Below are positions 1-64,000 of a DNA stretch of 64,000 nt, one piece after another. The notes under the pieces were generated by a model. It saw nothing but the letters and a program-made list of their open reading frames with translations. It was not told the DNA's origin and ran no database searches. Origin of the DNA: Phoronis australis (lineage: Eukaryota; Animalia; Phoronida); the NCBI GenBank assembly GCA_002633005.1, contig NMRA01000178.1, positions 696,410 to 760,409 on the forward strand, given 5' to 3'. Position 1 is the first letter of the stretch. Every line of letters begins with the position of its first letter. A program made the translations under genes and the position numbers.

Positions 1-1223
1 GGGTGTTGATTTCACCCAAAGCCGATTATGGGTCCCCACGTGCTCTATTACACCGATAGTACCTCATGTGATCTATAAAGCATCGTTTCGCTAAAGCGTC
101 CCCTGATCAAAACGTGCATGAGTGGCATGTAGTTCGAGTTGACGTCACTTAACTCGTACCAGCCTGACTCTTGCCAGGTTCGCAAGTTTAATTTTTTTAG
201 AAAACAAAGTTTTTGAGTTTGAAAAGGTTTACACATAATAATATTTTCGAGGATTTAATGATCCAGAATAGGTTTAACTAGGCAACTCTCATTCTGAGGT
301 GGTTTACCCACGATGCAACACGTGTACTATTCACTTTCATGAGTCTTCACCTCAAAATCACTATACTAGTCTCCATTTCGTAATATCCTAATTATTACGT
401 CAATTCATCTTTGGAGTGCAAAAAAATTTTCATTTCGAGTAGCACTGCTGACATATGAAATTGGCAAAAAGTGTTGTGAAATATCAGTGCTCAATCTGAT
501 GATCATCTGAGGAGATTCTGGCATTTTGAAAAGTAGCCCAGTTCAATCCAGTGGGGCAAATGGGTCTATTTATGGTATCTCATTCAATTTCCATGTGATG
601 TCACTTACAATTGAAGCTACGATTGGTGAGTTATAATAGATGAAATTTTCAGTGATGTGCTTATATTACTCAAGCTTCAAATTTCGTCGTCATTTGATCA
701 CTTGCAGACCTATTAAAATCATAGGGGACTTCTCACACTTTAGACGTTGATGCGACGTGAGACAGTGGTACTATTAATCACACGTCAAGAGAGGGTCAAA
801 AGTAGCCTGTTCCCAGAAAGTATCTCTAATTACTAAGCCAACTAAGATGCTCACTGACTGTCTGGCTCGACTTTGGAATCGTTGGACCAGCAACTCATTG
901 ATACTAAACAACAGCTTCAAAACTCCGACATTTCCATCCTGTGAAATTCCTAAAGAAGGCGTCACTCTCTTTCAATGCACAACTCGACTTCTGGTTCGTG
1001 AGCAAATGACGTACTTATCGGAAGTAAAACGTGCACCATACCTCGGCGCAGCTAGTGGGTTGTGACGTTGCGGCAGTATTTGTGGTCCATGTACCAGTTG
1101 TCTGTGCTGAAATTAAAGTAGCTTCTCGTTGACACAGCTGAGAATTATTGAATTTGTTACAAGAAATAATCAGTTTGGTTCTTTAATTTTGATTTAAGCT
1201 GGGCGTTCTTAATTTTACAACAG

Positions 1224-4200
1224 GTGGACGGACACAAAGTGACCCCTCCGTACACAGCCGAGTTTGACAAAGGGCGTTTTGTGAAAGTAGATCTTACCAG
1301 CTGCCGCACTGTGGTTGTTGAGACCGACTTTGGACTTAAGGTTCGAAACAAGGGAAGACGGCTTGATGTCACTATTCCAGCAGACTACAGAAATAAACTG
1401 TGTGGACTCTGCGGCAACTTCAACGGCAAAAAATTTGTAAGTTATAGATTATAATCATGCGTGCACCCAGGCTAAAATATACGCGGACTCGAAGTTTTCG
1501 GTATGCGGACTTTTACTGGCAAAAATCAACTTGGACTAAAAAAGGGGGGTATTACGTTCAGTCCAACAAATTGTGCATCTGCACAGAATTCTTGTGGACT
1601 TTGTGGACTTTTGTCTCGCATGACGGCCGCTCTGTCGTTCAGCAATTTTTCCAGACGCGGGGGTTCTGAACGTGCGATAACATCTGGCTCCTTTGTAAAC
1701 TGCCCAGCACAGTCTTTTGTAGAGTATGACATCAAGCAGGCCAATTATCTCCCAGGCTTCAGAGGGTTACTGAAACCTGGCAGAATGGATTGTCTTAAAG
1801 GAGCATGCCACTCAAAAAAACAACCTAATTTGTATCAATTTAGATCGAGTAGTTCTACTCCATAACGACACGTACGGTTGCGTTACCTGACACCTGACGG
1901 CAGACGGAGGTGTTGAAATTATCCAATGATGTCATCGGTTTCACATGCAGTGTGTTCAGCAGTTCTCAACACGGGTTACTGGTGCCAGCTTATCGCTTGA
2001 AGTCATCGTTTAACACCAATAAATCATCAAGCTTCGATGTAAAAACCTTAAAAATACACCGAGTTCATATAAAAACGTGTTGTTTTATTTCGCTCTTACG
2101 GATTTATTGGTATTTGGACACACCGTAGCCTACAAAGTTCGGCAGGCCAATGAAGTCCGTAGCAGGAGTTTGGGGTCTGTTCGGAGATAATTTCGAAATA
2201 TTTTCCGTGAGATACAGACACGACAACTTTGATCTGTGTTGTTTAGACTTGTGATTTTTTGAGTTCTAAACACAGAACGCTTGATATCCTGGCCAATGCC
2301 TCGGAGGCCGAACAGGCCCGTCGCGACCGGCCGGATTGACTCGTTATCCCGGTTAGTGGCTCGGAAACTGATCAGACATCACGAACCTAAACCATCCAAA
2401 GTTCAGTGGAAACTAAACTTCCAGTCAACATGAGAAAATACTATACTAGTGAGCCAAAGTAATGTGATTATGTTGGTGAATTATCATCTTTTTCAGTGAG
2501 GCGTGGAATACATTGCAAGTAGTTTATCCCGTTCAATCCGCCATCTTTTGATCACATCACGCGACCTAATGTATAAAAGTCCGAAAAGATTTCTGTCCCC
2601 GACCGGCACTCGAACCCAGTTTACATACACAATGGAGATCATGGGCAAGATGCCCGCTACTAAGTCCGATTAGATTTCTGTGGCTGACCAGTGGTCCCGG
2701 TGGCTTAGTGGCTAGAGCGTCTGCACGGTTAGCGAAAGGTCTTGGGTTCGAGTCCCGGTCGAGGGCAGAATTCTTTTCGGACTAATATACATTAGGTCAC
2801 GTGACATGATTAAAAAGATGGCGGATTGAACGGAATAAACTACTTGCAACTATGGTGATGACCTACTTACTTTCCCTGTATCTCTCACTCTCTTTTCACC
2901 ACACGGATGTGGTAATCTACACTTGTCGTACTGTACATATCCTGCCTCCCGTTCAGTAACGCTAGGACCTCGCTAAAAAGCAAGACTTCCCGAGATTACG
3001 TGAGATATTGCCGTGCATTTTAAATAAGAACAAGTGACTTTGACTAGGTTTTAGGTAGGTCCTAGCGTCTACTGAACGCACGCCTGGTGATGTCTTATGA
3101 ATAGACGAAACGTTGAGATAACATGAACTTGTGCGAAGATTGTCCGTTTTCTAATTAAACGAGCAAAAAATGATGATAGACTGATTTACCACGGAGACGT
3201 TCTAGATATTTTACAATGAGCTTGCTTTTTCGCCTTGGAACTGACATTTGTCAACTGAAATAGAATAAAAGAAGTCAAAGTGCGCAATAACACAATACTT
3301 GTGTCGGCATGCACCTTCCTAACTTCTCCGACCACAGGAGGGCTTGTTCTAAAACCCACTTCTTTCCTTTCACGTTCGGTAGTCTTTTTTCACCTTCTGC
3401 TACCTACTCTTGTCCATGCAAAGTATTGTCCATTAATGTCTCAGCTAACTGTTATTCGTGCTTAGTGTTGTTGTCCATGTCAACGATGTCCATGATAATT
3501 GTTGTTCGTGCCAGCTGTTGTTCATGCCTGTTGATTTCCAAGCTAACTGTCGTCCATACCAACTGTTGCTCATGCCAACTGATGTCCAAGTTAATTGATG
3601 TCCAAGCTAACTGGTGTCCAACCCAACTGGTGTATATGCTAACTCTTGCCCATGCTAACTATATTGTCCATGCCGACTGTTGTCCATGTCAATTGTTATC
3701 AACTGGTATCCAGGCATGCCAATTGTTATCAGTGCCAATTGCTATCCATGATAACTGGTGTCCATGCTAACGTCATTTTCTCATTTCATGTCACCATGTG
3801 TCACCTCTCCATACCTCTAGGTCATAACTTTGATATAGTCGTCATTATTTCCCTTTTTCTCCAAAAGGATGACGCAGTCCTCAAAAATGGCAAAGACGTT
3901 GGCAAAGATTTCAATCTCCGGAACAAACGTGAAAGGAATAAAGCGTATGCACTTGTAGGAAACAGTTGGCTGGTTACGTCATCTACTAAGCATCGAGATC
4001 CCGCGTGAGTTGTATGACATGTCGTATTCCACCATGATTGTAACGTATTGGTGGGTGTCCTTTGGATACTTAGATGGCTATAACTTCACTTTAGATGGGT
4101 GCGAAGATGACCAATAAGCTAATGGTTTAACCGTGATTGTCAATATAAGCAAACTGTGCCTTGTTTTGAACCTTAAGTAAGCCCACAACCCCAACTGGCT

Positions 4201-7200
4201 ATAGCCTGCAAAATATCTACTCAGTTTTTGACTGCTAAATTTGCAAACACGTTATGTTAATTTCAATGATTGTTCTAAATAATTCACAAAGTACAACATG
4301 ATCGAAGGCATGTGTGGATTATCACCTCAGCGGTAATTTACGCCGATTCCAGATGCACCCCGGCAAAACCTCCGACAGACTGTGCTGCCAAACACTTTAA
4401 GAAGGCTCAGAAATTGTGCTGGGTCTTGCAAGACAATACGAGAAAGGGTGAGTTATTTTGCCTATGATCCCGCACACCTGGCCAGCCTAATAGAGCCATC
4501 CCGAATTACACAGCGCTAAACTTAAATCTTGCTATATTTACCCACATTTTTGTCTAGTTGCATTACTCTATTCGACCTTCCAACGCCAAAGAAAGATTGC
4601 TGCTTTGCTGTGGGCCGACGTGAGAAAGTTTGATAAACTGGACAAACAACCATGAATGGCGTGATGGGAAATTCTTCGCCTTCCTGACATCACTGAGAGA
4701 CACGAAAATATGTCTGATTTCCAAAACCAGGTCACGCGCTCCTTGACAAAGGAGAATTCTACCGCCATGTACTTCGGTACGGCCCTATGGTAGTTAATGG
4801 ATCGCCAACTCTATATATTCTTAATGGACAAAAACCTGTGATCGCACCCGTAAGTTGCGGCCAACACTGTTTGCCGAGAAATCACTATTCAATAGCTGCA
4901 CGTGATGTGAATCACTGTTTTACATCCGGCAAGTAAATTGTCTGCCTACCGAAAAGTGTTACCTCTTCTGGGAATTCCATTCGAAAGTTTCGGGCCGTAA
5001 ATCTGTTGTCTATGATCTATGGTGCAATGAGCATCCTCTTATATACTGCACAATTTTACGCTAATCGTTTAAAGCCTGGCCATTTTGTTGGTTCCCTCCC
5101 ATTTAAAGACAGTTTTACAATCAAAGTGTTTAAACTTGTTCACGGTAAGTCAATGAACCAATACTTGAAATGTGGAACTTTGTACCACCTGAATTATTGG
5201 TCTAACTACATGTATGGCTCCTATCCACGCTTCTAACAGTATGCTCATCGGATTTGCTTTGACAGGTGTGTTTGTGAAATGTTTAAAACGGTATGATGGA
5301 GACGCTGCTTATGACGATTGTGTTTTCGACGTTTGTCGCGGTCGGGACCACTGTGAGAGCATCGCTTCGTTTGCTGAAGAATGTCGATTGATTGGTGCTC
5401 TTCGCCGACACTGGAGGAGATTAACCAAATGTCGTAAGTTGATTTTTAAAAGCAAAGAAATTAAAATGGGGGTAAAATTAAGTTTGATTTTAATCACGTA
5501 TCTCACCATGAGAAATGCAAGTAAACTGAAACATGATATGTTATGAAAATCGATTTTTCTACCACTGACTCATTTTCTTCATTTGTTAATCAACAGCCTA
5601 TACTAGTGGAAAACAACAGCTTTTGTAGTACTTGTTGTTCTAAAAAGTGAAATCCGACTAATCGCCTTCACTCTCCTTACAGATATAATTGCACAGATTA
5701 AACCTCTCTGAATTTTTCATGGATACTGCGTTATAGAATGTTGATTTGACTTTCAGGCACAGCCTTGAATAAATAAAATTGGTCATATTTAATAGCTCTT
5801 ATTTTTACTTATACTGTGCCCAACCATTCGCTTACTCGTATTTCATTTCAATTCAACAAGGAAAACGTTTTGCAAACCTTTTGATAAAAGTATCCAATTT
5901 GTCAGTGCCTGGAATTTTCTGTTAACGTAACAGAATTTATTCCTGAGGACTTCAGTGGCCGGTTGAAACAGTCTCAATATAGGGACTCAACTAAGGTCCC
6001 AAACTCTTTTTTGCGTATTTGTGTCTTTATGGACACACAAATGCAATACTTTTCTACTATTTCATCTTTATTATGAGCTCCTCTTTGATTAATGACATTT
6101 TCTTATGATATAGCTAAAAACTGAGCCCAGAGTTCATTGAAAATAAATAGGGACTCCGTCTCAGTTCTTAAATTGGGGGTGTTGCACGAAAAGATCCCTA
6201 ATTATTTTCTATAATATTGACAATTCAACGTTGAGTTCACTCTCGATTTGTATCAAAGTCGAAAGTAGTCTTAGTAATGAAACTAATACAAGAAAAGGCA
6301 ATCGATGTTTTCATACGTAGTAGATTTAGGAAACTTAGTCGAGTCCCTATTTGGGATTGTTTCATGCAACCAGACGCAGAATCCTCGTGAGGCAATTTGG
6401 GCTTATTCGGTCCGATTTTAATTTTGCTCTACATCAACGAGTTGCATTCCGTAGACCTTACTTCAAACCCTACATGCATGCACCCACACCGTGAGGCTCC
6501 TACTGCATTCAGAGTGAAAACTGCGGACCAGTTGGACTGGTCAAGTTGGTCCATGGGGCATCGCAGACGATTAGCTTTTACAGTCATTCCCTGGCGCTGA
6601 CAAATTCGGGTTGGAAACTCGAAGGTTCGGATTTGTAGCTGGACTCTACTTTATATATGAGCTATATAGAGTTTGATCTTATTGTCAATCCACGTAAACC
6701 GGTGTTCTTGCCCACGCTAGCGCTGAATTGTGGTAAAAACGCCGTCTACCGTACGAGAATGACAGCATGTCCAGCAACCTGCGCCGACCCGCACGCGCCA
6801 AAGCACTGTGGCAAACCCAAAGGAGAGGGTTGCGCCTGCAAAAGGGGTTACATCCTGGAAGCGGGCAACTGTGTGAAGCGCAAAAAATGTGGATGTGCGT
6901 CTAGTGATGGCAGTTACCATAAGGTAGGCCATAGGCGGATCCAGAGGTAATCAAGGGGGTCCGGATATCCCTTTTCCCTTGATTTTCGTGATATCAAACC
7001 TATAATTTTCAAATTTTTGACTAAGATCCTCTTTTTAAACAAATCCTTGATCCTGGACCCCCTTTAAAAAATCCTGACTTGGCGAAGTTGGTTCAACTCG
7101 TGTCGGTCCTTCATTCAACTCGAGTCCACTATTTCACAAATCGTTAATCCTGTTCAGACAGGCTTGTTTTTGTTGGAAAACATGAGAAGATCTGAAAGGT

Positions 7201-8058
7201 GAAGCGCCTTTTTGTTCCTTCCGTTTATTTTTGAACGCGGACTCAATGGGAGCACTGATCACACTTATGAGACTGGACTTGAGACTCGCCTTCTAATTAC
7301 ATGCTGTGATAGCTTCAGTTTCAACCTATTTGGATTTAAGGTGAAAAAATCTGGCGTTTTTAGTCAAAAATAATATTCCATTTAGGCGGTTATAAAATCG
7401 GTCTCATTTTTTCCATACTCGTGATTAATTCAGAGGACTGTCAGCTCAGTAAAGCTTCAGACTATACTCACGAACTTCCATGTCACAGCCGTTGTAACAG
7501 TGGCCGTCAGGGGAATTTCAGAACAAACAATAGGAAACAGTTGCCGATGAAGAAAAATATTTTTGACACCAGAACAAGATTTTTAAAGGCGACATTTTGA
7601 GCTAGAGACCATGCAATTGTACCAAACACCAAAATGTTTGTCCATGTTTGAACAAAGCGTTTCACTTATCTATTCTTGAACAAGTAGTTATGAAATAAAA
7701 AATAATAATAAATGTTGAAGTGAACTATTTACAGTTTCACGCTTTTCTGAACTTTTTAATCCCAAATCATTTATACTTAAGTCCTGTATTAGTAAGAAAT
7801 TTGTAGAAATCCATTTTAAAGTTGTATAGATCGAGATTGCAAAAGCCATCTTTTGGTGATGAATTTCAGTTTGCCTTAAGTGGCAACCTACTGCCTTGTC
7901 GTCGCTGTATGGCTCACTTTGTTTTCCAGCATGGTGAACGATGGCTTACTGCTGACTGCAAATTCCGCAAATTCTGCAGACGGGGAAAAATCTGCGAGAA
8001 GCCGTTCTGGTGCAAAAAGACGTGTGGTCTGCACGGGGGGACAGTTGTCTGCAAATAA
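1224..8058 (+). CDS. 3' portion of a multi-exon gene for a VWD-C8-TIL-TILa domain protein (zonadhesin/FCGBP/alpha-tectorin-like); 5' part lies upstream of the window
   Basis: Six phase-consistent GT-AG exons: 1224-1436 (VVVETDFGLKV...LCGLCGNFNG, VWD C-terminus), 3868-4004 (DD...GNSWLV), 4353-4447, 5266-5433 (C8: YDDCVFDVC...CESIASFAEEC...WRRLTKC), 6721-6923 (TIL: CPATCADP...EGCACKRGY...CVKRKKCGC), 7930-8058 (TILa: GERWLTADC, stop TAA). AATAAA at 8184-8189. Confidence 0.88.
1647..1759 (+). repeat. Dispersed repeat, copy 1 (about 113 bp)
   Basis: Aligns with the reverse complement of 10188-10301; visible in the ORF track as GGSERAITSGSFVNCPAQSF vs GGSERVITSSFFVNCPAHSF. Confidence 0.85.
2513..2849. 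mobile_element. Fold-back structure of a tRNA-derived SINE-like repeat: full-headed copy on + (2694-2849) plus an inverted 5'-truncated copy (2513-2618)
   Basis: Arms of about 106 bp at 2513-2618 and 2743-2849 are reverse-complementary. A box TGGCTTAGTGG at 2701-2711, B box GGTTCGAGTCC at 2745-2755; the acceptor stem is imperfect. Confidence 0.8.
2951..3077. mobile_element. MITE-like element, copy of the CCTCGCTAAAAAG family
   Basis: Terminal inverted repeats GTTCAGTAACGCTAGGACCT / AGGTCCTAGCGTCTACTGAAC; internal CCTCGCTAAAAAGCAAGACTT...GAGATTACG shared with 9068-9190 and 25009-25159. Confidence 0.75.
3410..3770. repeat. Degenerate intronic minisatellite (TGTCCATGCCAACTGTTG-like units)
   Basis: Repeated tgtccatg / ccaactg / gctaactg motifs at roughly 20-40 bp spacing. 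Confidence 0.75.
5961..6371. mobile_element. MITE-like element with about 45-bp imperfect TIRs
   Basis: Left end GGTTGAAACAGTCTCAATATAGGGACTCAACTAAG matches the reverse complement of the right end CTTAGTCGAGTCCCTATTTGGGATTGTTTCATGCAACC; further AATAGGGACT-like motifs inside. Confidence 0.7.
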
Positions 8059-8846
8059 AAGACCGATACTACAAGAAGGCTGCCTGCCATTAAGATCCGC
8101 TTTGATCATGACATTTTGTGATAACTGAAAATCTCGGAAACCGTTGATACTGAGATAACTCTATACACATGCTTGTATAAACAAATAAAACACGTGAATA
8201 GTTTAAACTATACTAATGTTTTACTGGAAAGTGATAATCCTGATAATATCGACGACACGCAAAGCTGTGTAACTATTGTAGGTTACGTTCATTATCCTAT
8301 CTTGCCCTAATCTCTCGATGATCAGCAGCGGATTTGATTAGGGATGGCCCGCTTGCTCGAATAACTCTGAATCAAAGACGCCGGTGCTGTAAATTTTATA
8401 CAAAATCCGTCTGTAGGGGTACTTTTGGCCAGTTACGCAAAGTGTATTTAAAAAGTCACGGGTGCAGTACCGGCATACTGGTAAGCATATGCACGTGGCC
8501 TGAAACAAACCTTAATCAACGCTGTAACTTTGCTGTCCTTGGTATAAAATGTAAAGTTACCAACCAACTCCCTCTGTCGTGAATTTTCACAATTAATATA
8601 GTCAAAGTTTGGACACACCTTAATTCGTGCTCATTGTCTAAAGGCAGATATAAACCCGGTTTTTACTCAGGTCTCAAACTTTTCTTAACCACGACAGATA
8701 CTTGTATTTCTACCCAGAAACAGATCACATGATATATTGGCAACTTGATAGAGTGACTTTCTAAAGCTGCTTTGGACTCATAACAACAAAATGTTTAGAA
8801 TCCGTTTTGTTTATTTACACCAACCTCTAACCTATTCACACTGGCA

Positions 8847-9020
8847 CGACATATCCGTCGGCTTAGTGCCATCTTCAGGTTTTACAAGAACGAGGATGGG
8901 AATCCAATACACTGACACGGTGGGCAATTGCGTAATATTTTCCGGGTAGACGAACGGAGGGGTTTGAACCTAGGATCTTTCGCTTGCCAGTTCAGTACTC
9001 TCACCAGTAGACCACTGACA
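8847..9020 (-). mobile_element. tRNA-headed SINE-like element followed by a degenerate Penelope-type hammerhead motif
   Basis: Minus strand: A box TGGTCTACTGG and B box GGTTCAAACCC; GCGAAAGATCCTAGGTTC resembles GCGAAAGGTCTTGGGTTC in the 2694 head. About 80 nt downstream lies CTGAAGA-T-GGC-ACTAA-GCC-GACGG-ATATGTCG (8878-8847). Confidence 0.55.
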
Positions 9021-9067
9021 GAGCCCGAACCATTAACTTCGAGGGTAAATTGCTATAGGCCTACTTA

Positions 9068-9190
9068 GGTAGAGTTCAGTGGCTGTCTCCCGGCTAATAA
9101 ATCTAGCCATCACGTGCTCTCCGATTTAAAATGCACCGCAATATCTCACGTAATCTCGCGAAGTCTATCTTTTAGCGAGGTCCTAGCGTA
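9068..9190. mobile_element. MITE-like element, CCTCGCTAAAAAG family, inverted relative to the 2951 copy
   Basis: Begins GGTAGAGTTCAG; contains GCAATATCTCACGTAATCTCG...TTTTAGCGAGGTCCTAGCGT, the reverse complement of about 2958-3015. Confidence 0.75.
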
Positions 9191-10187
9191 GCTCCTAAGT
9201 GTTATTGCTTGACTGAAAGACATTGTCGCTTTACTCCAGGTGCACAGCTTCATAGGTCTCTCTTTTAGTCCAGGTCACTGTCTAGTATCCGGATATTGTG
9301 TTTTTGACGACATATGCTCTGCCATGGGCGGCGCACCCCCCCCCCCACTTTTTTCAATGCTGCCGTAGTCCGTCCATGTCTGCTACACATAATACTAGAG
9401 AAGTATTGCCCTCTGTCCAGCATTTCGTGTCCACGACAATTAACACTGGTTTTCAAGTTGGTGTAAATAGACCCAACACATTTTAGACGCCAGAATGTTT
9501 GACGATGGAAGTTAGTGGTCATCCCTTTCATAACTTGCCGAGTTTTGTGTAAATTGCAAGTCACTTAATGATATTGATCTCGGTTGGAAACCTCTCTTCA
9601 TAACGGATTTCGTTAAATTTTACGACAATTTTCCCTTTAGAAACTTGTAGTCACTTTTATAGTAGGTTATATCCCAGCATGTAGGCTACATCTCTTGTAC
9701 ACATTCCCATTTTCGTATAGGACTTCGATTGTACGATTGTCCAACACGACACCAGGAATAATTGCAGACAGGTGTTGCGACACGATTTTTTCATTACGGC
9801 GTTTTGCCGTTGCTCCCAACTTGTTCGATTCTATAGCCCAACAACAAGTTGGGAAGTTTACCCTTGGAGCCAATATCTTACACGACTGATTAAGTCCATT
9901 CTGGCATTTATGGTCGCAGGGCCAGCTCTCTTTTGTTCGTTAATTGCTCTAATCTCCAATACGATCGTATCTACCCTGACTGGGCTGTACTGTTAAAAAT
10001 AAAAGTTAAGTTATAACTCATGTGAACATAAACCAATAGCATTTCTGAAATCTTCGTCAAATGGTGATCATGTTTAGTTTTTGAATCGCCAAAATCGCCC
10101 AACAGCAACCGAAGTTACGACAATCTATTCTTAACAAAAACACCAATTCACTCTGAGTTTGGCTATGTTCAGACGTGGGTCTGCAAT

Positions 10188-10301
10188 AAGCCTGGTAGAT
10201 AATTGGCCTGCTTGTTGTCGTAACAGACAAAAGAGTGTGCTGGGCAGTTAACAAAGAAGCTAGATGTTATCACTCGCTCAGAACCCCCTACGTCTGGAAA
10301 A
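10188..10301 (-). repeat. Dispersed repeat, copy 2
   Basis: Reverse complement of 1647-1759. Confidence 0.85.
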
Positions 10302-10834
10302 GTCACTGAAAGGGAAAACGCTGTCGTGTGTACACGAAGAGATACACGGCGATTCTGCATGCACGCAGTGGTCCAAGCACTCAGATTTTCCGCATTCGAT
10401 CTCGCATACGATTTTTGTATAGTGCTTTACACACTTCAATTTTTCAAAGACGACGCAGTGTGCGAGTGATAAGCTCTAAAATCGTGTCTTAACATGTGTT
10501 TGCCCTCTCCTAGTTGTCGCATGAAATATCAAGTCGTGTACGAACAATTGTAGTGTGTTGACAGAGTTCGCTATGCGTCTGCAATGGGCATGTTTTGTTC
10601 CATGGGCTGATTTCCGATGCTTTTCTTCGAAAAATAATATTTGCTGCGTTTGTGGACCCTTGCGGCTATCTTTTACTCACACGTTAGGTAGATTTCCCTG
10701 CTTGTAAAGCAACATAGAAAAATCTGTTTGCTTTTCAATTCCTGTTTTTTCCGAAAAGTTGAGGGAGGTGAGGGGAGCACCCCGTGGGGACATTTGGTGA
10801 GGGTTACTCTTTCCCCTGCTACCCTTCAAGCCAA

Positions 10835-11977
10835 TCAACTTTGATTCCAAACCGAATTTGAGCTTTTCTTCTTCGCTTTCTTATTGGATGATTTCCTATT
10901 GTACGATTGTGAGTTTGGGCCCTTATTCTTGCAAACTGTGCAAATAATGCATATCAGTAAAAGACCCAGAATACATCCAGCCTGGCACTTGGCCACATTT
11001 CTTAAATTCAGTATAAAATTACCCTCTTTGCTGTACGTGTGTACCCAATGGTGATTTGTGAACGCGTCTGGTGATACTGGATTGCTGAAATTAGTTTTCT
11101 TGAGAGATTCACACACGCGACGCATAGATTCTTGCTGGACCAGAAGTTGACTACATATGCGCTTAAAGCGTTGAATTTCTTCGTTATCGAACGTGGGTAG
11201 CAAGTACTTTGGCTCCATGACGTGAAGCTCGTCTTCCGGTAGGGCATTACGTGCTCTCACGTTGGTGTAAGCGTCCGCCATTTTTTCCAGCATTATAGGC
11301 CCAGTGGTTTCCAAAATGTGACCGGTAGACGACTTTTTTAATTCACTGGCTAAGTTACGGATGAGAAATTCGAAAAATGGATGATGGGGTCTGCACGCCA
11401 TTATGGCGTTGCATGCTAGTCTATACGTGTCGTAAATCAGTTCGGCATGCTCGACCGGTTCTTGACTGACAAAGCAAGAATTCTTCTGCAGCAAATCATC
11501 AATAGGTTTGAAACTCTCAACGTCCAAGTCAACGTAAAGCCCGCCAATCTCGCGCAAAATAAAATATCGAATGACGTCTGCTCTTTGAATATTGTGTGGG
11601 TAACTGTCATACAGTTGCAAATAACCTGAATATCTTGACTGTACTAGTCTTCGTGCGTCGTCGTCAGTCCAGAGCCAGTGTTCCCAAGATTCATGATTTC
11701 GACACCACGAAGACATCCACTCGTGAAATTGTTCTGGAATATGAGTTGTTTTCCAAGTCTGGTGAATTATGCGGGGTACCGTATGGGGCTTCAAGGCGCT
11801 GAACGTTCCATTGAAAACACTCAATGGTGGAGATTTTGGCGTGCACTTCTGGTATATCCGATAAGGCTTTATCAAGCTAGCGCTCTCGTCGGTAACATGA
11901 ATATTCAAAAAGGTAAACATTGTAGCACCAAAACATACAGCTACGAAAACATATGCAAACTTTTGCTTCGACTCCAT
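10835..11977 (-). CDS. GT32-family (DXD sugar-binding) glycosyltransferase, OCH1/SUR1-CSH1 mannosyltransferase-like, 380 aa
   Basis: Uninterrupted ORF with N-terminal signal anchor (FAYVFVAVCFGATMFTFL), motifs VPRIIHQTWK, WLWTDDD, IQRADVIRYFILREIGGLYVDLD (DXD), NAIMACRPHHPFF, TTGP, HHWVHTY, and a second hydrophobic segment near the C-terminus. Confidence 0.9.
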   Translation of the reverse strand: MESKQKFAYVFVAVCFGATMFTFLNIHVTDESASLIKPYRIYQKCTPKSPPLSVFNGTFSALKPHTVPRIIHQTWKTTHIPEQFHEWMSSWCRNHESWEHWLWTDDDARRLVQSRYSGYLQLYDSYPHNIQRADVIRYFILREIGGLYVDLDVESFKPIDDLLQKNSCFVSQEPVEHAELIYDTYRLACNAIMACRPHHPFFEFLIRNLASELKKSSTGHILETTGPIMLEKMADAYTNVRARNALPEDELHVMEPKYLLPTFDNEEIQRFKRICSQLLVQQESMRRVCESLKKTNFSNPVSPDAFTNHHWVHTYSKEGNFILNLRNVAKCQAGCILGLLLICIICTVCKNKGPNSQSYNRKSSNKKAKKKSSNSVWNQS

Positions 11978-14900
11978 GGTAATTCGTTAGGCTTGTAGAT
12001 TCTACCATAATCTGTGCTTGACAATATAGTCTATAGAATAATGACAATCGTCCTGAAGTTGACGTAAAAACAAAAAGCGTGTGTGGTTATATATGAGTTG
12101 ATGTATACGGTACACTGCTAATATCGATTTTCTAATGTGTTTGCCACTGTGGACAGGGGATAAGTTTTAAATATTGATTAGTTTTTGTTTGCATTCTCGT
12201 ATTTCGCAGTAATCGTCAATTAGCTTTCAGTCTTTAGAAATCTATCGTTCAAAATTAAAAATTAATGACAGCAGTTCAAACATATTAAATGTAAGTAGGT
12301 ACAATACAAAAAAAAACAACTCTTGCGCATTTTGTGACACTGCTCTATATTTTTCATTGTGAGGTTTTGAGTAAGGTATGGACAAATACAAAAATAACAC
12401 TTTTATTTGCGTGGATTGCGTTATCATCAGAAGTGAAAAGTTTACTTTGATCGTGAAGCTCATTTTACTTTTAAACACCATCGGTAGCTGACTGATCCGC
12501 CATCAACTTGTATGTCTGATACGCATCTCGTAATGTAAACAAGGGTTATTATATAAGATTGGGGAACAGCATTTTACTCCTTTACAAGAATGTGCGAGAG
12601 TGTTTGATGGTAGATCACGGTGTGATGCGCTTTCTTTTTGTTAGGTTTTGCATCTGGTACTCTTGGGTTTGTTTTATATTGCTAGTACATGTTCTACATA
12701 TGACCATTGGTCCAAAGTATATCAAATACCCGATAGTAAATTATCAAGATCGCTCAAAATTGGACAGGTTCTTGATTGGACAATCATAGGTGAGGTCAAC
12801 TCGTAGGCGTATGAAGCTGGGGACGACTTTGCACTCCAACAATTTGCAGGCGTCAGAAACCGTGTTGACTGGCAAAGGCTTAAGGCGGGGCCCGAAAAAC
12901 TTGTTGCATGCCAGTGCTGAATTTACCCTTGGAGGGTCCTGACCAGGGCATGTTTGTTAGATGTTGGGGGGGGGGGGGGGGGTTNTACCAGTTCATTTTG
13001 TGGGGCCTCGGTTGGAGGGTTTCCTAATGATAGAGTTGACTGCCTCTCATTTCCTGTATTTTCATAAATTTTACATTTTTTTTATGGTAGGGAGGGCTGT
13101 CACTATTTTCCGGTTCTTTCTCGGAAATAGAGCCTTTGCCTCCCTTTGAATCTGGCACTGTCAACTAATCACGAGGGGATGTAGGAACTGGTCGAAAAAA
13201 TGACTGTGTGACAGAACATTTCATGTGAAGCACCAAGACATAAAGCCAAACGTTAAAAACATGAGATTTGATTGAAAAAAACGAAAGCATTAACAGCCAT
13301 TGAAAGGATGAAAGTTTAAAGAGTCACTACTTTTGAATTACACAAAACCAACACTCTCGATGATTTTGTGACGGTGAAAATAGCGATATCTTCTATCAAA
13401 AATTTCATTTGAAGATCGTCATGAGATAATTAACCTTTGTTGATGAAGAAGGGTATAAAGTGGATTTTTTAGGAGACTCGCACCCGTCGGCTATTGTAAA
13501 AGAGTTAAAAGCGGCCCAAATGTATTCCAAATGGCTTCCATCTATGCGGCACTTACAAGCTGCCCACTTTACAATGGGCCTGCTCCGGAAGCCAGTGGAG
13601 TGAAAACTGTAATGAAATAACGGCATACGAGCCACTTCTTTGGAACCTGAAGCTAGACGTCATTTGAATATAGTCTTTCACATATAAATCTTGATGGGGG
13701 ACGGTGTGACCCTACGCTGAGATATCTCATCCACGATCTACCACCCTTCTGTATTCTGTGTCACACGTTCAGAGAGGAGATGGTCTAAGAGTACTATTAA
13801 TGTGCAGTGACTGTTCATGGTCTTGGCTTTAATTGTGCATGCTGGTCTTGTTGAGTCGAAAAATAATTTAAGATCTAGACGGATAAGAAAGTCTATCTTG
13901 GTCAGAAAAAGTGGCTCAGTTATGAACAGCGACGATGGGGTATAAGTTACCTAAAAATCTAGCACAGTCTCGTCACCACACCACCTAGTGTCCAATAGCT
14001 TCGGAAGATGGCTGCTGAGAGGAACCGGAAGTGTTAAGGTACTAATACTTTTCTGGTTGTGAAAATAAGAAATAATCAATTTGTGCCTTGCTTCGTTGGA
14101 ATAACGATGAAATATTACCATACTCATTTGCATAAAAATAGACTCGCAAAACGAGATTTTCGCGAGAAAGTAACTGGTTCGCGGAGGGTTTTCGGTACAC
14201 TGGAGGACCCGGTGTTGTTTGTAAATTAGTACTTCATTTGCTTATTAGCAATTCATTAAGACTATGCATCTTTAAAAGTAGCTTTAAAGTTGGTTGAAAA
14301 TTGTTATTAAAACCTAAGAAAATTGCCCAAGAACTGTTGGTCGACAAAATAACACCAATATTCATAATGAAAAAGTCGTAGTTGAAAAGGTATAATTTTC
14401 CCAAGGTACATGTAACTGTTGATACAAAAAGTTCGTTTTTCGGCATTTGACTATTTGATTTGTGACGTCGTGCTATTGCTGACGTACATTGTACGTAATC
14501 ACTAATTAATCGATTACATAATGGACCTACAGATGGCTACCAGGAAATTAGAAAATTTGCTTGAAGGTATAACATTGTATTTAGTGGGGTGTGTTAGCTG
14601 TATTTCTCGTTGTCTATTGAGAATGGCTGCATTTACGTGGAGCTTCATTAGCGTCTATGTTTTGTTCGGTAAGGAAGACCATTGTACAAACACCGTCGAT
14701 GAAAAATGGTTAGCCGAGGTATTGGAGGCTGCCATTGCCCTCAGTGAAGCAGAGCCTGACATTGGAGTGAAGGAAATCTACTATGGATATATAAATGACT
14801 TGCGTTGCTATCAGCGTGAGGTATTATGCCGAAAAGAGGCAAACTGCACAACGCACAAACCAAGCACCCCCATCGAGTATTTCGTCAAGTCAGAATGATT

Positions 14901-15921
14901 TGAACAAGTAATCTCAGAAATTCAGATCTATCAATTGCCCGGCGTCTACAAATTACAGCATTTGTGTAAGAAGAGAGTTTGGTTAACGAAAAATTACAAG
15001 AAAATTGACACTATAAATACAAATTCTTTACGACGAACAAAGGAGATCGGAAAGAAAAATGTCTAAATCTAAGGCAAACCGACAAGAAAAATATGAACCA
15101 GTGTTGATGTAGTGGGTTTGTCCCAAAGAATTAGTGTGTATATCATGATATCAAGGGGCGGATGTAAATATTAAAAAATGCGTAATAACATAATTAAGAA
15201 ATTACCTTATGAATTCAGCCTATACTTCAAAACTAGCATTAGTACTAAAACTTTCTTAAATCAAAATTTTACGTTTTGCCTCAGAAACGCTGCTAGGATA
15301 CCTAGTTTTCTCTTACCCATCGATATATGAATAAGGTCGCTGTTTTTTTTTACAAAAATGTCAAGTGTTTTGCGTGTTAATTTAATGCCATGAAACCTGA
15401 AATACCCGGTAAGTGAATAGTCAAAAATTCTTAACGACGTTTTTGAGACATACATAAAGTTTTCATTTCAAAAAAGGTTTAATGAAATCGACTTAGGGCT
15501 TATTTTGCTATGTACCTTTCTTGCACAAAAAATTTGAATTAAAAAACTTGGTCACGTGACAATAATACACAGTAGTAAGAAGACATTTTTAGAATCCTCG
15601 ATCTTTCTCCTTCCAGAAATTTTTAATTAACTTTCAATAGTTGACAAAGCCCAGTTTTTTATATTTGACTTAGAGATCAAATCGTGCGTTTAAGACCTAG
15701 ATAACCTTGAACATTAACAGAACACGACAAATTATATTGCTCTTAGTTAAAACTTCTAATATCCAGACACTAATAATTTCTTTTGAGGCACAGGGTTTAG
15801 TTGAGACCAACGTTTATTAATTTGGCCACCGCTATGACGACAAATAGGAAAAGATCCTTTGCCAGCCATTTACACCAAAGTCACAAAACTATGAGAGACT
15901 CATTTGATACTGGAAACCTTT

Positions 15922-16008
15922 CAGGGGCGGATCCAGGATTTTGAGTTAGGGGAGTTTTAGAGGGGGCATGGCTCCCATGCCCCCCCCTCCCTTCTAAATC
16001 CCCCACTG
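15922..16008. mobile_element. Short CAG-terminated MITE (hAT-like termini)
   Basis: CAGGGGCGGATCCAG ... CTAAATCCCCCACTG imperfect TIRs; related GGCGGATCCAG...GGACCCCC sequence at about 6933-7076. Confidence 0.55.
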
Positions 16009-16319
16009 ACTTCAGTCTAACTGTTTCTCGGCTTCTACGAAAAACCAGCTTCTAATAGAAATCTAGCTTTTGTTACAAACTTTAGAGTATTTGGTGAAGT
16101 GATACAAGTGGAAGACAATATCCTCAAGTTATTCACGGTCAGGTATAGATCTCCCTTCAAATACGAAAGCAGGCTTTAACATTCCATTGGAAAAACTCAA
16201 TGTGGTAACTGAACGAGTCTGGCGTCGTCTCTGTAACTAAACAAAAGTTTGCCAAATTTCATCATGATGAAAATAAATCAAGGAACTCTTAAGATATAGA
16301 GACAAACGTAAAACACAAT

Positions 16320-17195
16320 TAACACAAGGGACACAGCTGTAGTCCGATTGGTCTGAACTTCATCGTCGAACACCCTTCAAAGGTTAATGAAATACAGCCG
16401 GAGATGCAAAAAAAACAAAATTGCTTGTACACGGGGGGCCAGAATAGTCGAAAACATCCCCAACCAACGTCAGCCGAGGTGTTCGCATCAGAAACACGTA
16501 ACCGTCAATTTAATTATTGTCCTTTGAGTGGTTTGGCAACCAGAGTGGCAGACTTCAAAAGCCTTCCTCGAAAAAAAATTGAAATGGCCACCAAATGGTG
16601 CAGAAAACATCGAATCTCCTCCCGGCGAAAACAGTGGGAAGACGTTGTCGTCTCCTTAATAGAAACCTAGTGCCGAATTTCATGACCGAAATCTGAGGAT
16701 ACAGAGGGAAACGTAAAAAAATTATCTCGAGGGGGCATAGTGGTATGCAGTGGATTAGTTCGACATTTCGACGTAGGCCTACGGTCCGTCCTCGCGCGGC
16801 TCCATGCCGACATGATGCATCTTTCAAATTTTAGTAAGTCCGGGGCTAGGATATTCGATTGCAGACTCAAAAAAAATCACTGCTAGGAGGTACCGAACAC
16901 GGTAGAAGGACCCCGGGTTCCGAAACTCTTTACTCGTGGCCGTTTCATCAGTAATACAGATAAGGATGAAGGACGCACTCGCCGGCAAATAAGGCCGCTG
17001 AAAAATTAATGGCCACAACTAAAGACGTGGTGCAAAAATCCGAAATCTATCACTCAAAAATGGGAAGGCGTTGTCGTCCCCTTAGTAGCAAGTACCTTTT
17101 TTGTCGAATTTCAGAAAATAATATTAATGAAATTTGAAAAAATGAAACGGCAAACGTAAAAACTTGAACTTGACGAGAGCAGGCCAAGTCTCAAT
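16320..17195. repeat. Probable non-autonomous element with an internal degenerate direct repeat
   Basis: ATGGCCAC...TGGTGCA...TGGGAAG.CGTTGTCGTC.CCTTA...GAATTTCA occurs at about 16584-16682 and about 17009-17112. No supported ORF; the element boundaries are approximate. Confidence 0.5.
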
Positions 17196-17399
17196 AAGAA
17201 GCATTGTGATTTATAGCATGAGCCAACCAAACCCGGAGTGGAAGTTCACGTTCAGCCATGATGCTGTTTGCACTTTCACAACAGAAAACTGACGACTTAA
17301 GCTGGGATGTGCACAATGATCAAAGAAGGGCCCGGGGACCGTGTTACGGCTACCACTGGGTCTACTCACACGAAGAACTAAACAGGTTATAAGCTCGTC

Positions 17400-17553
17400 A
17401 CTAGGGGGCGTTGTTGCGCAACTACCATCGTGCAGCATCATGGGATTGATTTGTCGTCAAAACAATATGGCGGACGTCTAGAAATTCCAGAGGAGAGATT
17501 CGGGCCATGTCACGAATATTTTTTCAAGGAGTCCAAGACCTGTCTCGCCAAAA
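17400..17553 (+). promoter_or_regulatory. Candidate CEP126 promoter/5' leader
   Basis: CpG-enriched segment just upstream of the inferred start, with X-box-like GTTGTTGCGCAAC (17410-17422), a ZNF143-like GCATCATGGGA core, YY1-like AATATGGCGG and two short upstream ORFs. Motif matches are imperfect. Confidence 0.4.
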
Positions 17554-20500
17554 ATGAAGATTCTTAGATGTTTTTTAAATAGGTAGTGAAGATGTCTGGC
17601 GGTTATTCGTATCCTTTATGATCCTGGAGCTCTTCTTATACCAAAGATGTGAATGCCTGCCAGTTTCCATCCTGCTAGAGATTCTTAACTTAACGTCACT
17701 TTATTACTAGTTAGGAGTGGGCAGTACATCTTCTTGTCTCAACCACTGTAGGTCAGTTAGCTCAGAGTTATATTTTGTAGTCAGAGGGCCCAGAGCTATA
17801 TATAGCCAGTGTGCCGAGAGCTGTATATAGCCAGTGAGACCAGAGCTGTAAAAGCTTTAAATTATAAAGCAGGTCCGAGAGCACTTTTGTGGGGCAATTT
17901 AATTTAAAATTTTGCACTTTATTCATAGCACTGGTGTACACTTCAAAATGTAAAAACTTCCTGCCGTTAAAGTTGCACATTAATGCGTAATGTGCCAAAA
18001 ATTTTGGTGAAAATTACTGTGCAACTTAAAACGGGGAGACATACTTATAATGAAGTACAAATAATTTCATTTAATCATACAAAAGTGTGTTAATTGCCAG
18101 GGGAAAGTACTCAGTTACAAAATGTTCTCGTACAGCTCAGGGCTCACTGGTTATTACACCTTAGTGTATATTATAGCAGAACACACTTGATGATTTAAAT
18201 TGACAGGAACCTAGGTATAATGTAGCAAAATGTTGTGATTTTAATCAGCGGTCCTTTCACATCATCCAATGTGCATCTGACTGCAGCTTAATACATGATT
18301 ATTTTGCTATGGACATATTTGCTCATTGGCAACTGATCTCTCTTGTGACGTGTGTGTCAATGTTTCATGTGTTTAAATTCCTTAATGGCCCACCAGTAAC
18401 AGATACCGAACATCAGACAGAGAGGTCTTTGACTATGCCACTGAACTGAGGCTACAAGAAAAACATGATGCCATTGCGAGAAACAGGAAGCTTTCTGCAG
18501 AGACAAATAAGAGACGGAAGTAAGGAATATTTTTCTGGTGTACTTGTTCATCGTTTGTTCAGATTTTCACGTAACTTAATTCTACTAATATGAGACATTC
18601 TTTACTACAAATCAGTTGAAACTCCCTAGTATTCTAAAGTTGAAGACAACGAGGGTCGCTTTACTGAATATGTGCCACAAATGGAACATGAACCCTACCT
18701 GAAGAAATACCTACGTACAGGTAATCACAAGAGTTCTTCTACAAACCATGAATATACCTGCATTCAGGTAACCACAATATCCATTAAAATGTCTTTATTC
18801 AGGTAATCACAAAGGTCCTACCTGTAGAAATGTCTAAATTCAGGTAACCGTAAAGGTCCAGCCTGTAGAAATGCCAACATTCAAGTAGTCACAAGGTTCT
18901 CTTGTGACACAAATGCTGATGAATGACTTTGTGCCCTAAAGAGATACTTTTCGCCGTCCAGTGAATAACAATTTGCCCATTATTGAATGCTTTGCTGGAG
19001 TACTTGACATCCTCAGGAATATAACTGTTGCAAGGCATTCATCAAATTATTCCCGATGATAACAGTGTGGATTCTGGTGTTACTTTTATTGTCGTCAGCC
19101 TTGTGCTGCTTAAAATGGCCAACTTAGCCCCTAGCCATCAATGTAGAAAGTTTTAGGTCAGTCACACTCAATCTTTTCATCTGAGTTTGAGAGTGATCAC
19201 AGACTGGCATGATACTGGAACAATGGTCTCGTCCAGTGGCAAGAACGCATCTGCCTTCTGTTGGCTTGGAAAGAATTAAGTTCATTGATGCTGGAGAGTA
19301 TGCATGATGAAGTGACATCATAGGCTCGTTGTTTTTGTCAGGAAATTTGCGGACTCATATGCTGAATGCTATGGGTTACGGGCTGTTATTGTGGTACTTG
19401 AATGGACACATCATGCTTTTGTATTTCTGACCAGGATACTGGCAAATAAACGGAAAGTTGAAGCTCAGCGAGAGGAGAAACGCAGACAGGAAATACTGTC
19501 CAAGAGAAGGGAGCAGCAGAAATTTGCCACAGAACGCTTCCAGCGAAGTCATGTGACTAAGAAGAAACAGGACATTTTCTACACTGGTAGGCATATGTTT
19601 GTTAATGGGTGGTCTGGCAAGTGCAAAGTGCCTTGGAAAAGTGAAACTGCTGTTTTTTTTTTTAAATATTTATGAGATTCGATTGGCTGATTTATAATCT
19701 CTTCTATTGCAACATTCTTGTATGGATTTGATGCAGTGGGATATTTTCCAAATATTTCTTTCCTTGTGGCCCTCATGCCATCAATTCTGCCACTGCTGTG
19801 CAATGGGATATTAAAAAGTCACACAAAAATGTCCAAAATCACAAAACTTCCATGAATGAAAGGAAAATTTGCAATTTGTACTTGTCCACTCCCTCTTGCA
19901 GACCAGACCTTGAAGAAGAGTCGAGTGAAATTAACTCTTGTGCATTCATAATGCTAGTGTTGTGTATAGACTGTTTGCTATTAAAGGTGTATTGAGTCCT
20001 GTTTAAGTTTAATATCTCTTACCTTGGGACATCCTGTTTCACGCAGTGTTGGAGTGTCGAATGTGGTGATTTAATTTTTTGCAATCTGTCACACATAATC
20101 GAGTTTCTGTCTGTGCACGTTTTCTTAATTTGCACGGTGGTCGAGTTAAATGTTTCTAAAGAAACATTTTAGTTAGTTGATGTGCTTTTTTCGTGCTGTG
20201 TTTTAGATTCGATTCCAAGGCGTGCGGTAAATCTCGAGCCCACCCCCGCTTTAGAGGATGCCCTTCATGCTGTCAGAGGGAGTGGTCACACACGTCAGAA
20301 CAGCCAAGAATCAAACCCCTGCAACAACACAGTGGTACCAACAGACAATCCCACCAATAAGCTTTATTATCACAAGTACGGCGCATACATTCCACAGCGG
20401 ACTCCGGACAGAACCAAGCAGCATATGAAGGAGATCGCGGACAGGACTGAACTGCACTATAGAAGCCTTAGTAACCTTAGCAACAGTCGGAGTTTGTTTG

Positions 20501-23500
20501 AGAAGCAGTTGCAGCAATCTCAGCAACAGTTAGTGGTCCAGCATCAGCGTGCACTGGATGATCTGTCTGCTGCTGCTACACTAGGCACTGAGGAGGAACA
20601 GTATGAAGAGTTCAAGGGGAGCAATGAGAGCTTGTGTAGTGCTGATAGCTTGGATAGTGGAAAGGATAGTGTGGAGGAGAGGCTGGTGAGTGAACCAGCT
20701 GAGACTTACAGGGCAAATGACGCGGAGCATTGTGCCGCGCGTAATGACAATGATGTCCTGTTGGAGGATGCTAATGATAGTGTGTCTGATATCTTAGAGG
20801 AGGTGACACCTAGTGTAAAGACGGGCATAAATACATCGAATACAAACGGTAATTGTAATAGTAAAATGGGAGCGTATTGTGTTAATAAACAGCAGACTAC
20901 TGAGGCTGGGTTGGAGAGTAGGCAGGCTGGGTCAGCCAATGTACTCAGTAGAAGGACTCAGATGCAGAGTAATAGTGTTATGTCTGATGGCAGCCGCTCC
21001 CAGCTGAAGACTGTTGATAACCTGGCTTTGAAGGCCGTCAATAGAGACGTGGGAGTCAAACCAACAAACAAAGCATGGTCAACGCCACCACCAGATGTTA
21101 TTCCGTCCCAAAAACTAAAAGGTACACTGAAAAAGTCTACCCCTGTGATAAACAATGCAAGAACTGTGGCAACAGCCATAACTGAGGCAAATGTTATGAA
21201 CAAGCTCATCAATGGTGCAGTGGTGCCCTCTGATGATAGTCCCGGTGCTGTTGATTTTAGGTCTTCGTACACAATTAGTTCTAAATGTGAGCCGGTTGCT
21301 TCACATCACTGGACGAGCCAGGTCACATCTCTAGCCAGCCCCCTGCACAAGGTGAGCTCAGAACCAGTCATTTGTGCTCACCCAGAGGACAAGGATGAAG
21401 ATGAGAGTTCTTCCACACAAAGTGCCCCTGAACAAGAACTTAAAGGTATACTGAAGCGGCCTCAACCAAGCGAGCGACGTACCGTGTTCACACGACAGGG
21501 TTCTATGAGTTCCCCAAACATCCGGGACAGCATTGAAGTGACCAAGGAACACCAGCACGGAAAGCCGGTTTGTTATTTTGTCGTATAATTGTTTCCTTAT
21601 TCAATTAGTTGTAGATTGTTTAGAGCATTTCTGTGAAACATGGCGGGGTTTATTTATTGTGAAAAGTAGTCTATCGTACCTATGAATCAAACCACACATA
21701 AGTCATCTTCATTGTGGAGAACATTTAGCACACATATCCAAAATGAACGATGATCGGGCTAAATAGTTGAAAATGAAGCTGGTCAAAAGTTGGGTCAAAT
21801 TGAATGCTTGTATGACCTAATTTGGTAAAATGTTTCCCTTTCTTGTTGAAGTTCATGTAACAACTAGATCTGATATACTTATTACTTCAGTGATGACATT
21901 TGGACTGTGTTCTTAATGCCAACACGAACAGTGTATCTCCTCTGCATGCTCACTGGCTCTTATCATAAGTCACATGCATGGTTAATTGTTGGCCTTGTTG
22001 CAAGGTGCAATTCTAAAAAGGCTTGTTTAATCCAACACCAGGCTAGCAACATTCATGATCACATTATCATCATATTCCAGAAATTTATTTTGCTCATAGA
22101 TCGTGAGAGTGGACATTTCAGCTTTAAGAAGGTCATATTATTAATTGGAAATTTGACTTTTTTGTGTAGGAAGTAACCCTCCGTGTCTGACATATAAATA
22201 CAAATGGTCGGGAATGTAAGTGCTAGCAAAGTACTTGGTTTAAATATAATCCCACTATTCTTCTAATTCACCACACAAAGGGTTTGTCATTTACGCTCTT
22301 AATGCTCTTCAGGTGCGTCACAAGAAGTCGGTCAGGTTTGCTGACAATCATCACGAGAGGTTCATAGAGTCTGACCTTACCTTGGGACAGATGGAGACTA
22401 AGAAACCTCCCATTGTCTCCATTCCAGCTGCTGTTCCTCGACCAACACCCCCACGGATGACAACTCAACAGACCCCTGTCGTAAATAAAAAACCACCTCG
22501 ACCAGTTTCAGCAAAGGTTTTTGTTACTTATTTTTGAGACAATCTTTGTTATTCACTTGTTAATGACGTGGCTAGACATATGGAAGTTGCTTTTAATAGA
22601 CAATGGAATTTTCATTCACTTAATTTCTTAAATAGTTTTAGGTTTCATATCAAACTCTATGTGCATGGCTTAGGCTTTAAGTAATGTCTAAATGCAAGTC
22701 AAATTCCTACACTGTTTATTTCTTCTCACAGGTTATTTTAGCAAAGCGATCTCTGGTCAAATTGATCAAGATCATTGCATATGTGCGGAGTCAGGTCATC
22801 CTCTGTTGTATTACAGGTAGCTACGGACACTAGAGAGGCGACATCCAGACCTGCCAGGTCGGCTAGTGCTGGCACTGTCAGGCCAGGACCAATGTTAAAA
22901 CCCAAAGCTGGGTCACCAAAGACCACACAGAGGACTGTGTATGCAGGAGAGGAGGAGGAGGCGGAGCATACAGAGGTCAAAGTTCAGCAAAATGGCAGTC
23001 AGCCTATGTACAATGATAGAGGCCTGAGGTTAGATAAGACACCAACTGACGATGAAATTAATTGGCTGTGGGAGAAAGTGAGGACGTGTCTCAATCGGTC
23101 AACATCGAGCACGTCAGGGGATGGTGACTCTCAGCCAATCCGAACTCACCCTGCGCAGGCGCATTCCAATCAAATATCTGCCAACTTCACAGATAATAGT
23201 CATCTCAATATGAATGGAACATTTCCTCGGCGACGGTTGCCTAGTGATAATGCCCACAGTAATGGTTCCTACGTCCAGAGGCGACAGGCTGCGGGTCAGG
23301 GTAATGCTGGCCAGTTACGCCCTACTCAAGGCTCTCACAGACCACAACACAGTCACCATGAGCCTATGATGTCACACAACCATGATGGTAGGTGTATTGT
23401 GTCAATACATGGCTCACTTTTCTGTTCAGTCAACTCAACATTATTTAGATGATTAAGATGAGCTCAGGCGATGACCTCAGGTGGTGACCTCAGGTGGTGA

Positions 23501-26500
23501 CCTAAGGTGGTGATAACCTCAGGCAGTGACCTGTGGTAATGACCTCAGAAGGTGTCCTCAGGAGATGTCACTGTTGACACTCATTACTGTGTCATTCTGC
23601 TGTAGGACTGAGATTGATGTGTTACGTATGCTGATTATGTAAACCCAAGTCCCATGGTATGGAACAATTTACAGTAAAGCGGCTAGCCATAAATATTGCC
23701 CAACTCAGTATTTTGTGTAAGTCAGTTCCCAGCAGTTCAGGAGTATTCGAGTTAGTGGTAAATAATTTTTAACAGTCTCAACCTTTCATAATGCATGCAG
23801 TTGAAATTCATGATTAGACTGATATTTTCTAATCTCATTACTTGTATGTTTCTACCTTGTTGTGTTACTTGCAGTCAGTGAAAGTATGGCCGCCTTCTTG
23901 ACTGCAGAGGCAATGGCACAGAAATCTGCCTCAGAGGCTGAGATCCAGCAGGCCATGGATGCTGCTCAAAACAGACAACAAGCTCAGTTAGCAGGACGAC
24001 CTTCATACCATGGTATGGTGGTAGGGGACACTAGCCTGTGATAAGCTCTTGTTTGCTTACTGGGCATTCTTATTTCTTCAGGCATTCTTTGGTTGTGTCT
24101 ACAATGCCGTGTTTTGTTTGAACCACACTCCTCAGTCTGCGCATGTCATGGCACAAGCTGAAAAAATGTCGCCACAAGTGGTTGAGGCTCTTCTAAGCAC
24201 GGTTTTCTGCAAAAACCTGACTCGTTTTTGAAAGAAAATTTGATTGGCTAAACAGCCTAATGTGCCGTGAGAACTGTCTCTGCCATCATAGTTTGTATTT
24301 TAATGTATTGCATGAGATGCTACAAATCTACTTTTTATCAGGTCTCTGAATGATTCTTGCTGTTTGGAATATGAATAGCACAAACTGCAAAGTACATATC
24401 AATAACCTATAATGATCATCACATATGGTCTTAGCTGTTGCTTAAATTGGCTTGCATATCATGAGTATGTACAAACGTGGTAACGCACAGTAACCATCAT
24501 GAACGTCATATAACTACATTATTACTTAGCTTCATTCCATACTGAGTTGTTGTCCTTTGTTGCAGTGCCATCAGCCTTGTCTATTGAAGAGCAGAGACTC
24601 ATGCAGTCTTTAGATAGACTCAACGAAAGGTTACGAGGTATGTTAAACTTCAAAATCTTACTTTGGGATTGCTTGACATTCAGATTGCTTCACTTGTCGA
24701 CTGCATGCCATATTTTGAATGTTTTGGCACTACATATTACATATATAAGGATTCTGCATTTGTGCTTTAAGATTTTTTTCTTCAACGTTATGTAGAATGT
24801 GTGCAGTTCACTAGACAATTATGCATTGCTTATTGTGTTTGAATACTTTTTACACGGCACAGTCATGTACTTAATAACCCACTTGCCTCAATTTCAAGTG
24901 GACAGCAAGTTCAGCATATAATAATGTGTTTTTATTATTTCAGTTACAGATATTACTTCTGGTAATCAGCCCTTGGGAACTCCATATGTAAGTTAATATC
25001 GAAAGCCAGGTAGAGTTCAGTAATGCCAGGTTCTACTTTGGCACCTCGCTAAAAAGCAAGACTTAGTGAGATTACGACAGATATTGCCATGTAGTTCAAA
25101 TGACAATACATAATTTTGGCTAGATTTTTCTAGCCTCGAGACAGCTGCTGAACTCTACCCCAGTCTCTCCCTTTGAGATGCTCATAACTGCTTGTTTACA
25201 ACCTTTTTGTTTAACATATGTTGTACTGCTGGAAACACTGCACAAGTCATGTGAGTGCATGTTGAGTCCTGGGATTTTCCTTGTTTTCCTTTACCTTGAC
25301 CTTTTCTAATTGTCCGTTGTCATCTCTGGTTTGGGTGTTATGCTTGTCTGTGCATCTGACTTCTCAACAACTGGGCTGTGGTTTTTGAATTGGAATTGTT
25401 ATTGAACTACGGAATACACTAACAATGTTCACTCCATGCGTTTCACTCATTGTCATTTACTCCATGGTCAACCCATTGCTTGATGTCACCAAAATAACGA
25501 TTAGTAAGGATTTTACGAACAAGACAAAGTGCTTTTATAATTATTTAAAGTTTAACATTCTTCTCAATTCATTTCCATATGAACATTTTGCCATAAATCA
25601 TGCCCCAGTTGTTTCAATACTCTTATCCCGTGTCCTCACTTTATCACATTGTCTGTCTGTTTGTCTGTTTACGTCATTGTTTTGGCCACGCAAGTCCATC
25701 ATGGCAAAGGTCTGTTTAGTGGAGCCAAGTCGGCCTATCACAGTAACCGTAATAAATAATTTTATCCCCTGCTGGTAATTCTGTAGCTTGCTTTCCTAGT
25801 GATATGTTGGCCATGACAATTGTCTAAATAATTCTTAAAAATATATTTTGAATGGAAAATTTGTATCAACTGGGATACATATTTTGCCCAAAAAGTGTAG
25901 CAAAATTAATTTTTTTCTGCGTTTTAAGGATTGTGTACCTTGCTACAAAGAATGAACTTTGTTCTAGGTTTTGTTTTCTGTTCAGTGTATTGCACAGACT
26001 ATTCCAACAAAAGAGCATTCCTATTGCTGTTTATTGATGTCTGGGAATTTGATGAAATAATTGCTCCACCCGTCCACCATTTTGTGTGCTAAGTAGGTGA
26101 ATACCGGTAGTTGTACCCGTTTTGTAGAAGGGATCTTGGAAAGCCATAAAATCAGAGGTGCTTCATTGCTAGACATCAAATAAATCTGGTCGAGAGCTCC
26201 ATGGCAGCATTGCAAATGAATGCAATTTTTGTGAGAAAGGCAAAAATTACCTGTTTTATCAGATTTTTAAATTAATAATGTTATGGAAGAATGATGCTGG
26301 AAAGAGTTGCAACCAGTCTGTTGAAGAGACCATCGTGTCAGTCCTTTGATGTTGACTTGAAAACTAATTGTCCAAGATCTGATTTGTCACTTTTAACCCC
26401 CACCAAGTAATAATTGCACTGGGGAAAGTGTCTTGCTTTCAAATTCATTGATTCAAACGTTTGCTTTAAATATTAATAACCAAGCACCTATTAATGAACT

Positions 26501-27850
26501 GACTTAAATGTATTTTCACCATCTGCCATCCTCGCTGCTCTCCGTGTCACGTGCCTTGTTTCTATTGGCTCCTTTCACATGCGGCTTTACTTCTATTCGC
26601 AACAGGAGGGTGACGCTCAGTCCTTCCCCGAGGAAGACATCCGGTCGAAAGTAAGGCTTAGTGTCGTGTGCATTTAGTGCTTTTGAAATTAACGTCCCAA
26701 TCTGTGACAGTAACGGAGGTCAAATTAGAAAATTTTTGATGCTATCATTAGATGATAACAAATGTCACAGGAATAGCCTTATCATTATCCGTTCATTTCA
26801 TGGTACACATTCACCCACAGCCTGATTGTCCCAATTTTTTGTGCAGTTATATGCCAATTCTTAATTCATGTCAATACTTTTATTTTTTAAAACCTCATAT
26901 CTTTTTGAATGCTCACTTCAGCTCACAAGACAAACGATTCACTTGACTTGAACTCACAAGCATACATTGTCCACAGGATGAGTTTATTTATCCCTGTATG
27001 TGAACTACCTGTTTTGACAAACACACTCCCTTAATTTTCAAAAACCTCCCGTGAATCATTTTAATTTAAGATTTCAAATTTGTGTTTTGAACTTCAGTGT
27101 TGGCAATGGTTTATGTAATTAATGTGATTTATTCAGAACCCTGTTCCCAATGTAGATTTATTGTAAACTATATTAATTCACATTTCCTTTGGAATGTTCA
27201 ATGTTTCTCCTGTGCACATGTTCATTTCAAACTAAGCTCTGATTCTGTTTAACAGACTAAATTTGTTCTATATAGAAAACTGTAATTTAGACTTGAAATA
27301 CAAAATCTAAACCAGACAGCCATGAAACTTTTGTTTCTGCAGTCTTATTTAGTCATTTGGTAACTAAAGGAAAATGGAAAGTATGCAATCATTAAGCAGT
27401 TTGCTTGGTATCTTCCTTTAATAAATAAGCCTCTTTTCGTGTGACATTTGAATGACATGCCAATTATTATATTTGTTAAATAGGTTAATATACTGAAATG
27501 TATTGTTTAGTAAAAAACAAATATCTGTAGAATGATGTGTCATGCCCCCTACATTTTTATGCCTGTACCTTGATGTTGCTGTCCAAACAAAAGTGAAATA
27601 ATTTCGGATAATGATCACTCTGTAATATTCTAGAATATATTTTGAAGGTTACCAGTTCTGTTTCATCTCTTTCTGTAGGTTACCTGTTTGCATCATCTCA
27701 TTTCAGAATAAAGGTCGAGTGAACATCCTTCACCAAAGAACATTGTCAGCAGAGAGTCCCAACAACAGAAGACAAAGAGCTCAGCCCGGCACCCCTGGAC
27801 ACCAGAGACTTGGCTCCGGCTCTATAATGAGGCCCATAAGATATCAATGA
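17554..27850 (+). CDS. CEP126: Centrosomal protein of 126 kDa (KIAA1377) orthologue, about 11 coding exons
   Basis: Phase-consistent exons 17554-17582 (start tentative), 18397-18519, 19435-19586, 20207-21567, 22313-22516, 22817-23387, 23875-24012, 24565-24637, 24944-24987, 26606-26650, 27707-27850 (last three tentative). Recalled CEP126 motifs: ETNKRRK, RQEILSKRREQQKFATERFQRSHV, TPALEDAL, ESLCSADSLD, LKGILKR, IRDSIEVTK, LDKTPTDDEINWLWEKVR, ALSIEEQRLMQSLDRLNERL. AATAAA at 29125-29130. Confidence 0.85.
18715..18895. repeat. Degenerate intronic tandem repeat (CAGGTAATCACAA core, about 35-45 bp unit)
   Basis: About 5 copies of TTCAGGTAA(T/C)CACAA. Confidence 0.7.
23460..23562. repeat. 13-bp tandem repeat (GACCTCAGGTGGT)
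   Basis: About 7 degenerate copies. Confidence 0.8.
25009..25159. mobile_element. MITE, CCTCGCTAAAAAG family, apparently complete copy in a CEP126 intron
   Basis: Perfect 12-bp TIRs GGTAGAGTTCAG / CTGAACTCTACC, CCA on both flanks (possible 3-bp TSD), and internal sequence shared with the 2951 and 9068 copies. Confidence 0.8.
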
Positions 27851-29960
27851 GATGATCAGTTGTGTATTTGTTAAAGCTGAAGTCAGACTGACTTCTGCTG
27901 TGTCTTCATTATGCTGCAGAAATCATGGATGGTGTTGGAACACTGTAAACATACTTTTTTTTTAAATTGAAGTATCATATTTTGGTTTGCTTGACAACTG
28001 TAACTGTGTTCTATAGTGTCATGCAATGCACTCTAACCTTCAGATTTTGCATTACTCAGATGGTCGAGTTCAACTTTTGGGGAGGTTCACCATATATTGA
28101 GGCTTTGCAAAAGTTTGTTCCCATTTACTGTATGCGCAGGAATAGTCTTTTAAACTGCGTTAATTTTAGCAAAAAAAGAAAGAAATACACAAAAGGTCCA
28201 ATCTTAATGAAATCTACCGCATGAGGTCACAGTTTCCAAGAAAAACCTGTGGTTTTGTCATACAGTCAAATTGTGTAATAATGGACCATCCCATTTCTTT
28301 TCTAAATCATATCTGGTACTCACAGAATGCAGTTCAAGCGAGGGAGTGTTATAATTAATGTTTGTTGAAACGCTGCATTTTGTTGTCAGGGAAGATAGTT
28401 CATATCTCAAACAGTAAAACTTCATCCTAGAGATAATTCTTTCTTCACATTGTCATTTTAAATCATAAACTAGTTTGGCTGCAGGTGTATCCGAGTCCAG
28501 TGTCTACGTACCATTGAGTCTGTGGCCTAGTTTAACAAAATGCGGAAAACATGATATAGGTAATTGAGTACATTTCCTTGGGCATGGAGATCAATCTGAC
28601 AGGCGGCCATTTCCATTGTACTTTAATGAGTGAGGCTCCAGTGCAGTCTTTTCACATTCAGTTTTTGGGCTTGTTGCACTGTTTGTGTGAAGAGTTTAAT
28701 TATTATATACTTTTTCATTTCACAACCCATTTGCATACATTGTACATTTACATTGATGTACATATATTAAATTCTATGGCGTTGACCCTGTGTCCAATAT
28801 TATGTTTTTACCCAATTTTCCAATCACACGCAGCCTGTCAGTGACGTGACATTATAGTGTGGTTATTATATTTCTGGTCTTTGATCATGGTCTGTTAGGT
28901 AGTTGACAGGTGTTATTGTTCAGCGTGTGCCTGACGTCTGTTAAATAGATAAATAACGCTGACTGAAGGGCATAAGATGGAAAGTTTGATGTCGAGATGT
29001 CTCACAGTAGCCCATTGAGAATTACCTAGTTCGTACATTATGTTGTGCTACTCTGGTATTGTTATTCTAGTCTCATTGAGATTACAATCAGCATTCCATA
29101 CTTGTTTAATTTCATTTGAATTTTAATAAAATGCACTGTGTTGTATGCAATGCCAAAATTCTTAATTCACATTTCTAATGTCGGTTTTAAAAATCCGTCT
29201 CCACTCAACTGTTGGAGAGTGAAAACCAGGTTATCAGTCACATCATCATCATCATGACAGCCTACAGATATTGTATGCTTGGGTGATATTTCAACATAGC
29301 CAAGTATAGTGCCATCTCTGGTACCTCTAATTTTGACAGGTATGTTTACTTTCTGTGTTTTCCACCTTTTTAGTACATTTATTGCCCAAAAAATAAACAT
29401 GGAAAGGGTAGTCTGAGGTTGGAGGCCCCAGATCTAGACGTAACAAGAAAGTAAAACAATAAGTATTCAACATAATTATATCAAATTACTGTAAATTTAC
29501 CAGTAAAAGGGAACGGGGGAAGGACTTTCGTGCATCTTTCATAGACATGTTCAAGCCCATGCTTTTATGAAGCCTAATACAATTCAAATATCAATGTACA
29601 TATATACTCATAAAATAAACCCATATTCAAATCTTTATCTAATGCATTACACCCTGTAACAACAATTTAATTTCCAGGCGTTTTATTCCGGCAAGTGTTT
29701 GCTCCGATTCCCAAAAAGCTCTTACACAAGTGCAATAGTAGAGCATATGGTGCTTTTAAGCAAGTAAGCAATTCCACAACAAACTTTGGCCCTCGTGGAA
29801 TTCCATAATTGATTTACCACAATAACCTGCAGGTTACCAGAACAACACAGCTTCCGCACTCTAAAATATTTCCTTCACGTACACTTACGAACACAGCTGT
29901 TGGCCTGCCCTGCTTGGTTCATGGACATGGGACTCTTGAGCAATATTTAAGAGTCGTGAT

Positions 29961-30800
29961 CGCGCAAGTTGCTGCTTGGCTGCCAGTACAAGAACTTGGT
30001 GAGGAACCGAATGTCATCATTGCTTTCAACAGGGAAGCTCGGGAATGGCCTCCTGGAGTAGCCCAAGCATTGTGCTGTCAGCAATGGCGTGATCTTGGCG
30101 GTATTAATGCCATCATTGTAGCAACTGATGGATCCTTCGATGGTGAAACTAATCGTGCGGGATGGGGCTATCAAATACGCTGTGCTAACAACGTCATTGC
30201 GGAAGGTAGTGGCTGCCACCATATATCCACAAGCAGTACGTGGATGGAGTTTGAGGCTATACAACGAGCCCTAACCAAGCTGTCACTCCTAGACCTGGAG
30301 AATCACACCATTATCTTTGCCACCGATTCCATGGCAGTGTTGATGAAAGTTCAATCTGGAAACCTCCCAGCCAACTGGGGTGTCTTCCGATCACGCCACC
30401 CTCATCATGTGGTGATCTGGTCTTTCGTACCTGGCCACGCCGGTGTCTTGATTGATGAGCGTGCAGATTACCTCGCTGGCTCATGCACCACCAACCAACC
30501 CCTCTACTTATATTCGGCTGACGTTAAGCTGCTGGCTCGCAAACGCAACCACGAGCAGACTGCATCCCAGCTGGCTGAGTTCAATGATGGCAGCCGCCTG
30601 CTCGAAGCCAGTATTATTTATGGCCATGCTGCGAAGAGTCACAAGAAGGGCCGTGCCCGAGTGCTGTCTAATCAAATGCTTACAGGCAACGTCAGCCCTG
30701 GAGTTCTGCGCCTTCTGCTGTCGTGGGGATGGTCTGGGGAGGGGATTAATGCACCAGCATATCCCCAATGATCCTGTCCGTGACAGGTATTACAGGTATT
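29961..30800 (+). mobile_element. 5'-truncated non-LTR retrotransposon (LINE, probably I-group) retaining an intact RNase H domain
   Basis: Direct repeat (TT)AAGAGTCGTGAT at 29947-29960 and 30799-30812 (TSD). RNase HI motifs ATDGS, MEFEAI, FATDSMA, FVPGHAGV, ERADYLA; stop at 30771; 3' hairpin CCTGTC-CGT-GACAGG and an (ACAGGTATT)x2 tail. Confidence 0.88.
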
Positions 30801-31845
30801 AAGAGTCGTGATGAGTTTTGGGATGCCTAAGCTGTGTTTTGCGAGTCCAGCACTATATTTGGTGTTTGGTTAGGAGGCGGATGTTAAACTTAGTGCACTG
30901 AACATGCACATTCAGAAGTGAAATGCAGGCACAACTTGAACGTGTACACGGTTTAGTGTATGGTGTTGAAATCTTTATTTTTGAAATAATGATGACGTTC
31001 AGAGAAACTTAATTTATCTTTCGTTACAAAAATAATTATTGTTAAAACAATTCAACAATTAAATATATAATTCAACAATTAAATTTACAATGCCAGAAAA
31101 CAATTCATTCCACAATGTATCACAACTGAGAAAATGTAGTTCTATAGCAATTGGAAAAATGTGATTTAAAGTCACTATGTGGCACTAGTGAGGCAGCAGT
31201 CCTCGCCGTAACAATGCAAATATTCAGATAATCGCGTGGAACCTTCAGCCTACAGACATACCCCATGCTTATGAACTGCTTGCTTTCTGTCGTCTATCCA
31301 AATGAAGTGAGGAGCCTTTATTCATTAGTGCCACCTGGGGAATATAAAGTGTTTTATACAAACAAATTATTCAACTACCCCATCTAGTGTCCAGGAAGGG
31401 AACCAGCCTCTTTCAACACCTGCTGATGCCCATGTTGCTTTTGGTGTGCCAATGTGGCAGTGACCCCTGCAGGCAGTGACACGTGTAAGCAGTGACCCCT
31501 ATAGGAATGTTTAATCAGTCAACTTCACATCGAGCTATGTAATAGCGTTTTCTCAAAACCCAGAAATCAAGTTGAGGCAACTGCATATCTGTAAGCACCT
31601 CATTTTGAATGCGATGCACCAGAAAACGTCGGATACAACAGCCTTAGCTCAGACCAGGAGTCTAAGTTTGGGTATAACAGACCTCACATTTCCTGTGGCT
31701 TTGAATAAGTGTCGATCCTTGACACTCGAACACACTGCTTTGAACTATACAAAGCAATACTAGCAGTCAATCTCTTCTTGGTATTTCTGGCTCGGTAAAA
31801 AATTTTGACAGACAGGTGGTACATAATACAGACTAAATCGAGTCA

Positions 31846-34800
31846 TCAGGATACCCTGTAGTCGGGAAGCACCACTCCCTGTCTCTGTAGCTCCCTTAAT
31901 GTAGACAGTATAGAATCCAGCTCTAGTCGAAACCTGTTCACTTCTTCATTCTTCCTCTGCACTAGCTCTTTCCATTTTTGTACTTCTACATCAGGGTGCT
32001 GATACACAGAAGGGGCGCCACTTCTCCTAATCGTCTCTTTCAGCTGCCGTTCCCTCTGGGCATGCCGTTCTTCCATGATCTTTATTTTCTCAAGTAAACT
32101 TTCAAAATGTCGCATTTCCTAGAACAGATATAACGATGAATTGTTAAGACACATAATTGGCACACTGTGAATCAAACTTAGAGTGTATCACTATCAAAGG
32201 TAATACAAATCGAGATGTTTGGAGGCACTTTTTGTTTCATTTAACACAACACAATGTTGTTTATTTTACATAAAAACCATGTTTGCGCCTGTAACAACGA
32301 CATTAACAAATCTCAGTAAAAAATACTACATAAAAAATGGTGTCTGTATGGCTTGTATAATTATGGGAATGACTAGGCTGAAGTGTCAACAAATTAAACC
32401 AAATTTAACTTGGTCTGCAAAGTGAAGTGCTATAGGCATTCCAGCATTGCAATGCTACCTGGAGACCTCCTCCAAGGTCACACAATGAGATACTGTCCAC
32501 AGCAAACACAAGCCAAATGTTGTTAGACTTACTGGTGTGTGACTTGTCTTGGCTTCCTTTAATTCCTCGTTCAGATTCTTGACCTGAGTCTCTAGTGCTG
32601 CCTCTCTGATACGTAGTACTGACAACTGTTCAACATCGCTCTCCCAGTGAACCTGCTGATCTCTCAGGTGTCTTATCACAGCCTGCAGAAACCAGGGGAG
32701 ATAAGTGAATGACAAATTGAAAACCAGGGGAGACAATTGCGTCGCAGCAGACGTACAGGAGTAAGATTCAGCTTACTTTAAGGATCTGCAGGCCATTCGA
32801 CCAAATAACCACAAAACTATGAAGCATAGTTCAATCTCTATTGATTGGGTTAGTTAGAAAAAAGGATACATCCAAAGGATAAAACAGCATCAATAACATG
32901 TCAAGTTTTATTTTATAAATTTCAAAAACACTGTCACAGCCTCGGCTGAAATTGAAGCAGGCAGGCACTTTTTTCTTCAAGTACTGAGTCGCAGCTTTCA
33001 AAATGAGTTGGGTTACAAACCAGAACCAGATTTTCACTGTCTTAACAGTCAGAAAATACTTGTCTTAAACTTTTCAGACGAAGAGTACATCTACGTTATT
33101 TGTACACACCTCCTGTGTATCTACTTTATTCATCAGATCAGCCATTTTGGATGACGAGTTGTGCAGAGCATGCTCAGTCAACAGTCGCTCCACTTCCTGT
33201 CTGTGTGCCCTGCGGAGTGACGCTAGCTCCTCCTCGTGGCCCTCTCGTGCCGTCCGCGCAGATGCCTCATGTTCAGCTAATGTTCTGTTGACATCAATAC
33301 GCTGCTGGGTAACTTGAAGTTCCAGTTGATCAATCTAAACCAAAATTGAAGTAAAAGGGTACTACAGCAATCTCTTCATATATTCTGATCATTTACGTTT
33401 TAATTACTAAATTTTGCTATGCTTACCAGGTGTGTGTTTTGTAGAGGCAAGAATCTCACGAAAATACAACATGTACTACAAGCGAATCACGTGACCACAA
33501 TACATTCTTCGCTAGATTCTTCCATCTACGAAACTTTACTGAGGTCTCCATATCTATTTAATACTTTGTATCGTCATCTCAATTCCAATATGCTACTAAT
33601 TTGTACAAAATTTGTACAACTTTCGATTCGTGAATCCCCAAACAACATACACAGTGCATGTTTACAGAAATGATGATGCCTAAAGTTTTGTGCACAGTTA
33701 ATAAAAGACCGTAAGAAGTTTTCTTCAACAGTTGAGCATTCACAAAATTTTGTGGCCATGTGAAGGAAACTCCAATCATTCTGAAGCACACACATCTACA
33801 GAGCCTTATTGTAAGTCTGAATGAGAAGCAGGGTATAACTGCTGTAGCCTCTGTTCATGGCGCTACTAGTATCATTAACATTGTTTGATTAGACCACACC
33901 CTGCTGTGTCTTCACGGACTTGCTCTTTGCGGTACCCAGACAACCTCTACCTCCAGCATAACTCTCCTTGACACATACCTTCACTTTAAGATGTTCATTC
34001 TCTTTCAGCACATCATCAATGTGCAGGCCAGTGAAGACGTCAGGTGTGTAAGGTTTTTGATTGGCAGGTGTCTCTATGTCAGCAGGCACTGGGGCTGGTC
34101 GGTCAACTCTCTGGTTCAAGCTACCCCTGGGAGGCTTTTTGGTCACAAGTTTGTTTGACAAAGTTGCTGTAAAGATTTACCAATTTCATTGTCCTTTTTC
34201 AGTGCCAAACATTCTGAGGCAAAACATTTAATTTTTGTGTAAACAGTCAATGTTTGTACACAACTCTAATGATTGCCTATTAACCATCAGAAGGTTTTGC
34301 TCAAAGTCTCAGAAAAGTCCCGCATTCTCAGCCGACAGATTGTTAAAGAGATTGCTGAAATCATGCACGTCAAGCGGAGTTGGTGATGAATAAAGCTGAA
34401 TGCAACAAAATTCAAAAGAAAGAAGAAATTTGGACCATCAAAGCGGACAAAACAATAAACAAAAACATTGAGAAGAAAGGACATTGTTGAGATACACAGG
34501 CAAATTACAAAGCCTACACATGAATACATTGCTGCCACCTTGTGGTATTAGTCATGATGATCTTAATGAAACATACCTTCAGGAGACTGCTGTCCAATTA
34601 CAGAGAAACTAGTAGATAGATCTTGAATGTCCAACTGGTAGAGGACTATGCTCAAAGTAAGTGACTAGACAGATCTTGAATTGTTCTAGAATCAACATAC
34701 CCACTTTAGTCTCCAGTTTCTGTATGGTCTTCATCAATACTTGTTTCTCACCCTGAAGTCGCTCAATGCTCGTATGCAGGGAGAGTACTTCTTGTGTTTT

Positions 34801-37800
34801 GTCTGCCAGTGACACCTGTAGGGACTTCACTTGACTAGAGGTCTCTGGTTTCTTCTCTTGGGCAGCTTTTTGGTCACTCATTTTCTGTGCGAAGGCTAAG
34901 AGGACAAGAATTACAAGTAGTGCTTTTTGAGTAAAAGTACTTGATATAGAAGTACAACATAAACCTGAATGCAACTGAAACTTTGTTCTAAAGAGTAATA
35001 TTTCTAAATTTTAAAATAATGCATTGACCTACCAAAACAGTTCATCCTTGAAGTCATAGGCTCTAAACACTACCCTTTGATTGCGCAGGTAGACAAAAGA
35101 ATCCATAAGACTCGGTCTGATAGTCTGACCTACACTTGGGAAACACTGACATGAAATGGTTTGAGTTCCAGACTTCAATTTGCAACACTTGGGTTTAAAT
35201 TGTGGCCAAACTGGCAGACAGTTGATCCCTGGACTAACATGTCTGCTGCTCCAGTCAGCTGTCTTGGTAGTGGGTGAATGCAAAAGCAAACGAAAGAGAA
35301 ACAAGATTGTATGCGAAAGCGATTTTGAGGGTATGGCCATTTTGCATAACGTGGACGGAAGTTTCGCCTCTTACCGTCAGCCCTGCTCCGCTGTCTCTCA
35401 GCGTCCTGCTGTGCCCGCTGCACTTCTTCCCTGAGGTCACTGACCTCTTGCTTGAACCGGCTACGCACGCTATCCAGCTCTCTCTCCAGGGCCAGGACGC
35501 TGGTCTTTGGATGTGAAGTCAACTCTTCTGGCCTCGCAGACCGATGGTCGGTCTCCACCTCCAGCTGCTTCTCAAGGAAATTAATCCTTTCTTCATACTG
35601 ATACTGAAACCAATAACATATTAATAACATATTAATAACCCAACGCATTGAAGTCAGATGACTAACTCCAGCAGAGTGAGCTAAGAAGACTCAATTCTTT
35701 AACCTACGATTAAACTGAGTATCAAAGTAGCATTAAACCTGAGTGTGCTCTCTATCAAAAACAAAGGTTGGATTTTGGCCACTGACCATAAATTTACAAA
35801 TTTGATCTCAAATTGATCCTTAATCAAATGATGAATGATTTCCAAGATATGGAACTAACAGTTCATTACTTCTTCAGACAAAGCTCAGGTCACAGTGTGA
35901 CCTGAAATTGATGAGCTTCGTCTGAAGAAATAACTAATCACTTCTAGATCACACTAGATCACTTCTAAACTGAGTAAGAAACAAAACAAGACCAAATCTA
36001 CACTGTCATAACTTACAGTAGGTGGCCTAAACCAAAACATGGCTTTTCATAGACAGCTCAGGTTTAATGCCACTTCAAGTGAATTCCTCCTCAACCTCAT
36101 CAGAGACTATGACCAAGGAGTGTACGAGTATAGTAGAGTTCACTCCGCCATTTTACCATTCGCCGCAATGGTTACCAGTGGAAACACTAGAGCTCCAAGC
36201 GGTGAATAATCAATACTTACTTAGGAGCGCAGTCCGAACAATGTAAACACTGATGAATTCATACTTTAATGACGTTCAACGTGCAATAAAATTACTGTGT
36301 GATTGAAAATGGTTAGAATACGTAAACTAACATCCACTTATAATCGAATGAGAATGAAAATGTGTATTTTAATCAATATTAAAGTGTATTTGTTTTTATT
36401 CTTTTGAAGCTCCCTTCAAAATCTATCACGGTTTTGTTTCATGTTTGAGTTCTTAACAAGGCAAATTATCTTTCCTTATAACAGTTCATACCTCCATGGA
36501 CAATAAAATTTGAATGATTGCTCCTGGGGGTTCAGAGGGTAATTNNNNNNNNNNNNNNNNNNNNNNNNNNNNNNNNNNNNNNNNNNNNNNNNNNNNNNNN
36601 NNNNNNNNNNNNNNNNNNNNNNNNNNNNNNNNNNNNNNNNNNNNNNNNNNNNNNNNNNNNNNNNNNNNNNNNNNNNNNNNNNNNNNNNNNNNNNNNNNNN
36701 NNNNNNNNNNNNNNNNNNNNNNNNNNNNNNNNNNNNNNNNNNNNNNNNNNNNNNNNNNNNNNNNNNNNNNNNNNNNNNNNNNNNNNNNNNNNNNNNNNNN
36801 NNNNNNNNNNNNNNNNNNNNNNNNNNNNNNNNNNNNNNNNNNNNNNNNNNNNNNNNNNNNNNNNNNNNNNNNNNNNNNNNNNNNNNNNNNNNNNNNNNNN
36901 NNNNNNNNNNNNNNNNNNNNNNNNNNNNNNNNNNNGATCTTGAATGTCCAACTGGTAGAGGTCTATGCTCAAAGTAAGTAACTAGACAGATCTTGAATTG
37001 TTCAATACTAGAATCAACATACCCACTTTAGTTTCCAGTTTTTGTATGGTCTTCATCAATACTTGTTTCTCACCCTGAAGTCGCTCAATGCTCGTATGCA
37101 GGGACAGTACTTCCTGTGTTTTGTCTGCCAGTGACACCTGTAGGGACTTCACTTGACTAGAGGTCTCTGGTTTCTTCTCTTGGGCAGCTTTTTGGTCACT
37201 CAATTTCTGAGCGAAAGCTAAGAGGACAAGAATTACAAGTAGTGCTTTTTAAGTAAAAGTACTTGATATAGAAGTACAACACAAACCTGAATGCTACTGA
37301 AACCTTGTTCTAAAGAGTAATGTTTCTAAATTTTAAAACAATGCATTGACCTGCCAAAACAGTTCATCCTTGATGTCAGAGGCTCTAAACACTACCCTTT
37401 GATTGCACAGGTAGACAAAAGAATCCATACGACTCGGTCTTACTAATAGTCTGACCTACACTTAGGAAACACTGACATGAAATGGTTGGAGTTCCAGACT
37501 TCAATTTGCAACACTTGGGTTTAAATTGTGGCCAAACTGGCAGACAGTTGATCCCTGGACTAACATGTCTGCTGCTCCAGTCAGCTGTCTTGGTAGTGGG
37601 TGGATGCAAAAGCAAACGAAAGAGAACCAAGATTTTATGCGAAAGCGATTTTGGGGGTATAGCAATTTTGCATAACCTGGAGGGAAGTTTCGCCTCTTAC
37701 CGTCAGCCCTGCTCCGCTGTCTCTCAGCGTCCTGCTGTGCCCGCTGCACTTCTTCCCTGAGGTCACTGACCTCTTGCTTGAACCGGCTACGCACGCTATC

Positions 37801-40800
37801 CAGCTCTCTTTCCAGGGCCAGAACGCTGGTCTTTGGATGTGAAGTCAACTCCTCCGGCCTCGCGGGCCGACGGTCGGTCTCCAACTCCAGGTGCTTCTCA
37901 AGGAAATTAATCCTTTCTTCATACTGATACTGAAACCAATAACATACTAATTACCCAATGCATTGAAGTCAGATGACTAACTCCAGCAGAGTGAGCTAAG
38001 AAGACTCAATTCTTTAACCTACGATTAAACTGAGTATAAAAGTAGCATTAAACCTGTGCTCTCTATCAAAAACAAAGTTTGCATTTTGGCCACCGACCAT
38101 AAATTTACAAATTTGATCTCAAATTGTTCCTTACTCAAATGATGAATGATTTCCAAGATATGGAACTAACAGTTCGTTACTTCTTCAGATGAGCTTCGTC
38201 TGAAGAAATAACTAATTGTCATTTCTTCCCGAGATAAAAGATCACTTCTAAACTGAGTAAGAAACAAAACAAGACCAAATGTACACTGTTATAACTTACA
38301 GTAGGTGGCCTAAATGAAAACATGGCTTTTCATAGACAGCTCAGGTTTAATGCCACTTCAAGTGAATTCCTCCTCAACCTCATCAGAGGCTATGAAGTTT
38401 TAGGTTCATTGTTAGTAACTCCATATTCAGTTCTGAATCATCCTTCTTCACTGGATTGTGTAGATTGAACATGTTGGAGCCTAGATAACTGCCACACCCT
38501 TTTCTATGACTGGCAGAAGCAATCCCATACTTTGCTGTTCACATAGATGTGAGCATGATGGCTGAGTGTCTGAGAATGTTTCACAATATCGCACATTCAT
38601 CTGCCTGCTTACTATGGTGAACAGTTCTAAGTATGAACAACATAAAAATGTGACTTGAGTTGGATAATCATATTTACTCATTGTTATTATTTTGTTTAAT
38701 ATAAATAATTTAATTGTAACAACTAGTAGTCAACTGTGACATAAGCGAGACATTAGTGGCAAGATTTGAATATCCATGCGCATGCCATGGGAATAGCATT
38801 TGAATACAGACCTTACTACACCAAGACTAGCCTAGGCAAGGTGCTTTACCCCACCCAAGTAACAAGTCAAGCCTATTCATAAAGGTATGCCCAAGTTAAT
38901 TGAGCATGTAATTCTGTGTTAGAAAATAGTGCGACTGTAATTATTTCCACCCGTCCAGTAGATCTTCTTGCATTGGAAACAGAAAGGGTGTGGTAATGCA
39001 CTGTCTGTATGTGATAGGGGATGGGGGTGTAAGGCAACTAACTTATAAGTCACGGGGAACAATGCATTGCCCTTCAAGATTAGAAATTGAAATTCTGCGC
39101 TGCCACAATAGTAATATATACCATGAAAGTTTTATGGCCTTTGAACCATGAAAGTGCTGGATCTTGCCAAACGACTGGATGTCTTAAATTCATTGACAAG
39201 TGAGCAGCAGACGTTAAACTGAACCAAGATGGCGCTACCTTTATTGCAGTATACTTCTGCTCCATGGCCCTCAGTTCTCTCTTTGTTTCCTCATCTTTTT
39301 CCTCCAATTCTTGTTCCAACTTCCTGTTTCTATTTTCCAAGAACTCCACAGTCTTTGTAGTTGTCTGCTGTCCGTCAGGCACCATACCCGCAGCCCAGAT
39401 GAGAGCGGGCAAAGAGTTGGGGTGCCTCTTCTTAATGATAGTTTCCATTTCTCTCACCTGGAATTGTCATGTGACGTTGCCGTCAAATGACCTTATATAG
39501 GCAAAGTCATTTTTTTCGTGATCAGTAATGTGAAAGTAATGTAAAGTCAAATAAACTGACTCTATCTCACGGAAACTAAACACTTTTTCCAGGATGTTAA
39601 CAACACAAATGTTTGACAAATAACCTGCGTAACCAGGTGTACCTGGATAGTTATGAGCGGGTCCCTTGCCCATTTCAGTACATGGCCACCGAAGCGAGAG
39701 GCCTCCAGAAAATGTTCATTCTGACATTGATACAAAAACACATTCCTCCAGACTGTTCAAAACACAGTCGGACAGATTTTACACAAAAGCAACTGTGCAG
39801 TACCTTTTTAATTAAGGGCAAGATCTCTTAAGCTAATTTACATGGCCACAACAAGATAAATTCAAAAGTACACTTCAAAAACATTTACCAGAAGAAAAGA
39901 ATTAGTCACATCAAGATCAGTTCAATACCTGTCTTTTCAAGTCTAAGATCTGCTTGGCATCCGTTTCTTTCTGTTTTGCCTTTGTCTTCTGTTCAACTAC
40001 TTGGCTGCCATGCTGAAAACAATCGTCTCAAATTACACAATAACTTCTGGCTCACCATAACACGAACCAGATTCTATATCATTAGAGTCAGGTGAATATC
40101 TCTGACATCAGGTTTACTATTGTGCAATCAAGGATGTGGTAACAACCAGATGATGAACTCAGGTTGTGATCACCATGCCCACTGTTCATAATGTCACTCA
40201 TGTGATCACCATGCCCACTGTTCATAATGTCACTCATGTGATCACCATGCCCACTGTTCATAATGTCACTCAAGCAGAACACTTAGCTTACAACTGTTAT
40301 TAAAATCTCTTGGTCTATTTACACCGACCTCTAGTTCATATACATTGTAACGTTTCGACGATGGCCGGAGAAGATGCCGACTGAAACGATAGTGTATATA
40401 GACTAGAGGTCGGTGTAAATAGACCAAGAGATTTTAATAATAGTTGTGATACGCCACCACCTCAGAGTGGTTTTAGGAAGTCAACACTTTGCTTGTTTAC
40501 CTAAAACTTCAATTTTGTATCTCACAAAACTTAGTCATCCAAAAAGGAGCAGCATGCAATTGAAATAATTGAATAGCAATTTAGCTGAGAAAAATAAATA
40601 GAAAATGAGAGAAATAAGTGACATTAATTTTTGAAATGCTGAAACATGTATACACATCAGATAGCAGCTTTGTATCTATCATAGCAATCTTTCAAAATGA
40701 CCTCGTTTTCCGTACACCAGACTCCATTGCTTAGAGTCTGGGTTCGAGTTAAAATGACACAATGTTTTATGACAAAAACCAGGAGAGCAGTTTATGAAAG

Positions 40801-43800
40801 TCATGATGGCTGCCCTAACATTGGTAGATGTTTCAGTCTTGAAAAATCAAAAAAGCGACATCCTCCATTCAACTATAATTATTGTTACACAAGACCACAA
40901 CAAAATAAAAATTATTTATTCAGTCATCTACTGTCACCAGAGACAGAAATGTGTCAATCACATGAAACTACCACCCACCTCCTTTTCAAGGGTGTCGATG
41001 TATCTTTTAAGTTTTCGTATTTCAGCATTCTTTCCTTTCAGCAGTTCGTTATCACGGTCCAGTATTTCTTGGTTCTCTGCGTACCACTTCAGTTTCTTGT
41101 TCAGCCTGTCAAGTTCAACTTCATACCTCTGCTGGATTTCCTAGAACAACAAATTTTAACAGAATAACGTTTCAACCAACTACAAAGTACTCCCAGACAA
41201 CACAATCATTCTTTGCCAATGAAATAATTTAGAAGGCAGCAATGAAATCACGAGATCTATGTAGTCTACTCACAGTAATCACAACGTGACTAGGGAATGA
41301 AATCAGCATATCTTTTTACTTAAAGGGGCATTTCCGTGCAGTTCAGCTGTCAATGTTGAATTCTTAACAAAAGTGCTTTCAATGGTGTTATTACCTTCAT
41401 TGAATTGTTGCCGAATGAGCCGGTAACTCAAGTGGCATGTGCCATTTTCGAATTCATAATATAAGGTTAGCCAACCCCCATCAACTCTATAGCGATTTGA
41501 TGTTCTTGTTGAAAATGGTAATGTATAAGCCATCTCACTTCACCTGTAACTCCTGAGCTCTGGCAGCTTTATTGTACTCATCTCTGTCACTCTCCCTCTC
41601 CCTGCTGTGAATAAGATGGTCTATCTGATCAGATAAGCATTTCTTCTCTGCCTCAAGTTTACTGATAGTCACTTCAAGAGAGTCCACCTTGGCCTGAAGT
41701 ACGACATTGAGAATTTGGGAGTTGGCTACATACGCACAGGGTCACCCAAGACCAGACCAGTGCTAATACCATTTTTTTTGCAAGAAACCGTAAAGCCCCT
41801 TTAATTTCAAATCACATGACTGAACTAGAAGAAATACATAATATATTCCCCTTAAACATCACCTCTAATCTGAGTGAAGAACAAGTTGATATGTTAACAT
41901 TTTATACAATCAGTGGTTCAATACAAAAAAGTTATTTTTTGGCAGAAGATGGGTTTAAAGCGCTGTCTTTTAGATAACATTCACTTACTACAACTAGATG
42001 ATAGATCTGATGTTTACCAACTGGGTCAAATTTTGAAAGACACAATAGCCAAAATCACAAGTTGAAGGTGTCCTTTTGTAAATGTCTACAACCACATGTC
42101 CCCTACCTTGGCTTGTCTCAGTTCCACATTCAACTCTGTAATTCTTCCAGCCCCTAGCACAGCGCTCCCTACAGGGCCTTTAGCAAACTGCTGCTGGGCT
42201 AGGGGGCTTGTTATTATCCCCTGACTTTTTAGTTCAGTCTCCTTCCTATCCAATGCTTGTCTGAAAAAGTAAAGGATTACACTACTTTCATTCACTCCTT
42301 CCCCTCATTATTGTACATTATGACTTTAACAGGTCTTTAATAGACATTCTCCCCATTGCCTTCTGCAGACTCTCCACATTCTTCAACCCCCTATACCATC
42401 TCACTACGCCCTCATTACCTCAGCTGGGTGACTTCAGTAGACAGCTGTAGGCTCTCCCTGAGCATTCTGTCCTCTTGTCACCCTCTGCAGTCTCTCTCCT
42501 TTCTTCAACCCCTAGACCGTCTTGCAAACCCCCCATTCACTACGCCCTCATTACCTCAGCTGGGTGACTTCAGCAGACAGTCGTTGGTTCTCCTTGAACA
42601 TCTTTTCCTCTGTCACCCTTTGCAGACTCTCTATTCTCTTCATCTCCTTATACAACCTCTCATTCTCCAGTTGGTAACCAGCTATCAGCCTCTCTTGCTC
42701 TCGCATTGTCTTCTCCAACAACTCGTGCTCTTTCTTGGAAACTTCTCCTTCCCCTTTCTCCTTTTCTAAACCTTTTCTATATTCACTCTCACCGGGGTCG
42801 TCTTCAACAACCTTAAAATGTCAAGATAAAAGTATGTTGAATAAGTGCAACGGACACATGTATGTTAAGGTCACCAGACACAGGTACGCTAAGTTCACCA
42901 GACACAGGCATGTCAAGTTGACCAGACACAGGTATGTCAAGTTCACCAGACACAGGTATGTCACGTTCACCAGAAACAGGTATGTCAAGTTCACCCGACA
43001 CAGGTATGTTCAGTTCAACAGACATGTACGTTTAGTCTCACCTACAGACCACTTTCCAAATTGTTGTGCCCAGTGAAAACATCAATGATAAGCAACCCAT
43101 TACAGGTCACTCGGTACATTTGTCTTTCATTAGCATAATGTGCTAGAACTAAGACCACTTACTGTTACAAAATTGGTCTCAAATTGAAGGTACTTTCAAG
43201 GTTTCGAAAGAACTACCAGTTTGTTATTTTTTTCAGACCAAGCTCTTAGCTGTAGGTTATTAGCTCAGTGTGAAAAAATCACAAACTGCCAGTATTCCAG
43301 AGTGCAGCGATCATTTCTGAACTGAGTAAGGAGCACAATAAGGCAAATTGTACAACATTAAGTGCCTTAAATCAAAAATTGTTTTTGACGGCAGGCATAG
43401 CTTTAATGCCACTTTAGGTCCAACGAACTAAATAAGAATCATCAATGCCAAAATATTAATCAATCATCAGGCTACAGGGCAGTGACCTCTGGTGATCATT
43501 TTTTTGTGGTAAGGGGGCACTGTGTGTGGTTGTAGTTTTTGTTCTGTTGTTAGATGCTTGCACATGGTAATAAATTTGCAGCGCAGGGTAAGCAGTTTGA
43601 GGGGGGTAGTAAGAATTCTGTTGCCTGCGGTGAGAAATAGTTTAAACCACCTGAAAAGCATGGCAGTCATTTCCACCCGTGCTGTAAAGTGTTAGAACTT
43701 GTCGCAAGATTCTAACTCTATACCCAGAGTGATAGAGTTAAGAGTAGAGGCAAGATTCACACTCTATAAACAGATGTCTAGAGTTAGGTGTGAAGGCAAG

Positions 43801-46800
43801 ATTGAAACTCCTTATACTCAGATTTTATGGACTTCTGGACCACTACATCACCAACCCACCAATCCAACAAATCTAGCAATAGTTCACTGAATCCTACCTT
43901 TGCTGCCAGGACAAAATTTTCTTGTTTCAATTTTAAAATCTCTTCTTCAAAGCGCAGTCGTTGCTCTTCAAGTCTATTGACGTGTTCCTTCTCTTGGGAA
44001 AACAAATCAGCTGAAACAAGCACAGGGTAATACACATGCAAACTCTGACACAAATAAGCCCATCATACCCATTAATTCAATGCTTAATACAGACAAAAGC
44101 ATCAACAAGTAATTAAATAGGGCCGTCCCGGATTACACAATGATAGAACTCTCCTTTGTCCCGGAGATAAGAAAGCATGTGACCTTGTTTTGTAAATCAG
44201 GCACATTTTTGTGTTTCTCAGGTGTTGGGGAGGCAAAACAATTTCAGATCACGCATTGACGGGTATTTGTCAAGTTTATCAGACTTTCTCAGGTCAGAGT
44301 TGCAGCCCAAAGCATGCAGTAAAATTTCATTGGCATTGGAAGGACGAATAGAATAATGCAACCAAGAAAAACTTGTGCAGACAACAACAAACAACATGTG
44401 AAACTCCAGTGGCATCATAAAGAGGCAGTAAATGTGCCTGATGGATGTTTACGACATTGTGGGTAAATACAGCGAGATTCAAGTGTCGCTGTTTAATCTG
44501 GGGCGGCCCTGTTAAGGACTGAGACTGGTTAACAGCATTAATCAAAAGGATGTCAAGACACCAACAGAGTAACAATTGGCTAGCGTAGAGTACTTCGTCT
44601 ACCTTTCATCTTTGCATGCAGTTTGCGTTCTTCCTGCCATCTCTCCTGCCATTCCTTGACCTCAAGCTGGAGTTCACGCTCCAACATCTTCATTTCACGC
44701 TCGTCTGTGATTGGACGATCTCGATCGTGGATTTGATCTTCGTCCAGTGCTCGTGACCGTGCAGCCTATTCAAGTACAAAGTATTGAATACATCAGCCTG
44801 TGCAGACTTTTTCGTACTGAAACGACTGTCCAAAAATAAATTTCCATCCTGACTGCCGAGACTAAAAAGAATTCACTGTCAGAACAGGGGAAATGAATCA
44901 CACTGCTGTGTACTACACCCACCTAATTCCACTAAACATTAACTCTTTTTCATTTGAAAAAGGGAATTTCCATCAATTCCCTTTCTGTGGAATTTTTTCT
45001 GCCCTATCATTAATATTTTTCATTGCATTTCAGCCCTTCTAACACATTCAGTGCAGAAATTTCTGCACAGAAATGTCTTAAAATCATTTTCTGCACTAGA
45101 GGATGTGTACAAATTTCTGCACTGAATGTGCAGAAATTGATATACAAAAATTTCTGCACTAGGGGATGTGTAGAAATTTCTGCACACGATGCTGCATAAG
45201 ACTGAATTGCAATGGAAAATACTAACTTTAAAGCAAACTGATGGAAATCTTGGGGCACAAAAAGGGAATCAGGGGAAATGCCCATTTAAAATGAAAACGC
45301 TTTTATAGAAATAGGCAAAAAATTAATAGATATTAATAAATCTCTTCTGAACCAGTTTTTCACAAAATATTTTTCAAAATGCAAGAACTGATTACCTATA
45401 CCCAAGTTTAACATTTGAGAGCTTGTCTGTCTGTAATACCGCATTCAGCTAGATACAATAATTGTCAAAAAAGTAGACAATTTGTCTGGATATGTCAAAG
45501 TTATGGGAAAAACAGGCTGATTCTACCAAAAATAACACTGTAAACAATTTAAAATTAGGGAAAAACTTTTGCCTTTGGTTAGAAGTTTCGACACAATTTT
45601 TGACAAAAACAATGACCATGAACTTATTGAAAACTACAACACTGTAGCTTCACTTTTAAGGTTTTCAATGAGCTGTAAGAACCGTCAGTTCCAATTGTCC
45701 GTTACGTCTATTGACTTACACTAGAGGTTTTCTTTGATGGGGGAGTGTTGAAGTGATCTTGAATGTATTCAGCGAACGCCTGGACTGATGCTGTTAACTG
45801 GCTCTCTTTTATCGTAGCCGCGCCACTGGCAGGGGGACGACTCAATACCTGTGTTCCTTTGAAAATGAACAGGTTACAATAAGGGAATATCAAAGGCAAG
45901 CCTGAGAGGACTTCTAAATTAGTTTAGTTCAGGTAAAATATTTGAACACAAGACAACAGCATGGGGAACAAGAGGATATTTATTTCAGTCCTCATTTTTC
46001 AAAACAGTTAGACCATTTTTCAAGTTCTATAGAATGATGTTGTCACTCGACATTTAGCAAAATTGTGGGAATTTTAATGCAAGAAATACATGTACCTGAG
46101 AAATGAATATTAAAAAGTGCATTTTTTTACATTTTTTGCTGAAATTGGTGAGAAATGTTTTACAGAATGAGCTTATAAACTTATTAGTAATGCATCAGAG
46201 CAGGACTTGTGGCGGGCATGTTTCATTTTTTTGAAAACATACTTGGCTAAATTTAAGAATACTTAATCAAATTCTTATTTGAAACGATATACACGATTTT
46301 ATTTCTTATAATGGGAAATGTTAGTTATGGAACACGTCAAGTTACAGCAGGCATGAAATTAAAACCAAAATCATTGTACACTGTCTGCAACAATTCTAAG
46401 CATTGCAAAAACAATGCCATTGTTGGTGATGTCATGAGTCAATAAAGCATGATGTCACGGACGTCTGCCATTTGATTATTGTCTGGCCTATTAATGGTAA
46501 ATAGCACAATGGAGAACATGGACTCAAAGGAGAGCAACCTGCAACAGGGTTATAGCATATCCAAACATTCAGACTTCATGCTGAATAAACAGGAACAGTC
46601 AGAGAGCAATGGTCTGAATGAGACAGGCTGCCAGAAAATCAAACGAATGGTTCGCCAAGCTTTTCAAGTAAGCAATCTAACTGTCTAACAAATGAGCTCT
46701 TTTGCAGGGGGTTAACATTACACAAAACATTTAGTAATTCATCACTGTTTTGTGATAGTTCTACTTCATGAAATTAATGTTCGATTTTTTAAGCATGAAG

Positions 46801-49800
46801 CAACAAGGTAATACTGTATAGCAGCCTGCTGCACAAACACTATCCACTATTAATTAGACATTTTAGAGGGCTATTTCTTTGAAAAAAAGAAATATAATAC
46901 TCCTTTCTTATTCTTATAATAGTTGCTTAATAACCTTCTTTCCTTTATATTCACACAAATTTCTATAAAAACACAACAGGTCAGAGGTTTACAAAACCCT
47001 TAAGGTTATGTGCGACCTTATCGATAAGCCTGACGTGTATTTACTAGCCAAATAACAACAAAACTAAAGAACTTAATCCAGTAAAAGTACATAATATTTT
47101 CTTAAAGTAGCTTGCAGAATTTGACATTTGACTTTTTAATAAACTGACATTAATTGAGTCATGTAACCAGGCTTTTTTCGTAAAATTCAGCAAAAAAGGA
47201 AGTTACATCGATTGCAGAACTACAGTATAATAACATGACCAAATTGCGTCAACTTTTAATTGATAATAAATGTTCAAGATAAAATCTAAACAACACTGCA
47301 ATTTTCTAAACCATCTNAACACTATCCACTATTAATTAGACATTTTAGAGGGCTATTTCTTTGAAAAAAAGAAATATAATACTCCTTTCTTATTCTTATA
47401 ATAGTTGCTTAATAACCTTCTTTCCTTTATATTCACACAAATTTCTATAAAAACACAACAGGTCAGAGGTTTACAAAACCCTTAAGGTTATGTGCGACCT
47501 TATCGATAAGCCTGACGTGTATTTACTAGCCAAATAACAACAAAACTAAAGAACTTAATCCAGTAAAAGTACATATTTTCTTAAAGTAGCTTGCAGAATT
47601 TGACTTTTGACTTTTTAATAAACTGACATTAATTGAGTCATGTAACCATGCTTTTTTCGTAAAATTCAGCAAAAAAGGAAGTTACATCGATTGCAGAACT
47701 ACAGTATAATAACATGACCAAATTGCGCCAACTTTTAATTGATAATAAATGTTCAAGATAAAATCTAAACAACACTGCAATTTTCTAAACCATCTTTAAG
47801 TTTGCGGTTTCAAATTACACAATTTTTTTAGTTAAATGTTTACAAAAATCATAGCCCCTTGTGCAAAAGTGGAAAATTTTGAAACCAATTTCTAACTGCA
47901 TTTTGGAGAAGAGTTCACAAATTATGGTGACTAGAAGTTTAATATGAATCCAATCAGCCATTTCTGAGATATGAAAATTTGTCAAATTTTACCATTTTTC
48001 GAGGTTCCTACATGCTATAACGTTAAGAAAACTGCAATTCATAACATAACAAGAAGGTAGAGTTGGCGTATCAATCACTTCAAAAGTACCATAACAGTAA
48101 CTAGGCTAACCTGCAGTACAACACATTAACTTCTGGTATTGTCATATTTTTATAATCTGCTCCCAGTCTATGACATTTGCAAGCAATTCCATGATCAATC
48201 CAATGAATTTGGTAAAATTGGAGCACAAAATAAAATGCCCAAAGTTGTGCTGAATTACAAAAATTTTACCCCAGAAAAATCTTCAAGGCCATTGGAACTC
48301 AACCTTTCATGACCTTCACTCGCAAATTCAGAGATGACTGCCAAAATGACTAGTAATAACCAAAAATTCCATGGGTTTGTAATCATAATTAAGGGATTAA
48401 TTGTGAAACTGGAAGTACCAGCTGGTTGTAAATAGGAGGAAGTTGCAGCCCCCCTATTTTCGATTAGGTGTTACTTCCGGTTTCACAGTGGAAGAACAGT
48501 CACGTGATCAAGGGCCTGAGCTGCAGGCTTGAAACGTTATGCTTAGCTAACTAAATGCCTCCTAGTAAGTAATTTTTCTCGTTTATACCATAATCACAGG
48601 AGACAGCGATGAACATTTTAACTATAAACTAATTTTGTAAGTTATAAAATATAGAAACAAGTCACAACATTTGACCCGGGTACAAAGAGTAAAGTTGCGT
48701 GACCTTACATATTCTAACAATAGTCATGGTAGAAACATTGCCCATCAAATGCCAATGACCTCATGTGAAGAAACAAGTGTGAAATTTTTTATAAAATCGT
48801 GTTTAGCTTTAATTCCAAATAATCCAGAAAAAACAAGGATTCAGCAACTTCAATTAGCCAAGAACTAAAAACATTTTATAAGCTTTTCAAAAATCCTTTC
48901 AGGCTTATACTTAAACCAATTACAAGCAAGCATGAATGTCAAGCTACCTTTGGAAGCCAGCAATCGCAACATTTCGCACTGGAAATGTTAAACTCATCTC
49001 CCCACAACAGCCCAACATTAGATTTAATTTCCAAAATGTTTATCTTAGGGACGTTACTTTTCCCATGTCATTCAAGTCTTCCCTTCTTTTTTCATACACT
49101 CAGAAGATTTAATACTTGGCTTTCATTTACAGGGGCGGAGGTCAGGGCAGAGTATTAGCCAGGATTTTGCCCGTCAGACATTCGCACCTTCGAACTGCCA
49201 AATGGAATCTGATCAACACCACACACCGTGCACTTCGCAACCCATAAGACACCCCAGGTTAACCCGGGTTGGTTACACTGACTGACTTCTCAAAGCCAAC
49301 TGAAACTGCCAAGTGGTGGTCTACCATTACAATCAAAACGCTTGGCAGCACTTACAATGTATTGATTAGTTTTAAACAGAGTCTGATGATTTTTCCTACT
49401 TTCAGGCTTCTGACAAGTACTCAACAGCTTCGAGAAGACTGTTCAAAAGTAAAGTGGCCCTGGAGCAGGAGAAAGAACTGCATGAGATGGCCAGCACCAT
49501 AGACCAGTATCTAGTGCATCCATTCAGCATCCTAAGGCTTGTCTGGGAGATAATCATGATCATGTGTATCCTTCTCTACCTGTGCCTCACGCCCCTACGG
49601 GTAGTCTACCATGGAACCAAAAACACGGAGTCTACCCGGACTTGGGTGGTGATGTGTTACATCTTACAGGCAATGCTGTGGTTTGACATTATCATTAATT
49701 TCAGGTCCGGTTACCTAGAAGATTACACACGCAAGGTCATTATGCAGTCTAAAGTGGTCGTCATTCACTACTTGAAGACCAGTTTTCCCGTCGACTTCAT

Positions 49801-52800
49801 TTCGTCTGTGCCGACATTTATTGAGCTGACGCTGCAGAATTCTGGGATAGACTGGGTGACAGATAGTGCCGAGGAATACAACCACAAAGCTGGGAAGATT
49901 TATTTGATCTGCGGTATGGTACACGTCTTCAGCTTATTCAACTTCTCCCGTTTGTTCCGCTACTTAAAGAGAATACAGATCCTATTTCACTTGCCTGGCC
50001 GAGTCTGGCGTATCCTAAATCTCATCCTCGTGGTCACAGTCGCTTCCCACTGGAACAGCTGCTTCCAGTTCGCCATTGCATCTTGGGAAGTCTTTCCAAC
50101 AACCAGTTGGATAGTCAAGAAAGGACTACTCACAAAAGGCATCCCAGAAATCTACGCTCATAGCATCTTCAAGACGTTTTCGCACATGCTGAGTATAGGT
50201 TACGGATATTTTGCACCACAGTCGACGCTGGAAACGTTAGCCACCATAGTCAGTATGCTAATTGGCGCCATCTTCTACGCCATGTTTGTCGCTGACTTGA
50301 ATCACATGGTAATGCAGTCTGATACGGCCGGTAACAAGTACGACGAGAAGATCGAAGAAGTAAAACAATTCATGACATACCACAGACTGCCGAAACAGTT
50401 CAGACAGAAAGTTATACAGTACTACGATACAAAGTACAACCAACAGTATTTCGATCCTCATACTATGCTACAAAAAATTAATCCAAAGATAAAGGCACAA
50501 ATCATGTACTTAATATGCAAACAGTTAGTAGTGAAATCGAGCCTATTTGAAGACGCTAGTAAAGATTTAATAATGGATTTGTGTAGTTATCTACATTATG
50601 AGATATTCATGCCAGAGGACATTATAGTGACTGCTGGACACAAGAGCAAGCACATGTACTTTATAGAACATGGCCTGGTGCAAGTATCCAAAGGGGACGA
50701 CACAGTGGTGATGAGCATGGGAGATGGAACTCACTTTGGAGGTAGTGTAACAGCAAGTAACATTCATAGAGCAGCGTTCAGCTTCCACGTGTTCCCCACA
50801 CCCTTGTTGCCTTAAAGAATTTATGGTAACACAAACAGGTGACATTCAGCAGACTAAACTGACCCACGCAGTCGAACTCTAGTAGGGAGAAATAGATCCA
50901 TATGAAAAAAAACATCTGAGATATAGTAGTAAGTAGCACGTGATTTCTACAAGTCAACGTCGACAAATGATACTTTGCTGACAACTGGCAACCGTGAGTG
51001 GCATAGGAGGACACCTTTGACTAGATGAAAAATCTCATTTGGCATGAACTAAAATTTAAATTGTTTCCCAAGGAAAACTAACCATAAAATATTTGCGAGG
51101 TGCAAAACACTTAATACTTGTAATTTCACAAAAGATTTTTTCACATGTTCTGACAGTCAACATCAAAAAAGATATTATTTAACTTCCGACCTTCAGACTG
51201 GTAAAGAAAATCAAATGAACAGTGCAACGTCATTCAGAACTATTTTAAAGATGACGTTATAGTAGACATGAGCTACAGTAAAAATTCTACATTTTGGGAC
51301 ACAATATGGCGAACATGAGAAATTTCACAAATTACAAAATAAGTTTCAGAAAAATTTACTTTGCTTTTAGCATGTTTATATGACATGACGTAGCTATTGT
51401 CAAACAACATTTGGTAAAATTTAGAGCGTTTGCAATAACGTGATAAGCCTTTTAAAAAATAGAATGTCAATTTTAGCAATTATTTGCGCACCAAATTGAA
51501 GAATTGTTTCCATTAAAAGCAAAATGTTAACTGTTATGCCTCTTAGTCAGTTGGAACAGTTACTCATTAATTCTAAACTGTCACTCTCCTGTTCTAAAAC
51601 TGAAGAGCCTACATTTGACTGGTAACAGTCATCCAAATTTGATAGGCAAACCTTTTTGCAACATGGCTTTAACTAGTTCAAGGCAATGAATTGACAACAA
51701 AATAAACCGTAAGATTTACTGACCCACTCACAACAGATGGGCTACGTCAACCCCTAAAGTCAAACTTATTGAAATAACCCTCGCACACAACAAATCACTG
51801 TCATCACACACACACACACAAACACGCACGCACGCACGCACACACACAGGGACTGTGTTTGTATCTACATCCAAACTAATAGTGATGATGCATTAACCAT
51901 AGATGGTCATCAGTCATGTGTTAAAAAGTTTACTTTCATACGATCTCCATGATAGCAAGTAGCAGCTTATGTTAATAAAACAACAACGGATATAAACCAG
52001 ATTGACATGCTTCAGCGTTTATTAAAACACCATCATCAGAATCATGAAGATTAAAAAAAAAACACATTGGCCACCTTGCTAGGCCCAACCACAAGTAATG
52101 ATACACAGACACAGTCAGTTACAAGGAGTAACAATAGACTAGACTAACAATGACAACCTGTGGTGTTCCAGTTGCTTATTGAGATTGGGCTTGCACCAAT
52201 GGATGTGTAGAGCTTCGCGAATTTAAAGCTCCTTAGTTTGTTGTTTATGCTTGGTCTATTACAGCAAAGTCATAGAAAGAGCATTGCTCATAACAATGAT
52301 TGGAGCTCTGCAGATGAATATTAATATGTGAACTTCTGTCAGAATTTAGATGTTCCCTGGTCCGGGATTACTTTCATATTTTCATATACTACAGAGATGT
52401 CCCTGATCTATGATGAGACATCAGAGGTGACCGTTACTGCCAGTGAAACAACACACACCTACTATTTAACCAAGGAGGACTTTGAACAGGTAACAAAATG
52501 CTTTCTGTTCATCTTTCAAACTTGAAATCGATTGTCAGATATCCAACTCACAAATTTATTGTGAGAGACAATTAGTGAAGTGTAAAATCTTCACTTTCTT
52601 TTGGCTGATGTCGTGGTGGACCAGCCTATTTTATGTTTTTTGATGTGATGTTGGACCAGTCTATTTCACGTTGTACTGATGGGAAGGACGACCAGTTATA
52701 TTGAAGATGTGATGATGTTGATTTTGGGCCAAATAAGCAGTAAAAAATGTTTCTATACGGGTACATTAATGTAAACACATAGCATACACAACAATTGTGC

Positions 52801-55800
52801 TGGGGTTTCTTCTCAAGATGTGATGCTGGACCAGTCTATTTGACAGTATACTGATATGATGGTGGACCAGTCTATATAAAATTATACTGAATGGATGTGA
52901 TGTTGGACCAATTACATAATGATTATACTTAGCGTTGCTCTCAACAATTATTCTTCTAAACTCAATTCCTTTTATTCAATAAAAATTCCGGAGGTTGACA
53001 GCTGTATCACATATACATGGTCTGTAGTCAAGAATCCCATGATGCAGCATGCTAGAACTGAGTGCACTTTCTTGTCACTCACATGCTGTTGTGATGGCAA
53101 CGGATAAATGAGCAGTATATAGTCATAGGTAGCCAATAAAAAATTCAATATGCAAACGTGACATTGACCCAATAAAAAGTGGCCAAAGTTGATGTGGACC
53201 ATTATCTGCCCTATAGAAAAGAACACACAATCCAAGCACCTTATCTCCACTGAATAATGTCACAATGTGGTATACATTCAGCTCAGATCGATTACCACAT
53301 GTGTACTCAAAACGCTCACATCTTCTCATCTTTATAGCTAATGTTAATGCATAGTGGCGCTAGAGATCACATCTTGGACATAGTGACGGAGCGGTGTGAA
53401 GCCACTCGTGTACAGACCGAGATAATCCAGAATAAGCTCAAAGTGGCCGTCTCACATGTTGCCTTGGATACAGACTCTGTAACGTCACTTAGAGATCACA
53501 AATCTCATCAAAAGTCGAGGTTTGAAGTGCTGCACATCAATTAAAAAGCTTGCCTATGCACAGCTTGGTTGAATCACATGCGGACGCACACTGACAGCCA
53601 TGGATGCAGTGTATAGGAGTGAGCCAGTGAACAACATATAAAAGGCAAAGAGCGAGGCGAGTAGAGATATGCCTGCTCTCAACAAGAGAACAACCTGTTT
53701 ATAGTCACTCCAGGCCTATTACAACAACATGAGGAAAGTACTCACGTATCAAACTGAACACTATGTGTTCACAGAAAGGTCTCTTTTTGTTTCATTGTGT
53801 GCTAAATTGTATCTTGAGGTGACAAATGAATGTTATCTAAAGTAGTCAAGTAATGATTATTAAACTGTTTATTAAAACAGTATAGAGGTCACAAAGTGGC
53901 TAACCTTTAACCTTTGACTTTATTGTGTTTGCTGGTGACCACGACACTTCCTGTTTATGATGCTTGCTGGGAACCCATCGCGGACCGTACCCGGAACTTT
54001 TGACATCACTGTATTTTGTGCGGGATTTCTTTTTAGCAGGGTGGTAGTCATGTGACACCTGTCGAGGCTTTGGCAGTTGTTTTGAGGGGGGCAACTGTTG
54101 TTTTGAGGGGGGCAACTGTAAATGACAGAAGCTGACACAATTGATGGCAAAGCAATGAGTATCTTTTTAATGTAATATATAACTGTAACCTTCTTTAACA
54201 TTAAATATTGAATGCAACATAAAGACAGCTACATGTAACTGTTGGAATGACCAATGACGAAAAAAGAGGAAAAATTTCCAGGTGATGTATTTATTGTTCC
54301 ACAAAGAAATATATTTTTGTGATAGAAATATATTTTGTGTAGTAAAATTTAAGTGAAATAAACATTTTTTCACGAATAAAGTAAAATAATGATAAAAAGA
54401 TGCAAAAAGAGGAAACTGAAAATCAAATAAAAGGAAATCGAAATCAAAAAAAGAGGAAAATCCTCTTAAAAAAGGAAAATTCCAAGCTACAACATGGAGA
54501 AGACGTCTAACTCTTTGATAGCATCAAATATTGAAAGATGATAATCTATGCACATATAGCTCCCATTGGCCCTATATATTGCTCACGTTGACCCTATATA
54601 TTGCTAACACATTGACACACAGCCTTATGTGCTTTTTATTGTTATGTGGAGCACTGTTCGTTTACTGAGCAAGTTACATACAAGATATCTGTACCTCATC
54701 TCCATGATTACCATCACTGCCATCGTCAAGGGGCAAAAGGTCAAATACACTTTTCTCTTTGGGTGATTTCACAGCCCCTTCCCCATGGTCCAGAGTATCA
54801 ATACCAAGACGTGTAAGGCGCTCGGTATCAGACATTGACTGCTGAGATCGTCGCTCTATTTCTTCGACCTCTCGAAGTATGTCTTCAACTGTGCGCGGTG
54901 GCTTCCCTAATAAAAAATGCACACTATTTTAAGCGCATACGAGGAATTCCAGCTGAAAATACATCCAGGGCACATGTTTGGGCTAGAAAACAAACATCCA
55001 TTAGTCTATGCTTTGGACTTTCAAGGAATATCTTGCTATTGCAACTGGAACATAGTTTTACAAGATGACACCACGGGGATGATTTAATCAGGTTTCTGTT
55101 TCATGAAAAGTGACTTAATTCTTAAGACAGAATTTGAGTCTTACACTCCGCATATTAAGTATATTTCTGAAAAATAATTAAAACTATTTTTAGAAAATGA
55201 ACAAAGTAACTGAGAATAGACCAACAACTCATACTTACTGAGAAAATTTGTACAAATTATTTCCAGCTAATTATGGGCTAATAGTTACAGGACTATATTT
55301 GGTAGGTCATGAAGTAGGAGTGTAAGACAAAATTTCTGTCTTAAGTCTTTAAGTCACTCTTCAGGAAACAGAGCCCAAAAGCCTTGTGACATTGCACATG
55401 TCCAGCACACAACAACCAGATAATGTAAATCACCGAGTAAGAAGCTCATTCACTAAGGTCCCCCATGGTTCCTTCTAAACGTACAACGCAGCAGAAGATG
55501 CCAAATTATGGCTTAGTTAAAAATGTGGCAAAAACCCGCATGGTAACTTGACAACAGGTGGACAATAAATATGTGCATCGGCTTTAAGGTTTGTTCAGAA
55601 ATTTTGACGATATTTGACAAAAAGGGAATTAAATAAATGTAAACTTGTGTTTAAAACTAACTGGTGGTTCACTGAAGCTTGCCAATTGCCTTCCTCTTAT
55701 TAATAACTGCATTTCAAAGTACCTGCATCATGGCCTGACATAGTTTTCATTCCAAACTCCTCAGTCTCCCTATATTGAGATGATGTGCTCTCTTGTCTAT

Positions 55801-58800
55801 TCATAGAGGAAATATTTCCTGTTGTATTGGTTGGCCCCTCGCGAGTACTCCCCAAGGTTGACATGCCCACCTCTTGTAGCGCCCTCTGTAGCGCTGCTAT
55901 TTCTTGACTGGCAGTGTCGGAGTAGCCGTGGCCTGGACGAGGTCAAAGTTGAACAGATCACGACCAGGGCTCTAATCTGTGTACTTGAAATTGTTTATGA
56001 CTTTTTAAATGTTTCTTTAGTGCAAACTCAGCATAAGTGTGCACAAGTATATTATGGTTTAAGCATATGAGTAGCTTTTCCCAGTTTGCACTTAATGACC
56101 GCTAGGATTTGAGCTACAAAATTTCAAGTAAAAAGTTTAACTCAAGATTTTGATTTCAGGCTCAGACGTATAGCTATAATGCTGGGGTCATCAAGTGCAA
56201 AGTATGATTAGCCCATCATGCAAAGAAAGCATAATGTACTCAAGCCCAGTACAATAGACACACAAAAGTAGAACCTAAAATCATATGTTAAAATAATTTT
56301 GAGTTCAATTTGGAGTAGAAAGGTTAGACCCTGGGCCCAGTTGTTTTGGAAACCAATTTATTGATCACTTGGTTTGCTAACATCTTCTAAACAACAGATG
56401 AAATGACAGAATTGCGCCAAAAATATCATTTAAACAAATCAGTTTGAATAAAACTCGACAAATTATAATATACAATGTGTTTGGAAAACATTATCAAGTT
56501 TCGGCTACACGTTTAACGCAAACGCCAACATGTGAGGTCAGCATTCTTTGCTTACTGGGTCATAATGTTGACCTATATTTTTGTATTCAGTTTTGTCACA
56601 CGGGAGGGGGGGGGAACGACGCAAAGACCACTGTTCTCATGTAAGTGCAAAATGTGAGTTTTAATTGCCAATCTATCGTAAGAGATCGTCAGACGTATGA
56701 AACTTTTAAATGTTTTTAGAAAGCTTAGCTATCCAAGAGATGGACTGGGTGCATGTGACTTATTCGGTTGATTCTTTGAACTATGACCTTTGTTCTACGG
56801 CTCTCCTCACATTGCTGATTTTTCCAAGAAAAGCCATAGTAGGTGGTAATAAGTGACACAGAGATGGTGTACTCATACTTCATGCCAAAGCATCATTCTC
56901 AATTTAGGTAACTTTACATGAAAACAAATAAGAGGAATGCTTTGAATATCATACATATTCAAAGCAAGCAGTAATAACTAAGAGCTTGTAAATTAAACAC
57001 AGATCTTTTTTTTCAGTGTATTTTTGCTCAAAACCACTATAGTGATAAGTATCTGAAAAGATAATAGCTTAGAATTTATAACTGGGATGTTGACTGTTTT
57101 CACTGGGTGCAGAATATAATGATGTCGCCACGGTCATATAATTTACCCCTCCTCCGGGTTGCGAGCACGGTTTCACGCATTGCGGTAATCATCAACCAGT
57201 TGCTGGTAACAGTCAGCTTTATGTGTCCCTGATGTCAGAATAACAGGCGTTATTCAATGGAAGTAACTGGTTCTGAAATCAGGAAAGAATTCGGGACCCA
57301 CAAAACCTATGCTAGTCAGTTGTGTGACGGTGTTATCCTGCCTGCTGACAGTTTGTCCATTTTCTTGTTACCTATACCAAGTCTCTCCCGCCACTGCCAA
57401 TTCATGTGCCGCCACTACTGAACAGTGATTGTCACCAAAGTGTCACCCCGCTATTGGCTATTGTGTAACCCTTCTACAGTCGCCTTCGTGTCTAACGTGT
57501 AGCCGAAGCTCTCTAATGAAACTCATGCATATGCAAGAGTGAACTTGTGACCTCTGGTGACGTGTAGCCAAAACTCTTTAATATCAGAAGTAAGAAACTC
57601 ATTTTCAGTACCTGGTATTAAAAGATTTTTATAAAAAGTCGTGGAATCCAATGATTTCACACGAATGACCACACAGAACGTGATCAAACTGTACCTGTTC
57701 CTACAACAGACTTGGAGGTCACCTCTGGCCCATGACTCATCTCATTCTCCTCTCCCGTGTCTCTCACTGCCCGGGTTCCCAGTGTGGAGTCCATGGTTGA
57801 CTCCATTAAAGACACTCTAGACAACATGCTAGGCTTTTTGACATCACTCACCAGGGTGCGCTGTAATCACATCCAAAGCAGGAACCCACAGATTAAGACA
57901 TTTTTATTTGGACAAGATAATTTTACAACAACACTCATCATAACAATGGCATCAATCTCCAATTATATATTAAAATTAAAATTGCTTCAGGTAAACATTT
58001 CGTGAAAAATCATTTTTAAATGTTGAACCTTTTAACACTTCTTTTCAATTGCTCTCAAAAACCAGTAAAATCCAAATACTGATCTTTTGGTTGCCACTGG
58101 ACATAAAAAAACTACGACAACGTCTGTTATTTGTGTAATAGCCAACGGTAATAAGAATTCAAGCGAAAGTTAAATTACCGAGTTATCTTTGCTGGACTGT
58201 TCCTCTACACTGTCTTTGGCCTCTACACTGTCTTTGGTCTCTACACTGTCTCTGACCTCTACAACAGGCTTCGTTTCTTCTGCTTCAAACTCATCAGAGT
58301 ACTCTTCGTCATCTTACAGGGGAGATAAACACAACTGTCAGTAGGCAACAAAGCTTCACTACAGAAATAGCAGCTTAAACAAAACTGTTTGAAACCATTA
58401 TTAACAAAAAATCTTGAAAAATACCAGCAAGACTTAACATTAACAATAGCCGATGGCCTGCCAGCAGGTAATTTTTGCTGCCAGGCAATTGAAATTTCTA
58501 AGTAGCATAGCGACTTGATTTGAACAGTAAATCTGTATGTACAGAACTAAATGCTACACAACAGAACTTAGTAAACAACTCGGTGATTGTTGACCTTACA
58601 ACTCAATAATTTATTAAAGCAAGATTTTCCTGAAGCCAAGTAAACAAAAAAGTTTGTGTTAAATCTTGACAAGTGAACCAAACAATAAAAACTTGAACTG
58701 CTCACTCTTGTTGAATCCCAAGAAAGGATAATAAATAGAACCTTATTTCCATTTTACAGAAAGGCAAAATTTTAGGCCAAGGTTTGATTCATCGTCAGTT

Positions 58801-61800
58801 ATGTCAAGCTCACAGTAACAAGATTCTACACTTGGATGTGAATAGTACCTGAGACGTGTCTTGTCTGTATCATTGTGTCACCAGGAGTAGTCGCTGACAT
58901 GTCCAGTTTTTTGTTCAGTTTCGAATAGTCCAACGTTGAGTCTGCTTGATCTTCCAGTTCCTGGTAGTAACAACACAGAGTAGAGAAGTTCTTAACCAAA
59001 TTTAAAGTGCAGGAAAGTTGTTATTTTGTGCAATTTGTAAAGACTGATACATGCATAACAGTATTCAGGAACTATGTTCCATACTCGATAATTGACCAAT
59101 AACACAGCATGCTTCCAGAAACTATATACAATTTTGTACTCGAATCATGCCGAATGATTGGTTAAGTTTCAAGTTTGAGTAGAGTTGGAGTTGCAAGATT
59201 AGACGAGGACTTGCAACTTGTTCAGAAACTTAGAACACATTCTGCTTCCTTCTAGAATTGGACAACTTGGGCTCATGCACAGTCACACTTTTACACTCAA
59301 GTAGATTAAATCTATAAAGTATAATTTAACAATTTCACAATATTCTGTTGACTGTGAGGCAACAAGGCGGCGGACGAATGCATAGAGGAGAGCCAGAGGC
59401 AGCCAGCTGCCCAGCAAGACTAATCGGAGATCAGCTGTCCCCACCAACCATCCACCCATCTTCTAAATGCCCAGACGTAACCCATTTGACAAAATACTTG
59501 TCAACTAAGCATAAGTATTTTAAAAGCATTCTGTGGCTATTCAAGGGTATTTTAAGATGGTCAACAGATTACAATAATGTAATAACAGTAACTATCCTCA
59601 TTTCATTGTCCACAGACAACATTTTCCTAAACGCATTGTGGCCTTATTTACCTTGAAGAACCTTTCCTTGTCAGCTTGTTCATCAAGCGTGTCAAAACCA
59701 GGCCGTTGTCTTTCACTTGGTATTTCGGAGGTCGTGTCTTCCAAGCTAGTCTCGACCAATGTGGACCTGAACAAGACAAAAAACCAATCATCAGTTCATT
59801 ACTCCATAATGATCACAGCCAGGATCTAATATTCAAATTCACAGAGCCTAACCAATCACGTCACATTGTTTGAGTACAAATTTATGACTTCATTCAAAGC
59901 GTGACATGTAATTGGTCAATTTTTAAGTTGAGTCGTGAGCACACACATCTGGAAGCAGATTTAAGTAGACAGCACACCATCATCAAGTCACTCACTGTTT
60001 CTGAAACTCATTTCTACTTTTGCCCGGATAATCCTCGAGACTGTCTTTGCTCATTGAAATGTCTCCGATTGTCGTTTGCAGAGTGTCGGCCATGTCTCCA
60101 CTTCCTGTTCGCCGAACACGAGGCCTCGGAGTAGGCTCGGGGGTAACTGTCTTACTGGGTTTAAGCAAGTCGGCTCTTTCATCTTCCTTGGCAGTGTGAT
60201 CAGCAGTTCCACTGGTCTTGAGGAAACTCTTCACATATTTTTCAGTCCCTTTCTTGGGTTTGAGGAAGCTTTTTTTGACAACAGAACCTGTATTTGAAAA
60301 GACACAATAGCACTTGTCTAGGGAACTCAAAGTGAACAGTGGAGATTCCAGTTTCGCATTTTAAAGTCTTGTAAACAGATGGATAAAGTTCCATGTAAAC
60401 AGGTATTCCTGATCAGCAAGTTTCGAGTAAGTCTCACCAGAAAATGTTCCACTTAAGAATTCTGTTATGATTAACCCAAACCTACCATACACATAAGATT
60501 TTATAGGAAAATGTCTAATTTTGGAATACCATATCTCAGAAATAAATGATCAGATAGTATGTGAAACTTGCACACACTACGCTTTAGACACTGTTCTAAA
60601 TAGGACTGTTAGAAATTGTTTTTAAAATGTCCAACTTCTGCTATCAAAAAATAAGACTTTTCTGATTTTTAAGAAAAACTCAAAAATTGTATTAAATGTT
60701 ACAGAACTGTAACCGCAGTGTTCTTCACGGGTTGTTATAAGAGGGCGCTTCGTGATTTGTTTAACAAGGCGCTTCAGGGACTATTATAACCGGCTGCTGC
60801 ATGTGTTGTTATAACCGAGCGCTGCTTCATGGGTTTTTATAACAGGGCCCTTTGCCCACTCTTCATTTCAGCTGTTGACTAAATGCCCCTTTTCAATACT
60901 ACCACCCTCTTGCCCCCCCCCTTTTTAATATGTTTAGATAGCAAATGTTTACCTGCCCTATTTTCACTCCTCATAAATCCGGATAAGACAATCAGTGCTT
61001 ACAATGTTAAAGATGCATGGAGCATGAAAATTCGTAAAAAATATCGTTTAAGCAAAACATGTCAAATCTACTTTTTCTAGGAGGCTCTAACATGACAGTT
61101 ATTCACATTGAATATTGCAAGAACATCAAGAAAAAATCATCCAAGTCACTTTTTTGAAGCGCAGTCATAACATAAACTCTTTCATGCCAACAGACATTCA
61201 AATTCTCCGACCCTACTGATATGATATGCGTTCATGCACTCAAAGAAGTCCAACTGGCTTTTGCTTGAAATCGCCATTGCTTTGTTTACATCAAGGATCA
61301 CATTCTCCACATAAGGGAAATGTGCTACGTCTATGTCTTGCCATACCAAATAAGCGGACATGCTTTGCCCTGTGGGAGAAAATTTGACAAAGTGACGAGC
61401 AGTTGACAGATTGTTCTTTTGAAATTTGAAACTAAAGGAAAAATGCTTTGACAACAGAAATTCAAAATCTTTACGAACAGTTAAAATACCTGAACAGTTT
61501 GACTTTTGTTTCAGTGGCAGAGAACTCCTTTGAATAATGAAATTTAGTCTATCTTACGCATTCCAGGCCTCTTGAATAATTCCTTCTCTCACTGCAGTAA
61601 TCAGCCTGAGACATAATAGCTGAAGAGAGTTCTTTTCCAATCCACCCCAATGCCAGTAACAAAAATGCACATCTTTCACATTAAATATTCCCTGTCCCAG
61701 CAAAGTATAGACAAATTCATTTCAAGTTTAGGGGCAATATGCTCAGTATGTAGCACATACCAACTGTAATGAAAGCTGTCAAAGACAACCCCCTTATCTA

Positions 61801-62708
61801 ATAATGCACTAGTCTGGTCACTGAGTGCTCAATGTATCTATTTTGTCTGGTAAAAGAGGTCAAAGGGCAGNGACTTGACTCATTCTTGTGCTTTTTCTAT
61901 AATGCAGGAAACAAGCTCTAAATCTAAAAACAAATACTTGAGCAAGTCTGCTAACAACCGCCAATGTAAGAAGACAACTGCTTATATAGCGTTTGGCCGT
62001 TTGGGTGAGCCCCCTATGCGGTAATACACACTTAGGCTCATAGGCCTAACCTTGACTTAAACACACTGGCGACTATAACTTAGTTTGTTTATGTCCATTA
62101 TTAAAACTTTTGATTTAAAAAGAAGTAGACAAGCGTTAAATTGAATACCTTTCAATGTGTACGAATTTGAGACGGATCAGTCAAATGAACTTTCACTAAA
62201 AAAAATTGCTACTTGCTTTTACTCGCCAACTGTTTTACATAACACGCCCATGAGTCCAATTCCAGAAATAAGTGCAGCTACATGTCCTAATCATGCGCCT
62301 ATACTGTAAGGAATGTCACGTGACCAACAATCTTTTGTAAAGAAACTTGACATACTTTTCTGCTGTATTGTTTGAGCACTAATTAAAGAGATGAAGGTTA
62401 CCGTTATCACCACGACAAAGGTGAGCTACATTTCCGCCACATTTTGTTGACATTAACTGGCAGAAACCATTCTTTAACGAGTCTCATCGAACACATGGCT
62501 TGACATTGATTTTGGCGATTAAACTGATTTGAAAAATCGATTGAAGTCATGACAAGCGATGACTTCAATCAGAGACTAATCTGTTTAAACGACAATGACA
62601 CTCGACAGTACCTGATTCTTCATCGCTGCTGCCATCTTTGTTCCACCATGGCTGTTCTTTCTTTTTAGGATTCAAGAATTTCTTGATATCCTCTTCATCA
62701 GATAAGCT
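31846..62708 (-). CDS. CEP162: Centrosomal protein of 162 kDa (QN1/KIAA1009) orthologue, 24 coding exons found; first coding exon not identified in the window
   Basis: Phase-consistent exons 5'->3': 62708-62612 (SLSDEED...PWW), 60287-59996, 59766-59652 (GFDTLDEQADKERFF), 58960-58849 (DYSKLNKKLD), 58312-58179 (YSDEFE), 57860-57695, 55932-55723, 54906-54695, 54115-53905 (VKSSGYG), 45856-45720, 44765-44603, 44010-43898 (LKQENFVLAAK), 42811-42555 (EQERLIAGYQLENERLY), 42260-42107, 41693-41544, 41140-40979 (LKWYAENQEILD), 40012-39929, 39457-39239 (KKRHPNSLPALI), 37929-37701 [duplicate 35603-35375], 37217-37023 [duplicate 34895-34701], 34166-33979, 33334-33110, 32682-32533, 32118-31846 (EMRHF...FRLELDSILSTLRELQRQGV). 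Minus-strand AATAAA at 30974-30979. Confidence 0.93.
34619..38395. repeat. About 1.5-kb direct duplication (34619-36112 and 36936-38395) flanking an assembly gap; probable uncollapsed haplotypes
   Basis: Near-identical copies with scattered SNPs and indels, each carrying the same two CEP162 exons; the second copy starts exactly at the gap edge. Confidence 0.9.
36545..36935. other. Assembly gap (391 N)
   Basis: Run of n. Confidence 1.
40165..40272. repeat. 36-bp tandem repeat, 3 perfect copies
   Basis: TGTGATCACCATGCCCACTGTTCATAATGTCACTCA x3. Confidence 0.97.
40290..40447. mobile_element. Long inverted repeat with a Penelope-like GAAACG / GAAGATG core (probable fold-back PLE remnant)
   Basis: Arms 40290-40357 and 40383-40447 are reverse-complementary; the centre reads CGTTTCGACGATGGCCGGAGAAGATGCCGACTGAAACG. 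Confidence 0.65.
42850..43030. repeat. 24-bp intronic minisatellite
   Basis: About 7 copies of AAGTTCACCAGACACAGGTATGTC. Confidence 0.92.
45045..45190. repeat. Cluster of palindromic TGCAGAAATTTCTGCA-type repeats
   Basis: Several direct and inverted copies of AAATTTCTGCAC with GGATGTGTA spacers. Confidence 0.75.
46494..53544 (+). CDS. Divergent HCN-like (hyperpolarization-activated cyclic nucleotide-gated family) channel, about 603 aa, nested in a CEP162 intron
   Basis: Four phase-consistent exons: 46494-46667, 49406-50741, 52395-52489, 53338-53544. HCN-domain-like LFKSKVALEQE, LVHPFSILR (pre-S1), DIIINFRSG (S2), VDFISSVP (S3), SRLFRY (end of S4), HWNSCFQF (S5), FKTFSHMLSIGYG (pore), SMLIGAIFYAMF (S6), YDEKIEEVKQFMTYHRLP (C-linker), MYFIEHG...HFGEMSL (CNBD). 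Confidence 0.9.
46836..47795. repeat. About 480-bp tandem duplication separated by a single N at 47317; probable contig-overlap artefact
   Basis: 46836-47316 and 47318-47795 differ by one 3-bp indel and about 3 substitutions. Confidence 0.92.
47486..48704. mobile_element. Possible non-autonomous DNA transposon with TTAA-GG type ends
   Basis: Left TTAAGGTTATGTGCGAC vs right-end reverse complement TAAGGTCACGCAAC; AT-rich interior without an ORF. The TIR match is weak. Confidence 0.3.
51805..51848. repeat. (CA)n/(CGCA)n compound microsatellite
   Basis: Directly visible. Confidence 0.95.
52605..52912. repeat. Degenerate tandem repeat (GATGTGATGTTGGACCAGTCTAT core) in HCN-like intron 3
   Basis: About 6-7 copies at roughly 35-45 bp spacing. 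Confidence 0.75.
55090..55376. mobile_element. MITE with about 60-bp imperfect TIRs
   Basis: GGTTTCTGTTTCATGAAAAGTGACTTAATTCTTAAGACAGAATTTGAGTCTTACACTCC matches the reverse complement of GGAGTGTAAGACAAAATTTCTGTCTTAAGTCTTTAAGTCACTCTTCAGGAAACAGAGCCC. Confidence 0.85.
60715..60850. repeat. Degenerate tandem repeat (CTTCATGGGTTGTTATAAC core)
   Basis: About 5 copies of ttataa(c) with gcgcttc spacers. Confidence 0.6.
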
Positions 62709-63882
62709 CTGATAAAAATACACGAACAGCAATTACTGAGATAGGATTTCAAAAATCTATGGGTTTGTCTACCTGATAATTTCTAGATGATGAATTTCAA
62801 GTTTACCAGTAGGTGACTCACCACACGATCACAATTCTGTTTGAACTTTCAAGAAATTAAATAGACAATAAAATGAAAGAGCTATTAAACTAGGTGAAAT
62901 TGATCATAAATTTGATTAATATCTGAAAACCATAAATACAATGCCTTTGCCACCATACACTTCAGGTTATGGTATACGATTCAGGATAATTTGGGTCAAC
63001 TCAAACAAGTTAAAATTTTAGCAAGTTTGTTACATATTCCTGGTGGCTACAAGTAATGACAGACGTGAGCAACCTTCTCACCAGCAAATTACATCAAAAA
63101 CTAGTTACCGATTGAAACAGGTCTCAGCTTGCTCCTAAATAGTACTCAGACTACAGGTGACTTCAGGACTAGAGAACTGACAGATCTCCACTGCTCAATA
63201 CCAACCCCATGAAGTTTTCTTGTCACAGTGACTTATTTTATTTGCCTGAAATGCACTCAACTCAGCTTAAAAAGCATTAGTTCGTTCTGGTCTGAGTTCG
63301 TTTTTTTTTTTTTTTTTAACGGCGGAAACAAGATTTTAATGTGTGCAGTTTTAGTGTGTTTGGGGGGGGGCTCAGATCCAATTTCAAGTGTCAAATTCGG
63401 AACACGGCTCAATCGTAACAAAACTATGGCTAAGTATAGGCTCTCCCGCGATATCCCAGGCGACCGGCAGTGGCGCTGCGCACTACGACTACGTTTCCGT
63501 CGTCTGCTTCACTGTGCAATGAAGAAATTACTTCATTTTTTTAAAGAAAATGGAATCTGAGTGACTATGAAAAAACAGAAGCTGCTGGTAAGATGTGAAT
63601 TTTAATCGAAGCCTCAGTGAATCACTCAGAAACTCATAATTATCTCTTTGTCAAACCTTAACTTAAGACGGTTTCCAAAGCAATCGCCTCATTAGTGCCA
63701 ACACAAAAAACGGATTTGGTCTTTTGGGCAATTGAAGACTATTTTAAATACAACAAATTTGTTACGAACTGATTGCACAAAGTATAAAAACTATAATAAG
63801 CATTACAAAAAGAAGTAGGTTTTGCGCGCAAACGCTGTGGACCATAAACAAGTAGGTCTCTTATCATCAAATTTTGAGTGAA

Positions 63883-63945
63883 GTCGTGGTGGTCTCGTGG
63901 TAAAGCACTCTCGCTTTTTCCGCCAGGACGTGAGTTCGAGTCCGT
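63883..63945 (+). mobile_element. tRNA-derived SINE head or tRNA pseudogene
   Basis: A box TGGTCTCGTGG and B box AGTTCGAGTCC, no closing acceptor stem; a T-run (possible Pol III terminator) follows at 63984-64000. Confidence 0.55.
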
Positions 63946-64000
63946 GAAAGTTGTAGGTTTTCATGTTTGACACGTTCGCCGTGTTTTTTTTTTTTTTTTT

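Follow-up and report, generated by a model that had tools for sequence, protein, structure and literature searches.

The locus and its surroundings

The window analyzed here is a stretch of 64,000 nucleotides from Phoronis australis (contig NMRA01000178.1, positions 696,410 to 760,409 of the forward strand), with positions counted from its first letter. A four-exon gene of the HCN channel family is found on its + strand (46494-46667, 49406-50741, 52395-52489, and 53338-53544), with an intact open frame of 603 codons and three introns that are all canonical (GT..AG). This gene appears to be nested antisense in one of the introns of a large coiled-coil gene, which extends over 31846-60360 on the - strand. 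The coiled-coil gene may be CEP162, a name given from the look of its C-terminus and for which no confirmation came from Pfam or Atlas. The features of the two genes are as follows:

31846-32118, 35175-35690, 39080-39466, 42551-42820, 44580-44765, 54674-54928, 55700-55942, 59992-60360, - strand: open reading frames of the coiled-coil gene
46494..46667, + strand: channel exon 1, the part coding for residues 1-58 (supported by an open reading frame with a GT donor; start codon inferred)
49406..50741, + strand: channel exon 2, encoding the HCN domain, S1-S6, pore, C-linker, and CNBD β1-β6, residues 59-503 (Pfam, HCN1 match, RNA, and fold model)
50742..52394, + strand: intron 2, 1653 nt, GT..AG, phase 1, splitting the codon of E504 (RNA junction, 5 + 3 reads)
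52395..52489, + strand: channel exon 3, encoding the remainder of the phosphate-binding cassette, β7, β8, and the B-helix, residues 504-535 (RNA junctions on both sides)
53338..53544, + strand: channel exon 4, encoding the C-helix with R554, a short tail, and the stop codon, absent from the preliminary description (RNA junction 52489/53338)
53545..53870, + strand: 3' untranslated region, end approximate (sense reads to ~53800; ATTAAA at 53859 and 53871)

Near-identical tandem copies stand on either side of N at 46836-47795 and 34619-38395 (481 nt at 98.8% and 1269 nt at 94%, respectively). They are likely haplotype duplications of the assembly, one of them being inside the first intron of the channel gene. 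Dispersed repeats are found at 49143-49211, 51274-51514, 51950-52363, and 54242-54480, where they draw many RNA reads that are 90-95% alike, and one of these repeats stops ~30 nt before the exon 3 acceptor.

Splicing and expression of the channel gene

RNA reads from four runs with the same species label (X1-X4) were aligned on 47900-55100, exon 1 being outside this region; the unaligned ends of reads before exon 2 (4 reads in X1, 5 in X2) match the 3' end of exon 1. Exon 2 ends at 50741 with a GT at 50742, and exon 3 is flanked by AG before and GT after. The splice from 50741 to 52395, previously proposed from the letters alone, is confirmed by RNA-seq in two of the four runs, with 5 sense-strand reads from 5 starts in X1 and 3 reads from 2 starts in X2, and no reads across this junction in X3 or X4. 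A stricter read alignment of X1 and X2 repeated this junction and added 52489/53338 (2 + 4 reads). Exons 2 and 3 are thereby joined in phase 1 to give F502-G503-E504 and, further on, D510 E511 T512 S513 E514 V515, while read-through of exon 2 into intron 2 leads to a stop after 24 codons; the slight read depth just 3' of the exon 2 donor may come from unspliced RNA. An assembly error or a wrong splice at the exon 2/3 border was considered and ruled out, as the RNA reads agree. A six-frame scan of the 64-kb window for R-[TSN]-A gave 3 short chance matches (18867, 22856, and 63480) and revealed no other exon at or around the gene that could supply an Arg cassette. Given the RNA junctions together with this absence of an alternative Arg exon, S513 and E514 are real and spliced into the transcript. 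No second HCN gene is found within the 64-kb window.

The RNA depth on exon 2 is 3-9 in X1 and X2 over 49346-50791, and up to ~11 in the stricter alignment. Exon 2 shows two variants, a silent one at 49676 (still Leu149) and G298V in 4 of 12 reads of X2; for exon 3, where the depth is only ~2-5 reads, none is listed. At an input similar to that of X1 and X2, no reads were found on exon 2 in X3, which hints at an expression limited to certain tissues or stages.

Regarding exon architecture, S1 to CNBD β6 are all carried by the single 1336-nt exon 2 (49406-50741). In vertebrate HCN genes, the region from S1 to the CNBD is divided over several exons, so that a partial intron loss or a retro-derived origin of the phoronid gene is possible.

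Family assignment and relatives

Exon 2 displays the Pfam Ion_trans and cNMP_binding domains and matches human HCN1 with an E-value of 5e-79, CNG (1e-35) and KCNH (1e-25) being far behind. Exon 3 aligns to positions 52-85 of Pfam cNMP_binding with an E-value of 0.0027, a match that falls short of the curated cut-off, and its peptide alone retrieved only 2 chance antibody matches from the PDB. The AlphaFold2 model, which covers the exon 2 part only (residues 60-503, 54-row alignment), has a mean pLDDT of 85.7, and S4 forms one long helix in it. The folds it resembles most closely are those of HCN1 and HCN4, with TM-scores of ~0.8 (0.80 for HCN1). With its HCN domain, S1-S6, C-linker, and CNBD, the gene thus belongs by descent to the HCN family, in sequence as well as in fold. 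Its selectivity filter is retained:

50192..50206, + strand: selectivity filter SIGYG, residues 321-325, intact (read from the sequence; Ser there in 17/22 clade B rows)

Clade B, as it is called here, is a second bilaterian HCN clade composed of echinoderm, hemichordate, brachiopod, nemertean, and annelid channels and standing apart from canonical HCN. The members P0003, P0004, P0006, P0175-P0185, and P0187-P0189 exhibit an S-I-G-[YF]-G filter and a D-E-R-R-V-A cassette; further members of the group of P0003 were gathered by profile search. The phoronid gene falls inside clade B with a support of 100/99 in IQ-TREE analyses of both 58 and 38 rows, and among its spiralian members, again at 100/99, in the latter, from which near-duplicates, some other close relatives, and the long branches P0051, P0045, and P0042 had been dropped. 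Its grouping with 15 canonical HCNs was rejected (AU p 0.0006). The branch of the gene is very long, its 1.7 changes per column comparing with a median of 0.28, and in a 190-row FastTree, itself unstable, the gene was joined weakly to other long branches, so that a long-branch caveat on the clade B placement stands.

The gene is 35-37% identical to its nearest named relatives (Lingula XP_013401461.1, Tubulanus XP_074659485.1, and Owenia), and it has in common with clade B the S-I-G-[YF]-G filter, the D-E pair of the cassette, and a short C-terminus. Unlike the gene, which has none of these residues, clade B harbors the cassette Arg in 22/22 rows and each of the central S4 charges in 21-22 rows. 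With canonical HCN1-4, spHCN, and Ih channels it shares the domain order, the exon 2 fold, the GYG filter, F-G-E, and the C-helix Arg, but it is ~30% identical to them, has no counterpart of R591 or of the QWE motif, and is missing the four central S4 charges as well as the Asp and Phe of S2. The closest match obtained with HMMER among 1.84 billion representatives was P0003 (the Lingula protein) at only 37%, and a word-seeded search for orthologues gave 0 matches among 1801 near-length and 132 shorter candidates, which leaves their absence unproven.

The sea urchin channel SpHCN2 has the filter SIGFG, and its selectivity is given as unknown (PMC9614928). Clade B is probably the clade of SpHCN2, an assignment made from this filter only. 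No functional study of clade B was found in the literature searched, in which most subscription papers were not covered, and the available parts of PMC12749960, PMC7212895, PMC3487815, and PMC4640657 hold nothing on the gene or on clade B.

The phosphate-binding cassette and the C-helix

The alignment of the gene to HCN relatives is gapless across the cassette, where two stretches of derived and inherited residues can be distinguished:

52412..52417, + strand: D510 and E511, an acidic pair inherited from the clade (D/E in 20/22 and 19/22 clade B rows)
52418..52429, + strand: T512, S513, E514, and V515, derived changes replacing the R-R-V-A of the clade (R/K 22/22, R 22/22, V 21/22, and A 22/22)

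The column of HCN2 R591 is occupied by Ser513 and that of HCN2 T592 by Glu514. The loss of the Arg that binds the cAMP phosphate, with Ser and Glu at these positions, had been put forward in the preliminary description and is borne out by both the reads and the alignment. It does not hold, however, that a Thr was replaced by Glu, the residue of the gene's own clade being Val (21/22). In the counted set of 189 of 265 fetched proteins (each shorter than 1500 residues, with E <1e-35 and an alignment that spans 280 residues or more and extends to the cassette; near-duplicates included), the Arg column holds R in 170/189 relatives and 22/22 clade B rows; when a one-residue slip is allowed, 13/189 relatives are without Arg. 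By alignment, the loss of the cassette Arg is thus recurrent among HCN-like proteins. Divergent HCN-like proteins devoid of it are P0073, P0075, P0118, P0137, P0149, P0241, P0246, and P0256, most of them with a charged S4.

The cassette had also been described as having turned acidic (DETSE). While E514 is indeed new, D510 and E511 are already present in Arg-bearing clade B relatives, and the shift in charge comes mainly from the loss of two Arg and the gain of one Glu. The resulting net charge of -4 is the lowest of 190 rows (-2 to 0 in clade B, with -1 in 16/22). The counterparts of HCN2 E582 and R632 are kept, with G503, E504, and the C-helix R554 (codon 53392-53394); the R632 column holds R in 164/183 ungapped relatives. 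Other columns of the C-helix region are changed (A>V551, L>C555, and P>S541). No [YF]-x-L motif, as expected of a KCNH-type intrinsic ligand, is present after residue 535.

With regards to ligand binding, R591 and T592 of HCN2 contact two oxygens of the cyclic phosphate, and once HCN2 is liganded a salt bridge connects the equivalents of E504 and R554 (PMC6785730). According to the same source, R591A raises the Kd for cAMP from 0.09/1.39 to 1.65/33 μM (~20-fold), with a Kd of ~320 μM for cGMP, and T592A lowers the affinity for cAMP ~7- to 8-fold, binding occurring at 0.6-12 μM. The R591E mutant is reported as unaffected by 10 μM cAMP (PMC2233656). Rat EAG1, where the cassette Arg is also a Ser (Ser630), does not bind cyclic nucleotides (PMC5806680), its pocket being filled by Tyr-Asn-Leu (PMC5806680; PMC5299623). 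By analogy with these mutants, Ser513 alone would leave a weak cAMP binding, whereas its combination with the adjacent E514 and the loss of the invariant Ala would very probably bring binding outside the cellular range. The earlier claim that the channel does not respond to cAMP or cGMP can therefore be retained in part: a loss of physiological control is likely, but a complete loss of binding would depend on E514 and V515, since a neutral residue at the Arg position alone does not abolish binding (HCN2 R591A).

The voltage sensor

The segments S2 and S4 are altered as follows:

49667..49678, + strand: S2, with Q146 for the conserved Asp counter-charge and L149 for the charge-transfer Phe (alignment of relatives)
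49886..49960, + strand: S4, with K219, K222, R240, and R243 kept, L225, G228, S234, and N237 replacing four basic residues, and H231 at the Ser gap

A classical HCN has a long S4 with ~eight spaced basic residues, but only 4 are found in the gene and none of the central four. Among the 180 relatives scored (9 being gapped), 155 have all four of these central charges, 16 three, 8 two, 1 one, and 0 zero. The S2 columns hold D in 167/175 and F in 153/175 ungapped relatives, and in 21/21 clade B rows. The simultaneous loss of the S4 charges and of the counter-charge looks like a co-evolution toward an uncharged, folded domain. Where S4 ends, the QWE motif, one of the elements that keep the HCN gate shut (PMC7078272), is altered as well; the R260/D364 pair of the closed state and N263 are retained.

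Selection versus decay

In a conservation pool of 87 canonical and clade rows, the gene keeps 78/130 conserved columns versus 67/364 variable ones (p 5e-18). By region, the conserved columns kept amount to 23/28 in the pore, 12/16 in β1-β6, 19/32 in S1-S3, 10/20 in the C-linker, 5/9 in the cassette, 5/12 in S4, and 3/7 from β8 to the C-helix. The pore differs from S4 (p 0.02) and shows no significant difference from the cassette (p 0.18); pore and β-roll core together keep 35/44 conserved columns versus 43/86 elsewhere (p 0.001). By these counts, the pore is the part under the strongest constraint. In a simulation of neutral decay by random substitution, 0/500 copies were free of stops at 20% divergence, and a long decay is therefore excluded.

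Possible modes of action

The likelihoods attached to the readings below overlap and do not sum to one. The reading to which we give a chance slightly short of even is that of a background K+/Na+ channel insensitive to both voltage and cAMP, in which the CNBD would serve as a structural ring. It is drawn from the pore being the most constrained part, from both sensors being without working residues, and from HCN2 pores tending to constitutive opening when uncoupled from the sensor (PMC3406610), as HCN pores likewise tend to open in QWE mutants (PMC7078272). On the side of the ligand, the cyclic phosphate would lose its salt bridge through Ser513, Glu514 and Val515 would add repulsion and bulk at the phosphate subsite, and the affinity would very probably leave the cellular range; the domain would be retained as a C-linker/CNBD ring, KCNH-like but without an intrinsic ligand. 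On the side of voltage, the charges of S4 would have gone together with the Asp and Phe of S2, giving a folded, largely uncharged sensor that most probably has little voltage dependence. The QWE motif being changed too, the pore would not be held shut and would conduct constitutively, perhaps tuned by lipids or pH, which is the weakest step of the mechanism and could fall either way.

Several observations stand against a background channel. G503, E504, and R554, for the ribose and base contacts, are kept, and HCN2 still binds cAMP in the micromolar range when its Arg is exchanged for a neutral residue. Erosion of the cassette does not significantly exceed that of the pore (5/9 vs 23/28, p 0.18), the C-linker keeps only 10/20 conserved columns, and four basic residues of S4 persist at the ends of the helix. 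Moreover, with R260/D364 and N263 kept, the gate could equally be locked shut, and a conserved pore would equally be expected of a modifier subunit. Finally, no orthologue was found, S513 and E514 being known from one species.

This modifier subunit is the main rival, a doubtful but sizeable possibility. Silent when alone, it would lower the cAMP response and the gating charge of heteromers formed with a canonical or clade B HCN. This would fit with the pore and β-roll core being the best-kept parts (35/44 vs 43/86, p 0.001) and with the retention of R260, D364, and N263, and HCN subunits are known to co-assemble, Arg-mutant subunits shifting the gating (PMC2233656). It fits less well with half of the conserved C-linker columns being changed and with the absence of a partner HCN gene from the 64-kb window. 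The earlier suggestion that both gating inputs are lost and that another stimulus must be sought is upheld as to the S4 changes, which are real and extreme, but a stimulus is not required if the channel is ungated or a modifier subunit.

That a new stimulus (a cation, pH, or a built-in phosphate mimic in the form of Glu514) read by the acidified CNBD opens the channel appears rather unlikely. If true, a CNBD would here have become ligand-free or re-liganded along a third path, independent of those taken by KCNH and HCNL1. In one form of it, considered quite unlikely, the pocket would be re-purposed for a new and possibly cationic ligand, or for Ca2+ or H+, gating the channel. The cassette is the most acidic of 190 rows (net -4), and G503, E504, R554, and 12/16 β1-β6 columns are kept, but D510 and E511 are ancestral in Arg-bearing relatives, the shift is mainly due to two lost Arg and one new Glu, and there is no orthologue in which the new residues are conserved; for the cationic ligand proposed earlier, nothing speaks beyond net charge. 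A precedent is found in the zebrafish sperm channel CNGK, which has kept its CNBD and moved from cyclic-nucleotide to pH control, with an Arg-to-Ala change in repeat 2 (PMC4749565). CNGK is, however, a pH-gated K+ channel of four repeats, whereas the gene encodes a single repeat (PMC4749565 for CNGK).

In the other form, which is very unlikely, the channel would be self-liganded in a novel way, Glu514 mimicking the phosphate and E504-R554 holding the C-helix as if liganded, so that the channel would be permanently in a cAMP-on state. E514 does stand at a phosphate-contacting column, and E504 and R554, the pair bridged in liganded HCN2 (PMC6785730), are kept. Against this, the C-helix region carries the changes A>V551, L>C555, and P>S541, and the modeled part ends at residue 503, before the geometry of the cassette. 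As for self-liganding of the known kind, also proposed earlier, it is contradicted by the absence of the Tyr/Phe-Asn-Leu motif after the C-helix.

It is likewise unlikely that a weak cyclic-nucleotide sensor persists that would respond only at tens to hundreds of micromolar. R591A and T592A of HCN2 still bind cAMP at 1.7-33 and 0.6-12 μM, respectively (PMC6785730), and the ribose and C-helix contacts are kept in the gene; yet three adjacent conserved positions are changed together, one of them to an acid, and the invariant Ala (22/22 in the clade) is now Val.

A further reading, highly improbable, is based on the fish proton channels HCNL1 and HCNL2, which are HCN-derived, insensitive to cyclic nucleotides, and altered in S4 (PMC7306766). 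A neutralized S4 (L225, G228, H231, S234, and N237) would open a path for protons or cations through the sensor domain, as in HCNL1, where the replacement by Met of just the third S4 Arg makes a proton pore and cyclic nucleotides are ignored (PMC7306766). The HCNL1 Met column corresponds to L225, and the His lies in the middle of the helix. However, HCNL1 keeps its other S4 charges and the S2 Phe, is still voltage-gated, and has a dead filter, while the gene shows the reverse, with four charges and the S2 Asp and Phe gone and SIGYG intact (PMC7306766 for HCNL1). In terms of HCNL1/2 hallmarks, its filter is not degenerate, and the third S4 position is Leu, not Met, with three more charges lost. 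Just as improbable is that the gene is a paralogue on which selection has relaxed, or which died recently, the changes representing decay. The long branch (1.7 vs a median of 0.28), the low read depth, and the failure to find an orthologue would allow this, but the intact 603-codon frame, the three canonical introns in use, and the conserved columns kept far above background leave only a recent loss of function.

Regarding KCNH channels, the Ser at the cassette Arg is shared with rat EAG1 Ser630 (PMC5806680), and the CNBD of the gene likely resembles a CNBHD in not binding cyclic nucleotides. The gene nevertheless differs from them by the absence of the Tyr/Phe-Asn-Leu intrinsic ligand and by its HCN-type pore and C-helix. 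In addition, no Pfam PAS match, as for an eag domain, is found on exon 2, to which exon 1 adds only 58 residues, and KCNH channels retain voltage gating, unlike what is predicted for the gene. By sequence, the gene therefore falls outside classical HCN, KCNH, and HCNL alike.

While the cassette change has precedents, what stands out is that both inputs are lost together and the pore is retained, a combination unseen among the relatives examined. No report of such an invertebrate HCN was found in the literature searched, most subscription journals being outside its coverage. The protein would offer a natural test of whether an HCN pore is open or shut once freed from sensor and ligand, and of the role of a CNBD deprived of cAMP as well as of a KCNH-type intrinsic ligand. 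The gene also draws attention to the second bilaterian HCN clade. The weight of these points is limited by the gene being known from one species at low read depth.

Other features of the window

Exons at 1170-6950 on the + strand encode what we take, by resemblance, to be the von Willebrand D and TIL domains of a mucin-like protein. An intronless open reading frame of 383 codons lies at 10835-11986 on the - strand and is presumably DxD glycosyltransferase-like. On the + strand, 29809-30771 holds an open reading frame of 320 codons, which by resemblance we assume to be the RNase H domain of a retroelement.
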